NCBI GenBank assembly: GCA_973895155.1 | Contig: OZ316896.1 | Span: 23,393,722-23,457,721 of the forward strand | Direction: 5' to 3' | DNA length: 64,000 bases | DNA from: Marsupella aquatica | Taxonomy: Eukaryota > Plantae > Marchantiophyta | Program-made: the position numbers and the translations under genes | Notes under the pieces: model-generated | Database searches by the model: none | Seen by the model: the letters and a program-made list of their open reading frames with translations, nothing else | What the model was told of the DNA's origin: nothing | In this document: one piece after another, positions 1 through 64,000 of the stretch | How positions within the stretch are numbered: the stretch's first letter is position 1 | Layout of the letters: every line of letters starts with the position of its first letter

Positions 1-1439
1 TCTCCAGCAAAGGGGTTTTCTCTTGTGAGCCGGTGTAGGCCTACCTCTGTAGTAGTGTCCTGCATTGTTGCCGTTGCCGTTGTTGTTGCCGATGCCGATT
101 TCTTTTCTTTCTCCAGTAGTTTCAGCAGACTCTGCATACCTGGTTGCTGCATCGGCAAGTCCTCCTTCTTGGGCCTAAACACCTGCTCGATCGTAGGGCT
201 AACAGGTGGTTGAGGCTTCTCAGCCAACGGCCTCGGCGTTGGAGCTTCCTCGGGTGCCCTTACCTGCAGGGGAAGTACTGGGGCAAAAGTCTGACCTCTG
301 GCATACCGGCACAACAGCGGCATGTGATAGCCAAGTCGCGACACGCTCCCCATGCCGATTACCTGCTGCTCCTCCTTTAAGATCTTCTTCAATTGGTTGA
401 GGAGGTACCCGTTGTAGTCCCGGCTTGGGTCTGGCCTTTCTGCCAGATAGACCTGTGCCTTGCCGATCTCTGCCCTCGGCAAGTTACAATGCATGGTCAC
501 CTGCAAGAAGTCGATCATCTCTCCTATGTGCGGGTTGGTGCAGGTGTTCCGGAAGAAGCCATTCTTCGTTGATGGCCCGGGGAACGACCGGAACTCCTTG
601 TCAGGCAAGGTCTTCCTGGTATCAACTTTGGTCTTATTGCCTATCGGCAAGCCAAACACTTCGGCAATTACCTTGGGAGTAAGATAGAAATCCTTCCCAT
701 ATATCCTCGTGCAATTGGTCTCAGGTTCCCATGACCCCACGAATTCTAATAGGTCTGACTCCGGTACCTCCGGCTTCAGCCATGGTAATCTTACAAAGGC
801 CTCTAAGCCGGATCCGGCCATGAAGCCTTGGTACTTCTTGGTCTGCATGGCCGTAAAGCATGCATCCTCCTCCCGTGCAAAATGTAGTTGCACCTCCACC
901 GGTAGGGTTGCCGCCCAGCCCTTCCAGGTGTCATCCCTGGTTGGAATGGCCTTGATGGGATCGACCTCCTCCTCTTCGGCTTCTCCCTGCCTCCTGCTCT
1001 GCTGCTCGGCTGGCTTCTTTGGTGCCGCCGACCTTGTTCTTTTTGCCGGGGTGGCTTCATCGTTGACGGCTCCCTTCCTCTTCATCTCTGCTGCCGTGGA
1101 GGTTTCTCCTAGCACCGTTGCCTGGGTCCACCTTTCCGTGCTACCCTTTAATTCCCAGTGTATGTCGTTGCAGTTCTTGATGGCCTCTCGGATGCCGACG
1201 ACGCTGTCTTTGCAAAACAGAAGATCGTCGAGTTGATTGGAAGTAGGCGTCCACAGGAACTCGTCCTTGATGAGTTTGCCTCCTAAGAAAGCCGTCTTCT
1301 GCAGCTCCCACAATCGAGCGAGCTCCTGCCGTTCTCGAGCTGCCCTTTCTAATTCCTCGTCCTCGTAAGTCTTGATGTACTCAGTTGCCCGTTCGAACAG
1401 GCATCCCCAGAAATGTGCCGCTTGATTGACGTTGCTCAT
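1..1439 (-). CDS. LTR-encoded protein, N-terminal part (open to the window edge)
   Basis: ATG AGC AAC GTC AAT at 1439 on the minus strand. Collinear with the 1124-aa ORF at 21136. Probably absent from the ORF track because no stop lies inside the window. Confidence 0.8.
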   Translation of the reverse strand, partial: MSNVNQAAHFWGCLFERATEYIKTYEDEELERAARERQELARLWELQKTAFLGGKLIKDEFLWTPTSNQLDDLLFCKDSVVGIREAIKNCNDIHWELKGSTERWTQATVLGETSTAAEMKRKGAVNDEATPAKRTRSAAPKKPAEQQSRRQGEAEEEEVDPIKAIPTRDDTWKGWAATLPVEVQLHFAREEDACFTAMQTKKYQGFMAGSGLEAFVRLPWLKPEVPESDLLEFVGSWEPETNCTRIYGKDFYLTPKVIAEVFGLPIGNKTKVDTRKTLPDKEFRSFPGPSTKNGFFRNTCTNPHIGEMIDFLQVTMHCNLPRAEIGKAQVYLAERPDPSRDYNGYLLNQLKKILKEEQQVIGMGSVSRLGYHMPLLCRYARGQTFAPVLPLQVRAPEEAPTPRPLAEKPQPPVSPTIEQVFRPKKEDLPMQQPGMQSLLKLLEKEKKSASATTTATATMQDTTTEVGLHRLTRENPFAG

Positions 1440-1815
1440 ACCCTCCTTAGGTCGATCGTCGGTATCTACTCTCTCCCCGAGTGCTTGCCTAAGCAGCTGA
1501 CAGTAGTTGGCCTCCCGTAGTCGTCTGCCTAGTTTGTGCTCGCAAATGAGCCACCATCTCCTGCAAGCACTCCTTACCCCTCTCCTCTGCCGGTCCTTCT
1601 TCCCGTTGATCCTTCCTAGCCGCCGACGCTTAACGCGCCCTAACCCTAATCGAGTTTTCACCCTCAGCGTCCTTACCTCCGGCCTCGGCCCGGGTTCCAT
1701 GGTTGCCCCTAATGGTTTATATTTTCCTTGTTTTGTCCCTATACTAAGGTGTTCCTAGGGTGCCTTCCTGCTTTACCCACTTAACTGGCCGAGTGATTCC
1801 TGTCTAGGCATCACA
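1..1815 (-). repeat. 3' LTR of element 1 (5' part only; runs off the window)
   Basis: Begins TGTGATGCCTAG on the minus strand directly after the PPT. Near-identical to the reverse complement of 20759-22570. Confidence 0.93.
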
Positions 1816-2235
1816 TAGCTCCCCACTTAATTGTGAAGCGTCCTCGCGAACCACTTCATCTTCGTCCATATAGTATTTCTTGAGGCGGTCATAATGGATG
1901 CGAACTGGATATACCTCTCCCGTAATGTTGGCCAATTGTACGAAGCCATTGGGGAACATCATGGTTACTCTAAAGGGTCCTAACCAGCGAGTGTAAAGCT
2001 TTCCTGGAAACCTACTATACCTACTGTCATAAAGTAGCACAAGATCACCGGTGTGAATACTAACTACTTTCAACTTTTTATCATACTGCTGCTTCATGAT
2101 ATTCTGTCTATATTCTACTCTCTCGGCTGAAATCATTCTCGCCTCCTCTAAAGCTTCTAACCTATATTCTCGCTCCTTTAGGCTCTCCTCCGCTGAGGCT
2201 CTTTCCTCAATTGTAACTTGAAATGTCGGTATCTC
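1804..2235 (-). pseudogene. Integrase C-terminus (GPF/Y motif), separated from the core by the LINE
   Basis: KLYTRWLGPFRV motif. Continues LEIPT|FQVTIEER across the LINE TSD. The stop codon falls just inside the LTR. Confidence 0.88.
1816..1830 (-). other. Polypurine tract of element 1
   Basis: TTAAGTGGGGAGCTA immediately precedes the LTR TG. An identical tract lies at 27166-27180. Confidence 0.8.
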
Positions 2236-2322
2236 CGAAATGTCGGGGAGAAGGAAGGCGAAGCTCTGCACTAGGGGCGTGGAACAATTGGAAGAGGGGC
2301 GAATGAGGTTAACCAGGATGCA

Positions 2323-3993
2323 ATGGTGGGGAGTGAGGTGCCACAAGAAAATGTGGAGATGCAGGACGCGCCCGTGGAGGATGACGAATCTGAAGAGTGT
2401 ATCAAGATCCTGCGCGAGATTGCGATCAGGTCCAAAGGTGATCTTGACAAGAGACTCTTTGCAGAAGTGGAATGGAACCTACCGGAAGCAGCTCGTAATG
2501 TGAGACAACTATATAATTGCGCTCTCATATGCTACTTCACGGGAAGAACGCCACTCCTCAATGATTTTAGAGCATGGGTAGACGAAGTGATGACAAACCA
2601 GGAGGGATGGCCGGTACTTCAGGTTAAATTCGTAGGGAAGAACTTTTACATGATAGTGTTTGAGGATCCTAATCACAGGGATCTGGCACTCAACTACGCA
2701 CCATGGTTTATGGAGAGACGATTTATATACACGTTCCCATGGGATCCATCCTTTGATGTTAAATGTGAGAACTTCACGAAGCTCCCAGTGTGGATTGAGA
2801 TACCGTTTAGGGACCTTGCACTAGAGGGCTGCAGAAGAAAGATTGCGTGCTCTCTAGGGACTCTGCTGTACTACATTCAGGGGAACAAATTCAGTTTGTA
2901 TCCCCACGATCGGGCTTGCATCCTTTGGGACACGGACAGGGAAGTCCCTGCCAGTGTGAAGATTCGAATTCGTGATGACATTATTATCTGGCAACCGGTG
3001 ACGTTTAAAAATATCCCCTATCACTGGTTTCGATGCAACCAAAGAGGTCACCTGGCCCGTGAATGTAAAGTAATCTTGGAGACTGCCGGTGCTCTACGGA
3101 TGGGAGCGGACCCGCCGGACGAGAAAGATGACGAGAGACACTCTGAGGCTGATCAGGAGGAGGTGTTGAGGGCTAAAGAAAATGCTGAAGCACGTGCTAT
3201 TTTTTGGGGAGCCATGGTGCCTCCTGTGCTGGAGGTACCCTTTTCAGTGGAGGAGGATATCGCTCAGGTGGAGTTGCTAATTGTTAGTCCGGTTCCTGGG
3301 GAGATGGCAGGGCGGGACTTGGGGCCGCTGCTGCGGGAGAACCCGGATTTGCGGGTGGCGGCTTTCTCTTCGGGAACCAGGGAGAGAAGTGCTGATTCTC
3401 TCCTGACGCCTGGGCGGGCTGGCTGCATGGAGGACTCACAAGACACAGAGGCTGCCAGGATTCCACTACTGGCTGTCGTTGTCCCGTCAATTGGGCAACG
3501 GACTACTCAGAGAAATTCAGTGGAACAAGGAATTGAAGCCCTTACTACTCCCAATTCGCGTGATGGAAATGATGAGACCTTCTCCTTTCACGAAGAATCT
3601 GATGCGGAGATGTCTGAATATGAAGCTTATATTTCACACAGCAAATTCAAAGCTAGAGCCCGCAAGCAAGAACTTCGCACACCGCCCTCTGAAAGGACTG
3701 AGAAGGCCAAAGGTGAGGCTAAGAAGCAAAGATCAATTAGATTCTCACGTGGTGCCATGTCTGATGCAGGAAGTGCGGACGGGATTACAATGCACAAGCG
3801 ACTGCTGCTCACCATTCCTAGAGGGAGCGATTGTGATGCAAGGGTCCAGGGGAATGCTCCTTTTGGCGGTGGAGTGGCGCATATAGCATCCCCCATGCGT
3901 GTCTCTCCTGCTGGCTCTATTAATGGATATTTGAGTGGACCTATGGGTCGAGATGTGACGGGGATGTCTCCCGGGGGACGGAATAGACTATGA
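2323..3993 (+). CDS. LINE ORF1 (DUF4283-like RRM region plus zinc knuckle)
   Basis: Motifs typical of plant L1 ORF1: APWF...WDPSF...LPVWIEIP and xFRCNQRGHLAREC. The first Cys of the knuckle is replaced by Trp. Confidence 0.85.
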   Translation: MVGSEVPQENVEMQDAPVEDDESEECIKILREIAIRSKGDLDKRLFAEVEWNLPEAARNVRQLYNCALICYFTGRTPLLNDFRAWVDEVMTNQEGWPVLQVKFVGKNFYMIVFEDPNHRDLALNYAPWFMERRFIYTFPWDPSFDVKCENFTKLPVWIEIPFRDLALEGCRRKIACSLGTLLYYIQGNKFSLYPHDRACILWDTDREVPASVKIRIRDDIIIWQPVTFKNIPYHWFRCNQRGHLARECKVILETAGALRMGADPPDEKDDERHSEADQEEVLRAKENAEARAIFWGAMVPPVLEVPFSVEEDIAQVELLIVSPVPGEMAGRDLGPLLRENPDLRVAAFSSGTRERSADSLLTPGRAGCMEDSQDTEAARIPLLAVVVPSIGQRTTQRNSVEQGIEALTTPNSRDGNDETFSFHEESDAEMSEYEAYISHSKFKARARKQELRTPPSERTEKAKGEAKKQRSIRFSRGAMSDAGSADGITMHKRLLLTIPRGSDCDARVQGNAPFGGGVAHIASPMRVSPAGSINGYLSGPMGRDVTGMSPGGRNRL

Positions 3994-4047
3994 GACGCAA
4001 GGATGGGGGGTGGCTGTGCCAGGATATAATTTTGGCATAGTAGGAGG

Positions 4048-7000
4048 ATGGACGGAAGGCTCAGGGTGGCATCCTGGAACGTTTGTGGACTTTGTGAGCC
4101 TAACCGTAAGCATATTGTTAAGAATTGGGTAAGATCGCTGAAGGTACCGCTGGGGATTCTGGCCCTTCAAGAAGTGAAAGCTGATCAATTTAGACTTGAT
4201 ATGGCTCTGCGGGCTATTCTCCCATCATATCAGCACTTTTCTTCTGAGCCGGAGGAGGGAAAGGGAGGAACGGCACTACTGGTACACCCTGAGCTGAGGG
4301 TGGTGGGCTCGGGAACACTGGATATGGGAAGGGCGGTATGGGCTGTGATCGAGAAGGGAGCGGTGACCTTCGGAGTTGCGTGTATATATGCTCCCAATTC
4401 AGCTAGACTAAGAGCTCTGCTATGGAATGATCTAAAGGTGATGCTACCACACAATGACTGGGTGCTGTGTGGTGACTTCAATATGACGGAACGCAGAACG
4501 GACTCGACTGGTACATCGCCGCTGATCCGCGGTAGAGAGGCTGAGTTTTGGAGATTCTTGAAGATGAGATTTAATTTGACAGACGCGTGGGACATTAGGG
4601 GAGGAGCTGCTGGCCCGCGCTTCACGTGGAGAAGGAATCGGAATGGAGAGATGTCACAGTCTTGACTCGACAGGATTTATGTTAGTGAAAGGGGAGAATG
4701 GCTTCGTGAGGTGGAACTCCTGCATGACGGGGGCTCAGCCCTTTCGGATCATGATCCTGTTATGTTGAATGTGCAGCTCTCTGGACTGACAGAGACGGTG
4801 GAGAGAGGCAAAGTGCGTCTCTTCATGGCCAACCCGGCGTTTCTACGGAGAAGGGAGGACATTCTGTGGCTGGAGGCTGCTTGGAGGGTGGGACGAGGAG
4901 ATTTTGTGGACCCGCGGCTGCACTTTGCTAAGGGCAGCTGGAAAATGCGTCAAACATTGAAGGAAATTCAAGCCCAACCAAGGACAACTGAGATGGAGAT
5001 GGCAGCTCAGCGAGCTCAGTTGCGAGTTCTTAAGATGGCCATTATAGAACACCATTCAGAGGGAGACATTGCAGAGTTCATGGACGCGGAAGACACTCTA
5101 CATGCTTCAGAGTTGGAGGAAGCACACAGAGGACGACGGCTAGCCAGAATTAAGTGGTTAAGTGAAGGAGACGAGTCAACAAAGTTTTTCTTTGCTACAG
5201 TGAGGGCTAAGCGATCTCGTGAGTCCATGCCTTCCCTGAATAGGGAGGACGGGAGTACAGTAGCTGACCCTGGAGAAATCCTGAAGGAGGTAGAAAGGTT
5301 CTGCCAAACATTATACTCGCCTGAGCCGCGATTGGAAGCGGAGTTGGAAGAGGTTCGTGTGGCCAAAGACAGACTGCTTGGCAACACGAGGTTTGCACTC
5401 TCTGGAGCGGAGAATTTGAGGATGGAGAGACTCCCGTCATACCAGGAGGTGAAGGAGGTGCTGTGGCTCCTGCCTTGTGACAAAACGCCGGGACCGGATG
5501 GCATGACAGCTGAGGTCTATAGAGCATGCTGGGAGTTTCTCGGGCAAGATCTGGTGGATATGATACAGGAGTTCTGGCTTACGGGGGCTTTGGACGTTGG
5601 AATCTGTGAAGGAATTGTGAAGTTCATACCCAAGAAACCTGATAAACGGTTTTTAAGGGACTGGCGCCCTTTGACAATGTTAAATACTATATACAAGCTC
5701 ATTGCCAAGATCCTCGCTATACGACTCAAACCGATTCTACACATGATTATTAGCCCGCAACAGACTGGATTTATACCTGGAAGACACATTCTTGAAAATA
5801 TTTCCTTAGCCTGGCTTACATGTGACTGGGTGCACAACAAGAGGAGAGAGGCATTGTTCCTAAAACTGGATTTTGAGAAGGCCTTTGACCGTGTTTCACA
5901 TGACTACTTATGGGAATGCATGCACCTACTGGGCATCAGCGGACGCTTCACTATGCTGGTCAGGGCCCTGCTAGCACAGGCATCTTCCAGGGCCTTGGTG
6001 AACGGATTACTATCAAACACATTTGAGCTTAAACGAGGGGTAAGACAGGGCTGTCCACTGTCACCATTGTTGTTTGTCATCTCCACGCAACCTCTTATGG
6101 ACTTTCTCGATACTGAGATGGCGGAGGGCCGACTTTGTGGACTGCAGATCACCCCTGGATTCACTATCTGCTATAGACTGTTTGCGGATGATGTTGGGAT
6201 GTTTATCCCGGCCACAGAGCGTGCCTTTGAGGAAGCAACCACTGCTCTAGAATGCTATGAGATGGCTAGTGGGGCGCGACTGAATCTGAAGAAATCCGTT
6301 GTGATCCCATTGGCATTGGAAAGGATCCCAGAGTGGCTGAACAACACAGGCTGCCTTATCAGCCGAAGAGGCGAGATACAGAAATACCTGGGGGCACCTT
6401 TTGGGGAGAGTTTGAGCACGGAACAACTGCACAAATTCTGTTTGGATAAGATTTGTGCCAGACTTTCTGTTTGGTCCAACAAACTTCTTTCTTTTACTGG
6501 CCGTTCACTACTGGTCAAACAGGTACTACTTGCTATCCCGATCTACCATGTAATGTATTGCAAGGCATCTGTAGGCCTGGCGAAGAAGATGATTGCTCTG
6601 AGCAGGGAATTTTTATGGGGATATAATGCCACTGGAGGACGGAAGGTCCCCCTGGTGGCCTGGGATCGGATGGCTTTGCCACGTGTGGAAGGGGGGCTGG
6701 GATTCCGGGACTTCCGCAGTCACTCTGATGCATTACTCTCTCAATGGTTCACTAAGGCACTTAACGCGCCTGAGACGGAATGGTCTAGGATGTTGGCAGC
6801 CAACCTGAAATTGATGGGGTGGACGAACTACAAAATTATTAGGCGAAATGGATACTCCTTCCAGGACCGGCTGCTACTGTGCACGCCTCGTTCATTTAGT
6901 GGGCTCCCCTACACGACAGGTCTCTGGAGAAGCTGGGAGCTAGTGAGAGCCCACTTATTCTTCGATCCTGGACGGACGGGGCCGCCTTCCCGGTGGAGCA

Positions 7001-7968
7001 TCATGGATACCCTCAAGTGTATGGTGGGCTTCAATTCCCTTCCGAATAAAGCCCTCATAGAGATTGCTGCGATTTGTGGCAGGCTGGGATTGAGGTCTAT
7101 TGGTGATGGATGGTCGACGGAGGATGGATGTTGGAAGGACCTACCGCTACGATGGCACAATATGCGTGGCTTTTCTGATGAGCATCGAACGATGGCTCGT
7201 TCGTTCTTGGAGTGCCTTTGGCGGGCAGACAATTGCCGATCTGAATACTACTTGTATGCCAAGCAGTGGAGATGGACAGACAGACCGGAGCCGCTGAAGG
7301 ACTTCAGAATCGAGAATTGTAGAGTGTATGATTTCTTAAGGCCTAAGACTGCATCCCATGACCGCCTCAATCGGATCTGGTCACTGTCCTGGCCTGAGAT
7401 GCGCTGGAATATGTGTTGGGCTAAGCTTTGGGGGTCTGATCTTCCGATTAGAGGCAAGACCTTTGTGTGGAGGATTATTGTAGGGGGCCTTTTCACTGGG
7501 GCACGTGCGCTCAGAATGGAGGTGAGTAATGGAGATTGCAAGCTTTGCAAAGGATGGCTGGAGACGATCCCCCACGTGTTCTTCCACTGTACACATGCGG
7601 TCCGTTGCTGGCTACTCTGTCAGGATTCGTTGCAGATTCTGGGCTTGCCAATGGGACGAGGTCTGATGGCTCTTTTAGAGGCGGCCTGCGGGAAGGAGCC
7701 TGTGCAAGTGGCCCGGATCTTCGTCTTGCACCATATTATGTGGCGACTCTGGACGGGAAGGAACACTCACATGTTTCAGGTGGGGGGGAGACGGGTGTTT
7801 GACTTGGGACTTGTTCTGAATGAGGCAGCGGAGAACGCTTTTGCTGTTAGTCGGCGCTGCCCCCCGGGCAGGAAGTGCACCCGCCTGATTCGGGCAAAGG
7901 CATGGATGGATGACCTGCGTAGGGTTTGGCTAGGCAGTGGCAGCATTGCTGTCAATTCTTTTGCCTAA
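4048..7968 (+). pseudogene. LINE ORF2 (AP endonuclease, reverse transcriptase, zf-RVT) with one premature stop
   Basis: SWNVCGL, LQEVK, GDFN, SDHDP, LDFEKAFD, GVRQGCPLSP, LFADD and CKLC...H..FHC motifs. In-frame TGA at 4663-4665 where S-R-LDR is expected. Confidence 0.92.
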
Positions 7969-8230
7969 GGGGGACCGTGGCTTCCTGGATGATCTGACTG
8001 TTGGATGCCCTCTTATGTTGGGCTTGGGCTTGTGTTGGTGATTGATTTTCCCTTTTCCACTGTTTGGTGGTCAGGGGGCTGTGGGATATGCGCTGGTGAT
8101 GTGTGCCTGTGCGCTGTGTGTTCGGCTTTGTTTTATGTCGCTTGGTCTGGCCTTCTGGTCTGTCTGTTTGCCCTCCCCGTGGGGCTTTTCGCGGGGGAAC
8201 CAAAAATTATAAAAATGTTCCCATTCCAAG

Positions 8231-8969
8231 GAAATGTCGGTATCTCAAGTTGCATGGGTACCAGGGCTTCTTGTCCAAAGGTTAAGAAGAAGGGTGTATG
8301 ACCGGTAGTGGATTTATAGGCAAGACTGTAAGCAAAAACAACAGCAAACAATTTATCATCCCAATCGAGTTTGTTCTGAGCTACTGTCTTGTTCAATATC
8401 TTTCCTATAATTCCGTTTGCTCGTTCTGTCAACCCATTTGCCTTTGGATGGTAGGGAGTAGTAGGCCTATGTTTAACTAAATACTGCTCATTTAAACGAC
8501 TAATTATATCATTCAAAAAATGGGTTCCTCTATCACTAACTAATTCTAGGGGTGCTCCATACCTGGTGAAGATCTGCTCATACATGAATCTAGCCGTAGT
8601 AATTGCATCATCCTTCGTTGTTGGTCTGGCCTCTACCCATTTAGTTGCATAATCCGTAGCCAGGATTATGTACTTGTTCCGTCGAGGGTGGGTCAGTGGT
8701 TTCAGAGGTCCAATGTAATCAATACCCCACTTCTCGAATGGTGCCAGAGGTAGAATAGGGTGCAGTGGATGTCTGGTGGACGCCCTTGGTCCTCCCGCTC
8801 GTTGACAAGGATCGCATTGTTTGATAAACTGATAGACATCCTTGTGCAAGGTGGGCCACCAGTAACCGGCATTTAATATCTTCTTAGACGTGGTTACTGG
8901 GGCAAAATGTCCTCCGGCCTCCTCTCCATGCATGGCCCGTAGGACTCGTTTTACCTCTCTCTTTTCCAA
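8231..8969 (-). pseudogene. Gypsy integrase HHCC and catalytic core, element 1
   Basis: H..GGHF...CDPCQR, WGIDYIGP, LVSDRGTHF and YHPKANGLTER motifs. A frameshift lies near 8960-9000. Confidence 0.92.
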
Positions 8970-11056
8970 ACACCTTTGAATCGTGCCGTTGATTCCATGC
9001 TTGTGAGTATGCCTTTAATGCACTGATACTGTCTGACCTTCCGCACAAAGACTGCGGCTTGCTCTCGGCTTAATCCTGGCTGTAATCTGGAAGTGCTGAG
9101 AAATTGTAAAATCTCAGGGTACCATGTATCAGCTATTTCCACAACGAATAGCTCCTCGTCGGGGAATCGATCATCGATGCAATCCGTGGCAGGTTTACCT
9201 GTGATCCTTGAAAAGAAGTCGGCATTGGCGTGTAACTTTCCCGGCTTGATCCTCAGCTCATAGTCAAACTCCTGTAATAGCAAAATCCATCTTGCTACTC
9301 TGCCTGTAAGGTCCGGCTTATTGACTAGGTACTTCAAACTTTCATGATCGGTATGAAAGATTACCTTGTACCCTAGTAAATAATGCCTAAACTTTTTACA
9401 AGAATAAATGACTCCTAATGCTTCTCTCTCTGTGGTGGAGTAGTTCCGTTCGGCATCGGCAAGCTGACGACTTGCGAAGTATATGGGATGGTCCCTTCCT
9501 TTCTCATCCAACTGACTTAGTACTGAGCCGATACAGAAGCCCGAGACATCTACAAAAACATGAAAATCTTTGTTCCAGTCCGGTGCTATCATGACTGGGG
9601 CCTCTACTAACATCTGCTTCAATTCTACCACCGCTGTGACTCGTTCGGGTGTGGGTTCGAAGTCTGCTCCTGCCTTGAGCATGTTGGTTAATGGTAAAGC
9701 TAGCTTGGCAAAATCCTTGATGAACCGGCGATAGTAACCAATGCATCCCAAGAAGGATCTTACATCCTTTATGTTCTTAGGTTGCATGATATCTAGCCAT
9801 ACTGCTAGCTTACCTTTGTCAATCTCAATGCCCTTCCTTGATACCTTGTGACCTAGTAGCACCCCCTCGGTTACTGCAAAGAAACATTTATCTGGGTGTA
9901 ACTTGAGACCCACCTCTCTACATCTCATGAAGGTTTTCCTGAGGTATTTAACATGTTTCGATGCCTTCCCGAATACTGCAAAGTCATCAATGAAGATTTC
10001 CATGAACTTTCTCAAGTAATCATGAAAAATGTTCACCATTAATCGTTGAAACATAGCTGGTGCGTTGCAGAGTCCAAACGGCATACGATTGAAGACATAG
10101 ATCCCCCATTCCGTGATGAAGGCCGTCTTGATTTGGTCTTCCTGCCGAATCCTGATTTGGTTATAACCAGAGTATCCATCCATGAATGAATATAGTTCAT
10201 GACTGGCTACCATGTCTAGTACCATATCAGTAAACGGTAAAGGAAAATGGTCTTTTAATGTTGCTTCATTCAGCTTCCTGTAATCCTGACAAACCCGGAT
10301 CTTGGGTTTACCATCGGGTCCAGCTTTCTTGGGAACTATCACAATTGGAGACACCCAGTCTGAATGCAGGACTGGAGTGATGAATCCAGCTTCCACTAGT
10401 TTGTCGATTTCTATTTTGACCAGCAGGGAATACTTCGGGTTCATCCTTCGAATTGGTTGTCGAAATGATTTGGCTCCTAACATGAGATCAATTCGATGTT
10501 CCCCTAGTGTTGGATCTACTCCCTTTAGATCTTGGTGACTCCATGCGAACACATCCTGAAATTCAATCAATAAGTCACTGATCTCTTTCTCGAGCTTAGG
10601 TGCTAGGTTTCTCCCTAAGTTCAGTTCTCTTCCCTCTCCTAAGTCGAGCTTCCGATATTGCCGTGCTTGGATCATATTAATCTGCTTCTTCAAATTCGGG
10701 TCCAGTTCGGCTTCCAGTCTCTCCAATCTCATACCTCCATAAACTGGAATCTCGGCTGGACTAGCCGAGTCAGTCCCTTCCTTGGTGTCCATAGATTGTC
10801 CCCTTGCCGGTCTATTCGGTTTTGAATTGGTGGTCGGCTCCCCTTCCTGCCTTGGCTCTGGATTGTGTCTGTCCATCTCATCCACCTCTTGCTCCTGAGA
10901 GTCAGGCCGCTGTGCTCTCTCGGCTTCTAATAGGGCCTCAATTTGTTCTGCCCTCGTAATCGGCTTGTATGCCGATCCCTTGGTATTTAATTCCTTGCCG
11001 ATGATCGATGGCGTTGTGAACCCTGCCGGCTCTGCCACAACGCCTGCAGAAAATCC
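8951..11056 (-). CDS. Gypsy pol: reverse transcriptase and RNase H, element 1
   Basis: RVCQDYRKLN, MDGYSGYNQI, MPFGLCNAP, FIDDF, VDVSGF and YSTTEREAL motifs. Confidence 0.93.
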   Translation of the reverse strand, partial: GFSAGVVAEPAGFTTPSIIGKELNTKGSAYKPITRAEQIEALLEAERAQRPDSQEQEVDEMDRHNPEPRQEGEPTTNSKPNRPARGQSMDTKEGTDSASPAEIPVYGGMRLERLEAELDPNLKKQINMIQARQYRKLDLGEGRELNLGRNLAPKLEKEISDLLIEFQDVFAWSHQDLKGVDPTLGEHRIDLMLGAKSFRQPIRRMNPKYSLLVKIEIDKLVEAGFITPVLHSDWVSPIVIVPKKAGPDGKPKIRVCQDYRKLNEATLKDHFPLPFTDMVLDMVASHELYSFMDGYSGYNQIRIRQEDQIKTAFITEWGIYVFNRMPFGLCNAPAMFQRLMVNIFHDYLRKFMEIFIDDFAVFGKASKHVKYLRKTFMRCREVGLKLHPDKCFFAVTEGVLLGHKVSRKGIEIDKGKLAVWLDIMQPKNIKDVRSFLGCIGYYRRFIKDFAKLALPLTNMLKAGADFEPTPERVTAVVELKQMLVEAPVMIAPDWNKDFHVFVDVSGFCIGSVLSQLDEKGRDHPIYFASRQLADAERNYSTTEREALGVIYSCKKFRHYLLGYKVIFHTDHESLKYLVNKPDLTGRVARWILLLQEFDYELRIKPGKLHANADFFSRITGKPATDCIDDRFPDEELFVVEIADTWYPEILQFLSTSRLQPGLSREQAAVFVRKVRQYQCIKGILTSMESTARFKGVWKRER
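10997..11056 (-). promoter_or_regulatory. Candidate -1 ribosomal frameshift signal (element 1)
   Basis: G GAT TTT, a 5-nt spacer, then stem GGCGTTGTGG/TCACAACGCC. The loop GCCGG can pair with downstream TCGGC. Pol is in the -1 frame. Confidence 0.7.
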
Positions 11057-11147
11057 ACTGTCCCTGCTACTGCTCCCCACTTAGCCGTTTCATCCAATTG
11101 GTCTACATCCTTTACTTCCTCCGGAATTGCAGCTAAAAAGGTGGATT

Positions 11148-13043
11148 CTATTGTAAAGCAGTCCTCGACCTCTTCGTCTTCTTCTTCCAAGTCACCTTCC
11201 ATTGGTTCTTGCCATAATCCGCTGGGGGGTACCTCTGTATTGCCGGAGCCCTCCCTTCTCCTTCCGTTGATGTTGACGAAGAGTCCATCTTTTCCTCCGT
11301 AACCTTCCCTTTATTTTTGGCCAGCCCATCCCACCTTTCCTTCCTTCTGGTAGATCGAGTAGAGACCCGGTAGCAATCATGATCTAAATCCTCCTCTGAG
11401 AAGGTTGATAGGGCTTCGGCCTCATCATCAGATGGTACGAACTCTGCCTCGGCATCCTCTTGCCATCCTAGTTCGATGTGGTTGATTTGAACTCCTCCGG
11501 GGGTAGTACCTGGCGGTAAGATCTTGACCGGCAAAAGTTTATGATTTGCGGCCAGGCCTGCCAACCAAGTAGGACATTGCCCTAGCATATGACCTTCCTG
11601 TCGGCATCCCATACATAGCTGAGCTGGTTGTCCATCACCCTGTTTGCGTGCATTCGGGCATTCTCTAGCAAAATGGCCAGGTTGACCACAATTATAGCAC
11701 GCCGCAAATCTTTGCACATTCGGCCTAGGAGGTACTGACGGGTTCTGAATAATCCGAGGATACATCTCTCCTGGATTGTTCCTTAACCCTGACCATAGAG
11801 ATGCAGGTCTGTTGGATAGGTCTTGTGCTCCAGTCTCACTGATGCCGAAAACACTATCAGCAGCATCTCCTAAAAAGTACTCTACTTCTCCCTGACATGG
11901 TCTGATCTCGGCCACATGCCGAACATGATTAGTATTAAGCTTAGGACACGCATCTTTATGGTGTCCGGTTTTATAACATAAGGCACACCATACAGAGCTA
12001 TCCTCCTGTACTACCTTCTTCTTCGGTTTTACCTCTACAATGATAGCCTTAAGTTGCTCGGTAAGGGCTACGATGTTATCTGGTGGCTTAGCCTCCAGCT
12101 TGACTTTCGTCTTCCCTCTCCTTCTGCCCTTCCTTTTGGTAGTTTTTTCTTCTTCAGAACTAGAAGATGACTCACTCTTGCTACTCCCACTATCCGAGCT
12201 TGACTTATCACTTCTAGACTTCTTAGAATGTTTCTTCTTCTTATCTTTTTTCTTATGGGGTGATCCCTCTTCTGATGAGGAACTCTCAGACTTAAGCTGT
12301 TTCTTCCGGCTTGTGATATCTGCATTAATGTATAATTGAATATCCTTAATTGCTTCGGCTAAAGTCTCCGGGTTCTCCTTCCTAATTGCAAAACTCATCT
12401 TCTGTGGCAAAGCATTCACCAACCATTGAAGTTGCATACCTTCAGATGCATTGGTCTTTGTACGTCTTACCAGTTTCTGAAAGCGTTGCAAGAACTTCCT
12501 GAAGGATTTGTTCTCCTTGAACCGAAGTCGTCCCAACTTCGGCACTGCTAGTTCTGAAGTTCCAATTGGTCGAAACTCCTTAACAAAGAGTGTTTTGAAG
12601 ATATCCCAGATGGCTTGATCTTCCACATCTAATGCTCTGTACCAAGGCCTAGCCTCACCCTTGAACAGGCCGGGAAGAATCTGCATCTTGATGGCCGATT
12701 CTCCATTTGCTGCAGCGGTTCCCTCGAAATCATCCAACCATTCGTCCGAATCCTCATCTCCTCTCCCATGAAATGCCTTGTAATGTATGCGCGACCGCTG
12801 GCTCAATCTGGTCCCTGGCCTCTCGTCTGGCCGTGCCTCTGGTTCCCCCATGTCGGTTGGAGACTCACTTCTCCTTACCGACTCTTCTTCTGGTATGTCT
12901 TCTTCGACGCCACTTCCAGTTTCGGAGCTACCAGCTCTTTCTGCCCCTCTCAGTCGCTGTGTATCATGCCACCCGGCAAGCTGCTGCAGTCGAGCTCTCT
13001 CCCGTTGAATCACTCTTTCTTCCCTCGGCGTAAGGTCAGTCAT
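11148..13043 (-). CDS. Gag with three CCHC zinc knuckles; 3' end corrupted by a deletion that removes the protease
   Basis: Capsid-like FHGRGDEDSDEWLDDF...GEARPWY. Knuckles CALC..GH..DAC, CYNC..GH..REC and CMGC..GH..GQC. Confidence 0.9.
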   Translation of the reverse strand: MTDLTPREERVIQRERARLQQLAGWHDTQRLRGAERAGSSETGSGVEEDIPEEESVRRSESPTDMGEPEARPDERPGTRLSQRSRIHYKAFHGRGDEDSDEWLDDFEGTAAANGESAIKMQILPGLFKGEARPWYRALDVEDQAIWDIFKTLFVKEFRPIGTSELAVPKLGRLRFKENKSFRKFLQRFQKLVRRTKTNASEGMQLQWLVNALPQKMSFAIRKENPETLAEAIKDIQLYINADITSRKKQLKSESSSSEEGSPHKKKDKKKKHSKKSRSDKSSSDSGSSKSESSSSSEEEKTTKRKGRRRGKTKVKLEAKPPDNIVALTEQLKAIIVEVKPKKKVVQEDSSVWCALCYKTGHHKDACPKLNTNHVRHVAEIRPCQGEVEYFLGDAADSVFGISETGAQDLSNRPASLWSGLRNNPGEMYPRIIQNPSVPPRPNVQRFAACYNCGQPGHFARECPNARKQGDGQPAQLCMGCRQEGHMLGQCPTWLAGLAANHKLLPVKILPPGTTPGGVQINHIELGWQEDAEAEFVPSDDEAEALSTFSEEDLDHDCYRVSTRSTRRKERWDGLAKNKGKVTEEKMDSSSTSTEGEGRAPAIQRYPPADYGKNQWKVTWKKKTKRSRTALQ

Positions 13044-13090
13044 TACCTACGCTTCCGTTCTAACTTCATATCTCACGGCTTAAGAAATGC

Positions 13091-13108
13091 CCCCTCCATC
13101 TAGCGCCA
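13091..13108 (-). other. Primer-binding site, tRNA-Asn-like
   Basis: TGGCGCTAGATGGAGGGG lies 4 nt from the LTR end. It matches my recollection of the plant tRNA-Asn 3' end (CCCCTCCTTCTAGCGCCA) with one mismatch. Confidence 0.75.
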
Positions 13109-13112
13109 AAAA

Positions 13113-15343
13113 TGTGGTGCGTCCCATGGCTCCCTAAACCCAAGAAACCCCCCAGCTCAAGCCGATTCCCGCAGGTTTTGCGCTTGGCGAGGCCGTTTCC
13201 GCGGCTTAGCGGCATGGGACGCTGCTAACCTCTACTACTACTGTTAACATTTTACACACATATACTGGACAGATCCTTCATCGGGTCATGAGATACGTAG
13301 CCGGCCTAATCTAGGCCTTCCCCTGTCTTCCCCTCCATCTTGTTAGGTATGTTTGGATTCCACGGCCGGAATGATCCCCAATAGGCTTGGTTAAGCCGCT
13401 AAGACCTCTCTTAGCTCGACACATCCAACTCTCACTCCCCTGCTTACTTTCCTTCCTTCTGGTTGATGTGGGCACTCTTCACACAAGTTAATGCGACACA
13501 CAAATAGCAAAATGACTCATTCTGACTGAGTCATACCATGCACTTGCCATATAAACAGTACATCTCATACACAAGCTCTGCGAACTAAGCCGTGAGGCCA
13601 ACTCTATTCAGCTCTTAGGCATGAGGAAACATGAATATACACAAGGGTCACTGTATGACTAACCGAGAGCTTCTCGTACTACTTGATCCCAGCCCGGCTG
13701 GTGCAAACTAAAAACTTGCTAAAGAAGAGGCCCTGAGCTCCCCGCTGCCCAGGTACTTATCCTGGTAGTGGATCCGCCATTCTTTGCATCGTAAGCCTAA
13801 TCTACCTAACAGTAATCTACTTGCCCGAATCTACCTATGTACAGCAAGGCAGGAGCACAAGTGTTGCTCCTACCAGTGGAACCGCAATCCCACTAAGCTA
13901 AGTGTCAGGGCCGCTCCTGGTCCTGATCCTAATCCTAAACTTGGAGATCAGCGCCCGCCCTGCCCACTCACGCCTCCTCCCTCCACGTCCGCCCTCCCTA
14001 AAAGGAACGGCGCCCTTGCACCGTCACGACACCGGTGGAGGATCCTTAATGGACGCCCCCAACGCTTCCTCCTCAGCCACTGCCGTAGGTTCATTCTCTG
14101 ACAGATTACCTGCCCTTGACTGAGTCAACTCTCCATCGGCCTGACTGGGTCCACCATCGGCGTCGGCATCGGCTCGGGAATCGGTTACGGCCTCAGCCTC
14201 GGCTACGGTCTCCCCAGCCTGCTCAAGAGGCGGATCTGGAATACCGGCCTCATTACTGAGTAGTTCGGCTTGGGCCGCACCACCCCCACCTATGATGATA
14301 GCGGGATCTATTGCCGTATTCATGCCGGAGGATGGTGCTGGTTCTACCTCCTTGGTCACCACGGCTTGTGGAGTCGGATTACTCCTTGACCCTGAAGGTT
14401 TCCGCTTTTTCTTCTTTTCTGGTTCGGCAGCTGGTCCCTTCCCCTTCCCACTTACTTCCGGCACTGGTGCAGGTGGCGCGGCTTTTTCTTTGGCCAGTAC
14501 CACTCCTGGTAACTTGGTTGCCCCAATTGGAGTTGGGCCTGATGAAGACAAGCACTTAAATACTGCGGCTTGTTTCTTCAGCCGCTCCGTTTGGTTGTCG
14601 GCCCGCCGCTGGAGGTTCTCCATCTTCCTCGTGATTTCCTCCAACTCCTCCTGGGTCTCATCCAGGTCCTTGCATGCCTCCTCTAGTTCCTTCTGGGCTT
14701 CCTCCTGTTCTTGTTTCAAGGTAGTCCTCTCCTCCCGGGTTGCTCTTAGCTCCTTGTCGAGCTCTGCAATGATGACAGACTCCATCTGGTTCATCTTGGC
14801 GTAAGTCTGTTCGAGCATCTCGTCCTTCTCCCTTAGGTCGGCCTTGAAGCTGGCCGTCAGGGACGCAAGCTCCTGCTGCAGCGCCATAATCCCTTGATAG
14901 GATTTCCCTAACTCGGCCTCCTTCTGCTCAAGGGCTCCGCGGATTTTCTCGAGCTCCCCCTTCAACGCCCATTCCTTTCTTTGGGTCTCCGCCATGGCCC
15001 GGCTGTTGGCTGTTATGTGGGCCTCCTCTGTATTCTTCAGCTCTTGCTTCCACTTCTCCCTCTCTTTGATCATGTCGGCCAACTCTCCCTGCGTCTGAGT
15101 CAGTTTATCCTTGATATTCTGATTATCAGCCTGCGCGGTGTCCAACTGCCCCTGCATGATGTTCAGCTCATGTCGTTTAATCCGCAGTTCATCTTGGGCT
15201 TTCTTGGCCGCCCTTAGATCTTCAATCTCGGCTTCCATCCTCCTAAGCCGCCGAATGACCTCGTCCTTCTTGCTTCTCTCTAAAGCCACCGCTTCTTCTA
15301 ATTGGTGCTTCTCCAACTGCTCCCTATGGAAAAAGGGTCCTAC
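13113..15343 (-). repeat. 5' LTR of element 1 (3' half only)
   Basis: Ends ...GGACGCACCACA next to the PBS. Near-identical to the reverse complement of about 23190-25422. Cut at 15343 by the family-B LTR. Confidence 0.92.
14024..15343 (-). pseudogene. C-terminal coiled-coil part of the LTR-encoded protein (truncated)
   Basis: The 430-aa ORF is nearly identical to the last 430 aa of 21136-24510. Confidence 0.88.
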
Positions 15344-18300
15344 TGTGATGCCGCCGGTACGGCGGTTAATGAGTGATTCAGTCTAACTGCGCTCGGCACG
15401 CGCGTTAGGTGGGTCTTAGGCCGCTATTCTTAGCATAACGATAGTATTTAGGTAATCATTAGGGGTAGGACATCATTAGGCAATAAGGGGGACTTCAGGT
15501 TCGGGCTGGCGGCGGGTCGCTATTCGCACACCCGGATTACGAGCGTGGAGGGGCCCCTCCCTCGGGTCCGTATAACGAACTTAAGGAAGCGGCCACTGAC
15601 GCACGCTGACTCAGACCGGCGGAGTGGCCGGTACACCACAAGCATGAGCGGTTCAACCTACGGGCGTCGAGGAGACGTCGGGGATCGACAAGCCCTCAAA
15701 GTATAAAAGGGGAGCCAACCCTTTGTAGTGCACCAGTCCATCAGTCCGCGCGCCAGCTTCGACCCCAGCTCTCTCGTTCTCTCTAGGTCGCCACTACTAT
15801 CTCCTCTGAATGTCGCACACGATCCTCTCCAGCTCGGCCATTTGATTCTGGACGCAGTTCCTAGCTACCGGAAGGCACTTGGCCGATTCATTGAAACACG
15901 CCAACCCGCGCTGATACGAGATCGAACGCGAATACGAGAGAGCCATCCGCCTAGCAGGACGACACCACTACGTCCTTAACTTTGACTACCCGTCTCAGAG
16001 CGAGCTTTACCGACCAGCTGAGGTATCTAGGTACTTCTTCAACAGAGACAAATATATCGGGTTCTGGGAAGCATTGCTTCGGCTTCCGGACGAGGTCTTC
16101 AATATCCCGGGTACAATCGACCTGCAGCGACATCACTTCGACCACATCCCTGCCCAGGTTTGGGCTGTCATTAACGGCGAGTCCAGTACCAACCGTTCGA
16201 CAAGGGCATCCGTACTCGCTTCAGAGAACTTCTACCAGCACCTGCAGAGCTTCATGGGAACTCGGCCATCAACCAACATGACCAACTCAGCCGGGCCCGT
16301 ACCCGTACCCGTACCCATACCCGTGCCCATGCAACCCCAGCCTCAACCTCAGCTTCAGCTTCAGCCGCAGCCTCAGCCTCAGCCGCAGCCTAGCCAAACC
16401 CCACCACCTATCACCCAGCCAGCACAGGTACGCTCTGTCATCAACGCTGTGGATCTTAGCGATGACGACGAGGCTACCCCACCCTTGACCAGGCGGCCCA
16501 GAGGAACAAGCGCTCGGGGGGCCGACACTATATCGTCCCCACCCCCTGCTCTGACCCCAGGAGCGGCCCCAGCAGACAACATAGTGACCGTGGCCGCCCC
16601 GGGCCCGTTACCAACCGCAGTGGCACTCCCCAGGCCCGATCGGGAGGATGGGGAAGTATCACCTTCCCCGAGTCAGTCACGGGGAAAGAAGAGGAAGGAA
16701 TCCGCCACTGCGTCCGGGTTACCGTTGGCCACGGTAGCCGTAGCCAAGGTGACGATGCATCGCATGGGGGAAAACGTTCATAGCAACATCCTCCATCCCA
16801 AGCATGCGGTGTACCTGAAGACTCAGGGATTTGAGCACCTCACCTCTCTCCCCTGGAACACTTGCAGGTACTACGGGGAGGACATGACAGAATTCGTCAA
16901 GAATTATGACGACGTATGTCAATAGACTCGGCTGCGGGGAAGGAATATGTCCCTCACAGAAGAACGGCTCAAGATGATCTTCGGGTTACCCGAAGGTGAC
17001 CATCAAGTCGAATCACGGGCTCCCGGGGGCAAGGGGGCCAAGTACCAATCTTCAAGTTTTCCCTCAGAGGGATCAGTAGACAACGGGTTCGTGATGAGGA
17101 CCTGCCTCATGCCCGAGATAGCTGAGCGGCTGGAGTTCCAGAGGTACGCTCTCCACATGATGGAACCCCGGGGGGAGATCTCCGCCGCCCAGGTTATCCA
17201 GGTCGAGAACTATCGACCTAGGAAATGGGCGTCGTACTTCGCTAAGAAATTCCATGAAGAGATGGAGCGGCGAAGGAAGACGCTGTACATTGGCGGGAAG
17301 GCGTATTTCGCTAGCCACATCGAAATCATTCTTGAGTGGTACGCCCGGTTTGATCGACGAACCCTTCCCCGCATCAACGTTACAAAGCTGGTCCCAGCTA
17401 GGTGGGTTTTTCCGGCATTGGAGAGACGGCCCCAACCCGAGGCCCGAAGTCCAGTGGACACGCCAGCTTCACCCACCCCACCTCCACAAATAGCTGTAAT
17501 CGTAACCGAGGAGGCGCCGGAGGGGTCGGTCGTCGCAACCGTTGATGCGACCCAACTAGCCGGGCTAAGTACAGAAGTTGGTACGGCAGAGGTCTTACCC
17601 GAACCCGGGTCTCCCAAGGACCCGTCGGTGGCAATTCCGGAGAACCGGACATTGCTGCAGGAGGACACTCCAGCCCCTTCCAACGTTATGTCCCCAGGGC
17701 TGGACGTCACTGCCCCGGCCCCTGCGCGTGTTGATGTCTGCCCGTGCCCAAATCCGGACAGGCACAACTTGGACCACCCAGAACTCTTCGTACAGGGTAC
17801 GTTTTTGAACGGGCTTCTGGGAGATTTCTCTCATCAAATTGCCCGGGATACCGGGGAGTTCATGGCCCGGAAGGTAGCCTGTTTCTTCAATCAGGAGTTG
17901 GTTGCCGCCGTAAAGGCAGGTCGGGCCCAGTCGGAGGCCCTTCAGAGGATAGAGCGGTACCGGGTGGAGTCCGTGTACCTAAAGAATGAAGTGGCGGCTC
18001 AAGAGGCTGAGCTTCTGCAACTGCGACCCAAGGTTGCAGCCGCCGATGAGTTGTTAGCAAAGGCGTACGCTCTTACCGCCCTAGCCGAACAGGCCAAAGC
18101 TGGGAACGAGGCCGAGATTACACGACTCCGGAACCAGATTGACAGTTTGAAGAAACAAGCTGTCACCTGGCAGAAAGACCTGGAGGAGGCCGAGGAGCGA
18201 GCCCAGCGGGACGCGACGGAGATAGCCACGCTGCAGGCCGAGATGGCGCGGCTCCAAACCGAGGCCGAGAAGCAGGACCAGCTGGCGGGTAAACTGACGA

Positions 18301-19379
18301 GCGACGCCCAGCAGTTGGAGGAGGCATGTCAGGAGGTAGCAGAGGAGACGGACGCGGCGAGGCGAGAGAACGAATCTCTGCTGGACCAGGTCCAGCTCCT
18401 CAAAGCGGACAATGACAGGCTTCGAAGGCAGCGGGATGGCCGTTCCCATTCGGGCGGCTCTGGCAAGCGTGCTAGGCATTAGCGGCGGAGTAGGAATAGA
18501 TTAGGATTAGGATTGGCTTAGTCAGGCTCTTGGGACAGGCACCTGCCTTAGGTACAGCAGCGCTGCCCTGCTGTCTAGCCTGCGTAGATTAGGATCTTCT
18601 AATAAGACACAACCATTTTCCGGCCTGACTGTCAGCTTAGTTAGGACCTTAGTCAGCGAATCTTCGGCGAGAGGACACCCCGTCCCTCGGCTCTTAGTAT
18701 TTAGTGCACCCCTCGGTAGAGGCAGGGGGGGTTTTTAGTTTCAGAGTCGGACATCCGCGGGACATGCGGGGAGTCCCGACCTCTGGGAATGACAGAGTAC
18801 CAAGGGGAGGGGGTAGGACTAAGCTCGTCGGGCGAGTGCGGAGCCGGGCTCCGTTGTAGTGTGCACCCTCGGCCTTGAACCTGTGCATTCCAGGGCTGTC
18901 GTGTCAACTAAGTGTACGCATATGTTCCCTTTGTAGTAAAATCCTTTCCCATCATTTTCCTTCGTGTAAATCGAGATTGTATGCATGTGTGCGCATATGT
19001 GTGTGGGTTTCTCGTATATGGGTGGCAGCGCCAGGCCGAACGCACTACCCGAGACGTGCATAGGGTGCAGCCTGTGGGTAAGTGGTTGCGAGCACGGGTT
19101 GAGGACCTATATCATCGAATCCGGATCGAAGGTGGACAGCACGAAGGCTTAGAAGCCCTTAAGCCGGGGTCGATCCTGCTATCGACTAAGGTACGTTCCG
19201 GCGGCGGAACACAAACCATACCTAGGAGGTGTCCATATTTAGCAGTATGCGCACTTAGCGCTAGTTTACGAGAATAAGGTGCATTACGTGCTTCCCTTCC
19301 TGCCCGAACCCTCAGATTTACGAGGGATGTGCCCGTCTAAGCTGAAGTCTGAGTTAAGGCCGAAGCCTACGACGTGACA
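15344..19379 (+). repeat. 5' LTR of a family-B gypsy element (about 4.0 kb)
   Basis: Starts TGTGATG exactly where family-A homology breaks. Ends CGTGACA and is followed by a PBS and gag. The right end is slightly uncertain (12-nt gap to the PBS). Confidence 0.8.
15810..18482 (+). pseudogene. Family-B LTR-encoded protein (about 890 codons, three premature stops), homolog of the family-A LTR protein
   Basis: ATG 15810 and ORFs 16074 and 16947 are all in one frame. Motifs LPW..EFV..TRLRG..LTEERLKMIFGLP..NGF..TC align to family A. C-terminal coiled coil. Confidence 0.8.
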
Positions 19380-19391
19380 TAGCCTTTGTTT

Positions 19392-19409
19392 TGGTGCTAG
19401 ATGGAGGGG
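19392..19409 (+). other. Primer-binding site of the family-B element (tRNA-Asn-like)
   Basis: TGGTGCTAGATGGAGGGG, one difference from the family-A PBS. Confidence 0.75.
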
Positions 19410-19502
19410 GCACTCTACATATCGTAGAGGGGACACATGTGCGTATTCACCTAGGCAGGATACATCAGGACGTAGTACTAACCATTGCATTTATATGAGT
19501 AA

Positions 19503-19900
19503 ATGCCCGTCACTCGTGCTCAAGCAGCTTACTTGAGGAGATTGACCAGCGAACGAGAAAGTGCAACCACAACAAGCTCCGACTCGTCGGGCTCGGAGGA
19601 CTCGCAATCGTCCCGACGTATGAACATACCCCCGGGATCTTCGGGGTCTGGTTCGACCGGCCCTGCTGCGGTTCCACCACCACCACCACCACCACCACCT
19701 ATGGCAGCCGCTCCACCGGTGGCCCGCGCTGCTCAGGCGCCTCCACAAATATCACAACGATCGCGATTTCATTATCGACCTTTCAAAGGGCGTCATGGGG
19801 ATGATCCGGATGAATGGTTGGATGAGTTTGAAGCCACTGCTAAAGCTAATGGGGAAGACGCCATTAAGCTAACCGTCCTCCCGGGAGTGATGCGGGGAGA
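19503..19900 (+). pseudogene. Family-B gag N-terminus, truncated by a deletion junction
   Basis: SQRSRFHYRPFKGRHGDDPDEWLDEFE aligns with family-A gag SQRSRIHYKAFHGRGDEDSDEWLDDFE. Confidence 0.85.
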
Positions 19901-20758
19901 ATGATCCCTTGATAGGCTTTCCTTAATTCGGCCTCCTTCTGCTCAAGGGCTCCGCGGATATCCTCAAGTTCCCCTTTTAATGCCCTCTCCTTTCTCTGGG
20001 TCTCTGCCATGGCCCGATTGTTGGCTGCTAAGTGGGCCTCCTTTGCGTCCCTTAGCTCCCGCTTCCACTTCTCCTTTTCCTTGACTGCGCCGGCCAACTC
20101 TCCTTGGGTCCGAGTCAGTTTATCTTTGATAATCTGATTGTCAGACTACGCGGTATCCAACTGCCCCTGCATGATGTTTAGCTCATGCCGCTTGATCCGT
20201 AGCTCATCTTGGGCTTTCTTGGCCATCTTCAGGTCTTCCACCTCGGCTTCCATCTCCCTAAGCCATTGGATGACCTCGTCCTTCTTGTTTCTCTCCAAAG
20301 CCACCACTTCTTCTAATTGGTGCTTCTCCAACATCTCCCTCTGGAAAAAGGGTCCCTGCTCCAACTCCTCCCCAAAGATGCTGAGCGCAAGTTCCCCACA
20401 CATCTCCCCGTACTCCATGGCTCTATCTTTAGCATAGGTGAAGTAAGTAGAAGTCATCGGCATCAACCACCGCGGCCTCTATTCCCAAGCCGTCTTGCGG
20501 ATCTCTTCTATGGTGGCAAGAGGGTTGTTTCTTTTTTCGGCAAGCCGCCTGATGTCCTCCGGCCAATCTCCTCCTGGCAAATCTTTTTCCCTAGCCAGGG
20601 CTGCCTTCTCTTCCTCCCTAAGTTGCTTCTGAAACTCTTGTGCCGTTTGCTTGATGCCGTCAAAGCTTGGGGGAGCGACATCTGGTGGGGGAGACTCGGG
20701 GCTACTCTGCTGGGTGGGGTCCCCTCGAACTACTCTTGGAAGCGTGGGGATAAACCGG

Positions 20759-23700
20759 TGTGATGCCTAGACAGGAATCACTCGGCCAGTTAAGTGGGTA
20801 AACCAGGAAGGCACCCTAGGAACACCTTAGTATAGGGACAAAACAAGGAAAATATAAACCATTAGGGGCAACCATGGAACCCGGGCCGAGGCCGGAGGTA
20901 AGGACGCTGAGGGTGAAAACTCGATTAGGGTTAGGGCGCGTTAAGCGTCGGCAGCTAGGAAGGATCAACGGGAAGAAGGACCGGCAGAGGAGAGGGGTAA
21001 GGAGCGCTTGCAGGAGATGGTGGCTCATATTGCGAGCACGAACTAGGCAGACGACTACGGGAGGCCAACTACTGTCAGCTGCTTAGGCAAGCACTCGGGG
21101 AGAGAGTAGATATCGACGATCGACCTAAGGAGGGTATGAGCAACGTCAATCAAGCGGCACATTTCTGGGGATGCCTGTTCGAACGGGCAACTGAGTACAT
21201 CAAGACTTACGAGGACGAGGAATCAGAAAGGGCAGCTCGAGAACGGCAGGAGCTCGCTCGATTGTGGGAGCTGCAGAAGACGGCTTTCTTAGGAGGCGAA
21301 CTCATCAAGGACGAGTTCCTGTGGACGCCTACTTCCAATCAACTCGACGATCTTCTGTTTTGCAAAGACAGCGTCGTCGGCATCCAAGAGGCCATCAAGA
21401 ACTGCAACGACATACACTGGGAATTAAAGGGAAGCACGGAAAGGTGGACCCAGGCAACGGTGCTAGGAGAAACCTCCACGGCAGCAGGGATGAAGAGGAA
21501 GGGAGCCGTCAACGATGAAGCCACCCCGACAAAAAGAACGAGGTCAGCGGCACCAAAGAAGCCAGCCGAGCAGCAGAGCAGGAGGCAGGGAGAAGCCGAA
21601 GAGGAGGAGGTCGATCCCATCAAGGCCATTCCAACCAGGGATGACACCTGGAAGGGCTGGGCGGCAACCCTACCGGTGGAGGTGCAACTACATTTTGCAC
21701 GGGAGGAGGATGCATGCTTCACGGCCATGCAGACCAAGAAGTACCAAGGCTTCATGGCCGGATCCGGCTTAGAGGCCTTTGTAAGATTACCATGGCTGAA
21801 GCCGGAGGTACCGGAGTCAGACCTATTAGAATTCGTGGGGTCATGGGAACCCGAGACCAATTGCACGAGGATATATGGGAAGGATTTCTATCTTACTCCC
21901 AAGGTAATTGCCGAAGTGTTTGGCTTGCCGATAGGCAATAAGACCAAAGTTGATACCAGGAAGACCTTGCCTGACAAGGAGTTCCGGTCGTTCCCTGGGC
22001 CATCAACGAAGAATGGCTTCTTCCGGAACACCTGCACCAACCCGCACATAGGAGAGATGATCGACTTCTTGCGGGTGACCATGCATTGTAACTTGCCGAG
22101 GGCAGAGATCGGCAAGGCACAGGTCTATCTGGCAGAAAGGCCAGACCCAAGCCGGGACTACAACGGGTACCTCCTCAACCAATTGAAGAAGATCTTAAGG
22201 GAGGAGCAGCAGGTAATCGGCATGGGGAGCGTGTCGCGGCTTGGCTATCACATGCCGCTGTTGTGCCGGTATGCCAGAGGTCAGACTTTTGCCCCGGTAC
22301 TCCCCCTGCAGGTAAGGGCACCCGAGGAAGCTCCAACGCCGAGGCCGTTGGCTGAGAAGCCTCAACCACCTGTTAGCCCTACGATCGAGCAGGTGTTTAG
22401 ACCCAGGAAGGAGGACTTGCCGATGCAGCAACCAGGCATGCAGAGTCTGCTGAAACTACTGGAGAAAGAAAAGAAATCGGCATCGGCAACAACAACGGCA
22501 ACGGCAACAATGCAGGACACTACTACAGAGGTAGGCCTACACCGGCTCACAAGAGAAAACCCCTTTGCTGGAGACAAGGAGAGAATCAGGCCGGAATCCA
22601 AGCCAGGTGTTCGAATGTACGTGGGAACCTCAAGCTCTGAATCTGAGGCAGAATTGCCTGAAGCTCCTACCGACGAAGAGGAGAGGGAGAAGCCGGACGT
22701 CCAAGAGGTAGAGGAGGCAGTGGAGGACTGCAGCCATGATAATTCCGGCTATGGGTCGGACCATCACGTTCCAGGAGTAAGGACCTGTGGCCGGTTTGTC
22801 CCCACACTTCCAAGGGTAGTGCGAGGGGACCCCAACCAGCAGAGTAGCCCTGAGTCTCCCCCACCAGATGTTGCTCCCCCGAGCTTCGACGGCATAAAAC
22901 AGACGGTGCAGGAATTTCAGGAGCGAATCAGGCAGGAAGAGGAGGCAGCCCTGGCTAGGGAAAAGGATTTACCAGGAGGAGATTGGCCGGAGGACATCAG
23001 GTGGCTAGCCGAAAAAGGAAGCAAACCTCTAGCCACGATTGAAGAGATCCGCAGGACGGCTTGGGAGCAGAGGCCGCGATGGGCGATGCCGATCACTTCT
23101 ACTTACTCCACCTACGCTAAGAATAGAGCCATGGAGTATGGTGAGATGTGTGGGGAACTTGCGCTCGGCATCTTTGGAGAGGAGTTGGAGGTAGGACCCT
23201 TTTTCCATAGGGAGCAGTTGGAGAAGCACCAATTAGAAGAAGCGGTGGCTTTGGAGAGAAGCAAGAAGGACGAGGTCATTCGGCGGCTTAGGAGGATGGA
23301 AGCCGAGATTGAAGATCTAAGGGCGGCCAAGAAAGCCCAAGATGAACTGCGGATTAAACGACATGAGCTGAACATCATGCAGGGGCAGTTGGACACCGCG
23401 CAGGCTGATAATCAGAATATCAAGGATAAACTGACTCAGACGCAGGGAGAGTTGGCCGACACAATCAAAGAGAGGGAGAAGTGGAAGCAAGAGCTGAAGA
23501 ATACAGAGGAGGCCCACATAACAGCCAACAGCCGGGCCATGGCGGAGACCCAAAGAAAGGAATGGGCGTTGAAGGGGGAGCTCGAGAAAATCCGCGGAGC
23601 CCTTGAGCAGAAGGAGGCCGAGTTAGGGAAATCCTATCAAGGGATTATGGCGTTGCAGCAGGAGCTTGCGTCCCTGACGGCCAGCTTCAAGGCCGACCTA

Positions 23701-25422
23701 AGGGAGAAGGACGAGATGCTCGAACAGACTTACGCCAAGATGAACCAGATGGAGTCTGTCATCATTGCAGAGCTCGACAAGGAGCTAAGAGCAACCCGGG
23801 AGGAGAGGACTACCTTGAAACAAGAACGGGAGGAAGCCCAGAAGGAACTAGAGGAGGCAGGCAAGGACCTGGATGAGACCCAGGAGGAGTTGGAGGAAAT
23901 CACGAGGAAGATGGAGAACCTCCAGCGGCGGGCCGACAACCAAACGGAGCGGCTGAAGAAACAAGCCGCAGTATTTAAGTGCTTGTCTTCATCAGGCCCA
24001 ACTCCAATTGGGGCAACCAAGTTACCAGGAGTGGTACTGGCCGAAGAAAAACCCGTGCCAACTGCACTAGTGCCGGAAGTAAGTGGCAAGGGGAAGGGAC
24101 CAGCGGCCGAACCAGAAAAGAAGAAAAAGCGGAAACCTTCAGGGTCAAGGAGTAATCCGACTCCACAAGCCGTGGTGACCAAAGAGGTAGAACCAGCACC
24201 ATCCTCCGGCATGAATCCAGCAAAAGATCCCGCTATCATCACAGGTGGGGGTGGTGCGGCCCAAGCCGAACTACTCAGTAATGAGGCCGGTATTCCAGAT
24301 CCGCCTCTTGAGCAGGCCGGGGAGGCCGTAGCCGAGGCTGAGGCCGTAACCGATTCCCGAGCCGATGCCGACGCCGATGGTGGACCCAGTCAGGCCGATG
24401 GAGAGTTGACTCAATCAAGGGCAGGTAATCTGTCAGGGAATGAGCCTACGGCAGTGGCTGAGGAGGAAGCGTTGGGGGCGTCCATTAAGGATCCACCACC
24501 GGTGTCGTGACGGTGCAAAGGCGCCGTTCCTTTTAGGGAGGGCGGACGTGGAGGGAGGAGGCGTGAGTGGGCAGGGCGGGCGCGGATCTCCAAGTTTAGG
24601 ATTAGGATCAGGACCAGGAGCGGCCCTGACACTTAGCTTAGTGGGATTGCGGTCCCACTGGTAGGAGCAACACTTGTGCTCCTGCCTTGCTGTACATAGG
24701 TAGATTCGGGCAAGTAGATTACTGTTAAGTAGATTAGGCTTACGATGCAAAGAATGGTGGATCCACTACCAGGATAAGTACCTGGGCAGCGGGGAGCTCA
24801 GGGCCTCTTCTTTAGCAAGTTTTTAGTTTGCACCAGCCGGGCTGGGATCAAGTAGTACGAGAAGCTCTCGGTTAGTCATACAGTGACCCTTGTGTATATT
24901 CATGTTTCCTCATGCCTAAGAGCTGAATAGAGTTGGCCTCACGGCTTAGTTCGCAGAACTTGTGTATGAGATGTACTGTTTGTATGGCAAGTGCATGGTA
25001 TGACTCAGTCAGAATGAGTCATTTTGCTATTTGTGTGTCTCATTAACTTGTGTGAAGAGTGCCCACATCAACCAAAAGGAAGGAAAGTAAGCAGGGGAGT
25101 GAGAGTTGGATGTGTCGAGCTGAGAGAGGTCTTAGCGGCTTAACCAAGCCTATTGGGGATCATTCCGGCGGCGGAATCCAAACATACCTAACAAGACGGA
25201 GGGGAAGATAGGGGAAGGCCTAGATTAGGCCGGCTACGTATCTCATGACCCGATGAAGGATCTGTCCAGTATATGTGTGTAAAATGTTAATAGTAGTAGT
25301 AGAAGGTTAGCAGCGTCCCATGCCGCTAAGCCGCGGAAACGGCCTCGCCAAGCGCGAAACCCGCGGGAATCGGCATGAGCTGGGGGGTTTCTTGGGTTTA
25401 GGGAGCCATGGGACGCACCACA
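20759..25422 (+). mobile_element. Family-A solo LTR, 4664 bp
   Basis: TGTGATG...CACCACA ends with 5-bp TSD ACCGG (20754-20758 and 25423-25427). Both ends match the PPT-adjacent and PBS-adjacent termini of the proviruses. Confidence 0.95.
21136..24510 (+). CDS. Intact 1124-aa LTR-encoded protein (PMD/Transposase_32-like core, basic NLS-like clusters, long coiled coil)
   Basis: Uninterrupted ATG-to-TGA ORF wholly inside the solo LTR. Contains LLEFVGSWEPETN...LTPKVIAEVFGLPIG, KRKG..PTKRTR and KKKKRKP. No obvious transmembrane segment. Confidence 0.88.
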   Translation: MSNVNQAAHFWGCLFERATEYIKTYEDEESERAARERQELARLWELQKTAFLGGELIKDEFLWTPTSNQLDDLLFCKDSVVGIQEAIKNCNDIHWELKGSTERWTQATVLGETSTAAGMKRKGAVNDEATPTKRTRSAAPKKPAEQQSRRQGEAEEEEVDPIKAIPTRDDTWKGWAATLPVEVQLHFAREEDACFTAMQTKKYQGFMAGSGLEAFVRLPWLKPEVPESDLLEFVGSWEPETNCTRIYGKDFYLTPKVIAEVFGLPIGNKTKVDTRKTLPDKEFRSFPGPSTKNGFFRNTCTNPHIGEMIDFLRVTMHCNLPRAEIGKAQVYLAERPDPSRDYNGYLLNQLKKILREEQQVIGMGSVSRLGYHMPLLCRYARGQTFAPVLPLQVRAPEEAPTPRPLAEKPQPPVSPTIEQVFRPRKEDLPMQQPGMQSLLKLLEKEKKSASATTTATATMQDTTTEVGLHRLTRENPFAGDKERIRPESKPGVRMYVGTSSSESEAELPEAPTDEEEREKPDVQEVEEAVEDCSHDNSGYGSDHHVPGVRTCGRFVPTLPRVVRGDPNQQSSPESPPPDVAPPSFDGIKQTVQEFQERIRQEEEAALAREKDLPGGDWPEDIRWLAEKGSKPLATIEEIRRTAWEQRPRWAMPITSTYSTYAKNRAMEYGEMCGELALGIFGEELEVGPFFHREQLEKHQLEEAVALERSKKDEVIRRLRRMEAEIEDLRAAKKAQDELRIKRHELNIMQGQLDTAQADNQNIKDKLTQTQGELADTIKEREKWKQELKNTEEAHITANSRAMAETQRKEWALKGELEKIRGALEQKEAELGKSYQGIMALQQELASLTASFKADLREKDEMLEQTYAKMNQMESVIIAELDKELRATREERTTLKQEREEAQKELEEAGKDLDETQEELEEITRKMENLQRRADNQTERLKKQAAVFKCLSSSGPTPIGATKLPGVVLAEEKPVPTALVPEVSGKGKGPAAEPEKKKKRKPSGSRSNPTPQAVVTKEVEPAPSSGMNPAKDPAIITGGGGAAQAELLSNEAGIPDPPLEQAGEAVAEAEAVTDSRADADADGGPSQADGELTQSRAGNLSGNEPTAVAEEEALGASIKDPPPVS

Positions 25423-27153
25423 ACCGGCCACAGGTCCTTACTCCTGGAACATGATGATCCGACCCATAGCCGGAGTTATCATTGCTGTAGTCCTCCACCG
25501 CCTCCTCCACTGCTTGGACTCCCGGCTTCCCCTTCTCTTCTCCGCGGGTAGGAGCCTTAGGCTGTTCTGCCTCGGATTCGGAGCTTGAGGCTCCCACATA
25601 CATTTGAACTCCCGGCTCGTGTTCCGGCCTCCTCCTCTCCTTGGCTCCGGTAAAGGGGTTTTCCTTCATGAGTCATCTTAGGCCTACCTCTGGGGCAGCG
25701 TCCTGTACCGGTGGGGTTGCCGTTGCCGGTGCCGGTGCCGTTTGCTTTTCCTTCTCCAGCATCTTCAGCAGATTCTGCATGCCTGGTTGCTGCATCGGCA
25801 AGTCTTCTTTTCTTGGCCTAAACACCTGTTTGATCGTAGGACTAGCAGGCTGGTTGGGCTTCTCTGCTGCCGGCCTCTGTTCCGGAGCTTCCTCTGGTGC
25901 CCTTACCTCCAGGGGAAGTACTGGGGCAAAGATCTGACTTCGGGCATACTGGCACAACAGCGGCATGTGATAGCCAAGCCGGGATACGCTTCCCATGCCG
26001 ATCACCTGTTGTTCCTCCCTTAAGATCTTCTTCAATTGGTTGAGGAGGTACCCATTGTAGTCCCGGCTTGGGTCTGGCCTCTCTGCCAAGTAGACTTGTG
26101 CCTTGCCGATCTCTGCCCTTGGCAAGTTGCAATGCATGGTCACCCGCAAGAAATCGATCATCTCTCCGTTGTGCGGGAAGAAGCCATTCTTCGTCGATGG
26201 CCCCGAAAATGACCAGAACTCCTTGTCAGGCAAGGTCTTCTTGGTATCTACTTTGGTCTTATTGCCCATCGGCAAGCCAAACACTTCGGCAATCACCTGG
26301 GGAGTGAGATAGAAATCCTTCCCATACACCCTCGTGGCATTGGTCTCGGGCTCCCATGACCCCACGAATTCTAATAAGTCTGAATCCGGCACCTCCGGCT
26401 TCAGCCATGGGAATCTTACGAAGGCTTCCAAGCCGGATCCGGCCATGAAGCCCTGGTACTTTTTGGTCTGCATGGCCGTAAAGCATGCATCCTCCTCTCG
26501 TGCAAAATGTAGTTGCACTTCCTCTGGTAGGGTCGCCGCCCAGCCTTTCCAAGTGTCATCCTTGGTTGGAATGGCATTGATGGGATCAACCTCCTCCTCT
26601 TTGGCTTCTCCCTGCCTCCTGCTCTGCTGCTCTGCTGGCTTCCTTGGTGCCGCCGACCTTGTTCTTTTTTCCGGGGTGGCCTCTTCGTTGCTGTTTCCTT
26701 TCCTCTTCATCTCGGCTGCCGTGGATGTTTCTCCTAGCACGGTTGCCTTCGTCCACCCCTCCGTGCTACCCTTCAACTCCCAGTGCACGTCGTTGCAGCG
26801 GTTGATGGCTTCCCGAATGCCGACGATCCTGTTTTTGCAAAACAGAAGGTTGTCGAGCTGATTGGTAGTAGGAGTCCACAAGAACTCGGCCTTGATGAGT
26901 TCTCCTCCTAAGAAGGCGGTCCTTACCCCTCTCCCTGCCTGGTCTTCCCCCCCATTGGTTTACCCCTAGCTGCCGACACTTAGCGTGCCCTAACCCTAAC
27001 CGTGTTTTCTCCCCCGGTGTCCTTACCTCCGGCCTCGGCCCGGGTTCCATAGTCACCCTTAATTGTTTATATTTTCCTTGTTTTTGTTCCTATACTAATG
27101 TGTTTCTAGGGTACACTCCCGTTTTCCCACTTAACTGGCCCAGTGATTCCTGG

Positions 27154-30100
27154 CTAGGCATCACATAGCTCCCCACTTAATTGTGAAGCGTCCTTGCGAA
27201 CAACTTCATCTTCGTCCATATAGTATTCTTGAGGCGGTCGTAATGGATGCGAACTGGGTATACCTCTCCAGTAATGTTGGCTAATTGTACCGAGCCATTG
27301 GAGAACTTCATTGCTACCCTGAAAGGTCCTAACCAGCAAGTGTAAAGCTTCCCCGGAAACCTACTATACCTACTGTCATAAAGTAATACAAGATCTCCTA
27401 TGTGAATACTAACTGGTTTCAACCTCTTATCATACTGTTGCTTCATGGTATTTTGTCTATGTTCTATCCTCTCAGCTGAAATCATTCTTGCCTCTTCTAA
27501 AGCTTCTAACCTATATTCTCGCTCCTTTAGGCTTTCCTCCTCTGAGGCTCTCTCCTCAATTGTAACTTGAAATGTAGGAATCTCAAGTTGCATGGGTACC
27601 AGAGCTTCCTGTCCAAAGGTTAAGAAAAACGGTGTATGACCGGTAGTGGATTTATAGGCTAAATTGTAAGCAAAAACAGCAGCAAACAATTTATCATCCC
27701 AATCGAGTTTGTTCTGAGCTACCGTCTTGTTCAATATCTTTCCTATAATTCCATTTGCTCATTCTGTCAACCCATTTGCCTTTGGATGGTAGGGAGTAGT
27801 AGGCCTATGTCTAACTAAATACTGCTCATTTAAACGACTAATTATATCATTCAGAAAATGGGTTCCTCTATCACTAACTAATTCTAGGGGTGCACCATAC
27901 CTGGTGAAGATTTGCTCATACATGAATCGAGCCGTAGTAATTGCATCATCCTTCGTTGTCGGCCTGGCCTCTACCCACTTAGTTGCATAATCCGTGGCCA
28001 GGATTATGTACTTGTTTCTTCGAGGGTGGGTCAATGGTTTTAGGGGTCCGATGTAATCAATACCCCACTTCTCGAATGGTGCCAGAGGTAGAATAGGATG
28101 CAGTGGATGTCTTGTGGATGCCCTTGGTCCTCCCGCTCGCTGACAAGGATCGCATTGTTTGATAAACTGATAGACATCCTTGTGCAAGGTGGGCCACCAG
28201 TAACCGACATTTAATATCTTTTTAGACGTGGTTACTGGAGCAAAATGTCCCCCGGCCTCCTCCCATGCATGGCCCGTAGGGCTCATTTTACCTCTCCTTT
28301 TTCCAAACACCTTTGAATCGTGCCGCTGATTCCATGCCTGTGCAATATGCCCTTAATGCACTGATACTGTCTGACCTTCCGCAAAAAGACTGCGGCTTGC
28401 TCACGGCTGAGTCCTGGCTGTAATCTGGAAGTGCTGAGAAATTGTAAAATCTCAGGGTACCATGTATCAGCTATTTCCACAACGAATAGCTCCTCGTCGG
28501 GGAATCGATCATCGATGCAATCCGTGGCAGGTTCACCTGTGATCCTTGAAAAGAAGTCGGCATTGGCGTGTAGCTTTCCCGGCTTGATTTTTAGCTTGTA
28601 GTCAAACTCCTGTAATAGCAAAATCCATCTTGCTACCCTGCCTGTAAGGTCCGGCTTATTGACTAGGTACTTCAAACTTTCATGATCGGTATGAAAGATT
28701 ACTTTGTACCCTAGTAAATAATGCCTAAACTTTTTACATGAATAAATGATTCCTAATGCTTCTCTTTCTATGGTGGAGTAGTTTCGTTCGGCATCGGCAA
28801 GCTGGCGGCTTGCAAAGTATATGGGATGGTCCCTTCCTTTCTCATCCAACTGACTTAGTACTGAGCCGATACAGAAGCCTGAGACATCTACAAAGACATA
28901 AAAATCCTTGTTCCAGTCTGGTGCTATCATGACTGGAGCCTCTACTAACATCTGCTTCAATTCTACCACCGCTGTTACTCGTTCTGGTGTGGGTTCAAAG
29001 TCTGCACCTGCCTTGAGCATGTTGGTTAATGGTAAAGCTAGCTTGGCAAAATCCTTGATGAACGGCGATAATAACCAATGCAACCCAAGAAGGATCTCAC
29101 ATCCTTTATGTTCTTAGGTTGCATGATATCTAGCCACACTGCTAGCTTACCTTTGTCAATCTCAATGCCCTTCTTTGATACCTTGTGACCTAGTAGCACC
29201 CCCTCTGTTACTGCAAAGAAACATTTATCTGGGTGTAACTTGAGACCTACCTCTCTGCATCTCAAGAAGGTTTTCCTGAGGTATTTAGCATGTTTTGATG
29301 CCTTCCCAAACACTGCAAAGTCATCAATGAAGATTTCTATGAACTTTCTCAAGTAGTCATGGAAAATGTTCACCATTAATCGTTGGAACATCGTTGGTGC
29401 ATTACAGAGTCCAAACGACATACGATTGAAGACATAGATCCCCCATTCCGTGATGAAGGCCGTCTTGATTTGATCCTCCTGCCTGATCCTGATTTGGTTA
29501 TAACCCGAGTAACCATCCATTAATGAGTATAGTTCATGACTGGCTACCATATCTAGTACCATATCAGTAAAGGGTAAAGGAAAATGGTCTTTTAATGTAG
29601 CCTCATTCAACTTCTTGTAATCCTGACCAACCCGGATCTTTGGTTTACCATCGGGTCCAGCTTTCTTGGGAACTATCACAATTGGAGACACCTAGTCTGA
29701 GTGTAGGATTGGAGTGATGAATCTGGCTTCCACTAGTTTATCGATTTCAGCCTTGACCATCAGAGAATACTTAGGGTTCATCCTTCGAATTGGTTGTCGA
29801 AATGATTTGGCCCCTAACATGAGATAGATTCGGTGTTCTCCTAGTTTTGGGTCTACTCCCTTCAGATCTTGGTGACTCCATGCGAACACATCCTGGAATT
29901 CAATCAGTAATTCACTGATCTCTTTCTCGAGCTCAGGTGTTAGGTCCCTCCCTAAGTTCAGTTCCCTTCCTTCTCCTAAGTCGAGCTTTCGGTATTGCCG
30001 TGCTTGGATCATATTAATCTGCTTCTTCAAATTCGGGTCCAGCTCGGCTTCCAGCCTCTCCAGTCTCATACCTCCATAGACTGGAATCTCGGTTGTACTA

Positions 30101-30402
30101 GCCGAGTTGGTTGACTTAATTTCTCCCTGGTCATCAACAGACTGTTCCCTTGCCATTCTGCTTGGTTTTGATTTAGTTGTCGGCTTCCCTTCCTGACTCG
30201 GCTCTGGGTTGTTCCCATGCATCTCATCTATTCCTGCTTCCTGAGGGTCAGGCTGTCATGCTCTTCCTGCTTCTAGTAGGGCCTCAATTTGCTCTGCCCT
30301 CGAGATCGGCTTGTAAGCTGATCCCCTTGTATTTAATTTGTTGCCGATGATCGATGGCGTTGTGGATCCCGTCGGCTCTGCCACAACGCCTGAGGAAAAT
30401 CC
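27154..30402 (-). pseudogene. pol of element 2 (RT, RNase H, integrase) with stops and frameshifts
   Basis: Fragments 29692-30222, 29038-29691, 28283-29083, 27759-28310 and 27177-27734 are collinear with element 1 pol. Confidence 0.92.
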
Positions 30403-33322
30403 ACTGTCCTTGCTGCAGCTCCCCACCTAGCCGTTTTATCCAACTGGTCCACCTCTTTTACTTCCTCCAGAATTGAAGCTAAAAAGGTGGATTCTATTGT
30501 AAAGCAATCCTCGGTCTCTTCTTCACCTTCCTCCAAGTCACCTTCCATAGGTTCTTGCCATAATCCGTTGGGGGGTACTTCTGGTCCAAAGACACTTTCT
30601 TTGGTTAGGTCAGTGAGGCATTCTAGCCAACGTACTTCATCGGCTGACTCCAGTCCACTGTCATACCCATCTACTTCCCTGATGTTTTTCCTACGGTCAT
30701 CCTTAGTGTCCCAGGATACCGTGATAGAGGGGGTCCCAAAAGTGAACTCCTTCTTACCCCAATCTTCTATTACCTTGGCTAGGTACAGCCATGGTCTGCC
30801 AATTAATATTCGGAACGACGTAGGGTTCACCGGCTTCATCACTACATAGTTAATGCTAAAGAAGATTCCTCCTATCTCAGTCTTGATGCCGGTTAACACT
30901 CCCGTGGGAATGACCTGATACCCATTGGCCATGTTTAACACTCTTCCAGTCATCTCCGGCGTTAGACCCCATCCTTTTGCTGTTGAATCAATCATAATAC
31001 ATACCCCGGATCCTCCATCAATGGGTACCCGTAGTAATATTTCTCCTTGAATCATTAATGGTAATGCTGGGGCTCCTTGATCTTCTTCTATCATCAGCAC
31101 GTCGGATTTGGTTGCTACCTTGGGTAATCGTGGCTTGCCGAGAATCGCCTTCCTTAACTGCTTCCGGAAGTACGGGCTATTTTTCAAAAGTTGACCTACT
31201 ATTGCTGAGACTCTAGACTCTAGCACATCTTTAGCCAGGTCATAGGGAACTATCGGCTTCTCTTCTGGCGGTGTCTCTATCTTGGCTTCGGCCTGTTTTT
31301 CCACGCTGGTTTCCACAGCCCTTGGATCCTTCGAAGCAAACAACACTTTTGCTCATTTCACATCCTTGGCTATGGCTTCGGTATTCTCCAGGGTTTCTAA
31401 TTCTCGCAATTGTTCCTTAACACTAGCCGTAATAGAGGGGTAGAACAACTTAGGATGATCTCGATTGAAGTTGCTGTCCTGTGAAGGATTGGGCTCACTG
31501 GTGGGCTCATGGCTTACCTGTGTTGCCGACGCCTTTCCTTCCCCTTCCGTTGATGTTGACGAAGAGTCGATCCTTTCTTCCTTAACCTTCCCTTTATTTT
31601 TGGCCAGCCCATCCCACCTTTCCTTCCTTCTGGTGGATCGAGTAGAGACCCGGTAGCAATCATGATCCAAATCCTCTTCTGAGAAGGTTGATAGGGCCTC
31701 GGCCTCATCATCAGATGGTCCAAACTCTGCCTCGGCATCCGTTTGCCATCCGAGTTCGATGTGGTTGATTTGAACTCCTCCGGGGGGTACCTGTCGGTAA
31801 AACCTTGACTGGCAAGAGTTTATGATTTGCGGCCAGGCCTGCCAACCAAGTAGGACATTGTCCTAGCATATGACCTTCCTGTCGGCATCCCATACATAGC
31901 TGAGCTGGTTGTCCATCACCTTGTTTATGTGCATTTGGGCATTCCCTAGCAAAATGGCCAGGTTGACCACAATTATAGCATGCCGCAAATCTTTGCACAT
32001 TCGGCCTAGGAGGTACTGACGGATTTTGAATAATCCGAGGATACATCTCTCCCGGATTGTTCCTTAATCCCGACCAGAGAGATGCAGGTCTGTTGGATAG
32101 GTCTTGTGCTCCAGTCTCACTGATGCCGAAAACACTATCAGCGGCATCTCCTAGGAAGTACTCTACTTCTCCCTGACATGGTCTGACCTCAGCCACATGC
32201 CGAACATGACTGGTATTAAGTTTAGGACACGCATCTTTATGGTGTCCGGTTTTATAACATAAGGCACACCATACAGAGCTATCCTCCTGTACTACCTTCT
32301 TCTTTGGTTTTACCTCTGCTATTATAGCCTTAAGCTGCTCGGTAAGGGCTACAATGTTATCTGGTGTTTTAGCCTCTAGCTTGACTTTCATCTTCCCTCT
32401 CCTTCTGCCCTTCCTTTTCCTAGTTTTTTCTTCTTCAGAACTAGAAGATGACTCACTCTTGCTACTTCCACTATCCGAGCTTGAGTTATCACTTCTTGAC
32501 TTCTTAGAATGTTTCTTTTTCTTATCTTTTTTCTTATGGGGTGATCCCTCCTCCGATGAGGAACTCTCAGACTTAAGCTGTTTCTTCCGGCTTGTGATAT
32601 CTGCATTAATGTATAATTGAATATCCTTAATTGCCTCGGCCAAGGTCTCTGGGTTCTCCTTCCTAATTGCAAAACTCATCTTTTGTGGCAAAGCATTCAC
32701 TAACCATTGAAGTTGCATACCTTCAGATGCATTGGTCTTTGTACGTCTTACCAACTTTTGGAAGCGTTGCAAGAACTTTCTGAAGGATTTGTTCTCCTTG
32801 AACCGAAGTCGTCCCAACTTCAGCACTGCTAACTCTGAAGTTCCAATGGGTCAAAATTCTTTGACAAATAGTGATCTAAAAGTATTCTAGATGGCTTGAT
32901 CTTCCACGTCCAATGCTCTGTACCACGGCCTAGCCTCACCTTTGAACAGGCCGGGAAGAATTTGCATCTTGATGGCCGATTCTCCATTTGCTGCAGCGGT
33001 TCCCTCGAAGTCATCCAACCATTCGTCCGGATCCTCATCTCCTCTCCCATGAAAGGCCTTGTAATGAATGCACGACTGTTGGCTCAGTCTGGTCCCTGGC
33101 CTCTCATCTGGCCCTGTCTCTGGTTCCCCATGTCGGTTGGAGACTCACTTCTAAGACCGACTCTTCTTCTGGTATGTCTTCTTTGATGCCACTTTCAGTT
33201 ACGGAGCTACTAGCTCTTTCTGCCCCTCTCAGTCGTTGTGTATCATGCCACCCGGCAAGCTGCTGCAGACGAGCTCTCTCCCATTGAATCGCTCTTTCCT
33301 CCCTCGGCGTAGGGTCAGTCAT
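30333..33322 (-). pseudogene. gag-protease of element 2
   Basis: Gag with three knuckles, then aspartic protease motifs VPIDGGSGVCIM and ILIGRPWL. The frame ends at TAA 30333, just past the slippery site. Confidence 0.88.
30343..30402 (-). promoter_or_regulatory. Candidate -1 ribosomal frameshift signal (element 2)
   Basis: G GAT TTT CCTCA, then perfect stem GGCGTTGTGG/CCACAACGCC. The loop GCCGA is complementary to downstream TCGGC. Confidence 0.72.
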
Positions 33323-33369
33323 TACCTACGCTTCCTTCCTAACTTCATATCTCACGGCTTAAGAAATGC

Positions 33370-33387
33370 CCCCTCCATCTAGCGCCA
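33370..33387 (-). other. Primer-binding site of element 2
   Basis: TGGCGCTAGATGGAGGGG adjacent to the LTR end at 33392. Confidence 0.78.
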
Positions 33388-35507
33388 AAAATGTGGTGCG
33401 TCCCATGGCTCCCCAAACCCAAGAAACCCTCCTGCACAAGCCAATTCCCGCAGGTTTTGTCCTCAGCGAGGCCGTTTCCTCGGCTTAGCGGCATGGGACG
33501 CTGCTAATCCTCTACTACTATTATTAACACTTTACACACATATACTGGACAGATCCTTCATCGGGTCATGAGATACGTAGTCGGCCTAATCTAGGCCTTA
33601 CCTTGCCTTCCCCTCGTCTTCTTTAGGTATATTTGGATTCCGCCGCCGGAATGATCCCCAATTGGCTTGGTTAAGCCGCTAAGACCTCTCTCAGCTCGAC
33701 ACATCTAGCTCTCACTCCCTTGCTTACTTTCGTTCCTATCTTAGTTGATGTGGGCACTCTTCACACAAGTTAATGCGACACACAAATAGCAGAATGACTC
33801 CTTCTGACTGAGTTATACCATGCACTTGCCATACAAACAGTAGATCTCATACACAAGCTCTGCGAACTAAGCCGTGAGGCCAACTCTATTCAGCTCTTAG
33901 GCATGAGGAAACATGATTATACACAAGGGTCACTGCATAACTAACCGAGAGCTTCTCCTACTACTTGATCCCAGCCTGCTGGTGCAACTAAAAACTTGCT
34001 AAAGAAGAGGCCCCGACCTCCCCGCAGCCCAGGTACTTATCCTGGCTGTGGATCCGCCCAATTCCTTGCATCGTAAGCCTAATCTACCTAACTGTAATCC
34101 CGCCGTTGTAAGTTCTCCATCTTCCTTGTGATTTCCTCCAACTCCTCTTGGGTTTTGTCCAGGTCCTTCCGTACCTCCTCCTGCTCCTTCTGGGCCTCCT
34201 TCAACTCCTTCTGGGCTGCTTGCAACTCCTCTGCTAAGGTAGTCCTTTCTTCCTGGGTTGCTCTTAGCTCCTTGTCGAGCTCCTTCACGACTTCAGACTC
34301 CATCTTGTTCATCTTGGCATAAGTCTGATCGAGCTGGTCGTCTTTCTCCCGCAGGTCGGCCTTGAAGCCGGCTGTCAGGGATGCAAGCTCTTGCTGCAGC
34401 ACAATGATCCCTTGATAGGCTTTCCTTAATTCGGCCTCCTTCTGCTCAAGGGCTCCACGGATATCCTCGAGTTCCCCTTTTAATGCCCTCTCCTTTCTCT
34501 GGGTCTCCGCCATGGCCCGATTGTTGGCTGCTAAGTGGGCCTCCTCTGCGTCCCTTAGCTCCCGCTTCCACTTCTCCTTTTCCTTGACTACGCCGGCCAA
34601 CTCTCCTTGGGTCCGAGTCAGTTTATCTTTGATAATCTGATTGTCAGACTGCGTGGTATCCAACTGCCTCTGCATGATGTTTAGCTCATGCCGCTTGATC
34701 CGTAGCTCATCTTGGGCTTTCTTGGCCGTCTTCAGGTCTTCCACGTTGGCTTCCATCTCCCTAAGCCGTCGGATGACCTCGTCCTTCTTGTTTCTCTCCA
34801 AAGCCATCACTTCTTCTAATCGGTGCTTCTCCAACATCTCCCTGCTCCAACTCCTCCCCAAAGATGCTGAGCGCAAGTTCCCCACACATCTCCCCGTACT
34901 CCATGGCTCTATCTTTAGCATAGGTGGAGTAAGTAGAAGTCATCGGCATCAACCACCGCAACCTCTATTCCCAAGCCGTCTTGCGGATCTCTTCTATGGT
35001 GGCAAGAGGGTTGTTTCTTTTTTTGGCAAGCCGCCTGATGTCCTCCGGCCAATCTCCTCTTGGCAAATCTTTTTCCCTAGCCAGGGCTGCCTTCTCTTCC
35101 TCCCTAAGTCGCTTCTGAAACTCTTGTGCCGTTTGCTTGATGTCGTCAAAGCTCGGGGGAGCGACATCTGGTGGGGAGACTCGGGGCTACTCTGCTGGGT
35201 GGGGTCCCCTCGAACTACTCTTGGAAGCGTGGGGATAAACCGGCCACAGGTCCTTACTCCTGGAACATGATGATCCAACCCATAGCCGGAGTTATCATTG
35301 CTGTAGTCCTCCATCGCCTCCTCCACTGCTTGGACTCCCGGCTTCCCCTTCTCTTCTCCGCGGGTAGGAGCCTTAGGCTGTTCTGCCTCGGATTTGGAGC
35401 TTGAGGCTCCCACATACATTCGAACTCCCGGCTCGTGTTCCGGCCTCCTCCTCTCCTTGGCTCCGGTAAAGGGGTTTTCCTTCATGAGTCGTCTTAGGCC
35501 TACCTCT

Positions 35508-35861
35508 GAGGTGTTTACAAAAGACAGCAAACAGGAAACAGGATTTAATAACAGAAACTGGTAACAGGAAAAAAAACTGGTAACAGGAAAATGGGTGGAA
35601 TTTTTTTTGATTTTTTTTTGAATTTGTTTTTGAATTTTTTTTTTTGCGATTTTTTTTTTTCCGGTCAACCAGTTTTTTTTGCCAGCGCCCGACGCTGCTA
35701 ATAGTAGCGTCCAAAGCTAGCCAAAAATGTTGCATTGTTAATTTTTTTGGAAATAACATGTTTTAGGAGACATTTTTAAATTGCCATTTTTCCTGGTAAC
35801 AGCATTTTAAAAACAGGAAAAAAAATCTTGTTTACCTGTTTCCTGTCTCCGTCGCTATACC
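35508..35861. mobile_element. About 354-bp AT-rich non-autonomous DNA transposon (MITE; Mutator- or hAT-like)
   Basis: TSD CCTACCTCT at 35499-35507 and 35862-35870. Imperfect TIRs contain AGACAG(C/G)AAACAGG. Absent from the other LTR copies. Confidence 0.75.
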
Positions 35862-36144
35862 CCTACCTCTGGGGCAGCGTCCTATACTGGTGGGGTTGCC
35901 GGTGCCGGTGCCGGTGCCGTTCGCTTTTCCTTCTCCAGCATCTTCAGCAGATTCTGCATGCCTGGTTGCTGCATCGACAAGTCTTCTTTTCTTGGCCTAA
36001 ACACCTGTTCGATCGTAGGACTAGCAGGCTGGTTGGGCTTCTCTGCTGCCGGCCTCTGTTCCGGAGCTTCCTCTGGTGCCCTTACCTCCAGGGGAAGTAC
36101 TGGGGCAAAGATCTGACTTCGGGCATACCGGCACAACAACGGCA

Positions 36145-38623
36145 TGTGACGCCAATGACATGGTCCTTATTTTGTAATCTGATTAAGTAGGTTGCTGTAT
36201 GCAAGGAGTAGCTATTGATATTGCATAACAATTAGCAAGATGGCAAGAATAAGGGCAATCATGGCGTTAAGAGTAGGGAAATAAAAGCTATGTCGCAGGT
36301 GGTCGATGACCATATCTCTTTCAATATGTCACCAAATCCGGATCTGTAAAGAGCATTGGAAAGATCTGGTCAAGGCGAGTAAAATCGATATAAAACACTC
36401 GAGAAACGGAGGTGTATTAAGAAAGATACCGCCTGATTAGTGTGACGGGTTAACTTGTGGCCAGAATTAGCGGATTCGGCTTCAGTTTCGGGTTAACTCA
36501 AGCTCGACCACGGCTTAGCTTATGTGAGCACGGCTTCAGCTTAGCTCAGGTCAGCACGGCTTCAGCTTAGCTCAGGTAAGCACGGCTTCAGCTTAGCTCA
36601 GGTCAGCGCGGCTTCAGCTTAACTCAGGTAAGCACGGCTTCAGCTTAGGCTTAACCCGGGTTCGGACTAGATTGATCCCGAGTTAGACTTAACTTGGGTT
36701 AGCCTAAACTCGGGCTCAGGTTAGCATAGGTAAGCTCGGGTTCGGGCTCAGCTTAGGCTAGGTTAGCGGATAGTGGATAGCGGGTAGCGGCCTAACCCGA
36801 GACCACGGGTTAGCTCTACTCGGGTTAGATAGGATAGCTAGGTTAGCCGAACTCGGGTTAGCTATGTAACTTGGGTTAGCGCAGCAGTGAGTACCCCCTC
36901 TCGGTTGCGGGGGCATAACTCTCTGTGTATTTGACCAAATCGGCTATAATTGACCTCGTTGGAAAGAGGAGCTCAAGCCGCTTCCAACGCTGCTATCCAC
37001 GCAGCAAATGGTTGAATAGAGAAATCGGGAGAGGAGGCGCAAGCTCGCGAAAACCATGGAGGAGGGCCAAATCCGAAGTACATAACCAATTTGAGATAGA
37101 AATAAAGCTGTGAGTTAGGGTTCAGTAGTTAGAGATAGTGGCGGCTCTGTTAGGGCTGGGATGGGGCTCTAGCAGCGTAGCATCCACCCATTTGGGCTCA
37201 ATGAGAGTATATAGAGCAGCCCCCCGGTAGAGGCAGGGGGGGAACTTCAATTGTGTGATCTCACGTAGATTGAGCAGCAGGGAGGAGCTCTGTGCAAGGA
37301 AGGCTGGGCTTGGAAGCTGTGTGTTGGGGAGAGCTTGGTTGTGCTATTACTCAGGGAGTAATCAGCCACGCTTCACAGCAACAGTTGGCCAGGTTTGCAA
37401 GCTGGATTGTGGCTCTTTCTAGTAGGCAACACAACTGGGTTCTTTTCCCCCGATACAGAGCCTTGGTGAAGGTGATGTGTTGGTGATTGTAAACTGCGGG
37501 GAGGATTTCAATGTGATTTGTGGTGAGCACATTAGGGAGGCTGAGATACTGATCGAGGGGCAGCAGCAGGAGCATTTACAGTTTAGTCTGGCAAGGCTAC
37601 GTGATCCATGGGGAGTCCCGGCCTTTGTCTGGTAGAGAGCACTAAGGGATTTATGGCCAGAGCTGAGCTTGCAGGGCAAGCATGAGGCCGGGCCTCATTG
37701 TAGTCTGGGGTAGATTGCCGTTAGGCCTGGTACCAGCTTTGAAGTCGAGTCAACTGTGCATGCATAACTTGACATTCTGAAATGGAGGTGTGAGATCTGT
37801 ACGTGCCCCCAAGAATGAAGTGCAATGAAGGAGGTTGAGTTCAGGATTGAGTTTGCAAGGCAAGTACGGGATTGGTTCGAGTCCAATTTGCCGTCGCAAT
37901 CTGGAGTGAGCCGGGCTCAGGTTCAGGATTGAGCTTGCATGGCAAGCATGGGGCTTGCGGGGCAAGCACGTCGCAATCTGGAGGAGACAGCCTTCGGGCC
38001 TATTGTTCGGATCAAGTGTTCTCAATGAACTATTGTGCACATCTTTGAATCTAACTGAGTTTTCCTCTCAGGCCTCATTTCTCTCATGGATGTGTGTGTG
38101 TGTGTGAGGCAATCTGAGTGTATGATGAGACTAGCAGCGCCACTGAGAGGTGTACCGGGTGCATTGAAGTGGGTTGGGTGAGGGCTGTCACAGCTCTGAT
38201 TGCTGAGAGTGGAATGGCAGAGTGGTGGGGCAATGGCTTAGAAGTCCCTAAGCCGGGAATCAGTCTGGAGTCACTGGTTTATGGGTACATTCCGGCGGCG
38301 GAATAGAAATATACCTATGACAGGAAGCATACGTATAGACATATGTGCACCGTAGCGCTAGGCCCTGTGTGTACAGGCCCGATATGAAGACCCCTTCTCA
38401 CCAGAACTATCATGAGCACAGGATCTGATTCCCAACCTTGGTTCCTAGGGATTGAGCTTGGGTGATGTGTGACGGAGTCTTGCTATGATAGTCTGGTGTT
38501 AAGGGCATAAATTGGTGTTTACCGGCCTTCACAACATCCCTTCGTGATCCTCAGGTACAAGGAGATGGTTTTGGCACCCATAGTGATGGTTTTGGTGTTA
38601 AGACCCATGTCAATCGCGTGACA
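36145..38623 (+). mobile_element. Family-C solo LTR, 2479 bp, non-coding
   Basis: TGTGACGC...GCGTGACA ends with TSD CGGCA (36140-36144 and 38624-38628). Shares promoter-like and U5 motifs with family B. Confidence 0.88.
36527..36648 (+). repeat. 26-bp tandem repeat (about 4.7 copies) in family-C U3
   Basis: Unit AGCACGGCTTCAGCTTAGCTCAGGT(C/A). Confidence 0.88.
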
Positions 38624-40980
38624 CGGCATGTGATAGCCAAACCGGGATATGCTTCCCATGCCGATCACCTGTTGTTCCTCCCTTAAGATCTTCTTCAATT
38701 GGTTGAGGAGGTACCCGTTGTAGTCCCGGTTTGGGTCTGGCCTCTCTGCCAGGTAGACCTGTGCCTTGCCGATCTCTGCCCTTGGCAAGTTGCAATGCAT
38801 GGTCACCCGCAAGAAATCGATCATCTCTCCGATGTGCGGGTTGGTGCAGGTGTTCCGGAAGAAGCCATTCTTCGTCGATGGCCCCGGAAACAACCGGAAC
38901 TCCTTGTCATGCAAGGTCTTCCTGGTATCTACTTTGGTCTTATTGCCCATCGGCAAGCCAAACACTTCGGCAATCACCTGGGGAGTGAGATAGAAATCCT
39001 TCCCATACCCTCGTGGCATTGGTCTCGGGCTCCCATGACCCCACGAATTCTAATAAGTCTGAATCCGGCACCTCCGGCTTCAGCCATGGTAATTTTACGA
39101 AGGCTTCCAAACCGGATCCAACCATGAAGCCCTGGTACTTTTTGGTCTGCATGGCCGTAAGGCATGCATCCTCCTCTCGTGCAAAATGTAGTTGCACTTC
39201 CTCTGGTAGGGTCGCCGCCCAACCTTTCCAAGTGTCATCCTTGGTTGGAATGGCATTGATGGGATCGACCTCCTCCTCTTCGGCTTCTCCCTGCCTCCTG
39301 CTCTGCTGCTCTGCTGGCTTCCTTGGTGCCGCCGACCTTGTTCTTTTTGCCGGGGTGGCCTCTTTGTTGCTATTTCCTTTCCTCTTCATCTCGGCTGCCG
39401 TGGATATTTCTCCTAGCACGGTTGCCTTTGTCCACCCCTCCGTGCTACCCTTCAACTCCCAGTGCACGTCGTTGCAGCGGTTGATGGCTTCCCGAATACC
39501 GACGATCCTGTTTTTGCAAAACAGAAGGTTGTTGAGCTGATTGGCAGTAGGAGTCCACAAGAACTCGGCCTTGATGAGTTCTCCTCCTAAGAAGGCAGAT
39601 TTTTGCAGCTCCCACAGTCGAGCAAGCTCCTACCGTTCTTGAGCTGCTCTCTCCGATTCTTTGTCCTCGTAAGTCCCAATGTACTCAATTGCCCGTTCGA
39701 ACAGGCATCCCCAAAAATATGCCACTTGATTGACGTTGCTCATACCCTCCGTGAGTCGATCGTCGGTATCTGCTCCTACCCAGAGTGCTCGCCCAAGCAG
39801 CTGACAGTAGTTGGCCTCACGTAGTCGTCTGCCTAGTCCGTGCTTGCAAATGAGCCATCATTCCTCGCGAGCGGTCCTTACCCCTCTCTCTGCCTGGTCT
39901 TCCCTCCCGTTGGTTTACCCCTAGCCGCCGACACTTAGCGTGCCCTAACCCTAATCGTGTTTTCTCCCCCGGCATCCTTACCTCCGGCCTCGGCCCGGGT
40001 TCCATAGTCACCCTTAATTGTTTATATTTTCCTTGTTTTTGTTCCTATACTAATGTGTTTCTAGGGTACACTCCCATTTTCCCACTTAACTGGCCAAGTG
40101 ATTCCTGGCTAGGCATCACAGCTACCTTAAAGAAAGAGTTGGAGGAAGCCCAGAAAGAGTTGGAAGAAGCCCAGAAGGAGCTGAAGGAGGCAAGGAAGGA
40201 CCTGGACAAAACCCAAGAGGAGTTGGAAGAAACCACAAGGAAGATGGAGAACTTACAACGGTGGGCCGACAACCAAACGGAGTGGCTGAAGAAACAGGCC
40301 GCAGTATTTAAGTGCTTAGCTTCATTTGTTCCAACTCCAATTGTGGGAACCCCGTTACCAGGAGTGGTACTGGCCGAAGGACAAGCCCTGATGCCGGAGG
40401 TAGGTGGCAAAGGGAAGGAACCAGATGCCGAAATAGGGAAGAAGAAGAAGCGGAAACCTTCTGGGTCTGGGAGTTATACGGCTTCTCCAGCCGTTGTGAC
40501 CAAGGAGGTAAACCCGGCACCAACCTCCGGCATGGTCACGGCAGTGGATCCACCTGTCTTAGAAGGTGGGGATGGCAAGGCCAAGGCCAGGACAACTATT
40601 GATGAAGCCGTGGTAGCAAACCCCCCACTAGAGCAAGCCGAGGAAACCGTAGCCGGGGAGGCCATGGCCGATGCTGAGGCCGAAGCCGAGGGTGGACCCA
40701 GTCAGGCCGATGAAGAGTTGACTCGGTCCGGGGCAGGTAATCTGTCAGAGGAAGGACCGACGGCAGTGGTTGCGGGGGAAGCGTTGGGGGCGTCCATTGA
40801 GGATCCACCACCGGTGTTGTGACGGTGCAAGGGTGCCGATCCTTTTAGGAAGGGCGGACGTGGAGGTAGGAGGCGTGAGTGGGCAGGGCGGGCTTGGATC
40901 TCCAAGTTTAGGCTTAGGATCAGGACCAGGAGATTGCCCTGACACTTAGATTAGTGGGATGGCGGACCCACTAGTAGGAG

Positions 40981-43900
40981 TGTGATGCCTAGCCAGGAAT
41001 CACTAGGCCGGTTTACATGGTAAAAGCAGGAGTGTACCCTGGAAGCACCTTAGTATAGTAACAAAAAAAGGAATTATAAACAATTAAGGGTTACTATGGA
41101 ACCCGAGCCGAGGCCGGAAGTAAGGTCGCCGGGGGTGAAAACACGATTAGGGTTAGGGCGCGCTAAGCGTTGGCAGCTAGGGGTGACTAACGGAAGGGAA
41201 GACCAGAGGAGGAGAGGGGTAAGGACCGCTCGCGAGGAATGGTGGCTCATTTGCAAGCACAAACTAGGCAGACGACTAAGGGAGGCCAACTACTGTCAGC
41301 TGCTTGGGCGAGCACTCTGGGTAGGAGCAGATACCGACGATCGACTCACGGAGGGTATGAGCAACGTCAATCAAGTGGCACATTTTTGGGGATGCCTGTT
41401 CGAACGGGCAACTGAGTACGTCAGGACTTACGAGGACGAAGAATCAGAGAGAGCAGCTCGAGAATGGCGAGAGCTCGCTCGACTGTGGGAGCTGCAGAAA
41501 TTTGCCTTCTTAGGAGGTGATCTCATCAAAGCCAAATTCTTGTGGACTCCTACTGCCAATCAGCTCGACGACCTTTTGTTTTGCGAAGACAGAGTCGTCG
41601 GCATTCGGGAAGCCATCAACCGCTGCAACGACCTACACTGGGAGTTGAAGGGTAGCATGGAGGGGTGGACGAAGGCAACCTTGCTAGGAGAAACATCCAC
41701 GGCAGCCGAGATGAAGAGGAAAGGAAACAACAACAAAGAGGCCACCCCGGCAAAAAGAACGAGGTCGGCGGCACCAAGGAAGCCAGCAGAGCAGTAGAGC
41801 AGGAGGCAGGGAGAAGCCGAAGAGGAGGAGGTCGATCCCATCAATGCCATTCCAACCAAGGATGACACTTGGAAAGGCTGGGCGGCGACCCTACTAGAGG
41901 AAGTGCAATTACACTTTGCACGGGAGGAGGATGCATGCTTTACGGCCATGCAGACCAAGAAGTACCAAGGCTTCATGGCCGGATCCGGCTTGGAAGCCTT
42001 CGTAAAATTACCATGGCTGAAGCCGGAGGTGCCGGATTCATACTTATTAGAATTCGTGGGATAATGGGAGCCCGAGACCAATTCCACAAGGGTCTATGGG
42101 AAAGATTTCTATCTTACTCCTCGGGTGATTGCCAAAACGTTTGGCTTGCCAATGGGCAATAAGACCAAAGTAGATACCAGGAAGACCTTGCCGGACAAGG
42201 AGTTTTGGTCGTTCCCAGGGCCATCAACGAAGAATGGCTTCTTCCGGAACACCTGCACCAACCCGCACATCGGAGTGATGATCGATTTCTTGTGGGTGAC
42301 CATGCATTGCAACTTGCCGAGGCCAGAGATTGGCAAGGCACAGGTCTACCTGGCAGAGAGGCCAGACCCAAGCCGGGATTATAACGGGTACCTCCTCAAC
42401 CAACTAAAGAAGATCTTGAAGGAGGAACAGCAGGTGATCGGCATGGGAAGCGTGTCCCGGCTTGGCTATCACATGCCGTTGTTGTGCCGGTATGCCAGAG
42501 GTCAGATCTTTGCTCCAGTGCTTCCCCTGCAGGTAAGGGCACCAGAGGAAGTTCCGGAGCAGAGGCCGGCACCAGAGAGGCCCAACCGGCCCAACCAGCC
42601 CGACATTCCAACAATCGAGCAGGTGTTTAGGCCAAGGAAAGAAGACTTGCCGATGCAGCAACCAGGCATGCAGAATCTGCTGAAATTGCTGGAGAAGGAG
42701 AAGAAAATGGCATCGGCAACGGCACCGACACCGGTACCGGCAACGGCACCAATATCGGACACTGCCCCAGAGGCCGGCCTAAACCGACTCAGGAGGGAAA
42801 ACCCCTTTACCGAAACCAAGGAGAGAATTAGGTCGGAACACAAGCCGGGAGTTTGACTATATGTGGGAGCCTCAAGCCCCGAATCAGAGGCAGAGCAGCC
42901 AAAGGCTCCTCCCAGCGAAGAGCAGAGCGATAAGCCGGGAATCCAAGCTGTGGAGGAGGCGGTGGAGGACTACAGCAATGATAACTCCGGCTATGGGTCG
43001 GATCATCATGTTCCAGGAGTAAGGACCTGTGGCCGGTTTATCCCCACGCTTCCAAGAGTAGTTTGAGGGGACCCCAACCAGCAGAGTAGCCCCGAGTCTC
43101 CCCCAACCAGATGTTGCTCCCCCGAGCTTTGACGACATAAAGCAGACGGCACAAGAGTTTCAGGAGCAACTTAGGGAGGAAGAGAAGGCAGCCCTGGCTA
43201 GGGAGAAAGATTTACCAGGAGGATATTGCCCGGAGGACATCAGGCGGCTTGCCGAAAAAAGAAGCGACCCTCGTGCCACTATAGAAGAAATCCGCAAGGC
43301 AGCTTGGGAGTAGAGGCCGCGGTGGTTGATGCCGATGACTTCTATTTACTCCACCTATGCTAAAGATAGAGCCATGGAGTACGGGGAGATGTGTGGGGAA
43401 CTTGCGCTCAGCATCTTTGGGGAGGAGTTGGAGCAGGGACCCTTTTTCCAAAGGGAGATGTTGGAGAAGCACCGATTAGAAGAAGCGGTGGCTTTGGAGA
43501 GAAGCAAGAAGGACGAGGTCATCCGACGGCTTAGGGAGATGGAAGCCGAGGTGGAAGACCTGCAGGCGGCCAAGAAAGCCCAAGACAAGCTACGGAATAA
43601 GCGGCATGAGCTAAACATCATGCAGGGGCAGTTGGATACCGCGTAGTCTGATAATCAGATTATCAAGGATAAACTGACTCGGACCCAAGGAGAGTTGGCC
43701 GGTGCAGTCAAGGAAAGAGAGAAGTGGAAGCGAGAGCTGAGGGGCGCGGAGGAGGCCCACTTAGTAGCCAACAATCGGGCCATGACGGAGACTCAGAGAA
43801 GGGAGAGGGCATTGAAGGGGGAACTCGAGGATATCCGCGGAGCCCTTGAGCAAAAGGAGGCCGAGTTAGGGAAATCCTATCAAGGGATTATTGCGCTGCA

Positions 43901-45631
43901 GCAAGAGCTTGCATCCCTGATGGCCAGCTTCAAAGCCGACCTCCGTGAGAAAGACGACCAGCTCGACCAAACTTATGCCAAGATGAATAAGATGGAGTCT
44001 GAAGTCGTGAAGGAGCTCAACAAGGAGCTAAGAGCAACCCAGGAGGAGAGGGCTACCTTAAAGATGGATTGGAGGAAGCCCAGAAGGAACTGGAGGAGGC
44101 GCGCAAGGACCTGGACGAGACCCAGGAGGAGTTGGAGGAAATCACGAGGAAGATGGAGAACCTACAGCGGCGGGCCGACAACTAAACGGAGCGGGTGAAG
44201 AAACAAGCCGCAATATTTAAGTGCTTGGCTTCATCAGGTCCAATTCCAATTGGGGCAACCCAGTTACCAGGGGTAGTATTGGCCGAAGGACAAGCCGAGA
44301 CACTCACCCCGGTGCCGGAGGTAAGTGGCAAGGGGAAGGAACCGGCTGTCAAAATAGGGAAGAAGAAGAAGCGGAAACCTTCTGGGTCTGAGAGTGTTAC
44401 GGCTTCTCAAGCCGTTGTGACCGAGGAGGTAAACCCGACACCAACCTCCGGCATCGACACGGCGGTGGATCCACCAGTCCTAGGAAGTGGGGATGGCAAG
44501 GCCGAGGCCGGGACAACCAGTAATGAAGCCGAGGTACCGGATCCTCCACTAGAACATGCCGGGGAGGCCGTGGCCGATGCTGAGGCCAAAACCGATGGTG
44601 GACCCAGTCAGGCCGATGAAGAGTTGACTCGGTCCGGGGCAGGTAATCTGTCAAGGGACGGACCGACGGCAGTGGCTGCGAGGGAGGCGTTGGGGGCGTC
44701 CATTGAGGATCCGCCACCGGTGTCGTGATGGTGCAAGGGTGCCGTCCCTTTTAAGGAGGGCGGACGTGGAGGTAGGAGGCATGAGTGGGCAGGGCGGGCG
44801 CTGATCTCCAAGTTTAGACTTAAGATCAGGACCAGGAGACGGCCCTGACACTTAGTTTAGTGGGATTGCGGATCCACGGGTAAGGGCGACACTTGTGCTC
44901 CTGCCTCGCTGTACATAGGTAGATTACAGGTAGGATAGATTAAGCTTATGCTGCGAGGAATTGGGCAGATCCACTGCCAGGATAAATACCTGGGCAGCGG
45001 GGAGTCCAGGGCCTCTTCTTTAGCAAGTTTTTAGTTGCACCAGCAGGGCTGGGATCAAGTAGTAAGAGAAGCTCTTGGTTAGTTATACAGTGACCCTTGT
45101 GTATATTCATGTTTCCTCATGCCTAAGAGCTGAATAGAGTTGGCCTCACGGCTTAGTTCGCAGAGCTTGTGTATGAGATGTACTGTTTTTTGGCAAGTGC
45201 ATGGTATAACTCAGTCAGAAGGAGTCATTTTGCTATTTGTGTGTCGCATTAACTTGTGTGAAGAGTGCCCACATCGACTAATATAGAGAAGGAAAGTAAG
45301 CAAGGGAGTGAGGTTGGATGTGTCGAGCTGAGAGAGGTCTTAGCGGCTTAACCAAGCCAAATTGGGGATCATTCCGGCGGCGGAATCCAAATATACCTAA
45401 CCAACAGGAGGGAAAGACAAGGGAAGGCCTAGATTAGGCTGGCTACGTATCTCATGACCCGATGAAGGATCTGTCCAGTATATGTGTGTAAAATGTTAAT
45501 AATAGTAGTAGGAGGTTAGCAGCGTCCCATGCCGCTAAGCCGCGGAAACGGCCTCACCGAGTATGAAACCTGCGGGAATCGGCTTGTGCGGGGGGGTTTC
45601 TTGGGTTTGGGGAGCCATGGAACGCACCACA
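40981..45631 (+). mobile_element. Family-A solo LTR, 4651 bp
   Basis: TGTGATG...CACCACA ends with TSD AGGAG (40976-40980 and 45632-45636). Confidence 0.93.
41357..44728 (+). pseudogene. Full-length but decayed LTR-encoded protein
   Basis: Runs MSNVNQVAHFWG...IEDPPPVS, collinear with 21136-24510, with several stops and frameshifts. Confidence 0.88.
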
Positions 45632-48436
45632 AGGAGCAACACTTGCGCTCCTGCCTCGCTGTAATTAGGTAGATTACAGTTAGGTAGATTACAGGTAGGA
45701 TAGATTAACCTTATGCTGCAAAGAATTGGCGGATCCACTTCCAGGATAAGTACCTGGGCAGCGGGGAGTCCAGGGCCTCTTCTTTAGCAAGTTTTTAGTT
45801 GCACCAGTAGGGCTGGGATCAAGTAGTAAGAGAAGCTCTCGGTTAGTTATACAGTGACCCTTGTGTATATTCATGTTTCCTCATGCCTAAGAGCTGAATA
45901 GAGTTGGCCTCACGGCTTAGTTCGTAGAACTTGTGTATGAGATGTACTGTTTGTATGGCAAGTGCATGGTATAACTCAGTCAGAAGGAGTCATTTTGCTA
46001 TTTGTGTGTCGCATTAACTTGTGTGAAGAGTGCCCACATCAACTAATAGATGAAGGGAAGTAAGCAAGGGAGTGAGAGTTGGATGTGTCGAGCTGAGAGA
46101 GGTCTTAGCGGCTTAACCAAGCCAATTGGGGATCATTCCGGCGGCAGAATCCAAATATACCTAAAGAACAGGAGGGGATACAAGGGAAGGCCTAGATTAG
46201 GCCGGCTACGTATCTCATGACCCAATGAAGGATCTGTCCAGTATATGTGTGTAAAATGTTAATAGTAGTAGTAGAAGGAAGTTAGCAGCGTCCCATGCCG
46301 CTAAGCCGCGGAAACGGCCTCGCCAAGGACAAAAACTGCGGGAATCGGCTTGCGCAGGGGGGTTTCTTGGGTTTGGGGAGCCATGGGACGCACCACACAC
46401 TGCATGGCACACTATCACCAATCCTTCCTTGCTGCACATCAGCAGGTCTATTACCCAAGCTAAAAGCATGAGTTGAAATTTGAGGACCACTTTTAGCAGT
46501 ACACTGGACATTCAAGGATGACAACCGAGCTGGCTCGGCATTTAAAGACGGCAACCTGGCAGACTCTGCATTCCAGGAAGGCAATCTAGTAAGCTCTGCA
46601 TTCATGGACAACAACTTGGACGACGAAGATGAGGAAGATGGGTGCCGCCCTTTCTTTTGCATAGCGGTAGCCACCATTGCGGCTGTCTGTTTATCCTTTG
46701 AAACAACCAGGACTCGAACTGCTAATCTAAAGGAGAGAGTGCCTGCCCCCAAGCAGATTGGAACGCATCTTACCAAGGGTCTGGCCTGGCCTGGCCTGTG
46801 TTGTTTGCAGTACGCACTTCCCGACATCTCTCACCTTCAGTTCCTCTACTTGAAGTTTTCTTCTTGGTCTCGGAGTGCATTGCTTGCTTTTTCATTTCTC
46901 CTCCATTGCCCTCTTCTCATGTTTTTCTTCCTCCAAAGCCTGAAGCCTCTACGCCTTATCTTCCTGAAGCATTGGATTCCATAGCTTCAGCTGCGACACT
47001 TCTCACAAAAACAACCAAGTCATTCAAACAATTGTCACTTGTCGAATAGAAATGTCACAATTGGTTAACGATGACATAGACAATCACTTTCCTCAGAGCA
47101 GATTTTGAACAGTAACCGAATCCCTCCGGCAAGCAGCACAGATTTTGCATCTTGCACTCGTCAATCACTCCAATTCCTCAGAACCCCACTCCTCCAACAC
47201 TGCTCAAGTACGACACTTTTCTCATCAAAGGGGTACCAAAGGAGGATAGGCGGGAGAGTGGCGCTAGCTCGAACAACCAGTACTGCACAGCAACAGCAAG
47301 CAATCGCACGAGCTTCAAATATACACGGACTTTGTACAGCTGCAAAATGGAAACAGGACACCCATCGTGGATGGTCCTCTGGTTTTCAAGGCAAAAAATG
47401 GGACACCGACAGACACATTTAGGGGAATTGCTTTGAATCGCCTGAGAATGATTCCCGCAAAACATGAAGTGCGTACCAGTCAGTCAGTCCGCCCATCCGC
47501 CTGTCCGTCCCTCCCTCCGATCGAGAGAAACGCCAAGGATCCACTTGACTCTACTTCGCCGCAATACAAACTCATGCTCGTGACTTGTCACATCCGATTC
47601 CTGCCTTTCTGAAATTCCATTTCTCTTTCTAGAGAGAGAGGGAGAGAGAGCTATAGAATGATACAAAGCAACGAGAAATGCCGATGATCCACTAAACTCT
47701 CTCGCCGCAATACAGCCTTGTGCTCGTGACTTGTCACATCCAAAATACGCGTAGATTTATCATCAAAGGGGTACCAAAGGAGGATAGACGGGAGAGTGAG
47801 CACGGTCAATTACCATAGAATTGACGGTAATGTTAAATTTTTCACCCTCCGTAAAAAACAAAAACAAAAATTGCTCTAACCAAGTTAGGCCAAAAATCTG
47901 GTTGGAACGCGTCGGGAATAGTTAATATTTGTAAAAATAACTTTCTATAAAATTTCATAATAGTTAACTCCCACTAAGCTAACTATCACTAACTTTTGGT
48001 GGGACCTACCCTATCTACACGAAAAGTTGACACCCCCAATGAGTCACGTTGAGGTTTACTTACACCTGTCAGGTCCCTCAGTTGAGTGCAGCCATTTCGT
48101 ATTGCTTCAAGGGGAGGCTAAGTGACCACTGTCTACCTTGCATGGGAGCTCCGACCTTTGCAACTACTGACTTTATCCCTACAGTCCGATCTTCCAGATG
48201 ATGTAAATTGCAGTTAGGATCGTGAATGGTCATGGATTTGTGTTTGCAAATGGTCCCAATTTTTCACATTTATATGAATTTGCATTCTAGGTACGATTTT
48301 GGCAAATTTGCCTCAAATAAAATGGTTGGCTGGAAGTGTTCTCTGAGTGAAATACATGTCCGGTGGATATTGAGTCTAAGGGCGACTTTACAAGACATCA
48401 AGCTGCCAGTGTTTAGATTGCCTGAAGCCATGGTGA

Positions 48437-48672
48437 AGCGGTCCAGCTTAGAGCAATCACCAATCCCCAAGTTCATGTCCCTCAATCAGGTTGGGAGCGG
48501 TCCAGCTTAGAGCAATCACCAATCCCCAAGTTCATGTCCCTCAATCAGGTTGGGAGCGGTCCAGCTTAGAGCAATCACCAATCCCCAAGTTCATGTCCCT
48601 CAATCAGGTTGGGAGCGGTCCAGCTTAGAGAAATCACCAATCCCCAAGTTCATGTCCCTCAATCAGGTTGGG
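48437..48672 (+). repeat. 59-bp tandem repeat x4
   Basis: Unit AGCGGTCCAGCTTAGAGCAATCACCAATCCCCAAGTTCATGTCCCTCAATCAGGTTGGG, nearly perfect copies. Confidence 0.93.
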
Positions 48673-49399
48673 AACCCTTTCCACAGAAGATGTCATTAAG
48701 TGAAAAGATGTCATTGCCCAAAGCATGTCGTTTAGTAACAGATGTTGTTATGTAAAAGATTTCAATTACGGAAAAGATGTTGTGCAAAAGATGACAATTC
48801 ACAAAAGAGGTATTTATGTAGAAGACATTGTTACACAAAAAATGATGTTATGTAAAAGGTGTTGTCAGATGTGGTGGTCCCATCATCCATGAATCCCTAA
48901 ACCCCGCCACCCGGCCCACAATAGTTTGGCCCCTAACCTGTTGTTATTTCATTCAAATACATATTCAATTTTGCCAAGCATATTAGTACTCATGGAATGT
49001 ACTCATTTCATGGGAGTAGCAAGGGGAGGGGTGAGCACACTCTCCTTGCATTGCATGGTACATGCAAGGGAAGGTGAAACATTGTCATGTTATAAATCAT
49101 TGTTTGAAAACTATATTCATTTTTGGGGGAGGGGCCAGGCACACACTAGTTCAGGGCATGCATGTTTAGATGCAGTGAAATTGAGTAAAAACCAAAACCA
49201 AGACAAGAACATGTTCCTTTTGGTACCCATTCTAAACTTCTCCTAAAATTTCCAACATTTTCATTTGAGTAATTATGGTTGAACTTTGTTACGGACTTGG
49301 GTATTTGTCTGCAATATTGTCTCGGATGACATGTAACACATGTTTCAATTTGAGAACAATTTGTATACAACTAGCCCAATGCCTGAAGTCAAGGTGGTA

Positions 49400-49790
49400 A
49401 AAAGATGCAGAGGAGAGAAAAGATGTCAAGGAGAGGAAAAGATGTCCAAGGGGAGGAAGAGAACTTGAGATGAGAAAACATGGTAAAAAAAAGGAAAGAT
49501 GGCGACATGAAAAAAGCATGTATAGGTCAGATTACAATGTTCAGGCGAGGAAAAGGTGTCGAGGTGAGAAAATATATAAAGGAGAGAAAAGACGTCCCCA
49601 AAATGATGTTGAGGTCAGGGAAATACGTCAAGGAGAGAATCAATGTCGAGGGTGAAAAAACGATGTTGTGATGAGACAAATATGTCAAGACGAGAAAAAG
49701 ACGAGGTAATGAGAAAAATATGTGAAGGCAAGGAAAAGATGTTGAGGAGAGAAAAGTATGTCGAGATTAGAAAATATGTCAAAGCGAGAC
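49400..49790 (+). repeat. Degenerate purine-rich minisatellite
   Basis: Recurring (A)GGAGAGAAAAGATGTC-like units of about 18-20 bp. Confidence 0.55.
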
Positions 49791-51091
49791 ACCCCTCTAG
49801 TATATAGTCTTTGGGGGACCCGCTCCATGGAATGCCCAGGCTTTCTGGTCTTTTTTGTGGGCTTTCTACCAGTAGTGCTCTAAAAAGACCAGTTGGCCAT
49901 GAAAATAATACAAAAGAAATCAATCTTAGTGTTTATGTTGATTTGAAATCACTTGGAGCCCAGATAGTGCAGTGCTGTCAATCTCAAACTGTGCTGGCAT
50001 CAATCTGAACACCATTCACCCCGCCAGTATCAATTTCTTGGCACCCAACTTAACCCACCTCCTGTTCTTGTCAAGAACAGGATGACAACAAGTGAGATGT
50101 CACTTCCAAGAGTTTTTTTTAATTAGATTTAAACATCCTTCCTATCAAGTGATTGGTCCACTTTGGCTTTACATGAAGTTGTTGAGAGGTCACTTGTAGT
50201 GGAGTCCTCCCAATCCTACATGGACTGGAGTGGGTCCCACAAAATGATTACATGGAGAGTGTAAGTTTGCCAAAGTTTGAAAGGATCTCTCTGTCTCTTC
50301 TCATGTTGTCATACAGTATCAAATGCATTACTCTACCATTGTTTTGGTCAGGAGACAGTCTAAGTAAATGCACCTCTAGATCAGCTCCTCTGGAAACCTC
50401 AACCTCCAACCCTCAACCCCAACCCAAGCTCTCAACACTCCTCTGTCTCCTAAACTCTAAACCAAACCCTCAAACTTCAACACCAAGCTAAACTCTCAAC
50501 AATCCTTTGTCTAATTAGTTCAAACCCTTAAATTCCAATCCCAACTTGGGGGTCTCAGTATATGGAGCCCCCTCCATCAACTGCTGCCACTCACATTTGT
50601 TCGGCATTAATGGCAGGGTAGGAATAGACACTAGCCAAAAGGGCCAGCTCTCTTCTTATGTATCCCCTCTTGAATCTGCCCACAATCTTCTCAAATTTTA
50701 CTAAGTCCTTGTGCTTATAATTATTCTTTACTTGACTTAAAGTGTGAATTTAGTCCGAGAGATAAATTTTGCTTGGCCAATTTGTCCATTGAAGCACCAG
50801 GCATCAGTCTTTAGGGAGTAACCACAAGGCAAAGGGGCCAACTCTCTCATTTATCCCCTCTCCCTTCTGCACTTCACAAACTTTGCAAAATTGACAGTAC
50901 AATGTTCTTAGAGCTGTTCTTTAGTTGACTTCGATATAGTGTGAATTTGCGATAGAGGGATAAATTCGGTTTGGCCAATCTGAGTCTATTGAAGCACCAG
51001 GCATTACTCACTACTTGGGCAATACGGATTGGAACAGATAGACAAATGGGGATTGCTCCCGAGTCACCTTCGAACACAACCTTCAATCTGG

Positions 51092-52924
51092 TCACCAGTA
51101 ATCGCCACAAGAGCATATGCCACCTTTGAAATGATGAAAACGATTGGCATCCCTGGCTATAATCTCACGTCCAGTCACCTTCGAGATAAACTTGGTTGCG
51201 GTATGACAATCTGAACACACCCGAAGGTTCTTCCATACACGAATTGGTTTTCCCCGAGGTATGTGCAAATGTCCGTAAGCAATAGCCAACTTCTCACTAT
51301 GAGAGCAAAGAGCTAGTTCTTTATCCTCCTCATTGATATCATGCAACACAAGTCGGGTATCCGGAATGTAGCCTTCAGCCTTCAGTGTTTCAGTCAATTT
51401 ATTGAGCTCAGTATATATCGCCCTCGCTTCTGGGTGAGATCTATCCCCTACAGCAAATTTATGGATCTTCTTATCAACTTCGATAAAGCTACGCCCTGGC
51501 TCCTTCCGAAGGCCTCTGTCTTGCATCATGGTGCGCACCAATGACTTCTTCTGTCGCTTACCAGCTGCAGCGTAGATATTAGACAGGAGCACCCTATGCA
51601 GAGGCATTATTGGGGTCCAACTTGAAAAGCTCCTGAGCGGCAAGTTCGCCCAACTCCACATTACTGTGAGTTCTACAAGCCCCAAGCAAGGCTGTCCAAG
51701 TGACTGTATTTGGTTCCATTAGCATGTCAGTCATGAAGAGCTCTGCTTCCTCCAAGTGTCCAGTCCTCCCAAGCAGATCCACCATGCAGTTATAATGCTC
51801 AATCTCAGGCTCGATGCCATAATCCTGCGTCATAGCTGAGAAGACTCTACGGCCATCATCAACAAGGCCTCCGTGACAACAGGCTGACAAAACTGCCACG
51901 AATGAATACACGTTGGGGTTCACACCGTCTGCGGTCATTTTTCTGAAGACGTTCAGGGCTTCATTCCACCCATGTTGTGCAAGTCCACCGATCATTACAG
52001 TCCATGTGACTACATCGCGTTTCTCCACTCTGGCAAGAACAAGTCGGGCGTCATCTATACTGCCACTCTCTGCATACATGTGAACGAGTGCACTGCCCAC
52101 ACGCAAATCCGACTCCAGTCCGGCTTTTCTAGCGTGACCATGAACCTCCTTCACCCACTCCAAAGCCCCCGCACTTGCAGATGCATTCAGGATGCTCACA
52201 TAAGTGATGTCATTTGGTTCGAAGCCTTGGCGTCGCGTTTCAAGAAACATTCGATATGCCTCATGCCCACATCCATGTTGTGCAAGTCCTCCTATCATTA
52301 CATTACATGCGATTACATCGCGTTTCTCCATTCTGTCAAAAACAAGTCGGGCGTCATCTATACTGCCACTCTCTGCATACATGTGAACGAGTGCAATGCC
52401 CACACGCAAATCCGACTCCAGTCCGGCTTTGCTAGCGTGGCCATGAACCTCCTTCACCCACTTCGAGTGCAGATTCAACATGATCACTTCTAGCGTATCC
52501 TGCAATCATGCTGGTCCAAGTAATAACACTCTTCTTCTGAATTTGATCAAAAACTCTACGTGCATCCGATAATCCTCCGCATTTGATATACACATTCAAC
52601 AGCGTGATTACCACATTTCTTATCAACTCCACTCTCGATGATGCAATCATGAATTTGCTTGACTACTGACAGATCTTTCTGATGCAAGAGCATTTGCAGA
52701 ACTTTAACATATGTGTACGAGTCTGTAGGAATGCCTCGCTGTAGACGATCTTTCAAAACAGCAATTGTTTCATGCCTGGCAGTCCCTTTTGTCGTGACTT
52801 GAGACCGATCTCTCGTGCCATAACTAACATGAGATTGAAATCTGCAGTGAGTAATCACATTCGCCCTTGGCTTAACCCATGCAGGAGTTGACCATCCATC
52901 CACCCAAAGTACTTTCCTTGTCAT
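51092..52924 (-). pseudogene. PLS-class PPR protein with E and DYW deaminase domains (organellar RNA-editing factor), frameshifted
   Basis: PLS repeats, PG box KEPGRSFIEV, HSEKLA, KNLRVCSDCH and CSCGDYW*. Frame breaks near 52465 and 51595. Confidence 0.88.
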
Positions 52925-55900
52925 CTTATGATTGAACTCAAGTGCTCTGGGCTTCGTCTGTCAGCACCACAACCCACGATCAGATCTGGTACCAGGATAA
53001 AATCCACGACATTCCACGCAGTGCAATGAATTTGAAGTTATTTCTTGAGGACTATGTTTCCCAACGATCTTTCTACAATGAATGTTCAGATATAGATAGC
53101 AGACCGGTAAGTCTAGGGAGTTCGAGGGTGCATTCCTACCTCTGTCCATATATGTATTTTCTTGTCTCCCTTGCTCCGCTGTGATATTTGGTAAAGATAA
53201 CTTGCAAAAGTTGTATGACTCCTTTTCAGCTGAGAGTAACGGCTATCTGTCAAGAATGCAATGATCTTAGAATACTGAAATAATTGTGAAAGGCAGATAT
53301 AGGTAGCTCAAGTATCAATTAGCTTGTTCATACTCTTGTTATTCACTGTAACCACAGAAAGGACAGAGTCAACAGAATATCGAAGTTGCACTAAAAACCT
53401 TCAGGCAGGAGTCGCATGTTATCGTTGAGGTTTGCATAGGATAGACTCTTATGACACATTGACAGGCGTTCAGTTCTACGTTTCCTCCACTGTCCTTTCT
53501 ATTCTATACACAACCAGAATCTCAGGTTTTTGAAAAGCGACTACAATTCACAAAAAACCCTAGCCAGCATCTGTAGATTGGCTCTAGAGAATCCTTAATT
53601 AGACACAAATGACATGAATGGGAAAGCGCTACCCGTCCTTCTCCTACAATTCAGAACTAAAGCATATGCAGCATTCTTTAAATTGGCTCTTATACAATCC
53701 ATCGAGAGACACATATGACATGAAAGTGACAGCGCCTCCCGCCCCCTCGCCCAAGCATCAAACTTCAAGTTCAATTAAAGTCTTCATCACACAAGCCCCA
53801 TAGCAGGAAGTTCACGCAATATAAATGTCACCGTGGTGCTGGAACAAGACTTTCTGTTTAAAAGTAGGTACGGATAACGTTGAAATCGCTCTTCAGTCTC
53901 ATTACCTGAAGGCCTTGTACAAGAACAATGGCTGATATCCATACCAATCAAACCGGAAGATGACGGATGAACTCTGCAAATCAGACGTCTTTGTTGAGAA
54001 TGCATTCAAGGTCGTTTGATCACATCATAATCCAACAAATGACATGCATACAAAATCAATCATACCTGGCTGTGGAGTGCAGCCTAACGTGTTCCATATC
54101 CCAAATTTCCATCGAGTCAGATCCGTTTCCGTGCCCGGAATAGAGCTTAATGGTACAGTGAGAGATATGATCTTACCTGTTTAACAAACGTTCCAATCAG
54201 TCTAAGTAGTGCAATCTTGCAGAGCCCTCAAATTTCAAGTCTCATCTTTCCTTCCCCTTGGACTAAGGAAACAAATTCACTAGGTGAAGGCTCTCTTGGT
54301 GAAGGCAGAGGAATCTCAGCTCAACGTAAGAGTTGGAGGAACCCCTAGAAGCATAGCAGTAGCAGTATCTTCTCCAGGATCACGTCGTCCTCCTTCATTA
54401 AGAATTTAGAACTAAGAAGTGCTGTACACTTCCAAGAATTCCAACTCAAGATCAATGTGAGAGCTCAGCACTACTGCAAAACCAGGAACAAACTTATCTC
54501 GGCCGACAGGCTGAATGACAGTTCCTGCGCAGAAGACTTGGTATATCCCAACTTTGTAAAGCGCTTGTCTTCTTCTCACGCCCTTTCACAACTCAATATT
54601 GGAGGGCCACCAATATTGCTTCGTGGCCCTCCAACCTAAGTACAGTTAACCCGAAGTTGATACCTACAAATAGAAACCTCTTCCCCCCTCTTTTTGCCAA
54701 TGGGTTTCCATCTAACTACAGTTAACCCGAGGTTGATACCTACAAATCAAAACCTCTTCCCCCCTTCCTATTTTTAATGCACAGTAAACATTTAAAAGCT
54801 CCATGAATGCTTTGGTGATCTACCATTTCAAACTGCAATTCCCTCACTCCATTTTCACAGAATCACAATTTTGCAGGGTCGAAAACCTTCGCATGATTGA
54901 ATAAAAACCTTAGTAGCATGACTCTTGGGGTTAAAACCTTAGTAGCATGACTCTTGGGGTTTTTTCTCAGTCAAGTTCAAATGCACCAAGATGTGAGCAC
55001 TTAGAGGTAGGAGAACTTCTCGGTTGGTTTAAGTATTGTAAATAGTAAAGAATAATCTGCAATTCCCTTGTATATCATCTGAGTAAAGTTGGCTGCAAAG
55101 CCTAGCTTGTAGAGTGTATGATTGATGTATTGTGTACGCCCGTGTGTACATGGTTGAGTGCAATGCTTAAGTCGGCTACAATCAGTATGGAAGGTATCTG
55201 AGTTCTTTGTGTGTGTGACATTTGAGTTCTGATTCGAAACTGCCCATTCAATTCCAGGAGTTAGTCAGAGAGAGTGCTGGTTAGTCGGGTGGAGTGTGGC
55301 AGTCTGAAAAGTTCCTCACTTGATTTGAGTTTTCAAGCCGAATGGGTACATTTTGGTGGCAAAATCCAAACATACCAGAGTAAGTCAAAAATGATTACCC
55401 CGAGGATTACTGTAGTTGTCACCACCATATTCATAACCCCCAACCAAGAAACCTTCGAGGTAAATGTAGTAAAAAGTGCGATTCTCTATCACTCAGCTCA
55501 TAGTTAATGACATAGAGCAACCCTATTCCAACTGGAAGAGGCCTGTTCCCGGTGTTTTCCTTGGGTTTAACCAAGAAAATTGCACCACAATGAACTAGAT
55601 TTTCCTTTATCCATGACATAAGTATCACCCTTGACAAGACTTCCTTTCCCCCGCAAGACTTTTTTTTTCCTCTTGGCCTGATGACAATTTTGTGCCTCTA
55701 TGACTTCCTTGCCACACTTGCATTTCTTTGCCTCACCTTTGCATTTTTTTGCCATGCATGAGTATTGTTGCACCAATGACACCATAGCTTCAATAATTGC
55801 ATGGTGAGAATAATGTCATACAAAACATCGGCATTGGGTTGTCAAGCACATGGCCTCACATTTGTATTTATTAAACATCTAACGCAATCTACCTTCATTG

Positions 55901-57680
55901 AGATGATTGACTTCTATTGTGATATTTTCTGTATACTGAATTTGCACACCCGATAACATGATCGCAAGGGACGCATGGCCATAACAACACCATGGTCGCA
56001 ACAACTACATGGATGAGAAAACAACATGGCTGCAATGACCGCATGACCACAATGACCCCATGGCTGCAACAATAACATGACTACAACAACCACATGGCCG
56101 CAACAACATTATAACCACAACAATAATTGAATGTGCAGGCCCAGGCATTAGAACAACCACTTGGCTGCAATGGCCACATGACCGTGATGCCAACATGGCA
56201 CACTAACATATTAGATGCCTCAATTGCTGTAGCGTTCTGACCCCAAGCAGGGGTCCAATTACTTCTTTTCTCCCTTGGTAGCCCTTGTCACCCGCTTTGA
56301 AACACACCTATTAGCTCCTTGCAATCACTTATGGATCTCAGATATGGTCCCTTACAGATCTCAACCATGGGGTTTAAATGGCCAAAAGACAGTTTGAAAG
56401 ATTAAATACAAAGATGATATTTGATACCCCCAACTCAAACGCCCACCAAAGTTGTCATATTCCAAATGCCACCATGACTTCTCATTCCCCCCATCTCATG
56501 GTTATTTATTCCCCCCTCTTCAGCCACCTGTGATTTGGCAGTTTGGGCCATTCCCACCACTTTTCATATCCCGGCCCCCTCTACCAGACTATCTTTATCT
56601 CCTTGAAACCTCCAAGCCAGTAATTACCTCCCTCCCAAGTAGTTTGGCAATGTCTCGAGTCTATTTTATTATCCTTTTCCTCCACATTAGAGCACATTTT
56701 TAAAAAAAATTGGTTTAATTTTTTTGTCTGTTATCATGTAAGGATTGTCTAGTAATTTATAGTCAATCCACCAGTCAAGATCCAGGATAGCTTGATCCAG
56801 GATAGCTTTTAGAGGACGCAAAATTTAATTGATTCAGGATAGGATCCTGACAAGTTTAGAAGACGCAAAATCTATTTGTTTCTTGACATTCAAAAATATG
56901 AATATGAGCTGTGGACTAGTACTGAATTACATTGCTTGCCAGTTTAGAATGAAAGTGGACCAATGTGTTTAGTTTAGAAGTTGAGAAAGATTTCAACTAA
57001 CAACAAGTAGGAGCTCCAGCATAGGTGTGCATCTTAGGTACAGGGCATTTCCAACCCTTACTGAAAGGTCTTTACACTAACTGGGTAAGGCTTACCCTAA
57101 TGACTTATTGGACAAGCAGCAAAACATTAAAATTCTCACACAAGCCAATATTTTACATATGAAGTCATGCTACATGATTCTCACAGTGGATCAATGATTG
57201 AGAATGAATCCTTCTCTTGTTTCATTATCTTAATTGTTATCCAAGTTTGAATCTTGCGCTAAAGACTATGTGTTATCTGAGCATGTTAACAAGGCCCTTT
57301 CTTCATAGTCATTTATCAAGTGCTTTCAGCTGTCTCACGAGTGATATGGCACATTCCACAAATTCTAGCATTGATAAGAAATTCATTAGAAAGATCTGAC
57401 GGATGTGAATGGGTGAAGTGAATTTTTTCAGAATTTTCTAGATTTGCAAGAGTCTCTAACTGGACCTAAATAAGGGCGCTTTTTCACCTGGCTTGGATGG
57501 GCCTAACACCAAAATAATTTGAAATTCTGCACATCTTTCTTGGTACAATAAGAGCTTGATTGTATTTCTGCAAAAGTGGTATTCCACAGGAGTTAGAAGT
57601 GCGAATATGATACAATTACTCCGTAAATGATATCATCTAAGGAAGCAAATTATTTGCTACCTTTCGATGTTTGAATCTAC

Positions 57681-57845
57681 CTCGGTTACGCGCATCTTTG
57701 CCAACTCCTTTGGTGATGACCGAGGAGCCGGTCTGCATAAGAATACGAACCTTTGGTATACAACTGGTCTGTTTGGCATAGACGGTAGTATGGAGGATTT
57801 TGCGAGCAGACTGGCCAGGAATTTTAAGGTGGTGAATCGCGGCAT
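57681..57845 (-). CDS. Possible first exon of a divergently transcribed gene with an organellar transit peptide
   Basis: ATG-started, rich in S/L/R/K and poor in acidic residues, ending at GAG|GTAGAT. No downstream exons were identified. Confidence 0.25.
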
Positions 57846-58210
57846 GTTTAATTGATCGACTGCGGATCAGGAGGCCTTACACCGCGGTTGCGGGATTTGG
57901 GATTGCATTTTGGTAATCTAGGGTGTGGTGGATGGTGAGTTTCACGGCCTTGTACCGTAGTTTTCACCCTTGTGGTGCTCTTTCCTCTGTCGCTTCCTCT
58001 GTTGCTACGATTTGTGTCAACCGAAGGTTTCGTTTCTGCTTGTGATTGGACTTTGTGCTTCCTTTGTTATGACTTGCGTTTGTGGCTGTCTATGCTTGTT
58101 TTGATAGCATAGAACTTAAGGAAGCGAATTGTCTTATTGTTCAGCTTGCAAGATTCAATGGCGGGTACTTAAGGAAGCGAATTGTATTATTGTTCAGCCT
58201 GCAAGATTCA

Positions 58211-60302
58211 ATGGCGGGTTCTCAAGAAGACAGTATTCTGGACCTGCTTCGACCTACCATTCTTGACCAAGCAGATCTACGATACATTGCTGCGCAACTA
58301 GACTTCCACAAGGTCTCAGTACCTGCGTTGCTGATGTTTTCAGAGGACAGACTCGAACGCCTCATTGATAAACTGTGTCCAGACGCATCTGAGGGAGCAA
58401 AATGTGGAGTCGAGGCGGCAGTTCTGCTTCGAAAGGAAACCTCTACGCATGGTAATTCCAACAGAATTTCACAGCAATATATTTCGTCTCAGTGTCTTCT
58501 GGTTCTGGTTTGTTTTTTCGTTGAGTTTATTCCTCAGAACTCGCCTAATTGGCTGCACCTAATTTGTTTCTTTGCCGAAAAGTGATCAAGATATAGGGCA
58601 TCATCGACAGCAGCTGTCGCTCTTGCTCTGGCATTTGTTTGGAAAGTACTGTTGCAATAACAGGTGTCCTGTGTCTTCCTGCTTTGCCGAACCGATAAAG
58701 CATTTGTGCCGGAATCGTGCCAAATTTGTAGGGCTCATTGCTCGAGTGATTATTGGATGACTTTCCTGTTTTTCTCATCCTCTTCAACACTTAGAGACCG
58801 ATGTGTATGCAGAGGGAGCTCGACCTTCAAAGAAAGCAAAATTCCTGTCCTCGGAAGAAAGAATTTCTGCTAGAAGTAGCTATTTTGGGAAACTGTTGGA
58901 ACCCCCTGCTGAGCTCCCCGTAAGTGTCAATCAACTGAAGGAGTTTTTGTCCCTGACACCAGTAAAGCTCCCAGTACTCTATGAGCTAACTAACGAGAAC
59001 TTGGGCCAGCCTAATCTGGTGGTACTTGATACTTCCGAAGGGGCGAGTCAATTGGCACCTTTTTGTGAAACTGTGTTCCGATTGATGAAACATTCCCTTC
59101 CAGACAACGAGGCCACCAGCTCAACTGAATTGTGTATTCTCACTGGACACTTCCTCAGATTGTTAAATGACATAGCTCCAGAAAGCAAACAATTACTAAG
59201 TTTGCAATTTAGACAGGATTCAGCCAATCGCACGACTGCTAGTGCAGCATCGCAACCACTGGAACCGCTATTAAGACCAGATTTTCAGCTGTTTGTGAAA
59301 GATTGTCTCATTCTCCGATGGGAGAATAAGATAAACGACACACTTCTGGCAGAGGCTGTAGATGAGAACAGGTCCAAATTAAAGTCATGGAGCCCTCTGT
59401 TCTATGGTAAGCTCCCTTATGTGATTGGTGGTGGCTGCGCTGGAAGGCGGTTTCAATGGTTGAAGCTCTCTCCGATAGGCAAGGAAATTGTTCATGATTT
59501 AATCTCAGACGAATTTGACTTGAATTTGCCGTCCGGTGTAGCCAAGTTCCTACATAGCACCGTTCGGATGCACTGTCTCCTACAGAAACTACAGGAAAAA
59601 ATCGATAATGAAATCCATGTGCAGTTGTATAAGCCAAAAGAAAAAGCTGGTGTTGTAGTGACGATCCATCCTGACTGCGTGACGAAGAAAATCCCAGGAT
59701 TGAAGAAAGATGGGGTTACCGCGATAAAATTGCTGTATGATTCAATCGCTGGTTCCAGGTACCTGATTCAACTTGTATCCAACCGATCATCCAGGGGTGG
59801 AACAGTATTGCAACTACAACCTGTGGGTGACCCGTTCGCACAGCCTAGGGATTGCAAGGATTTGGGAAATGCCACGCATGACATGTTACACGGCCTTGCG
59901 GACTTGCACGGCAAAGGCTACACCCACAGGGATTTAAGATGGGACAACTGCATCAAGGTAAATGATAAGAGTCACTGGAAATGGGTGATCATAGACTTGG
60001 AAGCTGCTGGACCCGACAATGAAGTATGGGTTGATGAATGGTTATTGGGTTGGGATGCGGAAACGTTGGAAGAAGACAATGACAAAAGGAAAAGATACAC
60101 CAAAGGGTCGGACGTGTACCAACTCGGGAAACTTATAGCTGGATGGCTCAATAACTTTTCTGTAGGCGGTAAGGAAGAACGTCAAGTGATGAGATCCCTG
60201 GCAAAACAAATGCAGCAGGATCGTACAGCAGCATCGAAGGTGCTTGAGGATGTCTGCAAGAAAGGTTGCGAACGATGTCGCATGCTTGGCACAGAGCTGT
60301 AG
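58211..60302 (+). CDS. Crinkler-like protein: small helical N-domain, PD-(D/E)xK-like nuclease region and kinase; exons 58211-58451 and 58813-60302
   Basis: GT..CAG intron 58452-58812 joins in phase (G+AG = Glu). Motifs RPDF...LRWENK, W.PLFYG.LPY, HRDLRWDN, IIDLE and SDVYQLG. Confidence 0.75.
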
Positions 60303-61821
60303 ACAGGATTCTGATACTCGTATCAGTAACTCATTGGAAGGTGATCTGCTTTCCCTGAAATTAGTGTTCAATTCTCATCAGCACACTCACCTTGGATGGT
60401 TTACCCCTCGTTCTGCCCGTTGTTGTTACTCTAGATGACTACAACTCGGTCACCTCTTGGGGACATTGCTCCCTTCAATCTCCAATGCACTTCACATGTA
60501 TACGTTAGGTGGCAGGCATGATAGTGTTAATCTACTGTTTTCTGGTTTTGTTTGTCTGTTTCAATTAGTCTGAAAAGTACGTGCTTCTTGTGTCTCAGGC
60601 AATGTCAAGATCGGCTTCATGAGATTTGGGCCTGAAGGTATGTGCCAGCCCAGTAGCTCTAGCGTGGGGAAAACAAGTTCACGAGTATATTCGACAGGCT
60701 GGGTTTGTATCTTAGTCAAGACTGTTTCATGTCGTGCTTTCTTGTTATCGGCCGGCGATTTTGCATGTCATCCCTGAGTAACACTTCGTCTGCTTGGGTG
60801 TGTTATTGGCAGTGTATTTGAGATAATGTTCAGTACTACTTCTAAATGAATCGGGAAATCCTTTTCACCTGACTGGGAGGTGATGATGGGTCCTACAGAA
60901 GACTTTGTCTGCGTAATCTAGAAAGAGAGGATTCCTAGCATTTGCAGTGCCGTGACCATTCGATTGAATGAATCCTTTAATTTCACCTGATGACCAAACT
61001 TCTTGCTGGGAGATGGGCTTAGAATAGAAGCAATGGAGAAAATCTTAAATTCCTCAAAATTGTAAATCAGTCCCTGCTGTGCACGGTTCAATCACATCGT
61101 GGGATGACCCTCGTTAGGATCACGTGTGTTCGGTAGTTTGCCTTTTCCTTCCAACTCCCCCTAAGAACTCATTCGTACTGCTCGCAGATGCCAAGATTTC
61201 TACTACTAAAACTAGATTCCACAGGCGTCGGATTGGTCCGAACTTCCGATATGACCATGTCCTTGATATTTCTTCGATCTATGTATTTCCAGTCTTGATC
61301 TCGAGGGATATAGAGAAGACTATGGGAGGTCGAGGAGGAGGGTGGAGAAATTTTGCTGCGAGGTGGATCTTTGTTCCACAAAAGATCATATAGTTATCAC
61401 ATTGGGAATTTATAGATGAAGTGATCTTGCTTGAGATGTAGCCAAAACCATAAGCAGGTGAACTGTAAAGTTGTATTTTATATGCAAACTCTGTCGAGAA
61501 GCGTCTCCTGGAATATTATACTAAACAAGTCCTACGCTCAGTATCAACACTTGTAGAAAACCAGTCGTGAAGTCCAGTGTCAATATAAGTACACTCTTGT
61601 CAACGCTGCTCAGAAAAATGCCAACACCTGAAAATGCAAGTAACGATTATGCAATATAAAGTTCAAAGCACTTTGTCTTGGTCATCATTTGGTTGCATGA
61701 ACAAGGCAGAGACTTCACAGACGGACCAATTGTAATAACAACACGACAGGTCCAATCTGTCCCAAGCAGAAATTAACCACTCCATGGAGGGGCCTTGGCT
61801 TGAGAGACCAATGGACTGTCC

Positions 61822-61950
61822 TTGGTCCAAAACCCATTGCTTATCGACCTGGGTTTTAAAGGAAGTAGCAATCCAGCTAAAGGGGTCTTTGGTCAAAACC
61901 CATTGCTTATCGACCTGGGTTTTGAAGGAAGTAGCAATCCAGCTAAAGGG
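61822..61950 (+). repeat. Direct duplication of about 63-66 bp
   Basis: TTGGTC..AAAACCCATTGCTTATCGACCTGGGTTTT.AAGGAAGTAGCAATCCAGCTAAAGGG occurs twice. Confidence 0.85.
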
Positions 61951-62243
61951 ATACATGCTGAAGGTACTGGGCAAAATTTTGTTTGGGGTGGATGCAGATT
62001 TGTTAGGATCCATAGTAGAGGAGGGATGGTATGTAGAGTTAATTGCATGGTCCTTAGAGCAATGAAGATTTCCCTCCCCAAAGCTATATGAGCAACGGTA
62101 TTTTGCCATTTCCCGCTACATTTGGAGACGGGGTTTTGTTGACAAGACTTTGGTAGCTTCCTACCTTTAGTTACCTCACTCTCTTGCTCAGCCTTCTCTC
62201 CCGAATATTTTCTATGCAAACTTTCGTGCGGGCCTTCTCAGTA

Positions 62244-62484
62244 AATTTTCAGCAGAAGATACAGGAGTTGAAGGGAGCAGAGCAGGCCAACATTGCAATC
62301 TACAATAAGGCCATAGCGGGTACCCAGAGGGCGGAGAAGGCACTGAAGGGAGAGCTCCATGATCTTTGCAAGGCCCATCACCAGAAGAATGTCGAGTTTG
62401 ATAAGACCTATGGGGGCATTGCTCAGCTGAAGGAGGAGCTTGCAACCCTCTTGGCCAATTTTCAAGCCGACCTACGTAGGAAGG
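62244..62484 (+). pseudogene. Old divergent relic of the LTR-protein coiled coil
   Basis: QELKGAEQANIAIYNKAIAGTQRAEKALKGEL...ANFQADLR aligns to QELKNTEEAHITANSRAMAETQRKEWALKGEL...ASFKADLR. Confidence 0.75.
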
Positions 62485-64000
62485 TGTGGTGCGTCCCATG
62501 GCTCCCTAAACCCAAGAAACCCCCCAGCTCAAGCCGATTCCCGCAGGTTTCGTGCTTGGCGAGGCCGTTTCCGCGGCTTAGCGGCATGGGACGCTGCTAA
62601 CCTTCTACTACTACTATTAACATTTTACACACATATACTGGACAGATCCTTCATCGGGTCATGAGATACGTAGCCGGCCTAATATAGGCCTTCCCCTGTC
62701 TTCCCCTGTCTTCCCCTCCGTCTTGTTAGGTATGTTTGGATTCCGCCGCCGGAATGATCCCCAATAGGCTTGGTTAAGCCGCTAAGACCTCTCTCAGCTC
62801 GACACATCCAACTCTCACTCCCCTGCTTACTTTCCTTCCTTCTGTTGATGTGGGCACTCTTCACACAAGTTAATGCGACACACAAATAGCAAAATGACTC
62901 ATTCTGACTGAGTCATACCATGCACTTGCCATACAAACAGTACATCTCATACACAAGTTCTGCGAACTAAGCCGTGAGGCCAACTCTATTCAGCTCTTAG
63001 GCATGAGGAAACATGAATATACACAAGGGTCACTGTATGACTAACCGAGAGCTTCTCGTACTACTTGATCCCAACCCGGCTGGTGCAAACTAAAAACTTG
63101 CTAAAGAAGAGGCCCTGAGCTCCCCGCTGCCCAGGTACTTATCCTGGTAGTGGATCCGCCATTCTTTGCATTGTAAGCCTAATCTACTTAACAGTAATCT
63201 ACTTGCCCGAATCTACCTATGTACAGCAAGGCAGGAGCACAAGTGTTGCTCCTACCAGTGGGACCGCAATCCCACTAAGCTAAGTGTCAGGGCCGCTCCT
63301 GGTTCTGATCCTAATCCTAAACGTGGAGATCCGCGCCCGCCCTGCCCACTCACGCCTCCTCCCTCCACGTCCGCCCTCCCTAAAAGGAACGGCGCCCTTG
63401 CACCGTCACGACACCGGTGGTGGATCCTCAATGGACGCCCCCAACACTTCCTCCTCAGCCACTGCCGTTGGCCCGCCTACTGACAGATTACCTGCCCTTG
63501 ACTGAGTCAACTCTCCCTCGGCCTGACTGGGTCCACCTTCGGCTTCAGCCTCGACACCGGCCTCGGCAATACCCACGGCTTCGGCCTCAGCCACTCCCTC
63601 GGCTTCGGCTTCCCCTTCCCCTAGGGTAGTTGGATCCTTAGCCGTGACCCTGTCTGGGGTCGGTGCTGGGTCTACCTCCTTGATCACCACGGCCTGTGAA
63701 GTCGTATTACTCCTTGACCCTGAAGGTTTCCGCTTCTTCTTCGTTGGTGGCTCGGCAGCTGGTCCCTTCCCCTTCCCACTTAATTCCGGCACTGGTGCAG
63801 GTGGCGCGGCTTGTCCTTCGGCAATTACCACCCCTGGTAACTGGTTTGTCCCAACAGGAGATGGACCTGCTGCAGCTAAGCATTTAAATACTGCGGCTTG
63901 TTTCTTCAGCCGCTCTGTTTGGTTGTCGGCCCGCCGCTGTAGGTTCTCCATCTTCCTCGTGATTTCCTCCAACTCCTCTTGGGTTTCATCCAGGTCCTTA
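62485..64000 (-). repeat. Family-A LTR (3' part; solo or 3' LTR; runs off the window)
   Basis: CACCACA terminus at 62485 with no PBS. The R/U5 region is near-identical to 13113-14020. Confidence 0.92.
63406..64000 (-). CDS. C-terminus of the LTR-encoded protein (variant tail; partial)
   Basis: Open frame ending ...ASIEDPPPVS*. Confidence 0.8.
   Translation of the reverse strand, partial: KDLDETQEELEEITRKMENLQRRADNQTERLKKQAAVFKCLAAAGPSPVGTNQLPGVVIAEGQAAPPAPVPELSGKGKGPAAEPPTKKKRKPSGSRSNTTSQAVVIKEVDPAPTPDRVTAKDPTTLGEGEAEAEGVAEAEAVGIAEAGVEAEAEGGPSQAEGELTQSRAGNLSVGGPTAVAEEEVLGASIEDPPPVS

Follow-up and report, generated by a model that had tools for sequence, protein, structure and literature searches.

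An accessory gene within the LTRs of two diverged Ty3/gypsy families of the liverwort Marsupella aquatica and the predicted VANC21-like fold of its core

The window, i.e., the whole 64,000-nucleotide stretch analysed here (Marsupella aquatica, assembly GCA_973895155.1, contig OZ316896.1, positions 23,393,722 to 23,457,721, forward strand), carries at 15344-19379 a second Ty3/gypsy family, called family B, represented by its 5' LTR, which encloses a whole accessory gene, as does the LTR of family A. This confirms the architecture described in the initial annotation. The features of the family-B unit are the following.

15344-19379, plus strand: family-B 5' LTR, 4036 bp, TG...CA, inserted in a family-A LTR
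15702-15708, plus strand: TATA-like box, 108 bp 5' of the ATG, from which the LTR gene may be transcribed, as judged from sequence
15810-18482, plus strand: family-B LTR gene, 890 codons and a final stop; internal stops at 15843, 15912, and 16923
15831-16169, plus strand: helical "FW" domain at the N-terminus, about 110 aa, also present in the family-A and Calypogeia proteins
16686-16697, plus strand: KKRK basic motif, residues 293-296; candidate nuclear localisation signal
16737-17354, plus strand: conserved core, about 205 aa; a VANC21 fold is predicted for its family-A homologue
17910-18430, plus strand: coiled-coil-type region, from sub-threshold Pfam coiled-coil hits and composition
18465-18479, plus strand: second basic motif, at the C-terminal end of the protein
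18698-18731, plus strand: TATA-like word and C-run/G-run motif, also present in family C; putative promoter for the genomic RNA
19190-19227, plus strand: motif near the LTR 3' end, common to families A, B, and C
19392-19409, plus strand: family-B PBS, differing by one base from the family-A PBS
19521-19899, plus strand: start of family-B gag, truncated at 19899, where a piece of an A LTR follows

Families A and C are represented in the window by the following features.

1-15343, minus strand: family-A Ty3/gypsy element, with 5' LTR part (13113-15343), PBS (13091-13108), gag, RT-RH, integrase, and 3' LTR part (1-1815)
20759-25422, plus strand: family-A solo LTR, 4664 bp, 5-bp TSD
21136-24510, plus strand: LTR gene of family A, 1124 aa, free of internal stops; core at about 21676-22290
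36145-38623, plus strand: family-C solo LTR, 2479 bp, 5-bp TSD, lacking an LTR gene and with a 26-bp tandem array at 36513-36648
40981-45631, plus strand: second solo LTR of family A, 87% identical, 5-bp TSD, with a disrupted gene

Family A displays the gag, the RT-RH-INT order, the TG...CA LTRs, the PBS, the PPT, and the TSDs of Ty3/gypsy elements, and its RT motifs presumably resemble those of Athila. It may belong to the non-chromovirus OTA elements (Athila, or basal Tat without aRH), which have neither a chromodomain nor an additional RNase H; in its RT-RH and integrase frames, as far as the integrase end, neither domain gave a Pfam hit. The gene of this family is found in TSD-flanked solo LTRs as well as in both LTRs of one element, pieces of it standing in both LTR parts, and a LINE (about 2275-7968) interrupts the integrase of the element. 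The PPT lies within the integrase end, and the integrase frame crosses it to stop 3 codons into the 3' LTR. Thus, in family A, the usual slot of a 3' extra ORF falls inside the LTR. Purine tracts occur 3' of the gene in A and B, none of them being clearly an old PPT. LTR motifs of B recur in family C, the 3' part of which can be aligned to the B sequence 3' of the gene, yet family C carries no LTR gene.

The first nine bases of the family-B unit are those of the family-A LTR, its junction is a clean break in the A LTR into which it is inserted, and its 3' end, CGTGACA, is that of the TSD-flanked family-C solo LTR. The LTR end is followed by a PBS and by gag, as in Ty3/gypsy elements, and the gag start is 64% identical to A gag (32/50). 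The PBS, which we take to be tRNA-Asn-like, follows a pattern matched three times within the window vs zero times in 100 shuffles; no tRNA gene with which to compare it lies within the window. The second LTR, the TSD, and the pol of family B are not seen in the window because its single B copy is interrupted at 19899 by an A-LTR fragment. The unit could instead be a rearranged piece, in which a 3' internal region and its extra ORF were fused to a shorter LTR, the gene-in-LTR layout then being restricted to family A. This sole copy ending at 19899 without TSD would suit such an origin, as would the distance from the CA end to the PBS (12 bases vs 4 in family A) and the fact that no contig in the sequencing runs examined spans the whole unit. 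However, an A-type LTR start stands at the insertion point and other copies have diverse flanks, unrelated sequences being found 5' of 15344 in 9-12 contigs per run (agreement 0.41-0.45). Moreover, contig depth is of one order between 15344 and about 19300 and is about 4- to 12-fold lower beyond the PBS in 4/4 runs (medians by eye, depth not being equivalent to copy number), the unit holds no inner direct repeat, and family A has the same layout complete with TSDs. A rearranged piece is considered very unlikely.

The gene frame of family B includes three internal stops (TGA at 15843 and 15912, TAG at 16923), whereas each of the other five frames over 15810-18482 includes 22-38, and a chance ORF is rejected. 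The proposal that each stop is explicable by one C-to-T change holds, as all three are single transitions private to the window copy, another letter standing at each site in 96.4-100% of the summed contig depth (runs X3 and X4). Furthermore, a stop-free relative of 906 aa is collinear with the entire frame. The motifs previously quoted for this frame are all present, with FW at residues 13-14, the KKRK motif, and a coiled-coil-type stretch at about residues 700-875, and long low-complexity linkers occur in the protein. A fold search with the FW domain matched no known fold (best Z 4.4).

Env-like proteins have been proposed for the extra ORFs of Athila-type elements (PMC7264820), and the sense orientation of the gene behind pol, together with weak Transposase_32 and ATHILA leads, would agree with an env-like or particle-associated product. 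Nevertheless, none of the four proteins inspected has a transmembrane helix (best 19-residue hydropathy 0.82-1.26), their basic motifs are of nuclear type, and the viral fold library gives no match at E 0.001 or better (best E 0.017, TM 0.34). An env-like membrane protein is rejected on the lack of a hydrophobic helix, and the broader env-like or particle-associated role is most improbable.

At the nucleotide level, the B LTR barely resembles the A LTR, as stated in the initial annotation. Indeed, blastn finds only short motifs in common, the non-coding LTR parts do not beat their shuffles (101 vs a maximum of 110; 180 vs a maximum of 214), and the core DNA gives a faint signal (194 vs a maximum of 148 in 100 shuffles). 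The encoded proteins are nonetheless homologous, as had been claimed, with 53/185 identical residues in the core (29%, E 8e-20). The comparison with shuffled controls that had been suggested as a check is significant for the core (Smith-Waterman score 191, the highest of 2000 shuffles being 55; z 34) and for the whole protein (219 vs at most 81 among 300 shuffles).

The gene had also been described as ancient, lineage-defining, under selection, and not recently captured, which is supported in part. Purifying selection is shown among the family-A copies, whose core has a dN/dS of 0.10-0.17, and for family B it is supported indirectly, by the frame being open across copies and by the stop-free collinear relative. 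A real gene is present inside the LTRs of two deeply diverged families, and a recent capture of a host gene is rejected as the origin. That it is ancient as an LTR gene, or defines a lineage, is no more than a possibility. Identity between A and B is 29% for the LTR gene core vs 64% for gag, and the gene thus diverges faster than gag, so the low A-B identity overstates its age. The dN/dS of family-A gag/pol (0.05-0.07) is likewise below that of the core, and this faster evolution of the LTR gene is compatible with a role in conflict.

An exhaustive profile search of proteins retrieved 69 relatives, of which 30 were looked up; the 11 named are liverwort proteins. Word-indexed protein searches are nearly blind to this family, with no hit for the B core, none among long proteins, and one with a profile. 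A sequence search of the PDB reached a best E of only 0.068, and alignment-based scans of viral and metagenome sequences yielded no confirmed relative; the PBS pattern matched no viral locus and one metagenome locus, which matches neither the profile nor the window. Among the 69 relatives, none matches Pfam PMD, DUF1985, ATHILA, or Transposase_32 at E 0.001 or better. Transposase_32 is weakly matched by 3/29 relatives (E 0.006, 0.006, and 0.23), the best reaching 17 bits vs a Pfam cut-off of 45, and the Atlas scores for Transposase_32 (0.89) and ATHILA (0.87) are leads only. In a tree of 35 cores (17/52 rows with fewer than 140 aligned columns being left out), which is unrooted with an unresolved base, A and B fall in separate groups.

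The structure of the core was modelled for family A, not for B, from an alignment of 52 rows (pLDDT 93.8). Foldseek ranks VANC21-DNA first, with a TM of 0.52 (no other listed row exceeding 0.18) and an E of only 2.0. The VANC21-DNA crystal structure is the sole chain with a Z of at least 5 among 48,161, the next reaching 2.4, and it matches the model with a Z of 8.7 (a value near the 7-8 common for unmatched models) and an rmsd of 3.9 over 199/205 residues. The sister VANC21 entry gives a Z of 8.8, 198-199/205 residues being aligned across both entries (PDB 9lnj and 9lnk) at a core identity of 8-10%. The family-A core is therefore predicted, with moderate confidence, to share the VANC21 fold. 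This VANC21-like fold and the lack of a 3' untranslated region are new beyond the initial annotation, and the hypotheses on function and origin presented below derive from them.

In Arabidopsis, VANC21 of VANDAL21 recognises a 9-base motif and causes demethylation of the family that encodes it (PMC5735166). As the core is predicted to have the fold of this anti-silencing protein, the elements likely use their protein against the switch-off of their own copies. The best overall reading, given a probability of roughly 0.55, is that an LTR-borne protein of VANC/PMD fold binds the LTR DNA of its own family and counteracts host silencing. The gene would be transcribed from the TATA box close to the 5' end of the LTR. 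The protein would be imported into the nucleus, oligomerise through its coiled coil, and bind short motifs of the non-coding flanks of the LTR, with silencing marks being lost in trans. Several points stand against this anti-silencing reading, among them the Foldseek E, the Z value, the low identity to VANC21, the use of the A core for the model, the lack of a Pfam match among the 69 relatives, the unseen second LTR of B, and the lack of a clear old PPT 3' of the gene. A common fold alone establishes no function, and MAIN, which has the same fold, promotes silencing (PMC5418596). VANC targets form family-specific tandem repeats, and no such repeat was detected in the non-coding B LTR or in the A solo LTR at 20759. 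Family C and another A fragment (45665-45707) do contain tandem arrays. A single word, TTAG, is enriched (20 and 19 occurrences vs about 7.5 expected), and it is common to all three families.

The missing arrays would also suit a protein with the same gene and fold acting as a decoy or adaptor, which binds host chromatin proteins such as a MAIN/MAIL-like complex and weakens silencing with no selectivity for DNA sequence. PMD proteins work in complexes with PP7L (PMC8616336) and transposon-borne PMDs have been proposed as counter-silencers (PMC5418596); the long low-complexity linkers and the coiled coil point in the same direction. However, the sole structural match is a DNA-bound protein, and positions 95, 128, 133, and 142 of the core are conserved basic columns (57-75% K/R), which are not placed on a DNA surface. 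Such a decoy or adaptor is judged unlikely.

Instead of an anti-silencer, the protein could be a transactivator that binds DNA, or a tether steering newly integrating copies to related LTRs or heterochromatin. Indeed, B and C are both nested inside family-A LTRs and A LTRs lie inside each other, and the basic signals and DNA-binding-type fold are compatible with either role. Nesting is, however, commonplace in repeat-rich DNA and the evidence comes from one window. A transactivator or tether is regarded as rather improbable.

Regarding the origin of the layout, a sense extra ORF behind pol may have joined U3 once plus-strand priming shifted to a purine tract at the integrase end. Such a shift would place the gene in U3, so every LTR, including solo LTRs, would carry it. 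A bolder and tentative extension of the anti-silencing reading, with the odds clearly against it, is that the U3 of liverwort Ty3/gypsy elements carries a sequence-specific anti-silencing gene, that solo LTRs are self-contained cassettes recruiting demethylases, and that this retrotransposon branch of the VANC/PMD/Athila-ORF1 fold predates seed plants and is the stock of later VANC and MAIN.

The resemblance to VANC21 extends beyond the predicted fold, as both are transposon-encoded accessory proteins with a coiled coil (PMC13547354) and have a conserved domain between variable low-complexity regions. The same source describes structural homology between VANC and MAIN and presents models of VANC, as well as of the Athila domain, as coiled-coil oligomers. 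Nevertheless, VANC21 originates from a Mutator-like DNA transposon and is described as dicot-specific, whereas the present gene belongs to a Ty3 LTR retrotransposon of a liverwort, without VANDAL affiliation, and its protein has an additional N-terminal domain of no known fold. Family-specific tandem arrays of the kind targeted by VANC were not seen in the non-coding B sequence or the A solo LTR of 20759-25422, and the binding and demethylation known for VANC21 are putative for the present protein. The plant mobile domain (PF10536; Gypsy PMD-A, MAIN/MAIL1) is structurally tied to VANC (PMC13547354) and also carried by Gypsy elements (PMC5418596). However, it is described as angiosperm-only (PMC8616336), and the link to the liverwort gene passes only through VANC21. 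Athila ORF1 and Transposase_32 (PF03078, PF20167) of OTA Ty3/gypsy elements are similarly sense accessory ORFs after pol in Ty3 elements without chromodomain hit, and are tied to the present gene by weak sequence-level leads only. They sit in the internal region (PMC7264820, PMC6317226), in contrast to the gene described here, located behind the PPT within the LTR; the Pfam gathering score is not reached and the protein is devoid of a transmembrane helix.

The role played by the extra ORFs of plant LTR elements is still an open question (PMC7264820). Whether PMD/VANC proteins have a transposon or a host origin is fully open according to PMC5418596, and a capture of MAIN by VANDALs is favoured in PMC13547354. 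If the fold assignment is true, a VANC-fold gene in retrotransposons of a non-seed plant would date the fold before seed plants, beyond the stated range of PMD/VANC. Solo LTRs, usually deemed dead remnants, stay coding and might act in trans, and the family would be missed by annotation treating LTRs as non-coding. A literature search for a selected gene of 2.7-3.4 kb within a plant LTR found no precedent. Large LTRs (>3 kb) with an extra ORF are known for Retrosat2/RIRE3, whose ORF0 lies upstream of gag-pol in the chromovirus (Tekay/Del) lineage, homology not being expected (PMC3485330). The nearest case is MMTV sag in the U3 of the LTR, also a selected protein gene kept in solo LTRs and usable as a deep LTR marker (PMC4667437), although it belongs to an animal retrovirus and is unrelated in protein and role to the present gene in its LTR of 4.0-4.7 kb. 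The liverwort LTR gene likewise offers an alignable marker for deep LTR history.

Plant retroelements lie nested in the window, where Ty3/gypsy gag, RT, RH and integrase are recognized by Pfam on the minus strand (8133-13046). Three families, A, B and C, are distinguished by their LTR-type units:

15344-19379, family-B unit, 4.0 kb, TG...CA ends, the sole B copy in the window
20759-25422, family-A unit carrying the LTR gene
40981-45631, family-A unit carrying a broken LTR gene
36145-38623, family-C solo LTR, 2479 bp, flanked by target-site duplications (TSDs), inside a fragment of a family-A LTR

In family A, the gene lies inside the LTR. Both units have TG...CA ends and 5-bp target duplications, and the LTR sequence occurs at both ends of one element with 98% identity, one part preceding the primer-binding site (PBS), the other lying behind the polypurine tract (PPT). 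The initial annotation had extended this layout to family B, for which the case is strong but incomplete, as the B copy is cut at 19899 and thus displays no second LTR, TSD or pol. The first 9 bases of the B unit are those of the A LTR, and its start coincides exactly with a break in an A LTR, other B copies having unrelated flanks upstream of 15344 (sets of 12, 9 and 10 contigs; agreement 0.41-0.45). Its last 7 bases are those of the family-C solo LTR. The unit is followed by a PBS (3 matches in the window vs. 0 in 100 shuffles), located 12 bases from the unit end vs. 4 in family A, and then by a gag sharing 32 of 50 residues with the A gag. The 15344-19379 stretch, or part of it, is contained in seven public sequencing runs from five studies. 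Summed depth falls about 4- to 12-fold past the B PBS in four of four runs, the pattern that a surplus of LTRs over internal regions would produce, depth being no measure of copy number. The gene and its LTR architecture are well supported as real.

The B frame (15810-18482, 890 codons) contains three stops, at 15843, 15912 and 16923, vs. 22-38 in each of the remaining five frames. With X at the stops, it matches the family-A protein (53/185 identical residues, E 8e-20). Alignment scores exceed those of all shuffled controls, both for the conserved core domain of about 205 aa (191 vs. a best of 55 in 2000 shuffles), a region picked after the match had been seen, and for the whole protein, which was not so picked (219 vs. 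a best of 81 in 300). The proposed homology between the two proteins stands and, as had been noted, DNA similarity is limited to short motifs, save a faint trace confined to the core. Each stop had been considered explicable by a single C-to-T change, and a different letter is carried at each of them by 96.4-100% of summed contig depth (two runs, 15300-16960). A stop-free relative of 906 aa, P0071, aligns to B-frame residues 8-889 (29% identity, E 9e-98). Because these stops are peculiar to the present copy and P0071 is uninterrupted, the family-B gene is regarded as open and the present copy as having decayed once inserted.

The LTR gene is maintained, yet evolves faster than the retroelement core genes. 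The core has a dN/dS of 0.10-0.17 when the window's family-A copies are compared (6 pairs), in line with the selection claimed beforehand. Values for the separate N-terminal helical domain (about 110 aa) are 0.17-0.45 in 5 diverged pairs and 0.81 in a single pair that is nearly identical (4 changes), and those over all shared codons are 0.16-0.49 (13 pairs, not independent). A comparison of the two A elements yields 0.05-0.07 for gag, RT-RH and integrase. The A and B cores are 29% identical, vs. 64% for the gag stretch.

A profile built from four window cores and searched against 1.84 billion representatives yielded 69 matches at E <= 0.001, 24 of them at 1e-10. No Pfam name was obtained for the core in the window nor in these relatives (0/69). 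The Atlas leads are Transposase_32 (0.89) and ATHILA (0.87), and weak Transposase_32 matches, all over the same profile stretch, occur in 3 of 29 relatives; this family is described as related to Athila ORF1 (PMC11728184). The predicted model of the family-A core (52 rows, pLDDT 93.8) has as its first Foldseek match the DNA-bound crystal of VANC21, an accessory anti-silencing protein of the Arabidopsis transposon VANDAL21 (E 2.0, TM 0.52), other matches among those listed having TM <= 0.18. A second, independent aligner applied to 48,161 chains also retrieved VANC21 (Z 8.7, rmsd 3.9, 199/205 residues), followed by a chain at Z 2.4, and a sister VANC21 entry scored 8.8, best Z values of 7-8 being common without kinship. 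This match weighs more because it covers the whole domain, stands isolated in score, involves a plant transposon accessory protein and agrees with the sequence leads. A VANC-type fold of the core is moderately supported. The N-terminal domain, with its FW motif present in both B and A as annotated, gave no fold match (model pLDDT 75). Further features of the LTR protein are its basic motifs and an extended region of coiled-coil type, the latter as anticipated for B; no transmembrane helix was found.

By membership, the LTR gene falls outside VANC, and the element class differs; the likeness lies in the predicted core fold. Neither Athila ORF1 nor PMD (plant mobile domain) is matched at the Pfam level. 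PMD is described as angiosperm-only (PMC8616336) and VANC as dicot-specific, sharing structural homology with MAIN, a PMD protein, and, like the Athila domain, modelled as coiled-coil oligomers (PMC13547354). VANC21 is reported to bind a motif of 9 bases found in the non-coding regions of the transposon that encodes it, and to demethylate DNA family by family (PMC5735166). The LTR protein would likely work like VANC, Athila ORF1 or PMD. In the favored reading, held at roughly 55%, it would be transcribed from a TATA box at 15702, imported into the nucleus and oligomerised, and would bind the LTRs of its own family and keep them open. As a counterpoint, MAIN employs a related fold for silencing (PMC5418596). 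For the layout, a precedent is the sag gene of MMTV, located in U3 and likewise retained in solo LTRs (PMC4667437); no plant case was found in literature on LTR genes or liverwort anti-silencing, covered mostly through non-subscription papers.

No family-specific tandem array was found in the non-coding flanks of the B LTR or the main A LTR. The top 4-mer of the non-coding LTR parts (15344-15809 and 18483-19379 for B; 20759-21135 and 24511-25422 for A) is TTAG, seen 19 times in A and 20 in B vs. about 7.5 expected and shuffle maxima of 15 and 13, respectively. It is strand-biased, and its density of 14.7 per kb in these parts compares with 3.3 elsewhere in the window and 1-2 within the LTR genes. 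This enrichment, noticed post hoc, is common to A and B and extends to C and a short array at 45665-45707.

Among the 30 of 69 relatives looked up, the 11 with a species name are from Calypogeia fissa (9) and Riccia sorocarpa (2). These names point to a non-seed plant, probably a liverwort, as host of the window. The FW domain is conserved in B, A and six relatives selected for having it. The Riccia sequences (P0046, P0057) are weak matches (E 2e-6 and 5e-5) with long branches, the core homolog being preceded by a Harbinger-type DDE_Tnp_4 piece, so that they may not derive from LTRs; they would be either gene-model fusions or a sign that the fold is carried by a DNA transposon in liverworts. 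Another six (P0014, P0023, P0030, P0035, P0049, P0052) form a supported cluster of their own, made up of short relatives beginning right at the core, without the FW domain (278-489 aa in fuller members), and are candidates for domesticated, MAIN-like host genes.

At 1804-1830 (minus strand), the family-A integrase frame crosses the PPT, its stop lying 3 codons within the 3' LTR, and the LTR gene begins about 380 bases past this stop; family A has no 3' untranslated region. Extra ORFs of plant elements are described as lying mostly between pol and the 3' LTR (PMC7264820; PMC6317226). The simplest route into the LTR would be a shift of plus-strand priming to a purine tract lying upstream of an ORF of this kind, by which the whole region would have become U3; no clear old PPT was detected behind the gene in the window. 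The family-C solo LTR has no LTR gene and contains a 26-bp tandem array, and its 3' part aligns to B post-gene sequence (279 vs. a maximum of 218 in 100 shuffles). Family C serves as a natural control, in which the gene may have been lost or may never have existed, and the family might depend on the B or A protein as a non-autonomous client.

Other sequences are nested in the window. A near-complete L1-type LINE (2275-7968; DUF4283 ORF1, endonuclease, RT and zf-RVT by Pfam) sits in the family-A integrase in opposite orientation. Pfam also recognizes pieces of a PPR-E-E+-DYW gene, of RNA-editing factor type, divided between frames (51092-52505, minus strand). A 513-codon frame at 58073-60302 has a weak kinase match (E 0.002) and may resemble the Crinkler-like kinases of non-seed plants. 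A 59-bp tandem repeat is present in 4 copies at 99% (48437-48673), and an AT-rich 350-bp insert with short inverted ends (35512-35862), within an A-LTR fragment, is possibly a MITE.

Follow-up and report, generated by a model that had tools for sequence, protein, structure and literature searches.

VANC proteins, encoded by the Arabidopsis VANDAL (MuDR) transposons, recognise short motifs that differ between families, and their binding leads to methylation being lost; the motifs described are 8-9 bp long and lie in non-coding tandem arrays (PMC5735166). The structural account cited here reports a fold common to VANC and MAIN/PMD, predicts coiled-coil oligomerisation for VANC and the Athila domain, and describes VANC as dicot-specific (PMC13547354). 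MAIN, MAIL1 and MAIL2 are reported to act in a motif-specific manner against Polycomb silencing (PMC5418596; bioRxiv 10.1101/2024.09.27.615353), and transposon-encoded PMDs have been hypothesised to be anti-silencing factors (bioRxiv 10.1101/2024.09.27.615353).

The extra ORFs described in plant Ty3/gypsy elements include Athila ORF1 (PF03078), Transposase_32 (PF20167), PMD-A (PF10536) and Transposase_28 types (PMC6317226, PMC7264820, PMC11963269, PMC5418596, PMC11728184). Their function is presented as an open question, and the accessory proteins of Retand and Grande have been proposed as nuclear regulators acting at an unknown step (PMC7264820, PMC11963269). Moss Tat-like elements have been reported without extra ORFs (PMC4408406), and the LTRs given for Ogre and other giant plant elements span 1.9-6.5 kb (PMC6431247, PMC6317226).

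The locus analysed here is a solo LTR of a retrotransposon family, family A, within a window of 64,000 bases (the whole stretch of DNA analysed) from the liverwort Marsupella aquatica, together with its relatives in the same window (Table 1).

A selectively maintained gene inside an LTR

The focal LTR begins with TGTGATG at 20759 and ends with CACCACA at 25422, with ACCGG on either flank. Its start matches the sequence that follows the polypurine tract (PPT) of full elements (at 1815 and 27165) and its end the sequence preceding their primer-binding site (PBS; at 13113 and 33392), while PBS, PPT and gag-pol are all unattached, bearing out the original prediction of a true solo LTR. The longest same-strand match between its left and right ends is 8 bp and a direct repeat is absent, which rules out a short-LTR element enclosing the ORF, an alternative raised with that prediction. 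As also predicted, most of the LTR (72.4%) is one sense ORF, uninterrupted by stops and encoding 1124 aa, with an upstream TATAAA that is kept in all five family-A copies spanning its position.

Across 1052 codons of the two complete solo LTRs, dN/dS of the ORF was 0.31 (0.25-0.37) to 0.39 (0.33-0.47), compared with 0.83-1.03 between sister LTRs of one insertion, as in drift, and 0.93-1.19 in a non-coding control. The core domain is constrained (0.12-0.17) like gag (0.13-0.16) and RT-RH (0.14-0.18), and the C-terminal tail only weakly (0.52-0.88). Over 515 codons, changes shared within subfamilies comprised 28 nonsynonymous and 56 synonymous, against 27 (nonsynonymous or stop) and 12 synonymous private to one sister LTR (Fisher p 3.8e-4). 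The accessory ORF is a selectively maintained gene inside the LTR, under purifying selection, and the dN/dS check proposed for it in advance favours a functional gene.

Table 1. Features of the focal LTR and related elements, in window positions.
Feature	Position	Strand	Remarks
Element 1 3' LTR, clipped at window edge	1..1815	-	1.3% from focal LTR
Element 1 5' LTR, 3' half	13113..15343	-	1.9% from focal LTR; PBS next
Family-B LTR, TG..CA	15344..19379	+	4,036 bp; then PBS and gag start
Family-B LTR-borne ORF	16254..18482	+	742 codons, one internal stop
Element 2 3' LTR	19901..27165	-	27165-25423 plus 20758-19901
5' target-site duplication ACCGG	20754..20758	+	
Focal family-A solo LTR, TG..CA	20759..25422	+	4,664 bp
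TATAAA	20853..20858	+	LTR base 95; unique within LTR; putative promoter
Intact accessory ORF, 1124 aa	21136..24510	+	purifying selection
Conserved globular domain	21631..22290	+	aa 166-385; predicted VANC21-like fold
Predicted coiled coil, proline-free	23206..23970	+	about aa 691-945
KKKKRK, candidate nuclear localisation signal	24118..24135	+	aa 995-1000
Non-coding 3' portion of LTR	24511..25422	+	
14-bp hairpin	25163..25176	+	identical across LTRs of families A, B and C
3' target-site duplication ACCGG	25423..25427	+	
Element 2 internal region	27166..33391	-	PBS, gag, protease, RT, RNase H, integrase, PPT
Element 2 5' LTR with accessory ORF	33392..40120	-	broken by two insertions and one deletion
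Family-C solo LTR	36145..38623	+	2,479 bp; TSD CGGCA
Family-A LTR fragment, host of second solo LTR	40162..46397	+	
Second complete family-A solo LTR	40981..45631	+	TSD AGGAG; 13.4% diverged
Family-A LTR 3' part at window edge	62485..64000	-	no PBS after it

Family A and its relatives in the window

Family-A LTRs, in eight copies or fragments, make up 23,000 of the 64,000 bases and are heavily nested within each other. All eight overlap the ORF, as had been claimed, but the complete and intact gene is confined to the focal copy; five are fragments and three carry stops. In the clipped LTR of element 1 the frame stays open through 479 codons. Element 2, within whose 3' LTR the focal LTR sits as an insertion, has the ORF in both LTRs (three stops in each), so that the expected two gene copies per provirus are present. 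Its integrase frame crosses the PPT and terminates three codons into the LTR, leaving the internal region no slot for an extra ORF, env-like or other, as anticipated; no extra ORF was found there, and a three-frame Pfam scan of the region showed neither an archaeal-type RNase H (aRH) nor a chromodomain. In the other complete solo LTR the ORF has decayed (seven in-frame stops plus frameshifts). The ORF is thus intact in one of the two complete solos, which leaves the suggestion that solo LTRs keep a complete transcription unit a conjecture, and, the older copy having lost its ORF, solo copies give no sign of selection. Among post-insertion changes, 69 of 78 are transitions, 53 of these at CG or CHG, a pattern expected of host methylation; such decay would make any protection of family A at best partial.

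Family A is a Ty3/gypsy family related to Athila, and by RT its nearest relatives come from liverworts. Its domain order, GAG-PROT-RT-RH-INT without chromodomain or aRH (Pfam, three frames, element 2), is that of the Athila clade, the protease matching at E 0.17 only. Target-site duplications (TSDs) are 5 bp, and the PBS resembles what we take to be the 3' end of tRNA-Asn. In REXdb the Athila clade has 5-bp TSDs and a PBS for tRNA-Asp or tRNA-Asn (PMC6317226 supplement 3). In an RT-RH tree of 84 of 121 sequences, with no labelled REXdb references among them, family A falls beside Calypogeia with support 1.0; their clade also contains sequences from Riccia, Marchantia and Adiantum, and the angiosperm matches lie apart from it. 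The Tat clade (TatI-III, Ogre, Retand) was rejected on the absence of its second, archaeal-type RNase H from the Pfam scan, and Phygy and Selgy (4-bp TSD, 4.4-10 kb) on the 5-bp TSDs and the element length of about 15.6 kb.

The gene-in-LTR layout recurs in a second family, B, with a 4-kb LTR whose ORF, also preceded by a TATA box, is homologous to that of family A (25% identity across 295 aa, E 2e-20). The family-C LTR has motifs common to A and B, but its frames are all at most 105 codons.

No precedent for such an LTR-borne gene was found in the literature searched, including under the check for prior descriptions that the original prediction had called for. The extra ORFs of Athila, Ogre and Retand/Tat elements resemble it in being conserved accessory ORFs of non-chromoviral Ty3/gypsy hosts, and in combining a globular domain, disordered linker, SMC-like coiled coil and nuclear signal; as described, however, they are internal, situated either ahead of gag or in the stretch from pol to the 3' LTR. 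At 4-5 kb the LTR falls within the range known for giant plant LTRs such as those of Ogre, which are described as long non-coding repeats, whereas 72% of the family-A LTR is a selected coding frame. Retroviral genes are also encoded in LTRs, as in MMTV sag and the overlap of lentiviral nef. These genes are likewise doubled in each provirus, as is the 5S RNA carried by Cassandra LTRs, but all are far shorter and have unrelated products, none of which is a chromatin-type protein of 1124 aa from a plant retrotransposon.

Predicted fold of the accessory protein

Approximately 80% of the accessory protein is disordered or coiled coil. The core domain was modelled with high confidence (pLDDT 92.2, pTM 0.89, 63 sequences), and its top structural match was 9lnk_A, VANC21 with its target DNA, over 203 of 220 residues (Z 8.5, rmsd 3.9), although identity is 7% and, by the search tool's own range, these values are reachable by a common helical arrangement. 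The runner-up scored Z 2.1, and only two of 48,161 chains reached Z 2. Foldseek gave zero matches to the core domain at E 0.001 in PDB and BFVD, and sequence and Pfam profile searches found no match to VANC21, PMD or DUF1985. No Pfam match exceeded its curated cut-off (Transposase_32, Athila ORF1, PMD-A), the focal protein having none; Transposase_32 matched weakly in four of 63 homologs (17 bits at most, where the cut-off is 45, and E up to 1). A search of 1.84 billion representatives returned 69 homologs, of which 20 were looked up: six from Calypogeia fissa, two from Riccia sorocarpa, annotated jointly with a DDE_Tnp_4 transposase, and 12 without organism name.

The protein is predicted to consist of a VANC/PMD-type domain and a coiled coil, which tie it to known transposon accessory proteins and make it less unprecedented than its location. 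It resembles VANC21 and other VANC proteins in predicted fold, coiled coil and origin as a transposon-encoded accessory protein, and in forming divergent paralogs of related families, each paired with its own enriched DNA word. It differs from them in being encoded within the LTR of a retrotransposon of a non-seed plant. Assignment to VANC by a DUF1985 match and location in MuDR was rejected, there being no Pfam match and the host being a retrotransposon. MAIN, MAIL1 and MAIL2 share the fold reported as common with VANC, but are angiosperm host genes with no solved-structure or sequence match to this protein. An env-like identity was also rejected: no transmembrane or hydrophobic segment was found in the protein (top 19-residue hydropathy 0.82), and the ORF lies inside the LTR, not between pol and the 3' LTR.

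Family-specific DNA words

Relative to 150 synonymous-codon shuffles, [AT]GCCGA is about threefold enriched both in the family-A ORF (19 versus 6.3 shuffled) and in gag, protease, RT and integrase (19 versus 5.8), and none of the 150 shuffles reached 19 in either case. Elsewhere it occurs twice in the family-B ORF (3.0 shuffled) and twice in four control ORFs (7.5). TGCCGA is independently the leading 6-mer of the family-A ORF and of gag, and among 16 XYCG words z exceeds 2 in family A for GCCG alone. The word occurs on both strands and is depleted in adjacent LINE and host ORFs. Its sites, 3-4.5 per kb over LTR and gag-pol, are scattered in coding regions (19 of 21 in the focal LTR fall within the ORF) and do not cluster at the promoter or ends. 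The word contains CG and CCG, which are methylation targets. CG is conserved between subfamilies in 66 of 88 GCCG contexts versus 84 of 136 others (p 0.043). Family B is enriched in GTAC (18 versus 7.8 shuffled), a word without enrichment in A, and family C, which lacks an ORF, yet has 18 GTAC and nine A[AT]GCCG sites in 2.5 kb.

As in VANC systems, each of the two families has accumulated a short word of its own within the element that encodes the protein. The words were picked after the fact in one window, and they are shorter than VANC motifs and, unlike the VANC arrays, mainly in coding sequence. Taken with the predicted fold, they suggest that the accessory protein likely binds a family-specific word.

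Possible functions and competing explanations

The explanation we consider best, with roughly an even chance of being correct, is that the LTR holds a selectively maintained gene whose product has a VANC21-like fold, likely binds the family word and keeps family copies unsilenced. The TATA box would drive an mRNA ending at the LTR's own polyadenylation region, and the protein would oligomerise, enter the nucleus, bind the word scattered over LTR and gag-pol, and counteract silencing, whether by DNA methylation or by other chromatin-based means, both in cis and in trans. Placement in the LTR gives two gene copies per provirus and survival of LTR-LTR recombination, after which a new solo LTR may supply protein until neutral decay breaks the ORF. 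Fold alone shows no function, MAIN and MAIL1 having the VANC fold and acting differently. A broader reading, that a bryophyte Ty3/gypsy lineage moved a VANC-type anti-silencing gene into its LTR with family-paired words, so that solo-LTR formation, by which the host normally deletes such elements, would leave autonomous cassettes derepressing the remaining copies in trans, is tentative and somewhat improbable. If it is true, the VANC system would have a counterpart among retrotransposons that surveys of extra ORFs do not see, and the VANC/PMD fold would have been present in transposons long before there were flowering plants.

A VANC/PMD-fold word binder could instead act elsewhere, in LTR promoter activation, import or tethering of the pre-integration complex, or steering of insertions into family copies. 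The fold, candidate nuclear signal and word enrichment fit this too, the family copies are nested, and nuclear regulation has been proposed for Retand and Grande; nevertheless, nesting is common among LTR elements generally, the word with its methylation targets is spread over coding sequence without clustering at promoter or ends, and the one transposon-encoded match whose function has been characterised acts against silencing, which leaves this unlikely. The protein might also be unrelated to VANC (structural, RNA-binding or movement), with a common helical arrangement as its fold and mutation or codon-pair bias behind the words. A Z borderline for a helical model, the silence of Foldseek and sequence searches, the largely disordered or coiled-coil protein and the post hoc choice of words point that way, but the near-complete match stands 6.4 Z above the next chain and falls on a plant transposon accessory protein, homologs carry a weak independent Transposase_32 link, the word recurs on both strands and in separate family ORFs while depleted in neighbouring LINE and host ORFs, and an env-like protein is excluded by the missing transmembrane segment; we regard it as distinctly unlikely. 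That the ORF is a passenger or artefact (through a nested insertion, a frame open by chance or a misassembly) has next to no probability: the copies are mostly fragments, three with stops, from one window, but it is refuted by the precise ends and TSDs of two independent solos, by a dN/dS well under 1, by the homolog in the family-B LTR, and by the ORF lying at the same place in the two LTRs of one provirus.

The ORF had been placed in U3; its location inside the LTR stands, but a TATA at LTR base 95 equally fits a very long R or U5. One TATA would then start both RNAs: transcripts that terminate in the 5' LTR would be accessory mRNAs, those that read through would be genomic and about 15 kb long, and gag would be translated from a spliced or second-promoter RNA. 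This has a real, though less than even, chance. It agrees with the sole TATAAA being that at base 95 in all five copies, with the TATA upstream of the family-B ORF, and with the LTR sequence having no canonical TATA between the ORF stop and the likely polyadenylation region, around 24809-25060, where the TGTA-rich 3' part has its conservation peak. Against it, family-A copies keep the TATAT-like elements at 24895 and 25270 wherever they cover them, a purine run at 24550 follows the stop, and if the site of the plus-strand primer shifted, U3 could take in a 3' extra ORF in one simple step. Moreover, TATA-less promoters are common, and we know of no precedent for an R of about 4 kb.

Implications

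The case supplies candidates for both the protein and its target word and, in the second family, a built-in specificity control that makes a swap test directly possible. The location in the LTR may explain the reported lack of extra ORFs in bryophyte Tat-like elements. If the anti-silencing explanation is true, sequence-specific anti-silencing would be a property of retrotransposons in early-diverging plants as well as of DNA transposons in Arabidopsis; it would also bear on the origin of the PMD/VANC fold. Programmable demethylating proteins that recognise new words would be of practical interest. A gene inside the LTR recasts solo LTRs as possible sources of trans-acting protein, beyond their role as promoters.

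Structure of the LTR and its proviruses

The focal unit, a family-A Ty3/gypsy copy, is a solo LTR, since its characteristic ends lie between target site duplications (TSDs), its first bases match the sequence after the polypurine tract (PPT) in two proviruses (1815, 27165), its last bases match the sequence before the primer-binding sites (PBS) of the same two (13113, 33392), and there is no direct repeat between its two ends. The absence of a terminal direct repeat also rules out a short-LTR element with an internal ORF, an arrangement that the original prediction had named as one that would refute it. The LTR boundaries and TSD that it had described for the focal copy are borne out, a second complete family-A solo LTR also has precise ends and a TSD, and the integrase, said to run through the PPT into the LTR, ends three codons inside it. 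The analysis thus confirms the original observation of a gene within a giant LTR and strengthens it.

The focal copy sits within element 2, in its 3' LTR. In this family-A provirus the ORF region occupies the same place in the 5' and 3' LTRs (3.0% difference over 2,575 sites). The internal region of 6.2 kb encodes gag, RT, RNase H and integrase according to Pfam, with a weak protease match and with aRH and chromodomain absent from the same scan. A complete element would span about 15.6 kb, with LTR sequence making up 60%. The mosaic LTR at the end of the window is a sign of recombination between subfamilies, as judged from its uneven divergence, and the AT-rich insertion in element 2 appears MITE- or Mutator-like.

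Features of the LTR families and of neighbouring sequence in the window
Feature	Position	Strand	Characteristics
Family-A solo LTR (focal copy), 4,664 bp	20759-25422		Starts TGTGATG, ends CACCACA; ACCGG on both flanks
ORF of focal copy, 1124 aa	21136-24510		
Second complete family-A solo LTR	40981-45631		TSD AGGAG; 13.4% diverged
Family-B LTR, 4,036 bp	15344-19379		TG..CA; then near-identical PBS and start of gag
Family-C solo LTR	36145-38623	+	Related to A and B; no frame >105 codons
14-bp hairpin, identical in A, B and C	25163-25176, 19196-19209, 38288-38301		Near 3' end of LTR
Mosaic LTR	62485-64000	-	Versus focal copy: 1.4% in non-coding 3' part, 17.7% in ORF tail
Insertion, 350 bp	~35511-35862		In 5' LTR of element 2; AT-rich; inverted ends; 9-10 bp duplication
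LINE	2236-8230	+	In integrase of element 1 (family-A provirus); same 16-bp stretch at either end; ORF1 of 556 aa with DUF4283; ORF2 split into pieces of 205 and 1068 aa
PPR gene pieces	51092-52493	-	DYW motif at end
ORF, 405 aa	59085-60302	+	Weak protein-kinase match, E 0.0012

Selection on the reading frame

Depending on how transitions are weighted, dN/dS of the ORF between the two complete solo LTRs comes to 0.31 (0.25-0.37) or 0.39 (0.33-0.47) over 1052 codons, and falls to 0.13-0.17 in the conserved globular domain (residues 166-385), compared with 0.13-0.16 in gag and 0.14-0.18 in RT-RH. These values are far from those of sister LTRs of one insertion (0.83-1.03), which reflect drift since integration, and from the 0.93-1.19 given by the non-coding LTR end as a control in the same type of test. 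Within the 515 codons present in every one of the five copies, differences shared by subfamilies comprise 28 nonsynonymous and 56 synonymous changes, against 27 (including two stops) and 12 among changes private to sister LTRs (p 3.8e-4). This pattern of substitution indicates that the ORF is a real gene, and that selection acts in transposing lineages.

The 1124-aa frame is intact as first described. ATG 21136 was taken as the start, since the 87 extra codons from the upstream ATG 20874 evolve neutrally (dN/dS 1.09-1.32, no third-position excess) and this ATG sits only 21 bases past the TATA box; the longer frame, which is open in two of the four copies translated and would make the focal copy frameshifted, was therefore dismissed. 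Antisense coding was rejected: low dN/dS occurs in just one antisense frame, and 21-25 stops interrupt it. On the prediction that solo-LTR formation would leave a complete transcription unit behind, the two complete solos differ: the ORF of the focal copy is intact, whereas that of the older solo (40981-45631) has seven stops and gives no sign that solos are kept by selection.

Related LTR families and lineage of the element

The LTRs of families A and B can be aligned only over short motifs. The B LTR nevertheless holds a homologous ORF of 742 codons with one internal stop (25% identity to the A ORF over 295 residues, E 2e-20), and its domain, linker and coiled coil follow one another as in family A; the location of the gene in the LTR thus predates the split of the two families. 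The family-C LTR contains a tandem array whose ~26-bp units all include a CGGC word, and GTAC sites are numerous in it; one speculation is that family C is non-autonomous and relies on a protein encoded by a different family. The hairpin shared by these three otherwise unalignable LTR families is a candidate RNA signal.

The best RT-RH matches among named hits are from Calypogeia fissa (61-72%) and Riccia sorocarpa (52-60%), and family A joined Calypogeia with support 1.0 in a tree of the 84 of 121 sequences covering at least 400 residues. These affinities point to a liverwort as the likely host. A 5-bp TSD and the lack of aRH are consistent with Athila; by the features tabulated in PMC6317226 (supplement 3), they rule out Tat, Phygy and Selgy. 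Because the tree holds no labelled references, the element is probably best described as Athila-related and is not called a member. As to the host, the PPR pieces with a DYW motif imply organellar RNA editing, a process not known from complex thalloid liverworts.

Homologs and predicted fold of the protein

In Pfam, the A ORF protein has nothing beyond weak coiled-coil matches; it has no transmembrane segment and one basic run, KKKKRK. Conserved basic positions of the domain are aa 275, 308, 313, 322 and 381. Searching 1.84 billion representatives with a domain profile yielded 69 proteins; the 20 looked up comprise six from Calypogeia, two from Riccia and 12 without an organism name. Four of 63 aligned members have a weak, sub-cut-off match to Transposase_32, described in PMC11728184 as related to Athila ORF1. 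A word-index homolog search with residues 1-400 gave none among 4,979 candidates, a search of longer proteins gave two homologs among 4,101 (both Riccia), and profile searches of PDB sequences gave nothing beyond coiled-coil noise. When metagenomes were scanned for relatives along with their flanking DNA, none of 335 pattern matches was confirmed, and none of eight metagenome loci sharing a PBS-like 19-mer has a gag, RT or domain match to family A. In Riccia sorocarpa (proteins P0171, P0177, P0208, P0209), the annotation joins the domain and a DDE_Tnp_4 (Harbinger-type) transposase in one gene model; DNA transposons thus seem to carry the domain as well.

Single-sequence folding was unusable (pLDDT 32.7), whereas AlphaFold2 with an alignment modelled the domain at pLDDT 92.2. 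Foldseek found no match in PDB and BFVD at E 0.001, and none of its 92 chains, re-examined, reached Z 2; an unnamed 805-aa viral-database protein, BFVD A0A890CAY5, is a borderline match (E 0.046, TM 0.33). An exhaustive aligner placed first 9lnk_A, the Arabidopsis VANDAL anti-silencing factor VANC21 with its target DNA (203 of 220 residues, rmsd 3.9, 7% identity), at Z 8.5, a value that helical models can attain by chance, and just one other of 48,161 chains reached Z of at least 2. A fold relation between the modelled domain and VANC21 is probable, because the match stands well above the second-ranked chain, covers most of the domain and is itself a plant transposon accessory protein. PMC13547354 and bioRxiv 10.1101/2024.09.27.615353 report that VANC and MAIN/PMD share a fold, and that VANC and the Athila domain are predicted to oligomerise through coiled coils; angiosperm gypsy elements encode PMD-A, according to PMC5418596.

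Candidate target words and proposed function

VANC proteins bind short motifs accumulated in their own family (PMC5735166). Under dinucleotide shuffles, GCCGA ranks among the top words of the A ORF as well as of the A internal region; under synonymous-codon shuffles, TGCCGA ranks first among the 6-mers of the A ORF and again, independently, among those of gag. The pattern [AT]GCCGA, defined after seeing the data and in one window, occurs 19 times in the A ORF (6.3 expected) and 19 times in the four A internal ORFs (5.8 expected), reached by 0 of 150 shuffles in either case, compared with two in the B ORF (3.0 expected) and two in four LINE and host ORFs (7.5 expected). Family A has 3.1-4.5 of these sites per kb, compared with 0.5-1.2 in other sequence; the word enriched in family B is instead GTAC (18 versus 7.8; 0 of 500 shuffles). 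All three LTR families have an excess of TTAG in their non-coding parts (19 versus 7.6, 20 versus 7.6 and 25 versus 14.1), but the word was set aside as a candidate target, being picked by eye and not family-specific. Of 78 changes between sister LTRs, 69 are transitions, and most fall on CG and CHG sites; these copies are thus likely methylated by the host.

The leading reading, at roughly even odds, is that the LTR promoter makes a nuclear, oligomeric, putatively sequence-specific DNA-binding protein that would oppose silencing of family-A copies. Action at another step, with the same predicted DNA binding, is possible but rather unlikely, and an unrelated role is improbable. Two observations count against a target word, namely that [AT]GCCGA sites lie mostly in coding sequence and that family C has related words without the gene. 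Independently of what the protein does, the ORF may lie in U3 or in an R/U5 of great length; the only canonical TATA is at LTR base 95.

Extra ORFs of plant elements are placed in the internal region (PMC7264820), as also in PMC6317226, PMC11963269 and PMC6431247, and PMC4408406 reports none in moss Tat-like elements. Exact-phrase queries of the open full-text literature, as far as its text was available, found no LTR-internal ORF in plants; PMC7251063, PMC4585706 and PMC1560396 contributed nothing further, and LTR encoding in Xretpos of Xenopus, a possible precedent, was not confirmed by the literature consulted. By its modelled fold, the protein is likely a transposon accessory factor of a kind already described; what is new is that its gene lies within the LTR and does so in two families, which differ in their enriched DNA words.

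Follow-up and report, generated by a model that had tools for sequence, protein, structure and literature searches.

A constrained gene inside the LTR of a Ty3/gypsy retrotransposon from a probable bryophyte, with a predicted VANC/PMD-type core

The locus studied here raises the question of what an intact reading frame of 1124 codons is doing inside the long terminal repeat (LTR) of a plant retrotransposon, and which function its protein could serve. The window, that is the whole stretch of 64,000 nucleotides that was analysed, is a nest of Ty3/gypsy retrotransposons, with 22,964 of its 64,000 bases being family-A LTR DNA.

The reading frame and its carrier

The following elements make up the part of the nest that concerns the reading frame:

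1..15343, minus strand: family-A element E1, with truncated 5′ LTR (13113-15343), PBS, gag (11151-13046), pol, PPT and 3′ LTR (1-1815)
15344..19379 (3′ end approximate), plus strand: LTR of family B, a relative of A, containing an ORF; a PBS-like site and, at 19503, the start of gag come next
19900..35511, minus strand: family-A element E2, with truncated 5′ LTR (33392-35511), PBS, gag-PR-RT-RH-INT (27180-32850) and PPT
20759..25422, plus strand: solo LTR A of family A, 4664 bp, TGTG..CACA, inserted in the 3′ LTR of a further member of the family
36145..38623, plus strand: solo LTR C of related family C, with a CGGCA target duplication and blocks in common with A and B
40981..45631, plus strand: second family-A solo LTR, A2, with an AGGAG target duplication and 86.6% identity to A

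Solo LTR A is flanked by an ACCGG target duplication (20754-58 and 25423-27), shares 98.7% and 98.1% identity with the two LTRs of E1, and interrupts the 3′ LTR of E2, which begins at 27165. Self-comparison and inspection of the ends showed that family-A LTR ends also border the minus-strand gag-pol regions of E1 and E2, each of which has a PBS after the 5′ LTR, a PPT before the 3′ LTR and the order gag-PR-RT-RH-INT. With TG..CA LTRs, target duplication, PBS, PPT and this gene order all present, the carrier is a Ty3/gypsy LTR retrotransposon. A Pfam scan found neither a chromodomain nor a second RNase H in it, which would fit a non-chromovirus element without aRH. As the pol frame of family-A elements continues through the PPT into the LTR, there is no internal region for an extra ORF, and the ORF is confined to the LTR. 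Because of this position, a full element would have two copies of the gene and a solo LTR one.

The window also holds a LINE (DUF4283 ORF1, endonuclease, RT, zf-RVT) at 2236-8135 on the plus strand, inserted in the integrase of E1, a PPR gene of PLS type (E, E+ and DYW domains) at 51095-52505 on the minus strand, split over two reading frames, a 513-codon open frame at 58761-60299 on the plus strand with no Pfam match at E ≤ 0.001, and a 59-bp tandem repeat in four near-perfect copies at 48437-48673. The PPR gene is a mark of land plants, the named relatives of the ORF protein come from liverworts, and the host is probably a bryophyte.

The reading frame of solo LTR A is laid out as follows:

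21136..24510, plus strand: intact accessory ORF, 1124 aa, wholly within solo LTR A and sense to gag-pol
21136..21438, plus strand: N-terminal conserved region, aa 1-101, from its profile score and a dN/dS of 0.18
21670..22290, plus strand: core domain, aa 179-385, with a predicted VANC/PMD-type fold
22603..22770, plus strand: acidic patch, aa 490-545, 30% D/E
23215..23991, plus strand: predicted coiled coil, aa 694-952, from heptad windows; dN/dS 0.29

An earlier note on this DNA, made from the letters alone, had spoken of an “LTR protein” at 21730-22270, which corresponds to aa 199-379 of this ORF, the motif that it quoted being aa 230-267 (nt 21823-21936). The label is borne out, since the ORF lies between the TGTG..CACA ends flanked by the target duplication. 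The acidic linker of that note is the patch listed above, and its coiled coil of about 250 aa is recovered at about 260 aa. The basic clusters that it described are also present (KRK at 120, KRTR at 133 and KKKKRK at 995), but they do not tightly flank the motif. The coiled coil was called by a crude heptad rule, under which none of four control gag, pol and LINE frames scored, and the region also weakly matches coiled-coil families of Pfam.

The ORF is a gene under purifying selection. Between A and A2, the dN/dS of the core is 0.107 (206 codons; bootstrap 0.056-0.188), while the same DNA read in the other two frames gives 1.08 and 1.48, so that the ORF goes beyond chance. All five ORF regions tested have a dN/dS below 1, the linker being at 0.26 and the tail at 0.46; for comparison, E1 and E2 give 0.09 for RT-RH and 0.08 for gag. 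In all four window copies with enough core, the value against A is 0.09-0.10, these pairs sharing A as reference. One might hold that the ORF is not a gene but arises from the purine-rich LTR sequence, and point to the fact that most copies within the window are broken, including that of A2, which has decayed through stops and frame breaks; the contrast between frames already largely refutes this reading, which we regard as barely credible.

Relatives and predicted fold of the core

Searching 1.84 billion proteins with a profile built from the copies in the window gave 69 representatives at E ≤ 0.001; this, together with a confident structure prediction for the core, is further evidence against a mere by-product. 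Of the 20 clusters looked up, six carry the name Calypogeia fissa and three that of Riccia sorocarpa, the only organisms named, and a deeper profile retrieved 78 proteins, all of them from Riccia sorocarpa. The link does not depend on Riccia sequences being in the profile: one built without them recovers the same domain in Riccia (with E scaled to a billion sequences, 1e-10 at best), and hhalign of the window copies against the Riccia proteins gives a probability of 97.7. Seventeen of the 78 Riccia matches are named or annotated DDE_Tnp_4, a transposase that we take to be of Harbinger type, so the core domain in Riccia often adjoins a DNA transposase, hinting that it may also be carried by a DNA transposon there, though the fusions may be gene-model artefacts. 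Core and DDE_Tnp_4 occur in the same gene models in P0050, P0056, P0099, P0123 and P0125.

The N-terminal region is also common to relatives: its score against a profile built on three database proteins is 16.6 bits, while the best of 300 shuffles reached 5.3. This second conserved region of about 100 aa was seen in P0004, P0024, P0026, P0074 and P0077-P0081 as well. Of 27 near-complete members, 21 have a net basic core, and a coiled coil is found in just 7 of the 20 long ones.

The earlier note had likened the core to the Plant Mobile Domain (PMD) and Transposase_32. By profile, the core matches no Pfam family at E ≤ 10. PF10536 (PMD) was absent from the query at E ≤ 10, from the 27 of the 69 relatives scanned at E ≤ 0.5 and from the 21 of the 76 new Riccia relatives scanned at E ≤ 0.3; as neither the query nor these 48 relatives match it, the PMD names that UniRef gives to 7 of the 78 Riccia relatives have no Pfam backing here. 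PF20167 (Transposase_32) does not match the query either, and its best score among relatives is 20.8 bits (E 4e-4) against a cut-off of 45 bits. It is nevertheless their commonest match (4/71, among the best 25 of 59 families), lies in the core where located (3 of 27 relatives) and occurs in 15 of the 21 scanned Riccia proteins (E 4e-4 to 0.21, all far below 45 bits); being closely related to one another, these Riccia proteins represent a single line, and P0045 from Calypogeia provides a second. These sub-threshold matches of relatives (E 4e-4 to about 1) cover the quoted motif, at profile positions of about 5-89. PF03078 (Athila ORF-1) and PF09331 (DUF1985) were found in neither the query nor the scanned relatives, and PF04195 not in the query. 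Atlas gave leads below 0.9 only: PF20167 and PF03078 for the core (0.87 to a cluster with 17% PF03078), and DUF1985 and PMD for a Riccia relative (0.87). By their defining tests, the protein is thus outside PF10536, PF20167, PF03078 and VANC.

In the structure comparison, Foldseek matched the core to VANC21 (PDB 9LNK and 9LNJ) over 198-199 residues, and the predicted structure has the VANC21/DUF1985-type fold. The core is therefore predicted to have a VANC/plant-mobile-domain fold, the PMD part of this statement running through the VANC21 match and the published likeness between VANC and PMD. The match has Foldseek E 0.84, TMq 0.48, rmsd 4 Å in VIA and 8% identity; these figures, along with the failure of every Pfam family to reach its cut-off, would suit a separate bryophyte transposon domain that resembles VANC21 by chance and has an unrelated function, a reading that we consider quite improbable.

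An envelope-like or movement protein was also considered, since the ORF is sense to gag-pol, follows pol in the 3′ LTR as env-like ORFs do, and has a long coiled coil. However, the highest 19-residue Kyte-Doolittle mean of the protein is only 0.82, and hence no membrane anchor is present, in line with the earlier note; a 19-residue window of at least 1.8 occurs in just 2 of 71 family proteins. Viral structures gave no significant match to the core, and this explanation is very unlikely. The top viral fold match, non-significant, was BFVD A0A890CAY5, an 805-aa viral-library protein (E 0.072, probability 0.60, TMq 0.38). Taken together, the predicted VANC21-like fold and the lack of a membrane segment support the proposal that the protein is a regulator and not an envelope.

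LTR signals and a possible anti-silencing role

Two further features of LTR A bear on how the gene might be expressed and act:

20853..20858, plus strand: TATA-like box, 283 nt before the ORF begins, a putative ORF promoter
25163..25190, plus strand: palindromic block near the LTR 3′ end (the copy in A), common to families A, B and C

LTR B has an ORF of its own at about 15915-18482 (5′ end approximate, in-frame stop at 16923), with the core followed by the coiled coil as in A. The two cores are 28.6% identical over 185 aa (E 2e-18), and the LTRs show almost no DNA likeness despite this common protein core. The one DNA feature common to LTRs A, B and C is the palindromic block, 14 bases long and 170-320 nt before the LTR 3′ end, with seven matches in the window (19196, 25163, 33638, 38290, 45372, 46136 and 62741) against none in 100 shuffles; it may be a signal used in reverse transcription, packaging or integration. 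The only TATA(A/T)A of LTR A is at 20853 and that of LTR B at 15702, likewise upstream of its ORF. LTRs B and C also share a TATA-like box with a C-run/G-run hairpin (18696-18731 and 37206-37242), which in B falls downstream of the ORF and is a candidate start of genomic RNA. One TATA upstream of each ORF and the TATA-hairpin block downstream of that of B suggest that the ORF lies in U3 under its own promoter.

LTR C lacks the ORF, its longest stop-free frame being 105 aa, and bears tandem arrays of 26 bp and 33 bp rich in TTAG at 36440-36890; it is possibly a non-autonomous partner. TTAG is the top 4-mer of these arrays, and its enrichment is absent from the rest of LTR C. On the sense strand of non-coding LTR DNA, it occurs 19 times in A against 7.4 expected and 20 times in B against 7.6 (0/300 shuffles in each case), and more weakly in A2 (13 against 8.0; 15/300 shuffles). 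None of 10 host strand-sets was enriched (lowest 57/300). TTAG was first spotted by eye in A and B, so that its excess in them is a post hoc finding, and scanning these LTRs for words without such a bias gave nothing significant; the TTAG core is thus a candidate binding target only.

Based on these data, the reading that we favour, and to which we give about half of our confidence, is that of an accessory gene in a Ty3/gypsy LTR whose protein, with its predicted VANC/PMD-fold core, would be a nuclear DNA-binding anti-silencer of its own LTR promoter. The predicted fold makes a nuclear DNA-binding protein likely. The ORF would be transcribed from the TATA box at the 5′ end of the LTR, and the protein would be imported into the nucleus through its basic clusters, bind DNA by its basic core and self-assemble by its coiled coil. 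Its targets could be short motifs of the non-coding LTR that are built around TTAG, and there DNA methylation or Polycomb marks would be lost or blocked, leaving the promoter downstream of the ORF free to fire. Against anti-silencing count the lack of tandem target arrays in A and B, the LTRs that bear the ORF, CG sites that are still hypermutable, and the scarcity of the coiled coil among long members.

The missing arrays would also suit a nuclear protein of the same fold with another task: directing integration, bringing in the pre-integration complex, or acting as a chaperone for the RNA or DNA of the element. Nuclear and replication roles are standing proposals for retrotransposon extra ORFs in PMC7264820, and a targeting factor could cause the nesting of family-A copies in one another. 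The sole solved structural match is, however, a sequence-specific DNA-binding anti-silencer, and the Riccia domain often stands beside a DDE_Tnp_4 transposase, which has no virus-like particle; we hold such a role to be unlikely, though a real contender. The protein might also bind its own LTR as a plain transcription regulator, be it an activator or a self-limiting repressor, and leave chromatin marks untouched. The acidic patch beside a DNA-binding-type core would be in keeping with this, as would the position in the LTR, where retroviral regulators are found: MMTV sag and HIV nef sit in or overlap the LTR. Moreover, silencing was the function first ascribed to host PMD proteins (PMC5418596). 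Both characterised users of the fold nonetheless oppose silencing marks, DNA methylation for VANC and H3K27me3 for MAIL1/MAIN/MAIL2, and we find a plain regulator improbable.

If the anti-silencing reading holds, a wider proposal follows, which we put forward tentatively and with some doubt: bryophyte gypsy LTRs would carry a VANC-type sequence-specific anti-silencer, solo LTRs would be self-contained anti-silencing genes that wake the family in trans, the ORF-less LTR C, with TTAG arrays where the gene would sit, would depend on that protein, and in early land plants the VANC/PMD fold would have been a mobile transposon weapon, older than VANDALs and perhaps than host MAIN/MAIL. Solo LTRs, usually taken as inert remains, may then be active genes, which LTR-masking pipelines would miss. 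If bryophyte transposons carry a diverse family of this fold, its origin would go back to early land plants, and new VANC-like proteins are candidate tools for targeted epigenome editing.

Comparison with known systems

In the literature listings searched, we found no plant LTR-internal accessory gene, no VANC-like protein from either a retrotransposon or a bryophyte, and no report of a PMD inside an LTR; a term search for extra ORFs in PMC13468544, on Tat lineages of non-seed plants, gave no match. Relative to VANC/PMD-fold accessory proteins of transposons, the place inside the LTR and the host would, by prediction, be new. The function of retrotransposon extra ORFs is left open in PMC7264820 and PMC11728184. 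With a candidate that is intact, strongly conserved and structurally linked to VANC21, and with a candidate target for it, the question becomes testable in moss or liverwort lines.

Among plant retrotransposon proteins, env-like ORFs differ by their transmembrane segment. The additional ORFs of Retand, Grande and PvRetro13 (Transposase_28, SMC-like coiled coil) are alike in encoding coiled-coil accessory proteins of non-chromovirus gypsy elements, which are nuclear (PMC7264820), but they are antisense and internal, whereas the ORF described here is sense, in the LTR and without PF04195. Extra ORFs of the Transposase_32/Athila ORF-1 type share the sub-threshold PF20167 likeness at the motif, over the first half of the profile only; in sunflower, an Athila ORF on the 3′ side is in sense orientation, contains PF20167 and has a predicted NLS (PMC11728184). 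These ORFs have been described between pol and the 3′ LTR, and not inside an LTR with pol crossing the PPT.

PMD (PF10536), found as PMD-A in Gypsy elements and in host MAIN, MAIL1 and MAIL2, is structurally like VANC according to published modelling. PMC5418596, a survey of angiosperms only, reports PMD-A on Gypsy elements and leaves open whether PMD arose in Gypsy or in host genes; 57% of Ogre elements carry PMD-A. The host proteins MAIL1, MAIN and MAIL2 counteract H3K27me3 by way of promoter motifs.

For VANC of DNA transposons, it is established that a plant transposon protein can counter silencing in a sequence-specific way: VANC binds short motifs in non-coding DNA of the element that encodes it and brings about methylation loss (PMC5735166). 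PMC13547354 calls VANC dicot-specific, proposes that it derives from a captured MAIN-like gene, and predicts that VANC and the Athila domain self-assemble via coiled coils. VANC21 of Arabidopsis VANDAL21 (DUF1985) resembles the protein studied here in its predicted core fold, in being a transposon-encoded accessory gene and in its coiled coil beside the core. It differs in residing on a MuDR DNA transposon, whereas the present ORF lies in a Ty3/gypsy LTR of a probable bryophyte, and VANC has tandem target motifs in the non-coding DNA of its element, unlike the ORF-encoding LTRs A and B.

What the first reader, a model, noticed from the sequence alone, without database searches (positions are those of the whole stretch)
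30333..30402. Retrovirus-like -1 frameshift with pseudoknot between gag-protease and RT
Seen in both proviruses (also 10997-11056): the upstream frame reads GTG GAT TTT and stops about 60 nt later, while RT is in the -1 frame. After a 5-nt spacer that differs between copies (CCTCA vs CTGCA) comes a 10-bp stem GGCGTTGTGG/(C/T)CACAACGCC. Its loop GCCG(A/G) can pair with TCGGC 8 nt after the stem. Differences within the paired regions preserve pairing through G-U. Known: G GAU UUU is the dianthovirus slippery heptamer, and a gag-pro/pol -1 shift is the Rous sarcoma virus layout. Ogre elements instead separate gag-pro from RT by a spliced region. Inference: this is programmed recoding, not decay.
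Basis: partly seen in the sequence, partly recalled or inferred. Interest (0 to 1): 0.7.

Follow-up and report, generated by a model that had tools for sequence, protein, structure and literature searches.

The report
Ribosome-slip signal in plant retrotransposon
A jumping-gene family in a moss-like plant keeps a seven-letter slippery sequence and a predicted RNA knot exactly where its protease and reverse-transcriptase reading frames overlap, so ribosomes likely slip back one base there to make the copying enzymes, a virus-style control not listed for any plant lineage in the survey consulted, though splicing at the same spot is not excluded.

Summary
Confirmed, on the minus strand. Both Ty3/gypsy copies carry G GAU UUU in the protease frame, a 5-nt spacer, a 10-bp stem and a possible 5-bp pseudoknot stem; the upper frame stops 20 codons on and RT runs in the -1 frame. 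Both copies are themselves broken, but the break is not decay: since they diverged (dS about 0.2), pol (dN/dS 0.09), integrase (0.06) and the linker right after the stop, read in the -1 frame (0.25), stayed under purifying selection. Contigs of three studies keep the layout with no indel listed; listed variation falls in loops and spacer. The three nearest relatives have one continuous gag-pol frame, so the signal is probably a gain of this family. New points: the heptamer plus spacer also reads as a splice acceptor with an in-phase donor 152 nt upstream (main rival, about 0.13), and an exact copy of the 3' polypurine tract lies 15 nt upstream, at 49% of the element. No RNA or bench data. Programmed -1 frameshift about 0.78; pseudoknot rather than plain hairpin about 0.6. 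New variant of a known kind.

The parts
30396..30402 (-). Slippery heptamer G GAU UUU, copy 2, in phase with the protease frame
30391..30395 (-). 5-nt spacer, copy 2; its last two letters and the first G of stem 1 form the CAG of a possible splice acceptor
30356..30390 (-). Stem 1 (30390-30381 with 30365-30356, 10 bp) with 15-nt loop holding the 5' strand of stem 2 (30376-30372), copy 2
30343..30347 (-). 3' strand of predicted pseudoknot stem 2 (TCGGC), 8 nt after stem 1, copy 2
   Evidence: kept where the 8-nt loop differs in loose ends
30333..30335 (-). TAA that ends the protease-bearing frame, copy 2
30418..30429 (-). Copy of the 3' polypurine tract (11 of 12 letters), candidate central PPT; its first three letters are the stop that bounds the -1 frame upstream; copy 2
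30333..31352 (-). Protease-bearing reading frame of copy 2 (DGGS motif; weak Pfam Asp_protease match, E 0.28; 40-46% identical to the protease region of the three nearest single-ORF relatives)
30390..30541 (-). Candidate 152-nt in-phase GT-AG intron of the splicing rival, copy 2
27177..30426 (-). pol region of copy 2 (linker, RT, RNase H, integrase), broken by stops and indels
31353..33391 (-). Primer-binding site and gag region of copy 2, broken
11050..11056 (-). Slippery heptamer, copy 1
10997..11049 (-). Spacer (11049-11045), stem 1 (11044-11035 with 11019-11010), stem 2 (11030-11026 with 11001-10997), copy 1; one G-U pair in each stem
10987..10989 (-). TAA that ends the upper frame, copy 1
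11072..11083 (-). Exact 12-letter copy of the 3' polypurine tract, copy 1
8951..11080 (-). Open -1 frame of copy 1 from the junction through RT and RNase H (709 codons); first AUG at 10876
11148..13046 (-). gag frame of copy 1 (capsid, zinc knuckle), cut near 11237 by loss of the protease region
27168..27179 (-). 3' polypurine tract of copy 2 (that of copy 1 is at 1818-1829)
20759..25422 (+). Solo LTR of the family, 4664 bp, TG..CA, 5-bp target duplication; defines LTR length

Best explanation
This is likely a programmed -1 ribosomal frameshift signal: most ribosomes would read gag and protease and stop 20 codons past G GAU UUU, while a minority, paused by the predicted stem or pseudoknot 5 nt downstream, would slip back one base and go on into RT, RNase H and integrase. 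Shown: the sequence layout, the frames, selection on the -1 frame, retention across copies. Inferred: that gag and protease are one frame in working copies, that slippage happens, and that stem 2 forms (about 0.6). The effect would be protease at Gag level and RT-integrase at a few percent. The signal was probably gained in this family, in the variable protease-RT linker of a single-ORF ancestor.
For: 1) Phase and spacing fit the standard motif; of 21 slippery-type heptamers in the 6226-nt internal region only this one has a stem of 10 bp or more at 4-9 nt, and it lies in the 93-nt overlap; 0 such cases in 245,765 shuffled positions, 10 with 8 bp or more. 2) Copy 1 against copy 2: dN/dS 0.09 RT-RH, 0.06 integrase, 0.12 gag, 0.25 (P 4e-5) for the linker after the stop read in the -1 frame and 1.1-1.2 in the other frames; 0.39 (P 0.039) for the upper frame before the heptamer. 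Between the stop and the first pol-frame AUG, 9 of 16 differences are silent in the -1 frame (P 0.007 against 0.25, 0.047 against 0.33). 3) No indel was listed among 716 contigs of 4 runs at a 2% threshold or 214 contigs of 4 runs at 1%; three organism labels, three studies. A 275-nt contig of depth 4072 and a 765-nt contig from organism C span the whole cassette without gaps, with 3 differences each, accounted for by the listed places in loop 2 and at the two G-U positions (records 17 and 25). 4) Listed variable places: 2 of 37 paired or heptamer positions against 7 of 23 unpaired (P 0.02); at third codon positions of the pol frame 0 of 10 paired against 5 of 8 unpaired (P 0.007). 5) Divergent contigs align from about the first letter of the heptamer to about the last letter of stem 1 and are loose on either side (records 19-21, 16, 26); read by eye, their loose ends differ at 8 of the 15 letters before the heptamer and 5 of the 8 letters of loop 3, yet keep loop length, the stem-2 3' strand and the stop. 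6) G_GA heptamers are used by umbra- and dianthoviruses in plant cells, 5-9 nt spacers are usual, and Visna-Maedi has a 7-nt loop between its stems (PMC5009743, passages).
Against: No RNA, ribosome or protein data. The heptamer plus spacer is also a good splice acceptor, with an in-phase donor that both copies share and whose GT is kept in one divergent loose end where 7 of 9 neighbouring letters differ (by eye, 3 contigs). No two-sided compensatory change was seen. In nested folding the stem-2 strands are taken by small local hairpins; pseudoknot energy could not be computed. Upstream of the heptamer the listed variants do not favour the upper frame (5 of 20 silent there, 7 of 20 in the -1 frame). 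Gag-protease continuity is not seen in either window copy. One contig shows a 71-nt skip over the site with unknown letters between.
Confidence: 0.78

Rival explanations
1. Partial splicing, Ogre-like: a 152-nt GT-AG intron (donor 30541 / 11195, acceptor 30390 / 11044) is removed from some transcripts and joins the protease frame to the pol frame; the U run is the pyrimidine tract and the stem regulates the acceptor.
For: Both copies read TTTT-C-(T/C)-(G/T)-CAG|G; all listed spacer variants leave the CAG; the donor AAG|GTGACT is shared and in phase; a branch-point-like CTAA lies about 38 nt upstream in copy 1. The donor GT is kept in one divergent loose end (by eye). Ogre splices between GAG-PROT and RT (PMC6317226 section 13).
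Against: The candidate intron is 62-63% purine, 22-23% U, 53% AU, no different from the coding interior, and rich in GAA; plant introns are U-rich (recalled). It is open, overlaps the next frame, and encodes a peptide kept without gaps over 38 residues in a relative, P0257. Such signals are common: 37 acceptor-like sites in 6226 nt, and 35% of positions have an in-phase donor 70-400 nt upstream (crude scores). It does not explain the phase of the heptamer, the kept GGA, or stem 2.
Confidence: 0.13
2. pol is made on its own, by re-initiation or internal initiation at the first pol-frame AUG (10876 / 30222) or from a shorter transcript; the structure serves initiation, packaging or the central PPT.
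For: The first AUG is shared by both copies. A relative cluster, P0037, has RT-integrase ORFs of 965-968 aa without protease in 4 of 14 members. A PPT copy beside the structure offers another reason for conservation.
Against: The 93 nt tested between the upper stop and the AUG favour silent changes in the pol frame (9 of 16; 6 of 9 listed variants between 30292 and 30331), so the frame appears translated before the AUG. It leaves the in-phase heptamer unexplained, and a free Pol has no Gag part to be packaged by (inference).
Confidence: 0.05
3. Shared decay: an old indel broke a single gag-pol ORF and the family spread with enzymes supplied by another element.
For: The three nearest relatives have one continuous ORF; both window copies are broken in many places.
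Against: pol stayed under strong purifying selection after the break (dN/dS 0.06-0.09 at dS about 0.2); the register is kept in divergent subfamilies and three organism labels; a chance heptamer with a 10-bp stem in the overlap is expected about 1 time in 10,000 or less.
Confidence: 0.03

Closest known systems
Rous sarcoma virus (alpharetrovirus) gag-pol -1 frameshift
   Same: -1 slip into the RT frame stimulated by a 3' pseudoknot (PMC5009743, passages); protease upstream of the slip (recalled, not from a call).
   Different: Here a plant Ty3/gypsy element without env; heptamer G GAU UUU; compact predicted two-stem knot; nothing measured.
Dianthovirus and umbravirus -1 sites (red clover necrotic mosaic virus, pea enation mosaic virus RNA 2)
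   Same: G_GA-type heptamer; the PEMV site is G_GAU_UUU (PMC5009743, passages); plant ribosomes.
   Different: Those use a bulged stem-loop pairing with a loop kilobases away; here the predicted partner lies 8 nt after the stem. Long-range pairing was not tested. The stop is 20 codons away, not one.
Ogre and Retand (Tat) elements
   Same: [quoted passage not shown]
   Different: Ogre has a separating region (mean 274 bp) that is spliced, Retand a single stop; both carry an extra RNase H. Here the frames overlap by 93 nt in -1 and no extra RNase H was found. No lineage in that table has GAG-PROT overlapping RT as its prevailing layout.
Selgy and Tcn1 elements of non-seed plants
   Same: Two overlapping ORFs (GAG:o:PROT-RT-RH-INT) in Ty3/gypsy elements of non-seed plants.
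   Different: Their break lies before the protease; 4-bp target duplication in Selgy, chromodomain in Tcn1; direction and signal of their shift are not given in the table.
Central polypurine tracts of HIV-1, Ty1 and EVADE
   Same: Internal purine tract able to prime a second plus strand (PMC7197481, passages); here an exact copy of the 3' tract at 49% of the predicted DNA length.
   Different: Here it lies in the protease-RT linker 15 nt before a slippery site; priming untested.

Membership tests
Canonical -1 programmed ribosomal frameshift signal | X XXY YYZ heptamer in phase with the upstream frame | tested here: met
   G GAU UUU in the protease frame of copy 2 and the same frame in copy 1; GGA is an accepted XXX
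Canonical -1 programmed ribosomal frameshift signal | Downstream ORF overlapping in the -1 frame and translated from the site on | tested here: met
   93-nt overlap; linker dN/dS 0.25 in the -1 frame only; 9 of 16 silent before the first AUG
Canonical -1 programmed ribosomal frameshift signal | Stable 3' structure 5-9 nt downstream | tested here: met
   10-bp stem at 5 nt, -14.9 and -17.0 kcal/mol for stem 1 alone; predicted, not probed
Canonical -1 programmed ribosomal frameshift signal | H-type pseudoknot (stem 2 forms) | tested here: inconclusive
   5 bp kept, one G-U variant, 3' strand kept where loop 3 differs; no two-sided change; local hairpins compete
Canonical -1 programmed ribosomal frameshift signal | Measured frameshifting dependent on heptamer and structure | not testable with these tools
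   needs a reporter assay, ribosome profiling or a junction peptide
Dianthovirus/umbravirus-type signal | Long-distance pairing of the stem-loop with a 3' distal loop | not tested
   only the heptamer is shared
Ogre-type spliced GAG-PROT / RT junction | Non-overlapping ORFs separated by a spacer region | tested here: not met
   frames overlap by 93 nt
Ogre-type spliced GAG-PROT / RT junction | In-phase GT-AG intron across the junction | tested here: inconclusive
   152-nt candidate in both copies but exon-like in make-up and at chance frequency
Ogre-type spliced GAG-PROT / RT junction | Spliced transcripts | not testable with these tools
   no RNA run was available to lay
Tat lineage (Ogre, Retand, TatI-III) | Additional RNase H domain | tested here: not met
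   only RT_RNaseH families in the pol pieces scanned
Ty3/gypsy LTR retrotransposon, non-chromovirus | Domain order gag-protease-RT-RNase H-integrase, LTRs TG..CA with target duplication, PBS and PPT | tested here: met
Ty3/gypsy LTR retrotransposon, non-chromovirus | No chromodomain after integrase | tested here: met
   0 Pfam families at E 0.01 in both integrase C-terminal pieces (proteins 11 and 18)
Phygy or Selgy clade | 4-bp target site duplication | tested here: not met
   5-bp duplications at two solo LTRs against 4 bp in Additional file 5
Athila or another named non-chromovirus clade | Placement with reference sequences on an RT-RH-INT tree; tRNA type of the PBS | not tested
   the tree held no classified reference elements
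Central polypurine tract | Copy of the 3' PPT near the middle of the DNA | tested here: met
   12 of 12 and 11 of 12 letters; 4 matches in the window against 0.38 expected; 49% of 15,554 bp
Central polypurine tract | Primes a second plus strand | not testable with these tools
   needs particle DNA ends

The most novel reading that the evidence does not exclude
A land-plant LTR retrotransposon family evolved a retrovirus-style, pseudoknot-driven -1 frameshift de novo in the protease-RT linker of a single-ORF ancestor, a layout absent from the prevailing layouts of all 31 plant lineages surveyed, and packed it into one 90-nt module with a central polypurine tract; the same letters may also serve as a structure-gated splice acceptor.
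Probability: 0.5. Interest if true: 0.72.

Novelty: new variant of a known kind. Interest (0 to 1): 0.58.

Why it matters
How plant retrotransposons set the ratio of Gag to Pol is largely open: a 2016 review reports only +1 arrangements for plant elements in the 2003 survey it summarises (PMC5009743, passage), and a 2019 survey lists single ORFs, stops, gaps and GAG/PROT overlaps but no GAG-PROT/RT overlap. A compact signal here would be a directly testable plant example of -1 recoding outside RNA viruses. Its near relatives use one ORF or break before the protease, so the clade lets one ask how such a signal arises. It also warns annotators that such frame breaks need not mark dead elements. 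The mechanism itself is textbook.

Tried and rejected
No whole genome is held for the window, so copies could not be counted or aligned. No RNA holder listed; this says nothing on expression or splicing. Rfam: 3 matches at E 0.66-3.6, all far below gathering score, rejected. Viral contigs: no relative by protein; 88 pattern matches, none of the 88 loci encodes a relative. Metagenome contigs: 9 loci; the only close one (L089, 66%) is 1013 nt and lacks the junction, the rest are 29-42% identical and were not analysed beyond open-frame lengths for 4 of them. Prokaryote genomes: nothing. Protein searches found no gag-protease ORF of this family (3 hits of 3678 candidates; 38 of 1493, mostly fragments; best 150 of 320). 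P0257 ends five residues after an Asp at the position of the heptamer Asp, but its DNA could not be read, so it is a hint only. The 71-nt skip in one X3 contig may be unaligned divergent sequence; not used. Contig depth was not used as a copy number. The alternative small hairpin in loop 3 is disfavoured because loop 3 varies. The careful tree did not finish; the quick tree is reported. Gao et al. 2003, Havecker 2004 and Steinbauerova 2008 are not held; the first is known only through the 2016 review. Literature searches that found no report of this signal: (open-licence papers only; most subscription journals and bioRxiv supplements unseen). The sequence look-up and the place look-up in earlier findings were blank.

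Full report
Setting. The window is a nest of LTR retrotransposon pieces in a land plant: a PPR-DYW gene remnant lies at 51092-52960, and named close protein relatives of the element's sister group come from liverworts and a moss; 'moss-like' is my inference from recalled PPR sequences and these hits. Two copies of one Ty3/gypsy family lie on the minus strand, 92-93% identical, with gag, zinc knuckle, RT, RNase H and integrase domains. Solo LTRs at 20759-25422 and 40981-45631 have TG..CA ends and 5-bp target duplications, so the LTR is about 4.66 kb. No genome was available.

Observation. Confirmed as described. The heptamer is in phase with the protease frame, which ends 20 codons later; the RT frame is -1 and opens 8 codons before the heptamer, an overlap of 93 nt. 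Stem 1 is firmly predicted. Stem 2 is 5 bp; loops are 4, 6 and 8 nt. Both copies are broken: copy 1 lacks about 937 nt with the protease and has a LINE in its integrase; copy 2 has stops at 31355, 30258 and 29694 and several indels. So the full layout is pieced together by inference from the two copies and from relatives.

More than chance. Of 21 slippery-type heptamers in the internal region of copy 2, one has a stem of 10 bp or more at 4-9 nt, and it is the one in the overlap; 40 shuffles (245,765 positions, 1069 heptamers) gave none, and 10 with 8 bp or more.

Not decay. Both copies share the break, so their ancestor had it. Since then RT-RH has dS 0.23 and dN/dS 0.09, integrase 0.06, gag 0.12; the linker after the upper stop has 0.25 in the -1 frame (P 4e-5) and 1.1-1.2 in the other two; the stretch before the heptamer has 0.39 in the upper frame (P 0.039) and 0.50 in the -1 frame (P 0.16). 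Between the stop and the first pol-frame AUG, 9 of 16 differences are silent in the pol frame, which argues against a separate start at that AUG.

Other copies. Five public runs hold part of the region, from three studies and three organism labels; one may be the window's own source. Laid at 80% likeness, 716 contigs on 30240-30520 and 214 on 10985-11068 gave no listed indel. Contigs that span the cassette whole and without gaps include one of depth 4072 (five other listed pieces of that run: 24-88, one more at 84, one at 6333) and one from organism C, each with three differences from copy 1 that the table places in loop 2 and at the two G-U positions; a 52-nt contig of depth 5182 is identical to copy 1, so the G-U forms are not private decay. 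Listed variable places fall in 2 of 37 paired or heptamer positions and 7 of 23 unpaired ones, and at third positions of pol codons in 0 of 10 paired and 5 of 8 unpaired. Divergent contigs align only from about the heptamer to the end of stem 1; by eye their loose ends keep the PPT copy, the 15-nt distance to the heptamer, the 8-nt length of loop 3, the 3' strand of stem 2 and the stop, while 8 of 15 and 5 of 8 letters in the two linkers differ. Limits: 32 of 72 rows were hidden, one search lists only the middle of its stretch, one difference of the divergent subfamily is unplaced, contigs are unphased, and no two-sided compensatory change was seen.

Relatives. Among the best 120 long proteins, the nearest three (65-72% identity over the RT-RH core) hold gag, protease and RT in one ORF; a sister group of 22 has 21 ORFs that start before the protease and lack a gag match, and one RT-only ORF. 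On a quick tree of 63 rows (kept: those covering 430 residues at 47% identity or more, plus 6 angiosperm rows as outgroup) the window copy sits in a four-row clade (support 98) whose other members are single-ORF, inside it at support 84. The break after the protease is therefore probably a gain. The search covered only proteins of 946-2700 aa, and DNA of these relatives could not be read.

The splicing rival. The U run and spacer read as an acceptor in both copies, and a shared donor 152 nt upstream would join the frames in phase; its GT is kept in one divergent loose end (by eye). Ogre gives a plant precedent (PMC6317226, section 13 read whole). Against: the candidate intron is purine-rich and no more U-rich than the coding interior, encodes a peptide kept in P0257, and crude counts make such a pair common, 37 acceptor-like sites in 6226 nt and an in-phase donor for 35% of positions. 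Frameshifting needs one modest coincidence (the CAG and donor); splicing needs a rare one (phase, heptamer, both stems). I put them at 0.78 and 0.13.

A second element at the site. The 12 letters of the 3' polypurine tract recur 15 nt before the heptamer (4 matches in the window, 0.38 expected), at 49% of the predicted 15,554-bp DNA. This fits a central PPT as in HIV-1, Ty1 and EVADE (PMC7197481, passages); function untested.

What is known. G_GA heptamers, 5-9 nt spacers, a 7-nt loop between stems in Visna-Maedi, and the statement that the plant elements with separate frames in the 2003 survey were +1 come from passages of PMC5009743. Additional file 5 of PMC6317226 (read whole) lists for 31 plant lineages no prevailing GAG-PROT/RT overlap (9 are not determined); Ogre has a gap and Retand a stop there. 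PMC13468544 and PMC2864245 (passages) do not mention frameshifts. Eight searches found no report of this signal; the library lacks most subscription papers and the 2003 survey itself. Two unchecked notes of this scan describe similar post-protease -1 sites in other genomes; they are leads, not support, and suggest such signals may be commoner than the literature shows.

Verdict. A real, conserved, most likely functional -1 frameshift signal in an unusual place and host; mechanism of a known kind; untested at the bench. Interest 0.58.

Noticed in passing
window 21001-24510 (+), inside the solo LTR 20759-25422; pieces also at 14024-15382, 25673-26959, 38519-39629, 41054-44728: The 4.66-kb LTR carries an open frame of 1169 codons in the sense of the element, with a long coiled-coil part and no Pfam family above cut-off. 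A large ORF inside an LTR is unusual and would be present twice per element.
   Followed up: partly
window 11072-11083 and 30418-30429 (-): Copy of the 3' polypurine tract at the middle of the element, candidate central PPT.
   Followed up: yes
window 31353-31355 (-): Single in-frame TGA between gag and protease in copy 2; whether it is private or family-wide (read-through) cannot be told, because copy 1 lacks this part.
   Followed up: partly
window 2275-7968 (+): A LINE with long open frames (572, 211 and 1100 codons, one stop at 4663-4665) is inserted in the integrase of copy 1.
   Followed up: no
window 15343-19900: An insertion with no match elsewhere in the window, holding ORFs at 15915-16925 and 16926-18482 (+), proline-rich and coiled-coil, no Pfam family above cut-off.
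   Followed up: no
window 51092-52960 (-): Broken PPR gene with E, E+ and DYW domains, an organelle RNA editing factor type.
   Followed up: no
window 58761-60302 (+): 513-codon ORF with a weak protein kinase match (E 0.002), resembling Crinkler-type kinases by recall.
   Followed up: no
window 48378-48731: Tandem array with a 59-bp period.
   Followed up: no
proteins P0019-P0047 and P0037: Close relatives differ in layout: 21 ORFs start before the protease without gag, and cluster P0037 has RT-integrase ORFs of 965-968 aa in 4 of 14 members; three layouts may coexist in one clade.
   Followed up: partly
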